Under the pieces are notes generated by a model. The model worked only from the letters and a program-made list of their open reading frames with translations, was not told where the DNA came from and did not search any database. From Bacilli bacterium (lineage in GTDB: Bacteria > Bacillota_I > Bacilli_A > RFN20 > CAG-826), in the NCBI GenBank assembly GCA_035647455.1, contig DASRNI010000002.1, positions 66,051-130,050 on the forward strand: 64,000 nucleotides of DNA, read 5' to 3'. The position numbers and the translations under genes were made by a program. Within the stretch, counting starts at the first letter, position 1. Every line of letters starts with the position of its first letter. Of this stretch, positions 1 to 64,000 are shown in pieces.

Positions 1-1
1 T

Positions 2-610
2 GACTTAAAACCAAAACGGTTCAAAGGTAAAAATAAAGCTGTTGGTCTCGAAAAAGTAATTTTCAATTGTCCGAAATGCCAGACTAAAGAAAATCTCTTA
101 GTGCAAAATGATTTTTATTTATGTTGTAATTGTGGTTTCCGCATAACGCATGATGACTTTGGCTATTTGCATAGTGACGAATGGACGAAGTATAAGTCGC
201 TTGTTGCAGTTGATGAAGAAAATAAAATAGCGTATCAAGATATGATCGTGCGAAATAAAGATTTCCGCGTCACGGCAACCGGTCACTTCTTTTTACAGAA
301 AATAAATGAGCGTAAAGAAAAGGGCGTCGCAGATATAGTACTCGACCGTAAAAGTCTAAGGTTTAGCTTTAGAGACGGAGAACAATTAACGTATTTGCTT
401 AATGAAATCGCACTAGTGACGCTTGCCCAAAAAGAAACAGTGCTTATTTATTTAAAAGATGGACAAAGAATTATGCTTTCCTTAACGGCAGCAACAAAAA
501 CATTCGCCTATGAATTCACAGTTGCCGCGCAGGTGATTATTAATATAAATAAATATGAATCAATGAATAAACCGGTTATAAAGCTTGACGTAACTGACCT
601 TGGTCTTTAG
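2..610 (+). CDS. C-terminal fragment of a protein whose 5' end lies upstream of the window; zinc-ribbon-like CPKC...CCNC motif; family not recognised
   Basis: The frame of track ORF 101..610 stays open back to base 2 (DLKPKRFKGKNKAVGLEKVIFNCPKCQTKENLL...). It carries two CxxC pairs. Confidence 0.5.
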   Translation, partial: DLKPKRFKGKNKAVGLEKVIFNCPKCQTKENLLVQNDFYLCCNCGFRITHDDFGYLHSDEWTKYKSLVAVDEENKIAYQDMIVRNKDFRVTATGHFFLQKINERKEKGVADIVLDRKSLRFSFRDGEQLTYLLNEIALVTLAQKETVLIYLKDGQRIMLSLTAATKTFAYEFTVAAQVIININKYESMNKPVIKLDVTDLGL

Positions 611-718
611 TAAACTAATAAATAAAACACAAAAACACTTAAAAAACACACAAAAAGCCGCTATAAAATGCGAATTTTTTTAAAAATGAAAAAAAGTGAT
701 TTTTTCCTATCATATCGT

Positions 719-747
719 TTGAACTACTATGTTCTTTGTGGTTTAAT
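719..747 (+). promoter_or_regulatory. Possible upstream rRNA promoter (TTGAAC-17 nt-TTTAAT preceded by TGg)
   Basis: Hexamers read by eye at 719-724 and 742-747. The -10 is weak. Confidence 0.3.
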
Positions 748-809
748 ATGGCAAGTGTTTAATGAAAACACATTATGTAATTATCACCCGGGAAAAACAA
801 TGCTTATTG

Positions 810-838
810 TTGACAAGACTCCTTATGCGTGATATTAT
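810..838 (+). promoter_or_regulatory. Sigma-70-type rRNA operon promoter: TTGACA-17 nt-TATTAT with TGn extended -10
   Basis: TTGACA at 810-815, TG at 830-831 and TATTAT at 833-838, about 170 nt upstream of the 16S 5' end. Confidence 0.6.
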
Positions 839-902
839 ATGAAAGCGCTACCCATAGAGAGGGGCCTATTACTAAAGTAATACGGTTCACGTTAGCGCAA
901 TT

Positions 903-920
903 GATCTTTGAAAACTGAAC
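903..920 (+). promoter_or_regulatory. boxA-like rRNA leader element (GATCTTTGAAAACTGAAC)
   Basis: It resembles the CTTTGAAAACT leader/spacer element conserved in Bacillota rrn operons. A near-copy recurs in the 16S-23S spacer at 2668-2686. Confidence 0.4.
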
Positions 921-1009
921 AGATGTACAAATAAAACAACGTCAATTTTTTTAACCAAAAATAATATGAACTAGGATTACTAAACTTTAAATTAAATTTT
1001 AAAACTTTT

Positions 1010-2549
<1,540 letters not shown>

Positions 2550-2667
2550 TGGAGAAATCGGACGGCGAAAAGTCGTCCACATTGTACAAAAAACAACCTA
2601 AATCCTTATTCATATAAGATGAAGTTTTAGTGCATCTGTTTAGTTTTGAGAGATTAATCTCTCAGAT

Positions 2668-2686
2668 TGCTCTTTGAAAACTGAAT
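2668..2686 (+). promoter_or_regulatory. boxA-like element in the 16S-23S spacer (TGCTCTTTGAAAACTGAAT)
   Basis: Near-repeat of the leader element at 903-920. No tRNA is detectable in the 2550-2821 spacer. Confidence 0.4.
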
Positions 2687-2821
2687 ATTAAACAATAATA
2701 TATACATGTTCTTTCTGTTAAAGTCGTGATTTCACCAATTGGTAAAATTACGAAAGCAACAAAAAACAAAAAGTAAAACCAAGATTTTACAACGCAAACT
2801 TTTTAACAACAAAAAAATAAA

Positions 2822-5720
<2,899 letters not shown>

Positions 5721-5814
5721 TTCTTTGTTAATTTTTTGCGCCAATAAATCATTTTACTTAAAAGGACACGTAAATAGGAAGTTTAGTATTCAGTTTTGAA
5801 GGAGTAATCCTTCT

Positions 5815-5925
5815 GTTGCCTGGCGACGATAGCATAGTGGCCACACCTGTTCCCATCTCGAACACAGAAGTTAAGCACTATAGCGGTGAATGTACCTGCA
5901 AAGGGAGAATAACACGTCGCCAGGT
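5815..5925 (+). rRNA. rrf: 5S ribosomal RNA
   Basis: Helix I pairs CCTGGCGAC with GTCGCCAGG. The conserved CCCATCTCGAACACAGAAGTTAAGC core is present. A T7 run at 5925-5931 probably terminates the operon. Confidence 0.85.
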
Positions 5926-6053
5926 TTTTTTATAAGAAAAATCACCATAAATCGGACTATTTATGACGTTAAACACAATAAAAACATAAATTACTACATT
6001 ATGTAGTATAATTAATTACGGGTATATCCCTAGCTTAATTTGGAAAAATAAAA

Positions 6054-6404
6054 ATGCATACAGATAACTTACCATTTGGTGGCATTACAATTAGTAAACA
6101 AGCAATCGAAAGTGCGGCAACACGGTTTGCCCTTGATTGTTATGGTGTCGCAAGTATTGCGGACTTACCGGCGAAAAACGTCTTTGACGATCTTTTTAAA
6201 GCGGAACCAAAACCAGGTGTTGTTGCTTATAAACGGAGCGGCAGCTGGAACGTCACAATTCATATTAATGTTATCTATGGCTTAAAACTAACGGAAATTA
6301 TCAGCGGTGTTCAAGCACAAGTAAAATATATGCTTGAATCCGTTTTTGACATTAAATTTAATTCAATCAATATTTACATCGAGGGACTTGAGGTCCCGAA
6401 GTAG
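6054..6404 (+). CDS. yloU: Asp23/Gls24 family envelope stress protein (YloU-like)
   Basis: 116 aa with Asp23-like sequence. It sits directly upstream of the DAK2 protein and recG, as in Bacillus. Confidence 0.85.
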   Translation: MHTDNLPFGGITISKQAIESAATRFALDCYGVASIADLPAKNVFDDLFKAEPKPGVVAYKRSGSWNVTIHINVIYGLKLTEIISGVQAQVKYMLESVFDIKFNSINIYIEGLEVPK

Positions 6405-6417
6405 GAGTTTACACATT

Positions 6418-8085
6418 ATGAAAACGATCAACGGTATTACGCTCAAGGAAATGTTTATTTCCGGCGCGAACCATCTCTATAATAACTATCCCGCAATTGA
6501 CGCACTAAACGTCTTTCCTGTACCTGATGGTGATACAGGAATGAATATGAACTTAACTGTGAGTAGCGGTGCAAAAGAAATTGTTAATAGCAATAACGCC
6601 GACGTTAGTTGGATTGCAAAAGCTTTCTCAAAAGGCTTACTCATGGGTGCCCGTGGCAATAGCGGGGTAATCACGAGTCAAATTTTCCGTGGTTTCGCCC
6701 AAGGTATTGGCGAACGACGTGAAATTAACGCGGTCGAACTAAGTGACGCGATGCTAAGCGGTAAAGAAGTTGCTTATAAAGCAGTTATGCGCCCAGTTGA
6801 AGGGACGATGCTTACGGTAATTCGTGAAGCGGCAGAAGTTCTTGCTGATAACGTCGATGAAAACTGGAGTGTTATTAAAGCGTTTGAATTTTTACTTAAA
6901 GAAGCGCAAGCTTCGCTTGAACGAACCCCTGATTTACTGCCAATTTTAAAAGAAGTTGGTGTTGTTGATAGTGGTGGTATGGGTGTTGTTGTTATTTTTG
7001 AAGGAATGCTCAGCGCGCTTAAAGGCAAAATCATTCCGAAAGAAACCGCAACCGCTGTTGAAGCACTTCCGCAAGCTCCGCCAATGATGGCTGGTGCGAA
7101 AATTGAGCATGAAGCAGAGTACGGTTACTGTACTGAATTTATTTTACGGCTCGGTGCGGGTGACGAAGTGAAGAAACAATTTAATGAAAAGCGCTTTGCT
7201 AATGTACTTAATTCACAAGGTGATTCGATCGTCATCGTCCGTGATGAAGATATCGTTAAAGTACATATTCATACATTAAAACCGGGTAATACATTAACTT
7301 ACGCACAGCAATTTGGTGAATTCGTCACGTTAAAAATTGATAATATGACCGAACAGCACGATCAACTCCAAGATAATGCGCACGGCCAACATTTTTTAAC
7401 CGAAATGATTGAAGAAAAACCGTACGCTTTAATTAGTGTTGCTAGTGGTGAAGGACTTGTTGATTTATTTAAAGAATATCGCGTTGATTACGTTGTTGAA
7501 GGTGGACAAACGATGAACCCTTCAACCGAAGACTTTATCGCCGCAATTAAGCAGCTTAATGCGAAAGATATATTCATTTTCCCGAATAACGGAAACATTA
7601 TTCTCGCCGCAACACAGGCAAGTGAAGTAATGTTAGAAGAAGGCGGACCAAACGTCCATGTCATTGCAACGAAAACGATTCCGCAAGGTTTAACCGCCGC
7701 GATGAGTTTTAACCCTGACGTGAGCGTTGATGAAAATAAAGAAGTGATGCTTGACGCAATTGATGGCGTTGAAACTGGCCAAATCACGTTTGCGATTAAA
7801 GATACAACCGTGAACGGTGTCGAAGTTAAAAAAGATTATTACATGGCGATTAAAGGTAAAGAAATTCTTTATAGTGTAAAAAACAAATTTAGCGCACTCC
7901 GTAAATTACTCAAAGATATGATTGACGATATCGTAAGTATTGTCACAATTATTTACGGTGAAGACGTTAAAGAAGCAAAAATGAACGAGATTCAAACAGA
8001 GTTAGAAGAATTATATCCAACTGTTGACTTTGAAATCGTTAATGGTGGCCAACCTGTTTACTCATTTATTATCGGCGTGGAGTAA
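6418..8085 (+). CDS. yloV: DAK2 domain fusion protein YloV
   Basis: The N-terminus is DhaL/DAK2-like (DGDTGMNM, GARGNSGVI). The start was moved to ATG 6418, which lies behind a GTAGGAG RBS. The track start at 6334 overlaps yloU. Confidence 0.9.
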   Translation: MKTINGITLKEMFISGANHLYNNYPAIDALNVFPVPDGDTGMNMNLTVSSGAKEIVNSNNADVSWIAKAFSKGLLMGARGNSGVITSQIFRGFAQGIGERREINAVELSDAMLSGKEVAYKAVMRPVEGTMLTVIREAAEVLADNVDENWSVIKAFEFLLKEAQASLERTPDLLPILKEVGVVDSGGMGVVVIFEGMLSALKGKIIPKETATAVEALPQAPPMMAGAKIEHEAEYGYCTEFILRLGAGDEVKKQFNEKRFANVLNSQGDSIVIVRDEDIVKVHIHTLKPGNTLTYAQQFGEFVTLKIDNMTEQHDQLQDNAHGQHFLTEMIEEKPYALISVASGEGLVDLFKEYRVDYVVEGGQTMNPSTEDFIAAIKQLNAKDIFIFPNNGNIILAATQASEVMLEEGGPNVHVIATKTIPQGLTAAMSFNPDVSVDENKEVMLDAIDGVETGQITFAIKDTTVNGVEVKKDYYMAIKGKEILYSVKNKFSALRKLLKDMIDDIVSIVTIIYGEDVKEAKMNEIQTELEELYPTVDFEIVNGGQPVYSFIIGVE

Positions 8086-10061
8086 TGAATAATAAATTAT
8101 CGCGTTCACCGCGCATAGTTAGTAGTTTAGAAAAATATGACATCCGCACATTTATGGATGTCATTTTTCATTTACCGTCTTCATATCTAGATTTAAGTTA
8201 TACCAACGAATACGAACTTAATACGAATATGAAAGTAACGATCCTTGGTCGGGTGATTAGTCAGCCAACTTTTTTCCGTGGCCCGAAAGTAACTGTTGTC
8301 CGCTTTCAAATTGAATCAGCAAAAAAGATTATTTACAAAGTAATTGCCTTTAACCAACCGTACTTACTTAAACATGTCGAAGTTGGAAAACTTTATACGG
8401 TTCACGGTACGATTAATTTAAGCAAATACGAAATTACATTAAGTAAATTTGTAACGGGTGAATTAACAGACACGGCAAAATTTGTCCCAATCTACCGATT
8501 ACCGAAGCAACTTAAAAATCATGAATTTATTAGTTTAGTCCGCCGTAGTTTTCCGAAGGTGACAATTCCGAATCTTATCCCGAGTGAATTAGTCGACAAA
8601 AACCGCTTACTTTCCACATATAACGCGCTTTATCGTGTGCATAACGCGCGTAACTATGAAGATGTTGCACTCGGCTTACGGACACTAAAATACGAAGAAG
8701 CGTTAAGTTTTTTTACGAAGTCACTTTTAATTCGTAATGAAAATAGTGCGCTCCGGAATGCAACGAAAACAATGATTGATTTAAAAGCAGCAAACGCTTT
8801 TATTAAAAGTCTGCCCTTTAAACTAACCGCTGAACAAATTGCCGCGGTTCGTGAGATTGGTTTAGATATGAATAAGGAAACGTTAATGTACCGTTTACTT
8901 CAAGGTGATGTTGGGAGCGGTAAGACAGTTGTTGCTTTTAGTGCACTTTATATTAACTACTTACGGAAAGCACAAGGGGCCTTTTTAGCGCCGACTGATG
9001 CGCTAGCAAGGCAGCACTATCAAGGAATGCTGGAGCTATTTGCCCCGTTTAATTTAAACATTCGTTTATTAGTCGGAAATTTAAAAGAAACTGAAAAAAA
9101 AGCGATTAAAAAAGATTTAGAAGTGGGTCTTGTTGATATTGTTGTCGGAACGCACGCCCTTTTTAGTGCGGACGTCATTTACGAAAACTTAGAACTCGTC
9201 GTTATTGACGAACAGCATAAGTTTGGTGTGAACCAACGAAACAAATTACTGAACAAAGGCGAAAAGGCCGATTTATTACTTTTAAGTGCAACGCCAATTC
9301 CGCAAACGCTAGCGAATACAATTTATGGCGATCTCGATATTACGACAATCACAACATTCCCCTTTGCAAAACGCGATGTTTTAACGGTTATTGTTAAAAC
9401 TGAAAAAGAAGTGTTTCCGAAAATTGATGAAGCACTACGTAACGGCGAACAAGTTTATGTAATCGCGCCAAAAATTAGTTACGGCGAACGCGTTAATGTT
9501 GAACAGTTAGAAAAAATTTACTTTAAAAAATATCCCGAACGTGTTACTTCTTTGCACGGACAATTAAGTGACGAAGAAAAGCTCGTCTCTTTACAGAGTT
9601 TTCAAACAGGCGAAAAACAAATTTTAATCGCAACAAGTGTTGTTGAAGTTGGGATTGACGTGAAAAATGCGTCATTAATGGTTGTATATGAACCAATGAG
9701 CTTTGGTTTATCGTCATTACACCAACTCCGTGGCAGAATTGGTCGTGGTGGCCAAAGTGCGCTCTTTATTTTAGTTAATGAAGAAGACGAAGAAAAACTA
9801 TCTGCTCTTGTTACAGAAAGTGACGGGTTTAAGATTGCCGAGATTGATTTAAGTTTACGGGGACCTGGTGAACTAAGTGGCGTTAAACAAAGCGGGTTAC
9901 CGCCGTTTCAATATGTCAACATTATTAAAGACCTTAATTTAGTTAAAGCGGCGCGCAGCGATGCGCTCTATCTTTTAGCGAACGAATCTAATTTAGAAGT
10001 TAAAAAATATATTGATATTTTAGCAAATGAAATTAAAGAAGCAGTTACTATAAACGGTTAA
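8085..10061 (+). CDS. recG: ATP-dependent DNA helicase RecG
   Basis: 658 aa with Walker A GDVGSGKT, a DEQH box, and QLRGRIGRG motif VI. The start forms a TAATG overlap with yloV. Confidence 0.95.
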   Translation: MNNKLSRSPRIVSSLEKYDIRTFMDVIFHLPSSYLDLSYTNEYELNTNMKVTILGRVISQPTFFRGPKVTVVRFQIESAKKIIYKVIAFNQPYLLKHVEVGKLYTVHGTINLSKYEITLSKFVTGELTDTAKFVPIYRLPKQLKNHEFISLVRRSFPKVTIPNLIPSELVDKNRLLSTYNALYRVHNARNYEDVALGLRTLKYEEALSFFTKSLLIRNENSALRNATKTMIDLKAANAFIKSLPFKLTAEQIAAVREIGLDMNKETLMYRLLQGDVGSGKTVVAFSALYINYLRKAQGAFLAPTDALARQHYQGMLELFAPFNLNIRLLVGNLKETEKKAIKKDLEVGLVDIVVGTHALFSADVIYENLELVVIDEQHKFGVNQRNKLLNKGEKADLLLLSATPIPQTLANTIYGDLDITTITTFPFAKRDVLTVIVKTEKEVFPKIDEALRNGEQVYVIAPKISYGERVNVEQLEKIYFKKYPERVTSLHGQLSDEEKLVSLQSFQTGEKQILIATSVVEVGIDVKNASLMVVYEPMSFGLSSLHQLRGRIGRGGQSALFILVNEEDEEKLSALVTESDGFKIAEIDLSLRGPGELSGVKQSGLPPFQYVNIIKDLNLVKAARSDALYLLANESNLEVKKYIDILANEIKEAVTING

Positions 10062-10120
10062 ATTTTTATAATCAGTTCTTTATGTTAAAATAACATTAGT
10101 TATTTTCAAGGAGTTTTAAG

Positions 10121-11107
10121 ATGAAATTTGTAATTGATATGATGGGTGGCGATTTTGGTTCGAAGACAACGGTGGCCGCTCTTTTACGGTTTAAACAAGA
10201 TTATCCTAATGTAACGCTTTACGCTGTTGGTAAAAAAGAAGAATTAAAAGCACTAGAAAATGTTGCGGAAATTATTGATGCTCGTGATGTACTGAAGATG
10301 GACGCGGGTCCGCTTGATGCATTACGTTCGAAAGAGTCATCTATGCTCAAAGCAATTAATTTAACAAAAGAATTAAATGCGGATGCCTTAATTAGCGCTG
10401 GTGGTACTGCCGCCTTTCTTTCGGGGGCAACAGTGCGGATTAAATTAATTCCTGGTGTTGAACGTGCTGCACTCCTTGCACCGTTTCCTACTGAAATAAA
10501 AGGAAAATATGTTGCGATTTTAGATATTGGAGCGAGTAGTGAAAACACTGCGAATCATTTATATCAATTTGCTAAAATGGGACAAATATACGCCAATAGC
10601 GTCTTTAATTTAGCAAACCCGAAAACATACTTATTGAATAATGGGACTGAAGATACGAAAGGTACCGTACTCCATCAAGAAGCGCATAAACTTTTTAAAG
10701 CGCGTGAGTTAAGTGACTTTTATGGCAACATTGAAGCTCGTGAAGTTCTTTCTGGTGACGCGGATGTTGTTGTTGCCGATGGCTTTAGCGGTAACATTTT
10801 CTTAAAGGCAACTGAAGGGGCGGCCAGCGTTTTAATGGGCGGAGTTAAAAAAGCGTTTATGCATAGTGCATTAACAAAGCTTGGTTACTTATTTGCAAAA
10901 CGCGGTTTTAAAGAGTTAGCCACAACGTTTGATTATAAAAATACTGGTGGTGCTATTTTACTTGGTGTGAATAACGTTGTCATTAAGGCGCATGGTAATA
11001 GCGATGAACGTGGTTTTTATAGTGCGCTCATTGTTGCCCAAAAAATGGCGGCAGCAAAGATCGTTGAAACAGTTAAAAAAGGACTTACTGATGAAGAAAA
11101 AGTTTAA
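10121..11107 (+). CDS. plsX: Phosphate acyltransferase PlsX
   Basis: 328 aa with the typical MKFVIDMMGGD N-terminus and ADGFSGNIFLK. Confidence 0.95.
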   Translation: MKFVIDMMGGDFGSKTTVAALLRFKQDYPNVTLYAVGKKEELKALENVAEIIDARDVLKMDAGPLDALRSKESSMLKAINLTKELNADALISAGGTAAFLSGATVRIKLIPGVERAALLAPFPTEIKGKYVAILDIGASSENTANHLYQFAKMGQIYANSVFNLANPKTYLLNNGTEDTKGTVLHQEAHKLFKARELSDFYGNIEAREVLSGDADVVVADGFSGNIFLKATEGAASVLMGGVKKAFMHSALTKLGYLFAKRGFKELATTFDYKNTGGAILLGVNNVVIKAHGNSDERGFYSALIVAQKMAAAKIVETVKKGLTDEEKV

Positions 11108-11840
11108 CTTTGAAAAATTACAACATTTTAATTCATTAACCGACGCTGAAAAAGAAGCGCGACTTCTTTTGTTTACAGATTATATTAATAGTGAAGGGTT
11201 TAAAATTAACAACACTGCCCTTTTTAAGCGCGCCTTAACGCATTCAAGTTATAAACTTGTCACAAGCGATGCGAAAAGCTATGAACGTTTAGAATTTCTT
11301 GGTGATGCGGTGATTGGTCTTATTATTAGTGAAGCGTTATTTTTAAAATATCCTAAATTTGATGAAGGTAAACTTACAAAAATGAAGATTAGCTTTGTTC
11401 GTGGTGGGTCGCTTGCCGAAAAAGCGCGGGAACTACATTTTGAAAAGTTTATGCGTTACGGAAAATCAATCAGTGAACAAGAACTTTTAGCGAATGATAA
11501 ATATTTTGAAGATGTCTTTGAAGCATTTGTCGCGGCCCTTTATATTGATCAAGGGTTACAATTAACAGCAAAGTATGTCAACAAGCTTTTCGCTGAAGAA
11601 ATTGAAAACTTTGATTTTAGTAATATTATCGATTACAAGTCAACACTACAAGAATACGTACAAAGCGATAAGCGTGGTGAACTTAATTACGAAGTGACCC
11701 AAACCGGGCCAGCAAATGCACCGACTTTTTACGCAACCGTTTATTATGACGGCATTGTTTTAGGTAAAGGGCAAGGAAGTAAACGAAAAGAAGCTGAACA
11801 AGCAGCAGCCCGTGAAGCACTTTTAAAGGTGGCAAAGTAA
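11091..11840 (+). CDS. rnc: Ribonuclease III
   Basis: ERLEFLGDAV signature and a C-terminal dsRBD (GPANAPTF...GSKRKEAEQAAA). The start was moved to ATG 11091. The track start at 10977 lies inside plsX. Confidence 0.9.
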   Translation: MKKKFNFEKLQHFNSLTDAEKEARLLLFTDYINSEGFKINNTALFKRALTHSSYKLVTSDAKSYERLEFLGDAVIGLIISEALFLKYPKFDEGKLTKMKISFVRGGSLAEKARELHFEKFMRYGKSISEQELLANDKYFEDVFEAFVAALYIDQGLQLTAKYVNKLFAEEIENFDFSNIIDYKSTLQEYVQSDKRGELNYEVTQTGPANAPTFYATVYYDGIVLGKGQGSKRKEAEQAAAREALLKVAK

Positions 11841-11841
11841 A

Positions 11842-12822
11842 ATGGGTTTAATTAATTTACTCCGGAAAAAGTTCCGTGGCAAAAAAGAAAAATCGCAAAC
11901 AAAGTACGTTGTTGGCATGGAAAAAAGCCGCGCGCAATTTTCTTCGAAACTAAAAAGACTCGCCCGAAAATACAATAAAATTAATGAAGAGTACTTTGAG
12001 CAACTACTTGAAATACTAATTGAAGCGGATGTTGGCGTTAAACTCGCCTATGAAATAATTGAAGCAACAAAAGAAGAAGCAGCACTAAAAGCATTAACGG
12101 ACCCAGAAACAATTAATGACTTACTCGTCGATAAAATGTTTGTCGGTTACTTAACGCAAGGTGCGGATATTAAAACAGAAATTACGTTTAATGAAGAAGG
12201 ACCAACCGTTATTTTAGTCGTTGGTGTTAATGGTGTTGGTAAAACAACAACAATTGCTAAATTAGCTGATCGTTATTTAAAGCGTCGTAAAAAAGTACTA
12301 CTCGTCGCTGGTGACACATTTCGTGCTGGAGCGGTTGAGCAGTTAGACGTCTGGGCAAGTCGCTTAAACGTTCCGCTTGTTAAAGGCGCTTTAAACGCTG
12401 ATCCGGCAAGTGTCGCGTATGATGCGATGCAAGAAGCTAAAAGAACTAACGCCGATTTAGTGATTGTGGATACAGCAGGAAGACTCCAAACAAAAGTTAA
12501 CTTAATGGCTGAGTTAAGCAAGATTCGCCGCGTAATTAGCCGTGAAATCGAAGGTGCGCCACACGAAGTCTTTTTAGTAATTGACGCAACAACGGGACAA
12601 AACGGTGTCTTACAAGCAAAAGCATTTAGTGAAGCAACCGGCTTAACAGGTGTTGTTATTACAAAGATGGATGGCACAAGTAAAGGTGGAATCATTTTAG
12701 CGATCCGTGATGAAATTGGAGTCCCGGTGCGTTTTATTGGTTTAGGAGAAACACTAACTGACTTAGAAGAATTCGATTTAGAAAAATATTTATATGGTTT
12801 ATGCTTAGGAGATGAAGATTAA
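11842..12822 (+). CDS. ftsY: Signal recognition particle receptor FtsY
   Basis: GVNGVGKTTT, DTAGR and TKMDG SRP-GTPase motifs. Confidence 0.95.
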   Translation: MGLINLLRKKFRGKKEKSQTKYVVGMEKSRAQFSSKLKRLARKYNKINEEYFEQLLEILIEADVGVKLAYEIIEATKEEAALKALTDPETINDLLVDKMFVGYLTQGADIKTEITFNEEGPTVILVVGVNGVGKTTTIAKLADRYLKRRKKVLLVAGDTFRAGAVEQLDVWASRLNVPLVKGALNADPASVAYDAMQEAKRTNADLVIVDTAGRLQTKVNLMAELSKIRRVISREIEGAPHEVFLVIDATTGQNGVLQAKAFSEATGLTGVVITKMDGTSKGGIILAIRDEIGVPVRFIGLGETLTDLEEFDLEKYLYGLCLGDED

Positions 12823-13106
12823 TGCGCGTTTCAATTTCACTTTTTTCTTTGTTCATTAGTTTCCTTGTTTTTTATGTTGTTCGGGTCATTGTTTTTTCGT
12901 TCGGTCCGACGAATCCTTTGCTTGCTCAAATCGTTGTCTTACTTATTGCGACATTTATTGTGAGTTTTGTTTTCGCACTCCGCGCGTTTAAAAATTATCC
13001 GGGTAATAAATTTAAAGATCCAATGTTTCACCGTGTTGTTTTTCAAAATTTCTTTATTAATCTTGTTATTTTATTCGTCTTAACAACAATGAGAGGTTTA
13101 TTTTAA
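12822..13106 (+). CDS. Small hydrophobic protein with about 3 predicted TM helices, function unknown
   Basis: 94 aa. It has TAATG-type single-nt overlaps with both ftsY (12822) and ylxM (13106). Composition is strongly hydrophobic. Confidence 0.6.
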   Translation: MRVSISLFSLFISFLVFYVVRVIVFSFGPTNPLLAQIVVLLIATFIVSFVFALRAFKNYPGNKFKDPMFHRVVFQNFFINLVILFVLTTMRGLF

Positions 13107-13441
13107 TGGAACACTTAGAAAATTTTGTTTATGTTAATGAATTATTAATACTTTACGGCTCCGTACTTACGCCGCGGCAACTTTTAATGATGGAAGACTA
13201 TTATAAATATAATTTATCAATTAATGAAATCGCGGAAAACCGTAAGATTACAAAGTCGGCGGTAAGTGACGCGCTTAAAGTAGCGTTAAAAAAACTTGGT
13301 GAACTCGAAAAGAAAATTGGCTTTAAAGCGTATATTAGTAAGACAGAACGAATTTTTCAAGAAATTGTCGCCTATGATATTACTGACGCGATTAAATTAG
13401 AAATTGAAAAACTCTTAAAGGAGGTTAAGAATGGCATTTGA
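13106..13441 (+). CDS. ylxM: UPF0122 / YlxM putative helix-turn-helix protein of the SRP operon
   Basis: 111 aa. It lies immediately upstream of ffh and overlaps it. The sequence LTPRQLLMMEDYY...SINEIAENRKITKSAVSD is sigma-region-4-like. Confidence 0.8.
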   Translation: MEHLENFVYVNELLILYGSVLTPRQLLMMEDYYKYNLSINEIAENRKITKSAVSDALKVALKKLGELEKKIGFKAYISKTERIFQEIVAYDITDAIKLEIEKLLKEVKNGI

Positions 13442-14774
13442 ATCATTAACCGATAAGTTTAAAAATATATTTAAAAAGATTCGCGGCCAAAGTCGCTTAA
13501 GTGAAAAAAACATGCAAGATATGCTCCAAGAAGTGCGAATTGCACTTTTTGAAGCGGACGTTAATTTTAAAGTTGTTAAGGAGTTCGTGGAAAATATTCG
13601 TGAACAAGCAATTGGTGCGAAAGTTTTCGATACACTTAACCCTTCGCAAATGGTTGTTAAAATTGTTAACGACGAATTAGTAAAACTTTTAGGGAGTGAC
13701 ACAACTGGATTAATTACAGAAATTAATAAACCGACAATTATTCTTCTTGTTGGCTTACAAGGTACTGGTAAAACAACGACAGCAGGAAAATTAGCGCTTC
13801 ATTTTAAAAAGAAGTTAAACAAAAAAGTACTTCTTGCCGCTGCAGACGTTTATCGACCAGCCGCAATTGATCAACTTGCGCAACTTGCGGAACAAATTAA
13901 TGTTGATTTAGTTAACTTAGGAACAAAAGTAAGTCCTGTTGAAATAGCTAAACGCGCGAAAGAAAAAGCGTATAACGACCGCTATGACTTTTTAATTATT
14001 GATACGGCGGGTCGCTTAACAATTGATGAAACATTAATGGATGAACTAGTTGCGATTAAAGCGGCAGTTAATCCGACCGAAATACTTTTACTCGTTGATG
14101 CAATGAGCGGACAAGACGCTGTTAATACTGCCTTAAGTTTTGATGAAAAACTAGGTTTAACCGGAGCAATCATGTCGAAACTTGATAGTGATGCCCGAGG
14201 TGGTGCGGCGCTTAGTATTAAGCATTTGACCGGTGTTAGCATTAAATTTGCCGGAATTGGTGAAACACTTGACGATCTTGATGTCTTTTATCCTGAACGA
14301 ATGGCTGACCGCATTCTTGGCATGGGCGACATTTTAACGCTCGTTGAAAAAGCCCAAGAAGAGATGGATGAAAAAGTTGTTAAAAAGACAACGCGTAAAA
14401 TGCTTGAAGGTGATTTTGATTTAAATGATATGCTCACACAAATGAAACAATTCCAAAAACTCGGTTCAGTCTCAAAAGTACTCGCCTTTATTCCGGGAAT
14501 GCCGAAAATCACTCCTGAACAACAGGCGAAAGCTGAAGAAGAAATGAAATTATTCGAAACAATTATTAATAGTATGACCCCGGAAGAAAGACGTAATCCT
14601 AAAATACTTAAAAATAGTCGTAAAGTACGGATTGCTCGGGGAAGTGGTACGACAAACGCCGATATTAATAAAGTTATCCGTCGTTATGAGCAAAGCAAAG
14701 AGATGATGAAAAAAATGAAAGGCATGCAAGGTATGCCAGGTGGCGGGATGCCGCCCGGGTTTCCCCCGTTTTAA
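13431..14774 (+). CDS. ffh: Signal recognition particle protein Ffh
   Basis: GLQGTGKTTT, DTAGR and SKLDSDARGG motifs, with a Met-rich C-terminus. Confidence 0.97.
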   Translation: MAFESLTDKFKNIFKKIRGQSRLSEKNMQDMLQEVRIALFEADVNFKVVKEFVENIREQAIGAKVFDTLNPSQMVVKIVNDELVKLLGSDTTGLITEINKPTIILLVGLQGTGKTTTAGKLALHFKKKLNKKVLLAAADVYRPAAIDQLAQLAEQINVDLVNLGTKVSPVEIAKRAKEKAYNDRYDFLIIDTAGRLTIDETLMDELVAIKAAVNPTEILLLVDAMSGQDAVNTALSFDEKLGLTGAIMSKLDSDARGGAALSIKHLTGVSIKFAGIGETLDDLDVFYPERMADRILGMGDILTLVEKAQEEMDEKVVKKTTRKMLEGDFDLNDMLTQMKQFQKLGSVSKVLAFIPGMPKITPEQQAKAEEEMKLFETIINSMTPEERRNPKILKNSRKVRIARGSGTTNADINKVIRRYEQSKEMMKKMKGMQGMPGGGMPPGFPPF

Positions 14775-14781
14775 TTAAAAA

Positions 14782-15555
14782 CTACTTTTTATCTTTTGTA
14801 TATTTATGACCTTTGGCGATTGCTTCTTTTTCCCAGTCGCCAATTTCGTCATTAAGTGCTTCTTCTAAAAGTTTCATAGTTTCTTTATCTTTATAATGCA
14901 GTTTGTATAAATCAGGGCGCTTATTATATGTTAATAATAAACTTTGTTTAAGCCGCCATTTCCGAATTGCGTCGTGATTACCCGAATAAAGTATTTGCGG
15001 TACTTTATAGCCATTATAGTCAAAAGGCTCGGTATATTGCGGGTATTCTAAGAGATGGCGGTTAAATGATTCGTCATATAAACTGTCGGCATTAATCACG
15101 CCGTCAATAAGCCGAACTACCGCATCACTTATCGCCATTGCGCCAATTTCGCCCCCAGTTAAAATATAGTCACCTAGCGAAATTTCTTCGTCAATATAAT
15201 ATTTAAGTCGTTCATCGACACCTTCATAATGGCCACAAATTAAAACTAAGTGTTCCTTTAAACTGAAAGAAACAGCTTTTCCTTGATTAAAAATCGTGCC
15301 GCGTGGTGAAAGAAGAACTTTATGGCCGGCACCAGCGGCTTTTAAGGCATCAACAAGCGGGGCGACTTGCATAATCATCCCTGGTCCGCCACCAACAGGC
15401 GGAGTATCGATGCGCTTATATTTATTATCAGCGTAATCACGGATATTAATAATTTCAAATGTAACTTTATTTAAGAGTTGTGCTTTATTAACAATTGAAG
15501 TACTTAAAAAGTCACGAAACATTTCCGGGAAAAGTGTTAAAATCGTTATTTTCAT
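14782..15555 (-). CDS. trmD: tRNA (guanine37-N1)-methyltransferase TrmD
   Basis: 257 aa with MKITILTLFPEMF and GDYILTGGE motifs. Confidence 0.95.
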   Translation of the reverse strand: MKITILTLFPEMFRDFLSTSIVNKAQLLNKVTFEIINIRDYADNKYKRIDTPPVGGGPGMIMQVAPLVDALKAAGAGHKVLLSPRGTIFNQGKAVSFSLKEHLVLICGHYEGVDERLKYYIDEEISLGDYILTGGEIGAMAISDAVVRLIDGVINADSLYDESFNRHLLEYPQYTEPFDYNGYKVPQILYSGNHDAIRKWRLKQSLLLTYNKRPDLYKLHYKDKETMKLLEEALNDEIGDWEKEAIAKGHKYTKDKK

Positions 15556-16079
15556 AGCATCCCTTCAATTGGCCGGAAAACAATTTTTTGTTCAGCGTCA
15601 TTTGTCTCAATAATAAATTCATCAATAAACGGAATTAAAAGGTCGCTTTTATTTTCACGCTTAACCCGGATTGAATAGTAACTTGCAACTTCAATTACTT
15701 CCGTAACTTGTCCGATATAAGTGCCATCTTCCAGGTAAACAGTATATTTTACTAAGTCGGTTAAGTAAATATAGTCTTCCGGCAGTTTAACGTCATCTTT
15801 CGCAACATATAAGTGGTTTTTGACGTAGTTTTCCGCGTGATCAATTGAAGTGATTTCCTTAAAGTTTAAAAGTAAACGTTTACCATGCGGTTTTACGCTT
15901 AACAAAGTTACTTTTTCAATATTTTGTGTTGTTTTGTTCACTAAATAAAACTTATGACCTTTGACGAAACGAAGTTCGGGGAAGTCGGTAATGGCCATTA
16001 CATTAAGCGCGCCATTTAAACTATGTGTTTTCCAAACATAGCCAGCGATTAAAAGATCGGTTAAATTTATTTTTTGCAT
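15552..16079 (-). CDS. rimM: 16S rRNA processing protein RimM
   Basis: 175 aa. It has a 4-nt overlap with trmD, the position is conserved, and the organisation is PRC-barrel-like. Confidence 0.85.
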   Translation of the reverse strand: MQKINLTDLLIAGYVWKTHSLNGALNVMAITDFPELRFVKGHKFYLVNKTTQNIEKVTLLSVKPHGKRLLLNFKEITSIDHAENYVKNHLYVAKDDVKLPEDYIYLTDLVKYTVYLEDGTYIGQVTEVIEVASYYSIRVKRENKSDLLIPFIDEFIIETNDAEQKIVFRPIEGML

Positions 16080-16085
16080 AGTAAT

Positions 16086-16094
16086 ATTATACCA
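16086..16094 (-). promoter_or_regulatory. Extended -10 (TGgTATAAT) only 6 nt upstream of the rimM ATG; candidate leaderless-mRNA promoter
   Basis: The minus strand reads TGGTATAAT-ATTACT-ATG. There is no Shine-Dalgarno sequence before rimM. Confidence 0.4.
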
Positions 16095-16127
16095 AAATAA
16101 AAACCACAGCTGTTAATTCTGTGGTTT
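16092..16127 (-). terminator. Rho-independent terminator between khpA and rimM
   Basis: On the minus strand, a 9-bp stem AAACCACAG/CTGTGGTTT with a 9-nt loop is followed by TTTTTATTTT. Confidence 0.6.
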
Positions 16128-16137
16128 CTTGCTTTTA

Positions 16138-16392
16138 TTATTTATTGTCACTAAATGACTCGAATTTTAAGTAAACGTGCTCTTCATCAAGCTTTCCGGC
16201 TACACTTGCAACTTCACGAAGCGCATTTGCAATTACACCGCGGCGACCGATAAGAACGGCAATGTCTTCACTTTCGCCGAAGATGTTGATAATGATTTTT
16301 TTGTCTTCAACAGTTTTTCGGACTAAGAGTGAAGCAGGATTTTTAACGAGTGGTGTAATAATATTTGTGACAAGTTGTTCGTAGTCACGCAT
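16138..16392 (-). CDS. khpA: KH-domain RNA-binding protein (YlqC/KhpA)
   Basis: 84 aa with the GRRG KH motif (IGRRGVIANALREV). It sits in the conserved position after rpsP. Confidence 0.8.
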   Translation of the reverse strand: MRDYEQLVTNIITPLVKNPASLLVRKTVEDKKIIINIFGESEDIAVLIGRRGVIANALREVASVAGKLDEEHVYLKFESFSDNK

Positions 16393-16667
16393 TACTTACC
16401 TGCTTTTTTAAGGGCAACAAATTTTTCGTTAATGCCATGTGCACGGAAAATTGCTTTAACGGTTTCACTTGGTTGCGCACCATTTTGGAGCCATTTGAGC
16501 GCAAGTTCTTCATTAACAACAGCGTCTTTTAAACCAGCTTTAGGATCATAATGTCCAATTTGTTCAATAAAACGACCGTCGCGAGCATAACGACTATCTG
16601 CGGCTACAATACGGTAATGTGGGTCATGCGTTCGACCAACACGGGTTAATCTAATTTTAACAGCCAT
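16392..16667 (-). CDS. rpsP: 30S ribosomal protein S16
   Basis: [21 protein letters not shown]. The start was moved to ATG 16667, which lies behind a GGAGGAAG RBS. The 18-codon upstream extension in the track has no support. Confidence 0.95.
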
Positions 16668-16692
16668 AATTTCTTCCTCCTTAACATTTACT

Positions 16693-16721
16693 AGTTTATA
16701 AGAGTCACAAATAGAAGTCAA
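16693..16721 (-). promoter_or_regulatory. Candidate rpsP promoter TTGACT-17 nt-TAAACT
   Basis: Minus-strand hexamers at 16721-16716 and 16698-16693. The same hexamer pair is predicted upstream of tRNA-Pro. Confidence 0.4.
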
Positions 16722-16829
16722 GCAATTTTACTTGACCCTTGTCTTTTTGTTTGTAGACACTAATCGTTGTAATTTTTGTTAAAATTAAATAAACTAAAAA
16801 AAGTTAATCAAGACTTTAAGGGAGCAATT

Positions 16830-18248
16830 ATGGATAAAGAGATTAAACAATCAAAAGGGCGAAAACTTTTGAATAAGATTTTTGATTTTGAAAAGCGTGG
16901 GTCAAAACTTAGCGCCGAGATTTTAGGTGGTCTCGTTACGTTTCTTGCGATGATTTATATTTTGCCAACTAACGCAGATATTTTATCAAACATGGGGATT
17001 GATCAAGGTGGTGTTTTTGTTGCAACGGCAATTGTTAGTGCAATCGTTACTTTGATTATGGGTTTTTATGGCAACTTTCCCATCGTCTTAAGTGCAGGAA
17101 TGGGCGTTAATGCTTATTTAGCGTTTACCGTCTTTAATGAATTTCAAAGCTGGCAAGCTTCGCTTTTAATTATGTTTTTAGCCGGCATTGTCTTTGCTGT
17201 GATTAGTCTTTCGCCAATCCGCAAGATTATGATTGATGCGATACCGAACGATATTAAATTTATTATTAGTGCCGGGCTTGGCGCTTTTATTGCTTTCGTT
17301 GGCTTTAAAGGCAGCGGAATTATTGTGCAAAATGATGCGACACTTGTCGGTCTTGGTAATTTAAGGGATCCGATGGTATTACTTGCGATTATTGGGCTTA
17401 TTCTTGTTTTAGTCTTTATGTTTGTTAATAACAAATTACTTAATCAGCTCGCGATTCCGATTGCGATGGTCGCAGTTGTCGTGATTGCGGTTATTGTTTG
17501 GAATAGTTTTGCAATTAATGACGGTAGTGCTTTTATGTTTAGCGAATTACAAGCGGTGTTTAAGGATGGCTCGAAGTGGGGTGGACGCGGGGTTGAAAAA
17601 GTTGCTTTTAAAATTTTTGAAGGTGACTTATGGAAAATCGCTTTAAGTAATCCATCAACTTACGCCTTTATCTTTTCGCTCGTCCTTGTTAATCTTTTCG
17701 ATACGACGGCGACGATCCTTGCGGTTGGTCGTGGTGCGGGAATCGTTAGTGAAGAGGGCGAATTAATTGGTGGGACGAAAGCTGTTACGGCAGACGCGGT
17801 TGGTGCGGTTATTTGTGCGCCACTTGGTACAAGTACAGTGACAAGTTTTGCCGAAAGTGGGATTGCCGTCGAAATGGGGGCGAAAACGGGACTTGCCGCA
17901 GTTGTTGCTGGCTTCCTGTTTCTTTTAAGTGCGTTTATTTATCCAATTTTCCATATCTTTACCGAACCCGCGGTGACAAGTATGGCGCTTATCAGCGTTG
18001 GTGGTTTAATTTTTATTAATAACTTGAAAGCAATTAATTGGGAAGATCGCATTGTTGGTTTTACAGCGTTCTTCACGATTATTTTAATTTTACTGACGTA
18101 CTCAATTAGTGACGGTCTTGGTATTGGTCTCATTTTATACGTCATTATGATGCTCGTTAGTAAACGGGCAAAAGAAGTAAAATTACCGATGTATATCGTC
18201 AGTATTATTTTCGTAATTTACTTCGTTTTAAAAGCGTTTATTAATTAA
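16830..18248 (+). CDS. NCS2/AzgA-family purine (adenine/guanine/hypoxanthine) permease
   Basis: About 472 aa and polytopic. The N-terminus FDFEKRGSKLSAEILGGLVTFLAMIYIL is typical of the AzgA/PbuG group. Start is ATG 16830 behind an AAGGGAG RBS. Confidence 0.85.
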   Translation: MDKEIKQSKGRKLLNKIFDFEKRGSKLSAEILGGLVTFLAMIYILPTNADILSNMGIDQGGVFVATAIVSAIVTLIMGFYGNFPIVLSAGMGVNAYLAFTVFNEFQSWQASLLIMFLAGIVFAVISLSPIRKIMIDAIPNDIKFIISAGLGAFIAFVGFKGSGIIVQNDATLVGLGNLRDPMVLLAIIGLILVLVFMFVNNKLLNQLAIPIAMVAVVVIAVIVWNSFAINDGSAFMFSELQAVFKDGSKWGGRGVEKVAFKIFEGDLWKIALSNPSTYAFIFSLVLVNLFDTTATILAVGRGAGIVSEEGELIGGTKAVTADAVGAVICAPLGTSTVTSFAESGIAVEMGAKTGLAAVVAGFLFLLSAFIYPIFHIFTEPAVTSMALISVGGLIFINNLKAINWEDRIVGFTAFFTIILILLTYSISDGLGIGLILYVIMMLVSKRAKEVKLPMYIVSIIFVIYFVLKAFIN

Positions 18249-18365
18249 ATATATTTACCTTTACAAAGTAAAGTCTTTTTGCTATTCTTAATAAGCGTTT
18301 ATCGCTGTGGTCCGCTGCTAGTAGGGCATGAACACGAAAAAATAAATGGAAGGGAGCAGTTATTT

Positions 18366-18713
18366 ATGAACTTAAACTTAGTTAATGAAATTAACGCTTC
18401 TCAACTTCGTACGGATCTTCCCGAGTTCAATAGTGGTGATACACTTCGTGTTGCCGTTAAAATTCGTGAAGGTGAGAAAGAGCGACTCCAAATTTTTGAA
18501 GGTGTTGTCATTGCCATGCAAGGTGCGGGCATTAACAAAACATTCACAATCCGCAAACGCTCATCAGGTATCGGTGTCGAAAGAATATTTTTCCACCACA
18601 GTCCTGTCATCGACAATATTGAAGTTGTAAGACGCGGTAAAGTTCGTCGCAACAAAATTTATTACATTCGTAAACTTTCTGGTAAGAAAGCACGAATTAA
18701 AGAAAAGATTTAA
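18366..18713 (+). CDS. rplS: 50S ribosomal protein L19
   Basis: [30 protein letters not shown]. The start was moved to ATG 18366 behind a GGAAGGGAG RBS. Confidence 0.95.
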
Positions 18714-18731
18714 TTACGAAGAACAAGAACT

Positions 18732-18759
18732 AGCTAGGCGTAACAACCTAGCTTTTTTT
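18732..18759 (+). terminator. Rho-independent terminator after rplS
   Basis: Stem AGCTAGG/CCTAGCT with an 8-nt loop, followed by a T7 run. Confidence 0.7.
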
Positions 18760-18808
18760 GTTACTTATTTTCACACGAAGTGTTAAAATATATAAGGAAT
18801 TTAATAAA

Positions 18809-19513
18809 ATGACACAAGAAACCGCCGTTGGACACACCGATCCGACACCAAACGAATTAAACAATCTGAAGAAGTCACCACTGCAAAAAGCACTTAGTGC
18901 GGTGATTACGGTTTTACTTGTGTTCAGTACGCTTTTTACGGGAACTTACGTTTACGTAACATATAAATATGCACCGCTTTATGTTGATGGTCGCTCAATG
19001 CTCCCCACACTTAATAACTTTAGTAATCCAAATTTAAAATATGAACTTGGCTATATGGAAACTGGTGACGCGGTTAAACAAAACTTAAAGCGCTTTGATA
19101 TTGCGATATATTCGCTTGGCGGCACAAGTGGAATTATTAAGCGTGTGATTGGTTTACCGCATGAAACAATTAAAATTACAAAAGGTGATGAGCGTGATTT
19201 TGTGTATATTTTACCAGCAAACGCCGATGAATTCGTTTTACTTGAAGAAGACTATTTAGCAACGACTAATCTAAATACAACGTACTTAAACTCTTGGACT
19301 GGTGATTATGAACTGGCGCTTAACGAAGGCGAATATTTTATGCTTGGCGATAATCGTAGTCAATCAAACGATTCGCGTTTTATCGGCGCGGTAACTTACT
19401 CGCAACTTTTAGGCCGGCTCAAGTTTATTTATGGTGCAGCAGCGACAGTAACAGCAGATGACAAAATAAAAGGCCGCAAATTTTATCCGATTTGGCAATG
19501 GAGATTTTACTAA
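18809..19513 (+). CDS. lepB: Signal peptidase I (S26)
   Basis: It has an N-terminal TM segment, the catalytic Ser box GRSMLPTL, the Lys box IKRVIGLP, and GDNRSQSNDSR. Start is ATG 18809. Confidence 0.85.
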   Translation: MTQETAVGHTDPTPNELNNLKKSPLQKALSAVITVLLVFSTLFTGTYVYVTYKYAPLYVDGRSMLPTLNNFSNPNLKYELGYMETGDAVKQNLKRFDIAIYSLGGTSGIIKRVIGLPHETIKITKGDERDFVYILPANADEFVLLEEDYLATTNLNTTYLNSWTGDYELALNEGEYFMLGDNRSQSNDSRFIGAVTYSQLLGRLKFIYGAAATVTADDKIKGRKFYPIWQWRFY

Positions 19514-20337
19514 TGGGTAAAAACATTCACTGGTTCCCCGGCCATATGCAAAAAGCGCTGCGGAAAATTAAAGAAGCGCTCAAAAATGTTGATGTTGTGA
19601 TTGAACTAAGTGATGCCCGTGCTCCAGAAAGTTCGCGGAATAAACTTTTATTATCATTAATCGCTCATAAACCACATTTACTCGTGCTCACAAAGGAAGA
19701 TTTAGCCGATAAAGCAGCTTTAGAGCGCTACAGAGCTATAAATAACGTCATCAGCGGAAACTTATACGATCAGCAATTTATGAACCGCATCAAGGCTAAA
19801 ATCAACGAAATCGGTGCGCCGGTTTTTGAACGACAAAAGCGTCGCGGAATGAAACGCCAACCACTTACGGCGCTTGTTCTTGGTATTCCAAACGTTGGCA
19901 AATCAACATTTATTAATCGACTTGCCCGCGAAAACCGTGCGAGTGTCGCAAATCGACCGGGTCATACACGGGGACAGCAATATATTAAAGTGAGTAATGA
20001 CCTTGCTTTAATCGATACCCCTGGTGTGCTTGAACCAAATTACGCGGATAAAACAATTACAATGCACTTAGCGCTGATTGGGACAATTCCAAGTGAAATA
20101 CTGCCGACAAATAAAATGGCTGATTATTTATTAACGTACTTAAAGGCGCATTATTTCGAGCTTTTACAAGGCCGATATAAATTAAGTGACGCAAGTTTAA
20201 CAAATTACGAAATACTCAAAGAGATTGCCAAAGTTCGTAACTTTGTTGGTCCCGAATATGAGCAAATTGAACGTGCAGAAAATCTTTTACTTCACGAATT
20301 TAAAAACGGACTCATTGGCCGTGTTAGTTTAGAATAA
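19513..20337 (+). CDS. rbgA: Ribosome biogenesis GTPase A (RbgA/YlqF)
   Basis: WFPGHM and a circularly permuted GTPase (LTKEDL ... GIPNVGKST ... DTPG). The start forms a TAATG overlap with lepB. Confidence 0.9.
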   Translation: MGKNIHWFPGHMQKALRKIKEALKNVDVVIELSDARAPESSRNKLLLSLIAHKPHLLVLTKEDLADKAALERYRAINNVISGNLYDQQFMNRIKAKINEIGAPVFERQKRRGMKRQPLTALVLGIPNVGKSTFINRLARENRASVANRPGHTRGQQYIKVSNDLALIDTPGVLEPNYADKTITMHLALIGTIPSEILPTNKMADYLLTYLKAHYFELLQGRYKLSDASLTNYEILKEIAKVRNFVGPEYEQIERAENLLLHEFKNGLIGRVSLE

Positions 20338-20338
20338 T

Positions 20339-20965
20339 ATGCATAACTTTGCTTTTGATAACGAATACCGCAAACAAGGTTTTGTTTATATCGTTGGGAT
20401 TGATGAAGCTGGACGTGGTCCGCTTGCCGGTCCTGTTGTTGCCGCGGCGGTAATTTTACCACCGGCATTTTATGACGAACGGATTACGGATTCGAAAAAA
20501 ATAAGTAAGGAAACGTTAACAGAACTTGCGCTGTTAATTAAAGAAAACGCCTTAAGTTACGCACTCGGTTTTGTTGATGCGCCGATGATTGACGAAATTA
20601 ATATTTTGAACGCAACAAAGTTAGCGATGCTAAATGCGCTCGAAAGTTTGACGCATGAATATGACATTGTTTTGCTTGATGCGGTTAAACTTAGTGGTTT
20701 AAAAAAGAAAAGTGAAGCGATTGTTAAAGGTGACGAAAAGTCTTTTAGTATTGCCGCAAGTTCGATTCTCGCGAAAGTTGCTCGTGACGAATATATGGAT
20801 GAGTTACATTTAAAGTACCCACATTACGCCTTTAATGAACATAAAGGTTATCCGACAAAAAAGCATTTACAGCTCTTAGAAATATACGGTCCACTTGATG
20901 AAATTCACCGCTTTTCGTATAAACCCGTTAAAAACGCAAAATACCGCCAAATAAAACTATTTTAA
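20339..20965 (+). CDS. rnhB: Ribonuclease HII
   Basis: VGIDEAGRGPLAGPVV motif, 208 aa. Confidence 0.93.
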   Translation: MHNFAFDNEYRKQGFVYIVGIDEAGRGPLAGPVVAAAVILPPAFYDERITDSKKISKETLTELALLIKENALSYALGFVDAPMIDEINILNATKLAMLNALESLTHEYDIVLLDAVKLSGLKKKSEAIVKGDEKSFSIAASSILAKVARDEYMDELHLKYPHYAFNEHKGYPTKKHLQLLEIYGPLDEIHRFSYKPVKNAKYRQIKLF

Positions 20966-21015
20966 TGCACTAAAAAACCGTTTTCTCTTTTATTTATATA
21001 TAAGGGAGGAAAACG

Positions 21016-21795
21016 ATGAAAAAAGCCCGTGATATTTTAATTTATTTTTCATACAAATATAATGGCGATTATAACGACATTTTAAAGGCACTGAAAAAGA
21101 AAGAAAAGATTGATGAATTACTTTATGAAGAGTTTCAAACGAAGTGGGAAACAAAAGAAGTAATCACGATTATTGATGAAAACTATCCCGAAGTTTTTAA
21201 AGCAATTAACTTTCCGCCAATTGTCTTATATTTAAAAGGCGATAAAACATTACTTGATGACTTAACAAAATCGATTGCCATTATTGGAGCACGCGAGCAT
21301 TCAAAGTACGGTGAAGAGATGACGCGGACAATTACGGAAGAGTTAGCCCGGGAAAAGTTTACCGTTGTAAGTGGCCTGGCACGCGGAATTGATAGTTTTG
21401 CCCATCATAGTGCGCTTAGTGTCGGTGGGAAAACAATTGCTGTGCTTGGTTCGGGGATTGATTACATTTATCCATTAAGCAATCGTGAACTTTACGAACA
21501 AATTGTAAAAAGTGGTTTAATCGTTAGTGAATATCCTGAATTTACAAAACCACAACCCGAGTTTTTCAAATTTCGCAATCGTCTCATTGCCGCATTAAGT
21601 GAAGCCGTGTTAATTACGGAAGCGAAATATAAGTCCGGAACATTAATTACAGTTGGGTACGCCCTTGAAAAAGGCAACGATGTTTACTGTATCCCCCATT
21701 TAGCGACAAAAAGCAGCGGTTGCAACAAATTAATTAAAGATGGTGCCTATCTCGTTGAAAGTGCAAAAGATATTATTAATTTATGGTCGAATTAA
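21016..21795 (+). CDS. dprA: DNA processing protein DprA (Smf), short form
   Basis: GLARGIDSFAHHSAL and AVLGSGIDYIYP motifs. It sits in the conserved position upstream of topA. Confidence 0.88.
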   Translation: MKKARDILIYFSYKYNGDYNDILKALKKKEKIDELLYEEFQTKWETKEVITIIDENYPEVFKAINFPPIVLYLKGDKTLLDDLTKSIAIIGAREHSKYGEEMTRTITEELAREKFTVVSGLARGIDSFAHHSALSVGGKTIAVLGSGIDYIYPLSNRELYEQIVKSGLIVSEYPEFTKPQPEFFKFRNRLIAALSEAVLITEAKYKSGTLITVGYALEKGNDVYCIPHLATKSSGCNKLIKDGAYLVESAKDIINLWSN

Positions 21796-21856
21796 ATTTG
21801 TTTTTTTCATCTTTATTTAATATATAAATAAACCGTTTTTGCGATAAGTTTTTAGG

Positions 21857-21885
21857 TTGACAATTCACAGATAAAAACATATATT
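21857..21885 (+). promoter_or_regulatory. Candidate topA promoter TTGACA-17 nt-TATATT
   Basis: Hexamers at 21857-21862 and 21880-21885, 16 nt before the GTG start region, which has an AGAGGGA RBS. Confidence 0.55.
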
Positions 21886-21901
21886 CATCTAAGAGGGACA
21901 A

Positions 21902-41859: not shown

Positions 41860-43942
41860 TTTTAAGTGAATTAATAAAGTCTTCTTTACTTTCGGGGCGG
41901 GCGAAATAATAGCCTTGCCCTTCTTTTACGCCAAGCGAGACGAGAAACTCGTGATGAAATTTTTCTTCAATCCCTTCGGCAACAATTGTCGCGTTACTGT
42001 TTTGCAAGGCGGAAACTAAATTTTTATAAACGTTTTGTCCGTCCGTGTCGTTAACATCCTTCGGTAATACACTCATATCGATTTTAATTTCATCGAAACG
42101 GAAAGTATTAAGCAAGGTTAAACTTGAATGGCCGGCACTAAAGTCATCCATGCTAATTTTAAAACCGGCTTCATGTAAGATACCTAACTCTTTAATGAAG
42201 TGAATATCTTCACCCGCAGCTCGCTCGGTAATTTCGAGCATAATTTTCGCAGGGTCAATTTGATATTTAGTCATAATTTCCGCAAAGCGGTCAAGTGTAA
42301 TCTTGCGTAATGTGTACGGACTAACGTTTACACTCACCGTGAAGTTGTCCGTCTTAATTCCCGCTTTTTCTAAGTCGTGAAGTAGTAAACAAGCATTTTC
42401 TAAACTTTTTATGTCTAAGTCAGCAATATAGCCGTTTTTTTCAAAAGCGGTAATAAATGGTAACGGATTCGTAAACTTACCATCAACTTTAAAGCGACCT
42501 AAACTTTCCGCACCAATAAACTTCCCGGTTGTTAAGTCAACTTTTGCTTGATAGTACGATGCAAAGTCTTCGTTAATAATTTTCAAGTTCATCGCTGAAA
42601 GTGCTTTGTTGGCGATGTTTCCCGCTAAATAAGCATCATCAGTAAAGTGATAACGGTTATCAAGTTTAAATGGATTATTATCTTCAAGTAAATCAAGAAC
42701 AATGTTAATTTGCTGAACGGCATTATCACCAATTAAGTGAACGCCCAAAACTGCAAGTGTATGTTTATGAATTAATACTTTAAGAAAGAAGAGTTTACGA
42801 TTGGCAGTTCCGTCATCTTTTTCGATAATTTCTTGCTTAAGATAAGGCACGTTTTCAGCAATTAATTGTTCTTCGGTTTTTCCAAACATTCCGTATTGGT
42901 ATTCGCCAATAATTGTATGGACGAATTTTGATAGGTCGATCGGTTTCTTTTGCCCGATCATATGGTTAACCGCGACGATCCCTTCCGTTAGGGCAATCGT
43001 TGACTTTGCGTCAAATTCATTACTATTACCAACGGCATAAATGTTCGGAATGCTTGTTTGTAAATATTCGTTAACGATGACCCCTTTTTCATTTTGCGCG
43101 ATTGTTTCGTCGGCAATCTTTATTACATGTGGCTCAAAACCAGTTGCTAAAATTGTTCGATCAAACGATAAACTCTTCTTTTCACCATTAGCTTCGTAGT
43201 AGACCGTTTGTGCTTGAAATTTCTCGACATGAGCATGCTTCACTAATGTTAAGTTATCATTATCAATTAATGCTAAGTAGACATCGCGTAATTCACGATC
43301 AAGTCCAGTCAAAAAGTCACCACGGGTAATCATCGTTACTTTTGAACCAATTAAATTAAAAAGTACGGCAAGTTCAAATGCAATTGTGCCGCCACCAACG
43401 ATAACGAGATTTTCGGGAACTTCCGTAAGTTTTTCAACTTGATCAGCTTTAAGAATTAAGCCGATGTCATGACAAGTAGTACTTCCTGCACGTGTAAATT
43501 CCCGCAATTTTGATCCGGTTGCTAAAACAATAAATTTCGCTTGGTATGTTTCTCCATTAGCTTTTACTTCATTGCGACCAACAAGCTTTGCGTCAGCGTA
43601 AATAATTTCGAGTTTATTATGTTTTAAAAACGTTCCTAAAAAGTCTTCAAGATGGTTTTTGCGGACATCTTCCATTTCACTTAGTACTGCTTTTAAATCG
43701 AATTTCAAGTCGTGTTTTTCATCAACAAGAATTTCTTTTGTGCGTTTAAAAACAAGGGCAGCGTCATAAAGTTTTTTCATCAGTAAGTCGCCACCGTTAA
43801 ACGAGATACCGCCGAGTTTATCGCGTTCAAAAATAACGGTTCTAAGACCTGCCGCAATTGCGGTGAGCGCGGTATTAATCCCGGCAATTCCGCCCCCGAT
43901 AATAATTAAATCATATTTGTTGTTTATGTTACTCTTACTCAT
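41840..43942 (-). CDS. Fusion protein: FAD/NAD(P)-binding pyridine nucleotide-disulfide oxidoreductase-like domain (no redox CxxxxC) plus C-terminal EAL (c-di-GMP phosphodiesterase) domain
   Basis: At residues 10-40, IIIGGGIAG is the FAD motif. At residues 180-200, IVGGGTIAFE is the NAD motif. Residues 455-690 carry the EAL signatures ESLGR, VNVS, EITE, DDFSAGHSSL, KIDMS, AEGIE and QGYYF. Confidence 0.85.
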   Translation of the reverse strand: MSKSNINNKYDLIIIGGGIAGINTALTAIAAGLRTVIFERDKLGGISFNGGDLLMKKLYDAALVFKRTKEILVDEKHDLKFDLKAVLSEMEDVRKNHLEDFLGTFLKHNKLEIIYADAKLVGRNEVKANGETYQAKFIVLATGSKLREFTRAGSTTCHDIGLILKADQVEKLTEVPENLVIVGGGTIAFELAVLFNLIGSKVTMITRGDFLTGLDRELRDVYLALIDNDNLTLVKHAHVEKFQAQTVYYEANGEKKSLSFDRTILATGFEPHVIKIADETIAQNEKGVIVNEYLQTSIPNIYAVGNSNEFDAKSTIALTEGIVAVNHMIGQKKPIDLSKFVHTIIGEYQYGMFGKTEEQLIAENVPYLKQEIIEKDDGTANRKLFFLKVLIHKHTLAVLGVHLIGDNAVQQINIVLDLLEDNNPFKLDNRYHFTDDAYLAGNIANKALSAMNLKIINEDFASYYQAKVDLTTGKFIGAESLGRFKVDGKFTNPLPFITAFEKNGYIADLDIKSLENACLLLHDLEKAGIKTDNFTVSVNVSPYTLRKITLDRFAEIMTKYQIDPAKIMLEITERAAGEDIHFIKELGILHEAGFKISMDDFSAGHSSLTLLNTFRFDEIKIDMSVLPKDVNDTDGQNVYKNLVSALQNSNATIVAEGIEEKFHHEFLVSLGVKEGQGYYFARPESKEDFINSLKTNLRHK

Positions 43943-44072
43943 TGCAAATGTAATTATATCATTATAATGATATTTATCGCTGATAATGATGATTATTTGT
44001 CGAGAAACGCGTTACTGTGCATTTGTAAACTTCAAGTAACATTGCAAAACAAAGTTGTAGTAAAATAAATAT

Positions 44073-45041
44073 ATGCAAACAATATATTTAGCTGGCGGCT
44101 GTTTCTGGGGCGTCGAAGCTTATTTTAAACTAATTCCTGGTGTAAAAAAGACTGTAGTAGGTTACGCTAATTCACGCACGAAAAATCCGACATACCGTGA
44201 AGTTTGTTCCGGGCTTACAAATGCCGTTGAAGTTTGTGAAATTACATATAATCCGCAAGTTTTAAGTTTAGAACAGGCGCTTGAATACTTTTACCGCATT
44301 ATTGACCCAACAAAACTTAATAAACAAGGTGGCGATATCGGCACACAGTACCGCACGGGTGTTTATTATGTTAATAAGGAAGACGAAACGGTAATTAACG
44401 CAAGTTTAACGAAACTCCAAACAAAATATCACGAAAAAATCGTTGTTGAAAACAAAAAACTTGCGAACTTTTATCCAGCGGAACTATATCACCAAGATTA
44501 CTTAGAAAATAATCCGGATGGTTATTGTCACGTTGATTTAAGTTTATTAAAGGAAGACGAACGAAAAATTAATAAACCAAAAGTTTACAAAAGGTTACTC
44601 GAAGATGTAGATGCTCTTTTTAATGGGAACGCTCATGAACTAACCGTGATGAGTAATGTAAGTGCCTTAATTAAAGAAAGATTCCCGCGTGTTTCCTGGG
44701 TCGGTTTTTATTTAGTTCATAACGGTAAACTTATTCTCGGTCCTTTCCAAGGCAAAGTTGCCTGTAACGAAATAAAGTTTAATGCTGGTGTCTGCGGGCT
44801 AAGTTACCGCGAAGCAAGACCTGTCATTGTTAGTGACGTCTCTAGTTTCCCGGGTCACATTGCTTGCGATCCGTTGAGTCGGAGTGAAATCGTCGTACCG
44901 CTTTTTAATAAGGATGACGAAATAATTGGTGTCCTTGATTTAGATAGCGAGCATTATGATAATTTTGACGAAGAAGACGAATTATACTTAACAAAACTAA
45001 TTAATAAAATCAAAAAGTTTTTCAAGGAGGAAAAAAGATGA
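44073..45041 (+). CDS. msrA: Fusion of peptide methionine-S-sulfoxide reductase MsrA with a GAF-domain free methionine-R-sulfoxide reductase (fRMsr/MsrC)
   Basis: The N-terminus has GGCFWGVEAYF, the MsrA active site. The C-terminal half has GKVACNEI...GVCG...GHIACD, the three-Cys fRMsr signature. Confidence 0.88.
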   Translation: MQTIYLAGGCFWGVEAYFKLIPGVKKTVVGYANSRTKNPTYREVCSGLTNAVEVCEITYNPQVLSLEQALEYFYRIIDPTKLNKQGGDIGTQYRTGVYYVNKEDETVINASLTKLQTKYHEKIVVENKKLANFYPAELYHQDYLENNPDGYCHVDLSLLKEDERKINKPKVYKRLLEDVDALFNGNAHELTVMSNVSALIKERFPRVSWVGFYLVHNGKLILGPFQGKVACNEIKFNAGVCGLSYREARPVIVSDVSSFPGHIACDPLSRSEIVVPLFNKDDEIIGVLDLDSEHYDNFDEEDELYLTKLINKIKKFFKEEKR

Positions 45042-46138
45042 TTATAGGAACAGTAAAAGAAATTAAGCAATCAGAATACCGCGTCGGGCTAACACCAAAC
45101 GCGGCCCATGAATATATTATTAACGGCCATACGGTGCTCATTGAAAAAGGTGCGGGAATTGGTGCTGGTTTCCCTGATGAAGATTACATTAAAGCGGGTG
45201 TTAAAGTACTCGATACGGCCCGCGAAGTATGGGAAACGGCAGAAATGATTGTTAAAGTTAAAGAACCACTTGCCGAAGAGTACGTTTACTTCAGGCCTGG
45301 TTTAATAATTTACACATTTCTTCATTTAGCCGCAGATAAAGCGTTAACACTCGCAATGCTTGAAAAGCAGGTCACGGGCATTGCTTACGAAACAATTAGT
45401 GAAGACGGCATTACGCTCCCTGTTTTACGCCCAATGAGTGAAGCAGCGGGACGTCTTAGTGTGCTTGAAGGCGTTAAATATTTACAACGGCCGTTCGGTG
45501 GTCGCGGCTTACTCTTATCTGGTTTACCCGGCGTTAAGCGCGCACGCGTGATGATTATTGGAGCTGGTGTTGTCGGGATGAACGCGCTTAAAATGGCCGT
45601 AGGGCTTGAAGCTCGGGTAACAGTGCTTGATGTTAACTTACAACGCTTAACGGAAATCGATAGTCTTTACGGCAGTAAAGTAAGTACACTTTATAGTAGT
45701 GAAGCAAATATTCGCGAAACAATTAAAACCGCCGACTTAGTAATTGGCGCTGTCCTTATTCCTGGTGCAAAAGCACCGAAACTTATTAAGCGAGAGTATT
45801 ATAAAACAATGCGCGCGGGTAGTGTAATTGTGGACGTTGCGATTGATCAAGGTGGGGCAACAGAAGTTGGGCGACCGACAACGCACTTAGACCCTGTATT
45901 CCGTGTCGATAACATTACGCATTACTGTGTCGCTAATATGCCCGGCAGTGTTGCAATGACAACAACGGAAGCACTCAATAACGCGACAATTAGGTACGGC
46001 TTACAAATTGCCAAACACGGTGACGCTGCATTTAAAAATATCGCGATTAGACGCGGACTTAACACTTATCAAGGCAAAGTCGTTAATGCTAGCGTCGCTA
46101 ATGCTTTTGATTTAGAATTTATTGATGTAACGTTTTAG
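45038..46138 (+). CDS. ald: Alanine dehydrogenase
   Basis: MIIGTVKEIKQSEYRVGLTP and IIGAGVVGMNA motifs. An ATGA overlap links it to the msr fusion, and a strong AAGGAGG RBS is present. Confidence 0.93.
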   Translation: MIIGTVKEIKQSEYRVGLTPNAAHEYIINGHTVLIEKGAGIGAGFPDEDYIKAGVKVLDTAREVWETAEMIVKVKEPLAEEYVYFRPGLIIYTFLHLAADKALTLAMLEKQVTGIAYETISEDGITLPVLRPMSEAAGRLSVLEGVKYLQRPFGGRGLLLSGLPGVKRARVMIIGAGVVGMNALKMAVGLEARVTVLDVNLQRLTEIDSLYGSKVSTLYSSEANIRETIKTADLVIGAVLIPGAKAPKLIKREYYKTMRAGSVIVDVAIDQGGATEVGRPTTHLDPVFRVDNITHYCVANMPGSVAMTTTEALNNATIRYGLQIAKHGDAAFKNIAIRRGLNTYQGKVVNASVANAFDLEFIDVTF

Positions 46139-46144
46139 TTACAG

Positions 46145-46231
46145 GCCTCTATGGCGGAACTGGTAGACGCGTTAGACTCAAAATCTAATAGTAGAAGTAC
46201 TGTGTCGGTTCAAGTCCGACTAGAGGCACCA
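46145..46231 (+). tRNA. tRNA-Leu (anticodon CAA)
   Basis: Acceptor GCCTCTA/TAGAGGC, anticodon stem TTAGA/TCTAA with loop CTCAAAA, a long variable arm, T arm GTCGG-TTCAAGT-CCGAC, and an encoded CCA. Confidence 0.92.
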
Positions 46232-46470
46232 AATAAGCTCCCAAATCTTGAAGAGATATAATGAAAATGCCGACCCGACAAAACAGGCATTTCAATTATA
46301 ACCGAAGCCACACTTGATTATTAAAACTATTTAGAGTGTAACCGAAATGCAACATTTAACGGTTATATTATATTTGGAGATATTCCATCAATTAGCTTAT
46401 TTAATTTAGATTATAAACATTCAATGAATGTTTTTAGAGATTCTTTTACGGATTAATCAATAAACTACAA

Positions 46471-47055
46471 CTATTTCGTTTTCAAACTTAAATGAATTAA
46501 ATAGTACATTAAAAACATCGAAAAGATATAAATCGGGGCAGCGCTGATAAAGTAAATTGCGTTAAAACCAAAACTAATAAAGAGTGAAAGCGCGAGTGTC
46601 CAAATAAAGACGGTTAAACTAATATAAATTAACCAAATTTTCCGCCAGACAAGATTAAAAATATAAATAATTAAGCTTGAAGCGGTAACCGCGTAAATTA
46701 ATAAGTGCCAATCAGGAAAACTAATGTGAGCGAGTTGCAGCACAACAAAAATAATCCCAATTACCACCCACGGAATAAGCGCATAAAGAAAGGCGAGTGT
46801 TTGTTTACTAATTGGTCGCGCCATTCTTACCTTTCTAGCACGCGTCAAATCATCCACAGTAACACCAAAGATTGCGGAAAGTTCTTTGAGTGTAAATATA
46901 TCCGGGGTGCGTTCAGCGCGTTCCCAACTCGAAACAAGTTTATCACTGTAATTAATTTTTTCCGCAAGTTCAAGCTGCGTTAAGTTAAGTTTTTTACGGT
47001 AATAACTTATATTAGCGGCGATATTTCTTTTCACTGTATCGTAATCGTAATTCAT
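46471..47055 (-). CDS. Membrane-anchored XRE-family helix-turn-helix transcriptional regulator
   Basis: The N-terminal HTH reads LNLTQLELAEKINYSDKLVSSWERAERTP. The C-terminal half has about 4 hydrophobic helices. Confidence 0.8.
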   Translation of the reverse strand: MNYDYDTVKRNIAANISYYRKKLNLTQLELAEKINYSDKLVSSWERAERTPDIFTLKELSAIFGVTVDDLTRARKVRMARPISKQTLAFLYALIPWVVIGIIFVVLQLAHISFPDWHLLIYAVTASSLIIYIFNLVWRKIWLIYISLTVFIWTLALSLFISFGFNAIYFISAAPIYIFSMFLMYYLIHLSLKTK

Positions 47056-47083
47056 AGTCCTAATATACCATAAAAAGCGTGAT

Positions 47084-47098
47084 TCTACTATTAGTAGA
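47084..47098. promoter_or_regulatory. Perfect inverted repeat TCTACTA-T-TAGTAGA; candidate operator in the XRE/degV divergent region
   Basis: 15-nt palindrome, 29 nt upstream of the XRE start codon. Confidence 0.35.
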
Positions 47099-47196
47099 CT
47101 TAAAAATAAAACTCTACAAAACTTTCTTAAAGTGTAGGTTTACAGCTACTGGTTGCCCGTTTACAATAGAAATATACTAAAAAAGGAGTATTTACA

Positions 47197-48084
47197 ATGA
47201 AAGATTACATTATTAGTGCAGGAACAACTGCTGACTTAAGTTACGAACACTTTAAGCGTCGTAATATTAGTTATATTGATTTTTATTTTAATTTAGATGG
47301 CGTTGAGTACATTGATGACTTAGGGCGAACAATGTCGTTTAGTGATTTTTACAAAAAAATGGCTGAAGGCGCAATGTCGCGCACTTCGCAACCAAATACG
47401 GAACAATTCATCGCTTACTTTACCCCGTTTCTAGAAGCCGGGAAAGACGTCATTCACCTTTCACTTTCAAGTGCACTATCGGGTGAATTTAATAGTGCGC
47501 GGCTTGCGAAAGAAGAACTTGAAGAAAAGTATCCGGATCGTAAAATTTTTATCATCGACTCTAAAGCAGCGTCAGGTGGTTTCGGTCTTTTAGTCGATAA
47601 ACTCGCCGATCTTCGTGACGAAGGGATGGATATCACAAAACTTGCCGCTTGGACCGAACAAAATAAACTCCGGCTTAACCACTGGTTTTACACTACCGAC
47701 TTAAAGTACTTTGTGCGTGGTGGTCGGCTCACGAAGTTAAGTGGCTTTATGGGCAACTTACTTAATATTAATCCGCTCCTTCATGTTAATGAACTCGGTG
47801 AACTAATTCCGAAGTACAAAGTTGTTGGGCAACGCCGGGTGCAAATTAAAACACTCGACCTTGTCCGTGAACTTGCTGACGGTGGTTTAGAGTACGCTGA
47901 TAAAGTGTATATTAACCACGCCGAAATGCTTAGTGATGCGTTAAGTTTAGAACGAACAATTAAAAACCGTTTTAAAAATGTTACAGAAATTGTCATTAAT
48001 TACATTGGCACAACAATCGGCGCGCACACCGGACCAGGAACGGTCGCAATCTTCTTCTGGGGGAAAGCGCGCGATGAAAATTAA
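47197..48084 (+). CDS. DegV family fatty-acid-binding protein
   Basis: 295 aa with DegV-like sequence (SRTSQPN, FIIDSKAASGGFG). The RBS is AAAGGAG. Confidence 0.88.
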   Translation: MKDYIISAGTTADLSYEHFKRRNISYIDFYFNLDGVEYIDDLGRTMSFSDFYKKMAEGAMSRTSQPNTEQFIAYFTPFLEAGKDVIHLSLSSALSGEFNSARLAKEELEEKYPDRKIFIIDSKAASGGFGLLVDKLADLRDEGMDITKLAAWTEQNKLRLNHWFYTTDLKYFVRGGRLTKLSGFMGNLLNINPLLHVNELGELIPKYKVVGQRRVQIKTLDLVRELADGGLEYADKVYINHAEMLSDALSLERTIKNRFKNVTEIVINYIGTTIGAHTGPGTVAIFFWGKARDEN

Positions 48085-48640
48085 ATTTGCCAAAGTTATT
48101 CGTTTTATTTCGATTCCGCCGTTTGTCATTTCCTTATTAGCGCTGATTTTAAGCTTAACAAAAATGATTACGTGGCTAGAAGCACTATATGCCATTACTT
48201 TTTTAGGGGCAATAAGTCTTCTTGCTTATCCTTTTGCCGCGCTTATTGATAAAAACAAAGAAACACGGCGCAAAACAATGCGAAAGATGGCGTTTGTCTT
48301 TACGTTTATTGGTTATACCGCTGGTTTTATCTTTTCGCTCTTAATGCCATTAAGTGACGTTGCTAACTTGATCTTTCAAGCGTACTTTATTAGTGCAATC
48401 TTTCTTTTAATTACAAACGGAATTTTTAAATTTAAAGCAAGTGGCCATATGACAAGCATCACTGGTCCGCTCGTAATTCTGGCATTTTATTTACCAACTT
48501 ATGTGATAATTCCGTGTTTAATCTTTTACGTTCTCGTTTATTGGGCGTCGCTCATTTTAAAGCGCCATACACGCCTTGAAATGATTTTTGGGACAGTTAT
48601 TGTTTTCTTTGCATTTTTTGCCGTGCAGTTATTAGTCTAA
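48074..48640 (+). CDS. Polytopic membrane protein, function unknown
   Basis: About 188 aa with 5-6 hydrophobic segments. Start is ATG 48074, overlapping degV by 11 nt. The track start at 47978 lies inside degV. Confidence 0.6.
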   Translation: MKIKFAKVIRFISIPPFVISLLALILSLTKMITWLEALYAITFLGAISLLAYPFAALIDKNKETRRKTMRKMAFVFTFIGYTAGFIFSLLMPLSDVANLIFQAYFISAIFLLITNGIFKFKASGHMTSITGPLVILAFYLPTYVIIPCLIFYVLVYWASLILKRHTRLEMIFGTVIVFFAFFAVQLLV

Positions 48641-48699
48641 AATTACGGTAAAAATCACTATAATTTATGCTAAAATAAAAGTAACTAAGGTTACTTCTT

Positions 48700-49161
48700 A
48701 TGAAAAATAAACGCACAAAGAAACGTTATTATTTAATTACTTGTAAATTTGGCCATGTTGGTCGCGATAAATATTTACCGCTTGTCGTTCCCGTTAAGGC
48801 ACGGGACGCTAAAGAAGCAAGTGACTGTGCGCGCAACGTTGGCGGGGTCAAGAAAAACCATAAAGATTGGTGTTTAGAAGAACCGCGTGAAGTCGATGAA
48901 GCGACTTTTTCCGCAGCGTTAGAAGCGTTTCGTAATGATCCGTACTGGGATAAAAAGACGCGGTCGAATAAAAAGCTTTTTCGTGACCGACTCGTTGATG
49001 AGCCGAACTATACGCGTCACCGCGGGATTAAAACAAATACGGTGACCTTTAAAAAACCGACAAGTCGGCAAATTAAAAGTTATCACCGAAAGCGCAGTAA
49101 AGTGCGGCGTGAAGAATATGAAAACATTATTCGTGATAACGAAGAGTATGACGAATATTAA
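48700..49161 (+). CDS. Highly basic hypothetical protein with an acidic tail
   Basis: 153 aa, Lys/Arg-rich (KRTKKRYY..., HRKRSKVRRE), ending in EEYDEY. No family recognised. Confidence 0.55.
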   Translation: MKNKRTKKRYYLITCKFGHVGRDKYLPLVVPVKARDAKEASDCARNVGGVKKNHKDWCLEEPREVDEATFSAALEAFRNDPYWDKKTRSNKKLFRDRLVDEPNYTRHRGIKTNTVTFKKPTSRQIKSYHRKRSKVRREEYENIIRDNEEYDEY

Positions 49162-49171
49162 AGTTTAAAAA

Positions 49172-51925
49172 TTATGGATTGCCAGGTAAGCTAGGTGCTT
49201 CTGGCTTATTAATATCAAAGTAATAAGTTACTGATTTATAAGGAACACCATCGATTTTTGCTGTAAGTGTAAGTTCAAAGCCTTTCGTGTCTTGCAAACT
49301 ATTAACGTGGAATGCTAAGTCAATCGCATCTTGGAGTAAATGCATCGGTGGGGTATCACTATAAATATCACTAATATAACCAAGTAATCCTTCAAGGTCA
49401 TCATCAAATTGATGAATGCCGCTGAAGCCGGCCGTTGGGAAGAGCCCAGTAACGGTGATTTTGTTACCTTCGTGGGTAATTTCATCGTTATCAGCATTAC
49501 CAACATAGAACAAAGCATCGCTACCATTAACGTGGTCAACGTTACTATAGGTTGGAACTAATTCAAATGTTTTTTCGGGATACTCTGCGGGTAAAAATTC
49601 AATCGGAATCAAAATTGTATCGCGTAAGTATTCAATTTCTTGCGGTGTACCAGCGTTTTTCGCACTGAGTGGGACCGGGTTATTTTTAAAGTCATAATCA
49701 GCGACATAAAGAATTTGTTCATCAAGTAAAGCTTCACTAATTTTTTCATCAAAGTCCGCTTTAATTAGCGTGAAATAGTACGTTTTAGTCCGTGTTTCAC
49801 TGCCAAGTTCAAGTGTTAACGTAATATCAACATCCATATCGACGTGCTGGGAATGATCATAAAGCTGTTTTGTTGGTAAGTCCATCAAGTCATCCGCAAG
49901 CGCTTCAAGCGTAATATTAGGGTTAGGATTAATGTAGCTACCAAGTGGTGTAAGTGTTTTAACGGTTAAATCAAACACTTCATCGCCTTCTTCAATTTCA
50001 CGGGACTGTGTTGTTTCAAAGAAGTTTGGATCAAGAAGACCACTTTTCTCTGTGACATTTGAAGTAACATTAATCGTTTTATTACCGTATTCTGGTAAGA
50101 CAATCTCTTCGGGAATAATTAATGTTTCTTTTAAGTGTTCAATTGGATAACGGGCATTTTCTTTATCTGCTAGAGCAGCGATACTTTTAACTTCGTCAGT
50201 ATCTTCGTAATCCACAACGTTAATTAAGGCGTTTTCATCAATAATATGATCACTAATTTCTTCATCAACGTTTGCTTCAACTAAATTGAAGTAGTATTGT
50301 TTTTTGTTTGTTTTATAAACACCGTCGTCATCAAGCATCTTTGCGGTAACTTCAATGACGAGTTCCGTTTCTTGATAAGTTATATAATTATAAAGTTTTT
50401 TCGCACTGAGACCTTCAATCTCTGTCGCTAAGTCGTCGATATTATCAGCATCTGGTTCATAGTCAGCGAGCGGTGTTAGTGTTGTAACAACAACGCCTTC
50501 GACTTCTTCAGTATCTAAATCAGTTCCGCGTTCACTTTCAAAGATTGTGAGACCGGCGGCTTTTTCAATAATCTCTGTGTCAAATTCAAGTGTTTTATTG
50601 CCAAAGTCCGGTAATATTGCTGACTTGGGAATGACGATTGTATCAGTTAAGTACCCAACATTTGCCGCGCGACTTGGTCGATCAGGCACTGCAGGAAGTT
50701 TGCGTGGGTCATCGACGTGTTTGTAATTAATGATATTCACAACAAAATCAGTTTCATCCATCACATAGTCAACAATTTCTTGTTCAAGCCGGGCGTTAAT
50801 TAAGCGGAAGTAGTACGTTTCTTCGCGGAGTGGCTCTTCACCATCTTCAGCGTAAGCACTGACGGTGAAAATTACGTCTTCAACAACGTTTTGCATTGCC
50901 GCTTTGTTATATAATTCTTTTGCTTCAAAGTCTTCAAAGTAATCTTTAAAGTCTTCAATCGTATGGACGGTTCCCGGGATTGGTTCGTCACCAACCGGCG
51001 TAAACGTATGAATTTCGACGTTACCGCTGAACTCTTCGTTATTTGGATCAAGTTCTTCAATTGATTTTTCAATCGTGTTCTGGAAAAACTTATGCGGATA
51101 GTTTGTTGTTACTTCAAAGTTTATGGTTCCAATGTCTTCAAGTTCAATTGATTTCGGGATTGCGAGTGTTTCTTTAAAGTACTCAAGACTAACGCTTTGA
51201 TCTGGTTCTTCAGGTTTTTCTTCTAAACTCGTAATCTCATCATTCACCGCATCGAAAACATTAAGTAAGAAGTCACTTTCAAAGACGACGTCAACGATGA
51301 TGCCGCCGAAATCAGTTTTAACAAGTTTTAAATAAAATGTTTTCATTTTCGTGTGATTAGCGCCTGCCCGAATTGTAATTGGCAGTTCGACTTCCATACT
51401 ATCTTGGTTCACAGCGCTTGCTAAGTCCGTTTGTGACGTATTCGTTAGGATGTCTTCTAAGTCTTCAAGTGAAGAAGTATTACCAAGAATTGTGCTCGTA
51501 CCGACAGGGATTAAAACGTAAACTTCAAGTTGAAGGGGAAGTTCTTCCTGGAAGTCATCAGGTAAATCTTCATTCCCTAAAACGAATTCATGAAAACCGG
51601 CAATGCCTTCAGGAATACTAAATTCAAGGTTATACGGAATACCATCAACTTCGAGTTTTTTCGGGATTAATAAAGCATTTGTAATATACGAAATATCCGC
51701 GCGTTTGTTTTTTTGTAACGGCGGGTCTTCAAATTGGGTGATGGGGATATCATCACCTTCCCCTTCTTGCAGCGCCATTAAGTCAATGACGTTAACAAGA
51801 AACGGTAGTTGGTCAACAACGGTAATTAAAACACGGTTGACAATATTATCAATGAGGCGACAGCTTGTAAGCGCCATAACACTAACAAGTGCGACACTAA
51901 GTTTTTTCCAAAGTTTATGTTTCAT
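49172..51925 (-). CDS. Large acidic surface lipoprotein built from five divergent modules of about 170 aa
   Basis: Lipobox MALTSC. Start is ATG 51925 behind an AGGAG RBS. Each module ends in a YYF-x-L motif (FYLKLVKTDF, YYFRLINARL, YYFNLVEANV, YYFTLIKADF, YYFDINKPEA). Confidence 0.75.
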   Translation of the reverse strand: MKHKLWKKLSVALVSVMALTSCRLIDNIVNRVLITVVDQLPFLVNVIDLMALQEGEGDDIPITQFEDPPLQKNKRADISYITNALLIPKKLEVDGIPYNLEFSIPEGIAGFHEFVLGNEDLPDDFQEELPLQLEVYVLIPVGTSTILGNTSSLEDLEDILTNTSQTDLASAVNQDSMEVELPITIRAGANHTKMKTFYLKLVKTDFGGIIVDVVFESDFLLNVFDAVNDEITSLEEKPEEPDQSVSLEYFKETLAIPKSIELEDIGTINFEVTTNYPHKFFQNTIEKSIEELDPNNEEFSGNVEIHTFTPVGDEPIPGTVHTIEDFKDYFEDFEAKELYNKAAMQNVVEDVIFTVSAYAEDGEEPLREETYYFRLINARLEQEIVDYVMDETDFVVNIINYKHVDDPRKLPAVPDRPSRAANVGYLTDTIVIPKSAILPDFGNKTLEFDTEIIEKAAGLTIFESERGTDLDTEEVEGVVVTTLTPLADYEPDADNIDDLATEIEGLSAKKLYNYITYQETELVIEVTAKMLDDDGVYKTNKKQYYFNLVEANVDEEISDHIIDENALINVVDYEDTDEVKSIAALADKENARYPIEHLKETLIIPEEIVLPEYGNKTINVTSNVTEKSGLLDPNFFETTQSREIEEGDEVFDLTVKTLTPLGSYINPNPNITLEALADDLMDLPTKQLYDHSQHVDMDVDITLTLELGSETRTKTYYFTLIKADFDEKISEALLDEQILYVADYDFKNNPVPLSAKNAGTPQEIEYLRDTILIPIEFLPAEYPEKTFELVPTYSNVDHVNGSDALFYVGNADNDEITHEGNKITVTGLFPTAGFSGIHQFDDDLEGLLGYISDIYSDTPPMHLLQDAIDLAFHVNSLQDTKGFELTLTAKIDGVPYKSVTYYFDINKPEAPSLPGNP

Positions 51926-52075
51926 AATCCGTACTCCTAACCTCATTATAATCTTTTTTAATTAATAATATAATTAAATGACTGCAAAAAGATCAAATTT
52001 CAAGCATCATTACCACGTATTTTTGAAAATAGGCATACAATGAAAGTGACAATACAGTCAGAAAGGAGCAATTAA

Positions 52076-52516
52076 ATGGCTGAAAAAATTAATTTATTCA
52101 AAGAAGCACCAAACGCAATGAAAGTGATGTTAGCGATGGAAAAATATTTACACGAAGAAACAACGCTTGAACCATTGTTACTTGAACTCATTAAAACACG
52201 CGTTTCGCAAATTAATGGTTGTGCTTACTGTTTAGATATGCATGTTAAAGATGCGCTTAAACTTGGTGAAAGTGCGCAGAGAATATACTTACTCCCAGCA
52301 TGGCGTGAAACAAGTCTTTTTACACCAAAAGAAAAGCTTGTGCTTGAACTTGCCGAGCGGGTTACACTCATAAGTGACTATGAAATCGACGGGGAACTTG
52401 AAAGTCTTTTACTTAAAGAGTTCACGAAAAAAGAGTACGTCGATCTTTTAATCGCAATTGCGCAAATTAACTCATGGAATCGACTTAATATCAGTGTGCA
52501 CGCTGACGTACGTTAA
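52076..52516 (+). CDS. Carboxymuconolactone decarboxylase / AhpD-like peroxidase family protein
   Basis: 146 aa with the CxxC in context INGCAYCLDMH, typical of AhpD-like proteins. Confidence 0.8.
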   Translation: MAEKINLFKEAPNAMKVMLAMEKYLHEETTLEPLLLELIKTRVSQINGCAYCLDMHVKDALKLGESAQRIYLLPAWRETSLFTPKEKLVLELAERVTLISDYEIDGELESLLLKEFTKKEYVDLLIAIAQINSWNRLNISVHADVR

Positions 52517-52545
52517 GTAAATAAATTAACTTATTAATAGTGAAG

Positions 52546-52569
52546 GAAGAGGATGCCCTCTTCTTTTTT
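52546..52569 (+). terminator. Rho-independent terminator after the AhpD-like gene
   Basis: Stem GAAGAGG/CCTCTTC with a 4-nt loop, followed by a T6 run. Confidence 0.7.
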
Positions 52570-52689
52570 ATTTAGTAAATTATCGTCATAACTAAAATAA
52601 GCTAACATTTCCCCATTTTTATTTAAAAGAACGCCTAATAAATGGTAAAATTGTATATGAATAATAAGTACAGAAAGTGAAAAAGCAGC

Positions 52690-53790
52690 ATGTTAATTAA
52701 AATGATTCATCTTAGTGACAATCATATTGGCGCCGTTTTAGAAAGCTCCTCGTACGCGAGTGAATTTGCTTTAAGACGGCAACGGGAAATTGTCAGCACC
52801 TTAATGAAAGCGCTTGATTACGCAAACGCCGAAAACGTGCATTATATTTTACTTTCCGGTGACCTTTTTGATCGCGGGAAAATTAAGACAAGCACAATAG
52901 CAAGTGTCATAAGAAAATTCAGTGAATTTAACGGCACGGTGCTCTTAATTGCTGGTAATCACGATTACATTAGTGAAGAGTCCCTATGGGCAAACGCCAC
53001 CTTACCAGAAAACGTCTATTTATTTCCCGCAGGGCTAACCCAAAAAGCGTTCCCCGAACATAATGTTGTTTTTTATGGTCATTCGTGGGACAAGGCAGCG
53101 ATTAAAACCGAAGAACTAGCGAAAATGCCCGCGCTCGACACGGCTAAAATTAATATTTTACTCGCCCATGGTGATATATATAGTAAAAATCACAGTTACT
53201 TACCAATTGATAAAAATAATTTAGTTAAAGCGGGTTTTGATTATGTCGCATTAGGCCATATTCATAAACATGACTTTATTACAAAAAATATTGCATACGC
53301 TGGTTCATTAGAACCACTTAATTTTGGTGAAACTGGCGCCCATGGTTTTATTTCGTTAGAGTTTAAAAATAAAAAGCTCCAAACAACATTTATACCGTTT
53401 GCGGCGCGCGAGTTCGTCATTAAAGAAATTACTTTAAATAGTGCGATGAGTGATAATGATCTTGATGCCATAATTCTTAACATAGCAACAAGCACGGAAA
53501 AGGCGCAAAACTTTTACCGTGTTATTTTCCGCGGTCGCTATAATTATCAATTAAATTTAAATAAGGCCGACTTACATACACTTTATAAAGATGAATTCGC
53601 TTATATTGAATTCGTTAATAACGCAACTGTTGATTTTGACCTTAAGACACTCCGCGAACAAAACAAAGACAATGTTATTGGTTTATATATTAAGAAGTTT
53701 GATGAAATGGACACAGAAGACGAAGTAATTAAGACGGCCTTTTACAAAGGGCTTGAATTACTCCTTGATAGTAAGGAGGGTCTCCTATGA
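52690..53790 (+). CDS. Metallophosphoesterase, SbcD/Mre11-like nuclease (YhaO/SbcF-like)
   Basis: HLSDNHIG, GDLFD, GNHD and GHIH calcineurin-like motifs. It overlaps the downstream ATPase gene by 4 nt. Confidence 0.8.
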   Translation: MLIKMIHLSDNHIGAVLESSSYASEFALRRQREIVSTLMKALDYANAENVHYILLSGDLFDRGKIKTSTIASVIRKFSEFNGTVLLIAGNHDYISEESLWANATLPENVYLFPAGLTQKAFPEHNVVFYGHSWDKAAIKTEELAKMPALDTAKINILLAHGDIYSKNHSYLPIDKNNLVKAGFDYVALGHIHKHDFITKNIAYAGSLEPLNFGETGAHGFISLEFKNKKLQTTFIPFAAREFVIKEITLNSAMSDNDLDAIILNIATSTEKAQNFYRVIFRGRYNYQLNLNKADLHTLYKDEFAYIEFVNNATVDFDLKTLREQNKDNVIGLYIKKFDEMDTEDEVIKTAFYKGLELLLDSKEGLL

Positions 53791-56450
53791 AAATTAATGA
53801 ATTAAGACTCACGTCGTTTGGTAAATTTCAAAATAAAACGCTCAAGTTTAATGAAGGTATTAATATCGTTTACGGTCTTAATGAAGCGGGTAAAAGCACA
53901 ATTCATAAGTTTATTGAAGGAATGATTTTTGGTTTTTTCCGTCCAGACATTCGCACGCGACGTCAGCTTGATGAACATGAACAATACAATCCGCGCGGTG
54001 CTGACCGCTACGCTGGGAGTATGATTATTACGTATAAAGGCCGCAAATTACTCATTGAACGTAACTTCACTTGGGGTAGCGGGTCACTAAAAATTTTTGA
54101 TAACGTAACTGGTGAAGACATTAGCGCTACGCTCCCCTTTAATAGCACAACAAGACTCCCCGACTTAGCCGCGTATTTAGAAATTGATTACACGCTTTAC
54201 AATGACACAATCTCGGTGAGTCAAATGCAAAGCGAAACTTCAAGCAACCTTGCTGATGTTGTTGTTGAAAAAATTAGTAATTTAACAACTTCAAAAACCG
54301 AAACAATTTCTGTTCCTAATGTGCTTAATAAAGTTGAAGAAGAACGGCGAAAGATTGGTTCGAAAAATGCAATCACTCAACCGTATGCACTTGCCCTTGC
54401 CAAAAAACAAAGGTTAAACACGGAACTAGAAACATCAAACACGAAATACACCGAAATTCAAAGTCATCAAGCGGCCTTAAAAAGTTTGAACGACGAAAAA
54501 GCTATTGTTGAAAAAAAGATCAATACATTAATCGCCCAAAAAGAACTTTATAAAAATGAGCAGCTTAAAGAGCAATATAAAGTTATTAAAGCTTTAGATG
54601 ACGAAAAGAATGACTTAACCGTGAAGGCAAGTGAGCTTGCTAAATTTGCTAAAGCGAATGAAGAAGACTATCAAAAAGCATTATTAATTAATCAACAAAA
54701 AGAAAGTGCAACTACGCTATTAACAGAAAAAGCAGCGGAAAAAGCAGCGTTAACCGCCAAAAACGCGGCACTAGAAACAAAACTTAATCTTTATCCTTAT
54801 TTACAAACTAACGAAGTTACTTTACTCGACTTAAACACGATGTATAGTGCGTATAACTTGAGTAAAACGCAGTTAAATAGCTATAACGAAGAAACAAAAG
54901 CTCTTTCTGGTGCCGAAGTAACGCAAGAAGAACTTAAAGACTTAAGTAAAGATTATGCGGAATATAATGCAGTAAACGCTAAAAATTATGATCTCTTAAA
55001 ACGTAATGTCCAATATGATTTACGTTTTGAAGAAGAAAAACTTGTTCGGCTTGAAAGCGAATTACCAAGTCAAGGACTGAAGTACTTATATATTGCATTA
55101 ATCCCGCTACTTATTGGTATTTTCTTGTTACTAAATTTCCTAAACAAGATAAAAAGAGTCAAGCCACAAATTGCCAAGCAAACGACAAGAATTGCCGAAC
55201 TTCACGAAGAGTTAAAAGCTTTAGAAGAACAAGAAACTTCACAAAAAGTTTTTAATGAAAAGATGTACGTGAAATATAAAGTCCACACGCATGAACAATT
55301 AAGTTCATTATATTATCAAACTGGTGCGGGTAGTCGTGCGGCTAATAAAGCAAGACTTGAAAAACTCGAAACGCTCATTAGTGAAGAAAAAGTAAAGTTA
55401 GAAAAAATAAGTAATGAATTACTAGAAATTTTAAAGCAAGTTACGAGTAAAGTTACTATTACTGATCAAAACATCCAAGCATTGCAACTTATTGTTAGCG
55501 AATATGCGACAGTTAAAACAGATTTTAGTAGTAACAATAAAAAGCTTGAAGAAGTAACGCAAGAAATAACAGCAACTACAACAAAAAGCGCAGAACTTAC
55601 CAAAGAGTTAACCGCCCTTTACGAAGCAAATAACGTGAAAAGTTTAGAAGAGTTTCGCACTGCCCTAGCCCAAAAGAAATTGTATTTAGCTAAAGTTGCT
55701 AATATTAATAACTTAACCGCGCGTATGAATGACCAGTTAGCAGGATTAACGCTTGAAGAGTTCGTTGCTAAAATTGATTTCACAACGGCGGAGAAGTTTG
55801 ATCAAGCCGCGTACGAAGCACTTTTAAACGAAGAAAGTAATATTCGTCAGAAAGAATCAGAACTAACGAAACAAATAGCAACATACTACGAAGCAATTAG
55901 TCATTTAGAACGAAATCACCGTGAACCAAAGCTCATTGAAGCTGAAATTACCGCGGTCGATGAAGAACTAAGTGCTTATGACGTTGAACTAGCAGCGCTC
56001 CAGTTAATTAAAACAACGCTTGAAGAACTTGCCAGTACAATTAGATTCGAATTTGCGCCTGAGTTAAACAAAGCAATCTCGAAATCAGTCAAACGGATTA
56101 CAAACAACAAATATAATGTCGTTAAAGTTGATACAGCAATGAATGTTCTTGTGTATGAAGAAGACACACAAAGTGAAGTTAACATCAAAGGCTTTAGCAT
56201 GGGCACAATTGACCAAATCTACTTAGCGATGCGGCTCGGTATTAATGAAACAGTATCACCTAACACGCATCCATTAATTTTAGATGATACATTCGTTAAT
56301 TACGATTACATTCGACTTGAAGCAACACTGCGTATATTAAGTGGCGAAACAAAAGCAACAAGCCGACAAATCATTTTATTTACTTGTCACGACCGTGAGC
56401 AAAAAGTTTTAGAAGCACTAAAGGTTCCGTTTAAATTAAACAGCTTGTAA
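53787..56450 (+). CDS. SMC-like AAA ATPase with long coiled coil (YhaN/SbcE-like)
   Basis: N-terminal Walker A GLNEAGKST. The central region is extensively heptad-like and contains one hydrophobic helix (LYIALIPLLIGIFLLLNFL). The C-terminus has LILDDTFVNYD (Walker B/D-loop). Confidence 0.8.
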   Translation: MKINELRLTSFGKFQNKTLKFNEGINIVYGLNEAGKSTIHKFIEGMIFGFFRPDIRTRRQLDEHEQYNPRGADRYAGSMIITYKGRKLLIERNFTWGSGSLKIFDNVTGEDISATLPFNSTTRLPDLAAYLEIDYTLYNDTISVSQMQSETSSNLADVVVEKISNLTTSKTETISVPNVLNKVEEERRKIGSKNAITQPYALALAKKQRLNTELETSNTKYTEIQSHQAALKSLNDEKAIVEKKINTLIAQKELYKNEQLKEQYKVIKALDDEKNDLTVKASELAKFAKANEEDYQKALLINQQKESATTLLTEKAAEKAALTAKNAALETKLNLYPYLQTNEVTLLDLNTMYSAYNLSKTQLNSYNEETKALSGAEVTQEELKDLSKDYAEYNAVNAKNYDLLKRNVQYDLRFEEEKLVRLESELPSQGLKYLYIALIPLLIGIFLLLNFLNKIKRVKPQIAKQTTRIAELHEELKALEEQETSQKVFNEKMYVKYKVHTHEQLSSLYYQTGAGSRAANKARLEKLETLISEEKVKLEKISNELLEILKQVTSKVTITDQNIQALQLIVSEYATVKTDFSSNNKKLEEVTQEITATTTKSAELTKELTALYEANNVKSLEEFRTALAQKKLYLAKVANINNLTARMNDQLAGLTLEEFVAKIDFTTAEKFDQAAYEALLNEESNIRQKESELTKQIATYYEAISHLERNHREPKLIEAEITAVDEELSAYDVELAALQLIKTTLEELASTIRFEFAPELNKAISKSVKRITNNKYNVVKVDTAMNVLVYEEDTQSEVNIKGFSMGTIDQIYLAMRLGINETVSPNTHPLILDDTFVNYDYIRLEATLRILSGETKATSRQIILFTCHDREQKVLEALKVPFKLNSL

Positions 56451-56551
56451 AGTACGAATAAACAAAACGTTCATTAAAGTAACTTTGTTTAGTTATCAAC
56501 AACAGAACTTTTTGAGTTTGTAATAAATATATTATAAAAGAGAATTTTATT

Positions 56552-56807
56552 ATGAAAAACAAACGAATCTTTAAAGTTTTTTAACTTATTTTGGCTAGTA
56601 GCTTATTTCTTGGTGGATGTAAAAACAATTAATACTGCTGGCCGTTATGAGAATAGTCCGTCCACAACACTAATTAATAAAAGCATCGAAACAAATCCAG
56701 CGTCTTTTGACGTAATATTAAAGATAAAGATCGGCGAATTAGTCAAGATGAAGTGTACCCACCTTAAGCTAGATTATAAAACATGTCGAAATGAAGGGCT
56801 CCAATAA
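56552..56807 (+). pseudogene. Decayed lipoprotein gene with an in-frame TAA in the signal peptide and a frameshift at an A5 run
   Basis: ATG 56552 encodes MKNKRIFKVF-TAA(56582-56584)-LILASSLFLGGC. The remaining coding potential (track ORF 56610..56807) is in the next frame, joined at A5 56621-56625. Confidence 0.55.
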
Positions 56808-56819
56808 TTAATTACATAG

Positions 56820-56842
56820 GAAGCGGGAGCCCGCTTCTTTTT
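56820..56842 (+). terminator. Rho-independent terminator
   Basis: Stem GAAGCGG/CCGCTTC around a GAGC loop, followed by a T5 run. Confidence 0.7.
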
Positions 56843-57000
56843 CATCGTCAAATCTGCGTTACAATAAATATTATGAATTGTTTTTAATAATGTTAAAATT
56901 AATTAACAAGTAACAAGACTATTTTCGAAACAAGGCCTTTTTATGTGGATTTAATTGCACTAGCAATTTAATTAAATATACTAACCAAAAAGGAGAAAGT

Positions 57001-57483
57001 ATGAAAAAGATAAGATTATTATCGCTCGTGTTCGTTTTAGGCATTGTCCTAGCGAGTTGTTCCGGAAAGGGCGACAAAAGTTCCGATCCTTCTGGAAATA
57101 GTAATGGTAATAATGGAAGTGAAGTAACAAGCACACCAACTGATAACCGTGAACAAGTTAGTCGTCAAGGCTATGACCAATATTTTGATGATTTCGATCT
57201 CACGAATGAAGTTTCAACAAATCTCGGTGAAGGTGGTGCGACATGGAAAACTATCGATACTTATCTCGGTACTTATGAAGAAGGAACTTCCCCAGACATA
57301 GCGCGAAAAGCACTTGTTTTGCATAGCGGTGTTACCCCGTCTAGCGTCACAATTACATTTCCGAACGGACTTGAATACTTAGCGTTCCAAGCAAATGAAG
57401 TAAAACATATTAACCGTGAACGTGAGTATCGCTTTGATGTGACAAACAATGGCGAAACAAAACATATAATTTTTCAGACATGA
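57001..57483 (+). CDS. Lipoprotein, function unknown (possibly 3'-truncated by a frameshift)
   Basis: Lipobox VLASC followed by a Ser/Gly/Asn-rich linker. The RBS is AAAGGAGAAAG. Confidence 0.7.
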   Translation: MKKIRLLSLVFVLGIVLASCSGKGDKSSDPSGNSNGNNGSEVTSTPTDNREQVSRQGYDQYFDDFDLTNEVSTNLGEGGATWKTIDTYLGTYEEGTSPDIARKALVLHSGVTPSSVTITFPNGLEYLAFQANEVKHINREREYRFDVTNNGETKHIIFQT

Positions 57484-57644
57484 TGTTCATCTATGATAAA
57501 AGCGCTGATTATTATCATTATGTTGTGCAATCAGAGTGGGGTTCACTTGAAGGTGAAGTGATTGTTAAGCTTTATGTTGTTGGTGGCGCTAATCAAGATT
57601 TAGCACTCCACAGTTTTAATTGGATTAATTATATACTTGAATAG
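57480..57644 (+). CDS. 54-aa ORF overlapping the upstream stop (ATGA); either a coupled small gene or the displaced C-terminus of the lipoprotein
   Basis: It is absent from the track because it is under 60 aa. Translation: MMFIYDKSADYYHYVVQSEWGSLEGEVIVKLYVVGGANQDLALHSFNWINYILE. Confidence 0.35.
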   Translation: MMFIYDKSADYYHYVVQSEWGSLEGEVIVKLYVVGGANQDLALHSFNWINYILE

Positions 57645-57716
57645 CATTTGAATTATATTTTAAAAAAAAAGCAAAAAAATGACGTTTTAATTATACTGAA
57701 GTTAACGGAGGGAAAA

Positions 57717-58226
57717 ATGGGGATCCTTGATAAAATTAAAGCAAAAATTGGCAGTGCAATTGAAAAAAGCGCTGTTAGTCAAATGACGGATGAAGAAAAA
57801 ACGGCGTACAAAGCCGAACGCGAAGCATTGAAACCTGAAGTAGGGGGTGTTGAACTTTCACTCCAATATACGAAAGAAGAAGTAAAAGACTTAGAAAGCT
57901 TATTACTAAAGCTTGGCGCGATTGATAATAGAAAAGTATGGATTGGTGGTTTTCTAAAACAACGACAGAACACTAATGCCAAGTTTGCTAACATGTTTTC
58001 TGGTCATAAAAACTTGCGCTTCCTGACACTTAAAGACGATATCTTTTTTATGATTAAATTCGAAGGCGATAAAATTTATTCATACAAAGCATTTAAAAAA
58101 GAACACGTTGCAAGTGTTAGGAAGTCCCCGGTTTTCACCGTTGCTTTGTTTGAAAAAGTTACGATGCACCTTGAAGTAACAAAAAATAAACAAAAAGTTA
58201 ACGAGTTAGTTAGTCTTTTAAAATAA
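57717..58226 (+). CDS. Hypothetical cytoplasmic protein
   Basis: 169 aa starting at ATG 57717 behind an ACGGAGGG RBS. No family recognised. Confidence 0.6.
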   Translation: MGILDKIKAKIGSAIEKSAVSQMTDEEKTAYKAEREALKPEVGGVELSLQYTKEEVKDLESLLLKLGAIDNRKVWIGGFLKQRQNTNAKFANMFSGHKNLRFLTLKDDIFFMIKFEGDKIYSYKAFKKEHVASVRKSPVFTVALFEKVTMHLEVTKNKQKVNELVSLLK

Positions 58227-58392
58227 GTAATAATTGACCGAATATCCGCGTTTAAAGCAGTAAATTCGTTGTTTTGTGTTTTGATGAACTTTTCTTGTTC
58301 CGCTATTTTGGTAAAACATATAAAACGCAATTATCAAAACCATTAACATTAAACGTGTCTAAATTTAAAAATATGTTAATATGTATTTACAC

Positions 58393-58467
58393 GCCGACGT
58401 GGCTCAACGGTAGAGCAACTGAATCGTAATCAGTAGGTTGCGGGTTCAACTCCTGTCGTCGGCACCA
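58393..58467 (+). tRNA. tRNA-Thr (anticodon CGT)
   Basis: Acceptor GCCGACG/CGTCGGC, D arm GCTC-AACGGTA-GAGC, anticodon stem ACTGA/TCAGT with loop ATCGTAA, T loop TTCAACT, and an encoded CCA. Confidence 0.92.
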
Positions 58468-58513
58468 TGAAAATCTTTGTTTAGTGGTAAATAACCACGA
58501 AAAGAAGCATATT

Positions 58514-58541
58514 GGCACCTAAATTGGGTGCCTTTTGTTTT
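58514..58541 (+). terminator. Rho-independent terminator after tRNA-Thr
   Basis: Stem GGCACC/GGTGCC with a 7-nt loop, followed by TTTTGTTTT. Confidence 0.7.
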
Positions 58542-58572
58542 ATTTGCCCCCGTTTCTAATTTTAAAACGCTC

Positions 58573-58657
58573 GAACCCCCACCCCCTAAAAAAGTCATTA
58601 TAGGAAGTTGAACCCCAAAACTTACTTCATTCCATGTCTATTGATGGAACCCCAAAA
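58573..58657. repeat. C-tract cluster with an 11-nt direct repeat GAACCCCAAAA (58610-58620 and 58647-58657) and a related GAACCCCC (58573-58580)
   Basis: Read directly from the sequence. It sits between the tRNA-Thr terminator and the 3' end of the first recombinase gene. Confidence 0.5.
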
Positions 58658-60125
58658 AATAAACATAAACAGAGTAACTAACAAGTTCATAAAATTTTGT
58701 AAATGCATAGGTTGTTTCGTGAATAATATTATTACTATCTAAAGCAAGCGAATCGTCGTTTGTTACATTAAGTTTCAAATGAAATGCATTTTCTTTTACG
58801 ATGACTTTACTAAAGATAACGCGTAGTTCATTAATATCGTAATCACGATTAACAGTAAGTAGCATGCGGATCTTATTTAGTTTCTGAAGTGCCTTTAGGT
58901 CACCGAGGCGAGTTACAAGAAACGTCTCCTCGCTTAAGTAATGATCATTGCTAATTCGTTCATTTAAGGCGGATATTGTCTCAAGAACAAGCAGAAGTAA
59001 GTTACTCCGTATTTCGTTAAGCACGAAGTTTAATAAGTTTATGATCACAACTGTTTGAAACCCAAGTCGACTTACTTTGCCTTTAATCCCCGGGCAGTAT
59101 ATGGTTGGAATTACGCTTGTTACGTTCCCCGCCTTGCCTTTTGGCTTTTCTAAGGAATAACGGAAATAACGGTTATGCGCTGTTGAGTAGACAAACTTAG
59201 CGTACGCTGACCATTTCTTTGTCCCATCCTTGGAAACATGATCATGGCGCGATTTACGTAATGCTTGAGCTTTAAGAAACGTCTCTTTACTAATAATTGA
59301 TGCGTGATTATTTTCAATTAAGTAAACATCCGCTAAACCATGCTTATTAACCGTTTTAACGCCTTTCTTAGTAAAGTACTTACCGAGAATCATATCACCA
59401 GTATATTTCTCATTTTGGAGCATTCCTTCAAGTGTCGCTCGTGACCAGTAGTCGTTACCTTTCCTGGTTTTAATGTTATTTTTATGTAAGTAATTAATAA
59501 TTTCTTGGTACGTCTTTTTTGCTAAATAAAGTTCATAAACTTTACGAACAACAGCGGCTTCATCTTCAATAATAATAAATTTTTTATTAATTATCTTATA
59601 ACCATACAGTTGGCTTGTTAAATTGTCACCTTGGCGTTTTCGTTTATTAATTGACCAATGATTATTTTCGGCAATGTTATTACTTTCTTCTTCAGCGTGA
59701 CTTGCTAGAAGTGAGAAGAGAAAATCAAACGAATCGTCAAGCGAAGAAATATTTTCTTTTTGAAAGTAGATTTCAACATTAAGTAACCGTAATTCACGCA
59801 CAACATTAATTGTTTCAACGAGGTTACGGCCGAAGCGCGAAATTGATTTTGTAATGATCACATCGATTTCTTTCGCTCTTGCTAGTTCGAGCATTGTTGT
59901 AAAGTTTTTTCGCTCTTTTAGGGCACTCCCTGAAGCTTTGTCTTTAAAGACTCCAAGGAAGATGTAGTTATCATTACTTTTAATAAACGCTGTTAATTCT
60001 TCGATTTGTAAAGCGTACGATGTTTCTTGTAACTCTTTATCGGTTGATACTCGAGCGTAGCCAACCGCACGCTTTTTAAGGGCACTAGTTGGCGCGAGAG
60101 CTTTAATCACACTAACGCTATGCAT
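58638..60125 (-). CDS. Large serine recombinase (downstream member of the pair; no Cys4 zinc ribbon)
   Basis: VGYARVSTD contains the catalytic Ser, and ITKSISRFGRN is present. It is about 495 aa from ATG 60125, which overlaps the upstream gene's stop in ATGCATAG. The C-terminal half has only one Cys. Confidence 0.88.
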   Translation of the reverse strand: MHSVSVIKALAPTSALKKRAVGYARVSTDKELQETSYALQIEELTAFIKSNDNYIFLGVFKDKASGSALKERKNFTTMLELARAKEIDVIITKSISRFGRNLVETINVVRELRLLNVEIYFQKENISSLDDSFDFLFSLLASHAEEESNNIAENNHWSINKRKRQGDNLTSQLYGYKIINKKFIIIEDEAAVVRKVYELYLAKKTYQEIINYLHKNNIKTRKGNDYWSRATLEGMLQNEKYTGDMILGKYFTKKGVKTVNKHGLADVYLIENNHASIISKETFLKAQALRKSRHDHVSKDGTKKWSAYAKFVYSTAHNRYFRYSLEKPKGKAGNVTSVIPTIYCPGIKGKVSRLGFQTVVIINLLNFVLNEIRSNLLLLVLETISALNERISNDHYLSEETFLVTRLGDLKALQKLNKIRMLLTVNRDYDINELRVIFSKVIVKENAFHLKLNVTNDDSLALDSNNIIHETTYAFTKFYELVSYSVYVYFLGFHQ

Positions 60126-61719
60126 AAAGCACAACCTCAAAGAAAATGCCTCGGCGTTCATCTTCGGCAAGATGCATTTTACTAAATAGTGGTGGTGCGT
60201 TTAAAAGTGTTTCGGTGTTTTCTAAAAGTTCATCTAAAGTTTGCCGTGGGGCAATTATAAAGCGGATTTTCTTGTCAGTCGCAAAGATTAATGAGTATAC
60301 GTCTTTAAACTTAATTGTTTCAGTGTTTAGCGTAGCGTTTGCTAGTGACTTTAAATAAGCAAGTTTTACGAGACTAGAAGTCTCAATGCTTATTTGTTTG
60401 GAAATCTCTTTAAGCTTTGTTTCGTGCTCTTTAATTTCGGAAACGATCTTTTCGTCATGCTTATCGTTTAAAGTTTGGTGGAGCCTAGCTATTGCTTGTT
60501 GCACCGTTTCTTGCTCTTCCCGTAACTTTTCTAAGTAGTCTTCGTTATTAAATGTCGCAATTACTTGTGTGAGTTTATTTTCGTCACGCAGTAAAGTTTG
60601 TAGCGCTTCAAACGCTGCGCCATACACTAAGTCGTAAAGAGGTGAAGTTGCGTCACAATTAAAAGTGTTATGGTACGAATGGTTACAATTTAAAACAACA
60701 TAAGTTGCTGTGCCACTTTTTAAGTGTTGGCGTTTAAGTGTCCGTTTGCACTTTGGACAGTAAAGTATTCCTGTTAACGGATACTTGCTTGTTTTGTTTA
60801 ATGGTGTTTTTGTTTTCTTGCGACTATTTAAAATCGCTTGGACACTATTAAAAAGTTCGCGAGTAATAATGCCTTCATGATTATTTGAAACGTAATACTT
60901 ATCGACGATATTATCGTTTGGCACAACTTTCTTTGTTAAATAGTCAATACAGACGGTTTTACGTAGTAAAGCATCCCCACAGTACTTTTCGTTTTGCAGT
61001 ATATGGCGCACCGTTCCGTACTTAAAAGTTGAACCTTTTAATGTTAAGTGGCCTTCTTCATTTAGTGTTTTAACGATGTCGTTAATGTTGTAACCTATCA
61101 GCGCTAGATTAAAGATTTCTTTAATTACTTTTGCCTGTGGTTCATTAATGGAATATTTCCCGTCAATTACGTCGTAACCATAAAGTGGCCGTGGATCAAC
61201 GATGCCGTTCCGCGCTTTTTTCTCGATTGCCCATTTCACATTTGCGGAAATTGACCGTGATTCTTCTTGGGCAATACTTGAAAGAATTGTGAGCATGAAA
61301 TCAATCTTTGGATCAAGCGAAGAAATGTTTTCTTTTTCAAAGAAGATTTCAACGTTAAGTTCACGAATATACGTAATTACGTCAACTGTATTTCGACCAA
61401 AGCGTGAAATCGACTTTGTAAGAATTAAATCAATTTCTCCGTTGCGCGCAGCTTCAATCATTTTCATAAACTCAGGTCGTTTCTTTGCTTGGGTTCCTGA
61501 AAGTCCTTGGTCAGCGAAAAGTCCCGCATAGATATAATGGGGATTACTTGTAATCCGTGTTGTATATTCATCGCACTGTACTTTGTAGGAGTTTAATTGA
61601 TCAGCGTAATCAGTTGAGACTCTAGCGTAAGCAGCGACTTTTCGTTTCCTAACTTCGGGATTAGCAAAAGTAGAAGTTGTCGCTTCAATTTTTGTAATCA
61701 CCTTTTTGCTGTTATTCAT
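60118..61719 (-). CDS. Large serine recombinase (upstream member; with zinc ribbon)
   Basis: AAYARVSTD and LTKSISRFGRN motifs, with a recombinase domain. The zinc ribbon reads CPKCKRTLKR...NCNHSYHNTFNC. The RBS GGAGAG precedes ATG 61719. Confidence 0.9.
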   Translation of the reverse strand: MNNSKKVITKIEATTSTFANPEVRKRKVAAYARVSTDYADQLNSYKVQCDEYTTRITSNPHYIYAGLFADQGLSGTQAKKRPEFMKMIEAARNGEIDLILTKSISRFGRNTVDVITYIRELNVEIFFEKENISSLDPKIDFMLTILSSIAQEESRSISANVKWAIEKKARNGIVDPRPLYGYDVIDGKYSINEPQAKVIKEIFNLALIGYNINDIVKTLNEEGHLTLKGSTFKYGTVRHILQNEKYCGDALLRKTVCIDYLTKKVVPNDNIVDKYYVSNNHEGIITRELFNSVQAILNSRKKTKTPLNKTSKYPLTGILYCPKCKRTLKRQHLKSGTATYVVLNCNHSYHNTFNCDATSPLYDLVYGAAFEALQTLLRDENKLTQVIATFNNEDYLEKLREEQETVQQAIARLHQTLNDKHDEKIVSEIKEHETKLKEISKQISIETSSLVKLAYLKSLANATLNTETIKFKDVYSLIFATDKKIRFIIAPRQTLDELLENTETLLNAPPLFSKMHLAEDERRGIFFEVVLYA

Positions 61720-61941
61720 TTGCTTACTCTCCGTTCAGTCTTAATTCGCTTCTAAGATTAGTCGTCGTTTTTGTTTTAGCATAGTTCTTTCTTTATGCAA
61801 GTTATTAGTGCTTTTCCGTCCTTTTCTTTCATCTTATTTGCATTGTAACAAACAATTAATTGCCGTATGGGTTGGCTAAGAGCATACAAATGCAATTAAA
61901 ACTAAACTACTAAAAATGTCTGAGCAACAATAAAACTAAAT

Positions 61942-61982
61942 GCGTGGAAAATGTCCACACAAAAGTCCACGCAATTGTCCAC
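61942..61982. repeat. Three GTCCAC motifs phased at 12 bp, plus inverted repeat GCGTGGA(61942-61948)/TCCACGC(61966-61972)
   Basis: GTCCAC at 61953, 61965 and 61977, read directly from the sequence. Confidence 0.6.
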
Positions 61983-61991
61983 CCAGAATCA

Positions 61992-62051
61992 AGATATAAG
62001 AGTATAGAGATAAGATATAAGAGTATAGAGTAAAGATACTAGAGAAGATAT
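61992..62051. repeat. Direct repeats with 21-bp period: an exact 19-mer AAGATATAAGAGTATAGAG occurs twice (61992, 62013), and AAGATA cores recur at 62034 and 62046
   Basis: Read directly from the sequence. The repeats lie in the intergenic region between the recombinase operon and the methyltransferase gene. Confidence 0.7.
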
Positions 62052-62204
62052 TATCGATATTTCCGATTGTAACGATAGAATCACTTTTTCAAAGTTTCTG
62101 ATATTTCTTTTAAATAAACAACCGTAATAATAATTGCCAACGAAAAGCTGGGCTGAGTTAAAGTTTTGTACTATTATTTTTACGTTGTTAAGTGGAAAAG
62201 TTCA

Positions 62205-62233
62205 TTGATAGGTAGGGGTAAAAATGATATAAT
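62205..62233 (+). promoter_or_regulatory. Near-consensus promoter TTGATA-17 nt-TATAAT with TGn extended -10, driving the methyltransferase gene
   Basis: Hexamers at 62205-62210 and 62228-62233, with TG at 62225-62226. It lies 44 nt before ATG 62278, whose RBS is AAAGGGTGG. Confidence 0.65.
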
Positions 62234-62277
62234 TATTAAAAGAAAATAGTAATGCATAGTTAAGAAAGGGTGGATTT

Positions 62278-64000
62278 ATGAGTCTACGTGAATTATTTAA
62301 AAGTAAAATTGACAAAATAGCAAAAGAATCGTTCAATAACGAACAAAAAATTTTAGCGAAAAAGATTATTGAATCAGTTGAAGATGGATTAGTTGAGAGC
62401 GCCTACCAATTAATTTCTCAAAGGGTGAAAACGGGATTTGTTTTTGATTCAGCACCAGAAATTAATCATAATGCCATAAGTCTAGTTATGGAAAACGAAG
62501 AAATGTTTATAAATTCACCCAAGAAAGCTATAGATTATATTGAACACACACTAATAATTGGTGAAAATTATGATGCATTAAAAAACTTGTTAGTAACACA
62601 CGTTGATACAACAACAAATATGGGGTTAATCGACTTGATATACATAGATCCACCTTACGGCACTGAAAACGCCAAAAATGAGGGGAATGATTATAAAGAA
62701 GAAATAAAAAGTGAAAAGTTTATTTATAGAGATAAGTATACTAGAGATGGTTGGCTTAATTTATTAAATGAAAGATTAAAATTATCAAAAAAACTTTTAA
62801 AAGATGATGGAATGATTTTTATATCTATTGATAACAAAAACCAAGCCTATCTTAAAGTTTTGCTAGACGAGATATTTGGAGAAAACAATTTTTTAGGAAA
62901 CATATCTGTTGTAAACAACTTAAAAGGAAGATCAGATGATGAATTTTTTGCAACCTCTAGTGAGTATTTGTTAGTTTATGCTAAAAACAAAGCGCAAGTT
63001 AAAATCAAAGGCACATCTTTGACGGATGAAGAAATAGAAGCTGAATATGACAAAGAGGACGATCACGGACTATATAAATGGGTTGGGTTGAGAAAAACAG
63101 GAAAAGGGTGGCAAAGAGAAGCACGGCCATTTATGTACTATCCACTTCTAAAAAAAGATGGTGAATTTTATGCAATTACTGATGACGAATATAATAACAT
63201 TTATTTAAAAGAAACCCAAGTATTCAATGATAAATTTGTTGAGATGTTGGAACGAAAATATACCAAACTCGGTTTTGAGTTTTTCCTACCGATAGATTTG
63301 GACAACAATAAAGGCAGGTGGAGGTGGGGGTTTGACACCTACAAACGAGAAATGAAGAAGAATGTTGAATGCAACACTGCTAACACTCCTTCATCAAAAA
63401 TGAGAAGCAGTTTGGAAAATGGTGTGGAAAGACTTAAATCACATAAGACCACATGGTACAAGTCAGAGTATGATACAGGAAGTGCCGGTCTTCAACTAGA
63501 CAAAATTTTAGATACAAAAGGAATTTTCGATAACCCTAAATCCGTTGTTTTTATGAAAGATATTCTAGAATTGATTGATAAAAAAGAAGCAATTATTCTG
63601 GATTTTTTTGCTGGTTCAGGTACCACCGGGCAAGCAGTAATGGAATTGAATTTAGAAGATGGTGGAAAGAGAAAGTTTATTTTGATCACGAATAATGAAA
63701 ATAATATTGGGAAAGAAATAACTAGGGAAAGAATCTATAGAAACATTAATGGTCAAGGAAGCAAACAACAAAAAATAAAGTGGAAATACAGTAATGAGAT
63801 GAAATCCTTTATCAACAACGTGGTGAGGGTTTTTGAAATAGAACAATATGATTTGACGATTGATGACACGGAAAAAGCATATGAGTTGCTCAAAAAAGCA
63901 GAAGAACAATTTAAACTCCTAAATGAAAATTACTCGCCAAAGTCTAAATTAGACATTTATAATGAATTATCTAGTTTAAATCCGATAGTGAAGGTAAAGT
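62278..64000 (+). CDS. Beta-class N6-adenine DNA methyltransferase, Type III Mod-like (3' end beyond the window)
   Basis: The ORF is open from ATG 62278 to the window edge (574 codons) and is not in the supplied track. Motif IV DPPY lies at 62647-62658 and motif I FFAGSGTT at 63604-63627. The order IV...TRD...I is typical of Type III Mod proteins. Confidence 0.85.
   Translation, partial: MSLRELFKSKIDKIAKESFNNEQKILAKKIIESVEDGLVESAYQLISQRVKTGFVFDSAPEINHNAISLVMENEEMFINSPKKAIDYIEHTLIIGENYDALKNLLVTHVDTTTNMGLIDLIYIDPPYGTENAKNEGNDYKEEIKSEKFIYRDKYTRDGWLNLLNERLKLSKKLLKDDGMIFISIDNKNQAYLKVLLDEIFGENNFLGNISVVNNLKGRSDDEFFATSSEYLLVYAKNKAQVKIKGTSLTDEEIEAEYDKEDDHGLYKWVGLRKTGKGWQREARPFMYYPLLKKDGEFYAITDDEYNNIYLKETQVFNDKFVEMLERKYTKLGFEFFLPIDLDNNKGRWRWGFDTYKREMKKNVECNTANTPSSKMRSSLENGVERLKSHKTTWYKSEYDTGSAGLQLDKILDTKGIFDNPKSVVFMKDILELIDKKEAIILDFFAGSGTTGQAVMELNLEDGGKRKFILITNNENNIGKEITRERIYRNINGQGSKQQKIKWKYSNEMKSFINNVVRVFEIEQYDLTIDDTEKAYELLKKAEEQFKLLNENYSPKSKLDIYNELSSLNPIVKVK

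What the first reader, a model, noticed from the sequence alone, without database searches (positions are those of the whole stretch)
58468..64000. Putative integrated element next to tRNA-Thr(CGU) with a two-recombinase module and defence-type cargo running off the window
**Seen in sequence:**
- tRNA-Thr ends at 58467 and has its own terminator (58514-58541).
- Two minus-strand large serine recombinase genes follow immediately, both with YARVST and SISRFGRN motifs.
- Next comes a 558-bp non-coding region packed with phased repeats.
- A near-consensus promoter then drives a Mod-like N6-adenine methyltransferase, which continues past base 64000.
- The backbone to the left is ordinary chromosomal content.

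**Inference:** this is the left end of a mobile island or prophage-like element. Its cargo, which could be a restriction-modification system or something less standard, lies mostly outside the window. If an undescribed system is associated with this window, this is the most likely place for it. The partner genes cannot be seen here.
Basis: partly seen in the sequence, partly recalled or inferred. Interest (0 to 1): 0.72.

Follow-up and report, generated by a model that had tools for sequence, protein, structure and literature searches.

The report
Serine-recombinase defence island at tRNA end
This is the left end of a mobile genomic island, inserted exactly at the CCA end of a tRNA gene by a pair of large serine recombinases; it carries an ordinary Type III restriction system plus two uncharacterised genes, and near-identical copies of the recombinase module sit behind three other tRNA or tmRNA genes with different anti-phage cargo.

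Summary
tRNA-Thr(CGT) ends at 58467. Two overlapping large serine recombinase (LSR) genes follow on the minus strand, then a 558-bp repeat-rich spacer, an 11/12 promoter and a Mod methyltransferase.

A 100%-identical metagenomic contig extends the window to about 70.7 kb. The cargo is an intact Type III R-M (Mod 574 aa, Res 757 aa), a 193-aa protein and a 761-aa metallophosphoesterase-domain protein, both uncharacterised, and a 325-aa lipoprotein. All have low GC.

The interpretation as an integrated mobile element is supported:
- The LSR module is 92-95% identical in other genomes whose chromosomal flanks are about 71-75% identical or unrelated.
- It abuts four different RNA genes: tRNA-Thr, tRNA-Leu(CAA), an unidentified tRNA and tmRNA. 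The junction is always NCCA|TGAAAATC.
- Relatives have an LSR-free tRNA-Thr site.
- The cargo differs each time: Type I or III R-M, HEC-05/GmrSD, Lamassu, Mokosh-like.

Across the wider family, 21 of 38 loci have a convergent tRNA 154-211 nt after the second recombinase. That recombinase always lacks the zinc-ribbon CxxC.

The closest analogue is SCC/CcrAB, but these genes are not Ccr orthologues. The right end was not found.

Verdict: new variant of a known kind, moderately interesting.

The parts
58393..58467 (+). tRNA-Thr(CGT), the chromosomal target (attB side). It is intact, with an encoded CCA.
   Evidence: ARAGORN and Rfam. The gene order 169-aa gene then tRNA-Thr is conserved in LSR-free relatives L171 and L172.
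58464..58475 (.). Left junction (attL), ...GGCA CCA|TGAAAATC. The crossover is inferred to lie within or at the NCCA end.
   Evidence: Identity with L174 (tRNA-Leu), L155 (another tRNA) and L176 (tmRNA) starts exactly at the shared CCA. LSR-free sites read CACCA|GTGAATTT (L171/L172) and CACCA|AATAAGC (the window's own tRNA-Leu). In the 46% subfamily, the forms read as attP diverge from integrated forms at the tRNA-Trp terminus.
58468..58637 (.). Element-borne 170-nt spacer. It holds a hairpin at 58482-58498, a terminator facing the tRNA at 58514-58541, and two T(T/G)GAACCCCAAAA repeats at 58608-58620 and 58645-58657 (the second overlaps the end of rec1).
   Evidence: It is 96-100% identical behind four different RNA genes. 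The architecture and length (154-211 nt) are conserved across the family. Terminator scan.
58638..60125 (-). rec1, the second gene of the pair. It is a large serine recombinase without zinc-ribbon cysteines.
   Evidence: Pfam PF00239 3.3e-31 and PF07508 6e-25, with no PF13408. It is 41% identical to rec2 over 331 aligned columns, with YSTAHNR where rec2 has YCPKCKR. None of the 14 rec1-type proteins has CxxC.
60118..61719 (-). rec2, the first gene of the pair. It is a canonical large serine recombinase with a zinc ribbon, and it overlaps rec1 by 8 nt.
   Evidence: Pfam PF00239, PF07508 and PF13408 (25.9 bits against a cut-off of 25.3). PHROG 95 integrase 4e-122. CxxC at about residue 315 in all rec2-type proteins.
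61720..62105 (.). Conserved rec2-upstream region: promoter and leader, a hairpin at 61941-61961, and phased repeats (12-nt, 21-nt and ATCG arrays). Its right edge is the point where cargo differs between elements.
   Evidence: Homology with L155 ends at 62114, with L174 at 62095 and with L021 at 62093. TRF.
62106..62277 (+). Cargo-specific leader with the mod promoter (62205-62233).
   Evidence: It is not shared with L155, L174 or L021. Promoter scan matches 11 of 12 positions with TG. GC is 27.9%.
62278..64000 (+). mod, a Type III beta-class N6-adenine methyltransferase (574 aa). Its stop codon is at 64000-64002 and overlaps the res start.
   Evidence: PF01555 7.8e-31. PADLOC MTase_III 3.8e-69. 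DPPY precedes FxGxG in the translation. Res follows in L001.

Best explanation
Window 58468-64000 is the left 5.5 kb of an integrated, horizontally mobile genomic island of at least 12.2 kb. It was inserted at the CCA 3' terminus of tRNA-Thr(CGT) by site-specific recombination.

**The recombinase pair**
- The recombination is catalysed by two co-transcribed, translationally coupled large serine recombinases.
- rec2 is canonical and has a zinc ribbon. rec1 is a paralogue that has lost the zinc-ribbon cysteines.
- Inferred: the two act together as a hetero-oligomer, as CcrA and CcrB do, on an attP at the element's tRNA-proximal end and on an attB formed by the T-arm, acceptor and CCA end of a tRNA-like gene.
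- Inferred: the 2-bp crossover lies inside NCCA, so the RNA gene stays intact.
- The element brings its own terminator, which stops tRNA read-through.

**The cargo**
- Next to the recombinase module is an exchangeable slot (window 62106 to extended coordinate 69383).
- Here the slot holds an intact Type III R-M operon (mod-res), a 193-aa gene, and a 761-aa gene with an active-looking metallophosphoesterase domain.
- A conserved lipoprotein module follows the slot.
- Sister elements carry other anti-phage systems in the same slot.

**Shown**
- The anatomy, the domain content and the intact Type III R-M.
- Horizontal transfer of the module and four different RNA-gene targets.
- The position of the junction, the LSR-free sites and the turnover of the cargo.

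**Inferred**
- That both recombinases are needed, and the exact crossover dinucleotide.
- Current ability to excise.
- A defence role for the two unknown genes.
For: **Anatomy**

**Extension and cargo**
- Contig L001 is 100% identical over window 58930-64000 and continues to 70712.
- Res matches PADLOC REase_III at 3.5e-87 over residues 1-700.
- Its translation shows a Walker A motif (APTGSGKT), DEAH, and a C-terminal D...ESK motif.

**Horizontal transfer**
- L017 is 93.7% identical over 58359-61793, but its flanks are only 71-75% identical.

**Multi-target junctions**
- The module follows tRNA-Leu(CAA) in L174, another tRNA in L155, and tmRNA in L176-L180 (Rfam RF00023, E 4e-16).
- All of them join at CCA|TG(A/G)AAATCTTTG.
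- The acceptor stem of the L174 tRNA-Leu is intact.

**Unoccupied sites**
- L171 and L172 have tRNA-Thr without the module.
- The window's own tRNA-Leu(CAA) is also unoccupied.

**Family-wide pattern**
- In 21 of 38 loci a convergent tRNA lies 154-211 nt after the rec1 stop.
- 11 tRNA species are involved.
- Forms read as attP diverge exactly at the tRNA-Trp terminus.

**Cargo turnover at a fixed boundary**
- The adjacent cargo is defence-related:
  - Type I R-M (L021, L022).
  - Lamassu LmuA (L021).
  - Mokosh MkoA-like (L024, L031).
  - HEC-05/GmrSD (L155).

**The lipoprotein travels with the module**
- It is 98.3% identical in L155, where the module sits at a different tRNA.

**Composition**
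- The cargo is 31-34% GC against 37.5 +/- 1.7% for the chromosome.
Against: - The right end (attR) was not found. No att-like repeat or inverted repeat was detected, so the element's size and completeness are unknown.
- No excised or circular form, and no empty site in the same species, was recovered for this subfamily. Metagenome contigs break inside the module, probably because several variants co-occur.
- The LSR-free tRNA-Thr site comes from a relative only 62% identical in the flanking protein. Its downstream genes are rearranged, so it is not a clean empty site.
- Some family members have a disrupted rec1 (L021, L031), which shows that such islands can become fixed remnants.
- Joint action of the two recombinases rests on analogy only.
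Confidence: 0.8

Rival explanations
1. Only the 3.6-kb recombinase module (58468 to about 62105) is the mobile unit, a minimal self-inserting element. On this reading the defence genes to its right belong to a separate chromosomal or independently evolving hotspot next to tRNA genes.
For: - Elements with 90-95% identical modules share nothing else.
- Their homology always stops at the same point, 374-395 bp upstream of rec2.
- No backbone genes are shared: no excisionase, replication or regulator genes.
Against: - The lipoprotein module (98.3% identical) is linked to the module at two different tRNAs, in the window and in L155, so more than the module moves.
- The adjacent DNA is always low-GC defence cargo.
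- No P-arm-like inverted repeat lies at the boundary (all p > 0.05).
- More distant family members are clearly large elements of 27-51 kb.
Confidence: 0.1
2. The visible part is the integration and accessory end of a complete or decaying prophage or phage satellite. Its structural and replication genes lie beyond 70.7 kb.
For: - Both recombinases match PHROG 95 integrase.
- 41-55% relatives sit at the ends of IMG/VR viral contigs of 27-51 kb. There they lie next to a CI-like repressor, a cro-like gene and a DnaD-like replisome organiser.
- The best annotated hits are prophages with two LSR genes, the Streptococcus Javan phages and Erysipelothrix phi1605.
Against: - None of the five genes in the 8.4 kb from res through the lipoprotein has a PHROG hit, and mod is identified only as a methyltransferase.
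- The close clade (57% identity or more) lacks the repressor and replication backbone, and has defence genes directly next to rec2.
- The exact DNA of the element's left end is absent from IMG/VR.
Confidence: 0.12
3. The recombinases are domesticated and do not move anything. They might invert or switch the repeat-rich region to control expression of the restriction system, or they might be inactive relics.
For: - A conserved array of phased repeats lies between the recombinase operon and mod.
- Serine recombinases next to defence genes have been proposed to act as invertases (PMC13552941).
- Some relatives have a broken rec1.
Against: - Both genes are full-length large serine recombinases, not small invertases.
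- No inverted repeats flank the spacer or mod.
- The module is found at four different RNA genes in different hosts, which requires movement.
- The repeat region is replaced by two genes in one 92%-identical variant.
Confidence: 0.03

Closest known systems
SCC / SCCmec elements of staphylococci with CcrA-CcrB (tandem defence-carrying cassettes: Hossain et al. 2024, PMC11470126)
   Same: - Two adjacent, co-oriented large serine recombinase genes are the only constant genes.
- Integration is at the 3' end of a conserved housekeeping gene and does not inactivate it.
- The cargo is highly variable and enriched in anti-phage systems, including R-M.
- No phage or conjugation backbone is visible.
   Different: - They are not Ccr orthologues. 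NCBIfam CcrB scores are 99 and 122 bits against a cut-off of 900, and CcrA scores are 87 and 63 against 700.
- The target is the CCA end of tRNA or tmRNA genes, and at least four different ones for a single module, not rlmH.
- The recombinase pair sits at the extreme end of the element, not in the middle.
- No flanking direct repeats of the ISS type were found.
tRNA/tmRNA-targeting genomic islands and prophages with tyrosine integrases
   Same: - Insertion is at the 3' end of tRNA and tmRNA genes.
- The recombinase gene lies next to the junction.
- The RNA gene is preserved.
- The cargo consists of accessory or defence genes.
   Different: - The recombinases are serine-type, not tyrosine-type.
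- No duplicated tRNA 3' segment flanks the island.
- The IME review PMC5704250 describes tRNA 3' ends as tyrosine-integrase targets, and describes serine-recombinase IMEs as integrating within genes.
Phage large serine integrases (phiC31, Bxb1, A118 type) and prophages with two LSR genes (Streptococcus Javan phages, Erysipelothrix phi1605)
   Same: - rec2 has the same domain architecture.
- The recombinase lies next to the att site.
- Distant members of the same family are prophage integrases.
   Different: - Identity is only 36-40%.
- There is an obligate-looking partner that lacks the zinc-ribbon cysteines.
- The target is RNA-gene ends.
- In the close clade the cargo is defence genes, with no phage genes seen.
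Type III restriction-modification systems (EcoP15I type)
   Same: - mod precedes and overlaps res.
- Mod is a beta-class N6-adenine methyltransferase.
- Res combines an SF2 helicase with a PD-ExK-like motif.
- PADLOC matches are strong (3.8e-69 and 3.5e-87).
   Different: - Nothing unusual was detected.
- No simple-sequence repeats suggest phase variation.
- The recognition sequence is unknown.

Membership tests
Large serine recombinase | N-terminal resolvase catalytic domain with the serine nucleophile | tested here: met
   PF00239 scores 3.3e-31 for rec1 and 3.8e-29 for rec2. Both carry YARVST.
Large serine recombinase | Recombinase domain (PF07508) after the catalytic domain | tested here: met
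   6e-25 for rec1 and 1.5e-21 for rec2.
Large serine recombinase | Zinc-ribbon domain with cysteine ligands | tested here: met
   Met for rec2: PF13408 scores 25.9 bits against a cut-off of 25.3, and CxxC is present. Not met for rec1: no PF13408 hit, and the cysteines are replaced. None of the 14 rec1-type proteins has CxxC.
SCC element / CcrAB | The recombinases are CcrA and CcrB equivalogs | tested here: not met
   NCBIfam scores are 99 and 122 bits against 900 for CcrB, and 87 and 63 bits against 700 for CcrA.
SCC element / CcrAB | Integration at the 3' end of rlmH (orfX) | tested here: not met
   The junction is at the CCA end of tRNA-Thr. Sister copies sit at tRNA-Leu, another tRNA and tmRNA.
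SCC element / CcrAB | Flanking direct repeats (integration site sequences) | tested here: inconclusive
   None was found up to 70.7 kb, but the right end has not been reached.
SCC element / CcrAB | A pair of LSR genes with variable cargo and no transfer backbone | tested here: met
   
Type III restriction-modification system | Mod: N6-adenine methyltransferase of the Type III kind | tested here: met
   PADLOC MTase_III 3.8e-69 and PF01555 7.8e-31. DPPY precedes FxGxG.
Type III restriction-modification system | Res: helicase-nuclease subunit encoded directly downstream | tested here: met
   PADLOC REase_III 3.5e-87 over residues 1-700 and PF04851 1.7e-16. The mod stop overlaps the res start. 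Res lies just outside the window, in L001.
Type III restriction-modification system | Restriction and methylation activity | not testable with these tools
   This needs methylome data or a phage challenge.
Tyrosine-integrase tRNA island | Tyrosine recombinase next to the junction | tested here: not met
   Both adjacent genes are serine recombinases.
Tyrosine-integrase tRNA island | Direct repeat of the tRNA 3' segment at the far end | tested here: not met
   No repeat of 12 nt or more lies within 12 kb here, or within 10 kb in 25 related loci apart from chance 12-mers.
Prophage | Structural, packaging or lysis genes | tested here: inconclusive
   There are no PHROG hits other than the integrases among the res-to-lipoprotein genes. 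The rest of the element is unseen.

The most novel reading that the evidence does not exclude
The window belongs to an undescribed clade of paired large serine recombinases: a canonical enzyme plus a zinc-ribbon-less partner. Its attB would be the generic T-arm, acceptor and CCA end of tRNA-like genes.
- One module can therefore insert behind many different tRNA and tmRNA genes without damaging them.
- The pair anchors SCC-like islands whose defence cargo is swapped at a fixed point about 390 bp upstream of the recombinase operon.
- This would be a serine-recombinase counterpart of tRNA-targeting tyrosine integrases, and a ready-made family of integrases with a universal, conserved landing site.
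Probability: 0.45. Interest if true: 0.72.

Novelty: new variant of a known kind. Interest (0 to 1): 0.58.

Why it matters
- **Target:** serine integrases are generally described as inserting inside protein-coding genes, while tRNA ends are the textbook target of tyrosine integrases.
  - The IME review PMC5704250 states this.
  - The LSR atlas PMC10083194 does not mention tRNA at all.
  - An LSR pair that lands precisely on the CCA end of several tRNA and tmRNA genes would extend the known target range of this enzyme class.
  - It would also offer integrases with a conserved, ubiquitous landing site.
- **Defence mobility:** it would give a second, independent example, outside staphylococcal SCC, of two-recombinase islands that shuttle interchangeable anti-phage systems. 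These occur in poorly studied Bacilli, Acholeplasma-like and Erysipelotrichales lineages.
- **The cargo in this window:** the Type III R-M is ordinary. The 193-aa and 761-aa genes are candidate defence genes by position only.

Tried and rejected
1. **Second copy of the left junction or of the tRNA 3' end.** I searched to the right of the recombinases, up to 70.7 kb, and found only chance 8-19-mers. The same search in 25 related loci also found nothing.
2. **Terminal inverted repeat** between the tRNA-proximal end and the boundary upstream of rec2. A similarity I saw by eye (CACT..CAAAG..TTTC) is at chance level in 18 loci (all p >= 0.075), so I dropped it.
3. **Shared att-like motif** at the slot boundaries, the 88-bp repeats and the region after the lipoprotein. 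None was found.
4. **Empty site in the same species.**
   - Logan contigs coming from the left stop at 58556-58569, and island contigs stop inside rec1.
   - The likely cause is that several 93-95% identical module variants co-occur, not that an empty allele exists.
5. **Genome collection scan with SbcD.** It returned only two Vallitalea MAGs at 40-42% identity, so the host species is not among the representatives.
6. **Metagenome scan for the exact tRNA-Thr sequence.** 0 hits.
7. **IMG/VR scans** for the element's left-end DNA and for the 761-aa protein. 0 hits.
8. **The 761-aa and 193-aa proteins.** They have no PADLOC, PHROG or NCBIfam family. The 761-aa protein also has no PDB match and no tblastn match in phages or plasmids.
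9. **Rfam on the extension.** No RNA family was found, including over the 88-bp repeats.
10. **Structure prediction of rec1.** I did not attempt it. Only a single-sequence model would have been allowed, and the loss of the cysteines is already visible in the alignment.

Full report
**1. Observation**

- tRNA-Thr(CGT) occupies 58393-58467.
- A hairpin followed by a T-run lies at 58514-58541 on the + strand.
- Two minus-strand genes follow: rec1 at 58638-60125 and rec2 at 60118-61719.
- Both have the Resolvase (PF00239) and Recombinase (PF07508) domains and the YARVST and SISRFGRN motifs. Only rec2 reaches the zinc-ribbon model.
- The genes overlap by 8 nt (ATGCATAG), which suggests translational coupling.
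- They are 41% identical over the first 330 or so residues. Where rec2 has YCPKCKR, rec1 has YSTAHNR.
- The 558 bp from 61720 to 62277 hold no ORF of 50 aa or more. They contain a 12-nt repeat, a 21-nt repeat and ATCG units spaced 9-10 nt apart.
- A TTGATA-17-TATAAT promoter with an extended TG lies at 62205-62233.
- It precedes a Mod-type methyltransferase gene that starts at 62278.

There is one correction: Mod is 574 aa, and only its stop codon lies beyond base 64000.

**2. What lies beyond the window**

An exact-protein look-up of rec2 returned a metagenomic contig, L001. It is 100% identical to window 58930-64000 and continues to the equivalent of position 70712. Its genes are as follows.
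- **res** (757 aa) has a start that overlaps the mod stop.
  - PADLOC REase_III matches at 3.5e-87 over residues 1-700, and PF04851 also matches.
  - The translation shows Walker A, DEAH and a C-terminal D...ESK motif.
  - With mod, this makes a complete and unremarkable Type III R-M operon.
- **A 193-aa protein** has no family match.
- **A 761-aa protein** has a C-terminal 240 residues that match Metallophos (PF00149).
  - Read by eye, these residues keep the DxH, GDxxDN, GNHD and GHxH motifs.
  - It has no match in PADLOC, PHROGs, NCBIfam, PDB, or the phage and plasmid collections.
  - The gene is bracketed by an 88-bp direct repeat, 87.5% identical.
- **A 325-aa lipoprotein** has an Ig-like domain and is followed by a strong terminator.

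All of these genes have 31-34% GC. The chromosome is 37.5 +/- 1.7%, and no chromosomal 1.5-kb window falls below 34.1%. The recombinase genes are chromosome-like at 36-37%.

**3. Evidence that the region is mobile**

*(a) The module moved between species.*
- Contig L017 carries the same tRNA-Thr, spacer, rec1 and rec2 at 93.7% identity. The spacer alone is 96-100% identical.
- Its chromosomal flank is only 71-75% identical and only partly syntenic.

*(b) The same module sits behind four different RNA genes.* The module is 92-95% identical in each case. The targets are:
- tRNA-Thr(CGT), in the window and in L017.
- tRNA-Leu(CAA) next to ZnuABC genes, in L174. The acceptor stem of this tRNA is intact.
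- An unidentified tRNA ending ...GGTTCGACTCCTATACGGTCCACCA, in L155 and L156.
- tmRNA, in L176-L180 (Rfam RF00023, 47.5 bits, E 4e-16).

The junction is always NCCA|TG(A/G)AAATCTTTGTTTAGTGG.

*(c) Unoccupied sites exist.*
- In relatives L171 and L172, the homologue of the 169-aa flank gene is followed by tRNA-Thr(CGT) and then by unrelated DNA, CACCA|GTGAATTT.
- The window's own tRNA-Leu(CAA) is also unoccupied, CACCA|AATAAGC.

**4. The wider family**

Scans with a rec2 alignment gave 133 loci.
- The rec2-then-rec1 overlapping pair recurs down to about 41% identity.
- 38 loci have 270 nt or more after the rec1 stop. In 21 of them a tRNA gene lies on the opposite strand, 154-211 nt from the stop.
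- 11 tRNA species are involved. By my rough estimate of tRNA density, chance would give a few percent at most.
- The spacer architecture is conserved: two short direct repeats at the stop codon, then hairpins, then ...AAGAT(N5-6)|TGG.
- In the 46% subfamily, three contigs read as attP forms (L048, L056, L149). They share the spacer up to TTTGGCA and then continue CCATCTATG.... Integrated copies continue into tRNA-Trp instead.
- The crossover therefore lies at the very 3' end of the RNA gene. For the window's clade, the only sequence common to all four targets and the element is (A)CCA. The 2-bp crossover is therefore inferred to lie inside it.
- No duplicated tRNA fragment flanks these elements, as expected for serine recombinases.
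- rec2-type proteins always carry CxxC at about residue 315. rec1-type proteins never do, in 0 of 14 cases.

**5. Cargo and structure of the island**

- L155 shares two segments with the window: the recombinase module (93.6% identical, ending at 62114) and the 88-bp repeat plus lipoprotein plus terminator (98.3% identical, 69384-70707).
- Between these segments L155 carries four different genes, including a HEC-05/GmrSD-type enzyme. After the lipoprotein it carries a Type I R-M.
- In L155 the module sits at a different tRNA, so the lipoprotein segment must travel with the element.
- In the 70% subfamily, L021-L024 share only the module, at about 90% identity. The boundary lies 387 bp upstream of rec2.
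- Their neighbours are:
  - Type I R-M plus Lamassu LmuA (L021).
  - Type I R-M with three hsdS genes (L022).
  - An IS3 element plus a Mokosh MkoA-like three-gene set (L024, and L031 without the IS).
- More distant members (57% identity or less) instead have a backbone next to rec2. It consists of a CI-like repressor, a cro-like gene, a tyrosine-recombinase-like gene, a methyltransferase and a DnaD-like gene.
- These distant members lie at the ends of viral contigs of 27-51 kb.
- The close clade thus looks like a backbone-poor, defence-carrying derivative of a phage-like lineage.

**6. Mechanism proposed**

- The pair is inferred to work together, as CcrA and CcrB do. Both keep the catalytic serine, but only rec2 keeps the zinc ribbon that canonical LSRs use for site recognition.
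- The attB is inferred to be the T-arm, acceptor and CCA end of a tRNA-like gene. That would explain why one module can use several RNA genes.
- Integration leaves the RNA gene intact, and the element supplies a terminator.
- Cargo is exchanged at a fixed point about 390 bp upstream of rec2, by an unknown route.
- I found no inverted repeat or shared core at that point.

**7. Comparison with known systems**

- The closest analogue is SCC/SCCmec with CcrAB, including its tandem defence cassettes (PMC11470126). These proteins are not Ccr equivalogs, however, and the target is different.
- The target choice resembles that of tyrosine-integrase islands.
- The IME review PMC5704250 assigns tRNA 3' ends to tyrosine integrases and within-gene sites to serine recombinases.
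- The LSR atlas PMC10083194 never mentions tRNA.
- My four literature searches found no description of paired LSRs that target tRNA or tmRNA ends. That is absence of evidence in this library only.

**8. Limits**

- The right end, the element's size and its present activity are unknown.
- No junction reads were available.
- The LSR-free tRNA-Thr site comes from a fairly distant relative.
- The host is an uncultured 'Bacilli bacterium' MAG with no close genome among the species representatives.

**9. Verdict**

- The finding is real and its interpretation is essentially right.
- The cargo visible from this window is a standard Type III R-M plus two unknown genes.
- The more interesting result is at family level: a two-serine-recombinase module that lands on tRNA and tmRNA CCA ends and carries interchangeable defence systems.
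- I rate it a new variant of a known kind, with interest 0.58.

Noticed in passing
L001 1236-1323 and 3654-3741 (extended window coordinates 69390-69477 and 66972-67059): An 88-bp direct repeat (87.5% identical) brackets the 761-aa metallophosphoesterase gene. L155 has a single copy, upstream of the lipoprotein. This looks like the footprint of a single-crossover insertion of that gene cassette. Rfam finds no RNA family there.
   Followed up: partly
window 61941-62075: Three arrays of phased repeats lie upstream of rec2: GTCCAC at a 12-nt period including a hairpin, a 21-nt unit x2.3, and ATCG at a 9-10-nt period. They are conserved in the 70%-identity subfamily but replaced by 98-aa and 218-aa genes in a 92%-identical variant (L176). 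Their function is unknown.
   Followed up: partly
L001 1329-3614 (-) and 3818-4399 (-): The 761-aa protein has an N-terminal 500 aa with no match and a C-terminal calcineurin-like phosphoesterase with all catalytic motifs. The 193-aa protein has no match in any library searched. Both are candidate defence genes by position only.
   Followed up: partly
L022 33-3666: A Type I R-M next to the recombinase pair has three hsdS-like genes in both orientations, plus a 239-aa ORF. This may be a phase-variable specificity shufflon.
   Followed up: no
L056 8325-8349 and 9431-9455: Two direct copies of the putative attP P-arm (CCATCTATGTAGAGAAAATACGCAT) lie 1.1 kb apart, downstream of the recombinase pair. 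This may be a tandem site or a small cassette.
   Followed up: no
L024 279-8031 and L031 1587-9296: A conserved three-gene set lies next to the recombinase pair in two hosts: a helicase of about 1500 aa with AAA_11 and AAA_12 domains that matches Mokosh MkoA, plus proteins of about 720 aa and 358 aa with no PADLOC hit.
   Followed up: no
L159 and L160-L166: A 73%-identical homologue of the lipoprotein is preceded by a ParB-methyltransferase fusion and a SAM synthetase. All eight other contigs that carry it break within about 340 bp on either side. The lipoprotein therefore behaves as a conserved anchor between two hypervariable slots.
   Followed up: partly
window 52690-56450: An SbcD-like gene (366 aa) and an SbcC-like gene (887 aa) lie just left of the island. 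They are absent from the syntenic region of the related species in L017, where a DegV gene takes their place.
   Followed up: no
L171 1963-7418 versus window 45038-58467: In the relative, tRNA-Thr(CGT) and tRNA-Leu(CAA)-AlaDH are convergent and 4 kb apart, with an IS and a RelB-Fic pair between them. In the window they point the same way and are 12 kb apart. This indicates a rearrangement with breakpoints at tRNA genes.
   Followed up: no
L176 1502-1594 (-): A SAM riboswitch (Rfam RF00162, 47.7 bits) lies in the cargo region of the tmRNA-inserted variant.
   Followed up: no
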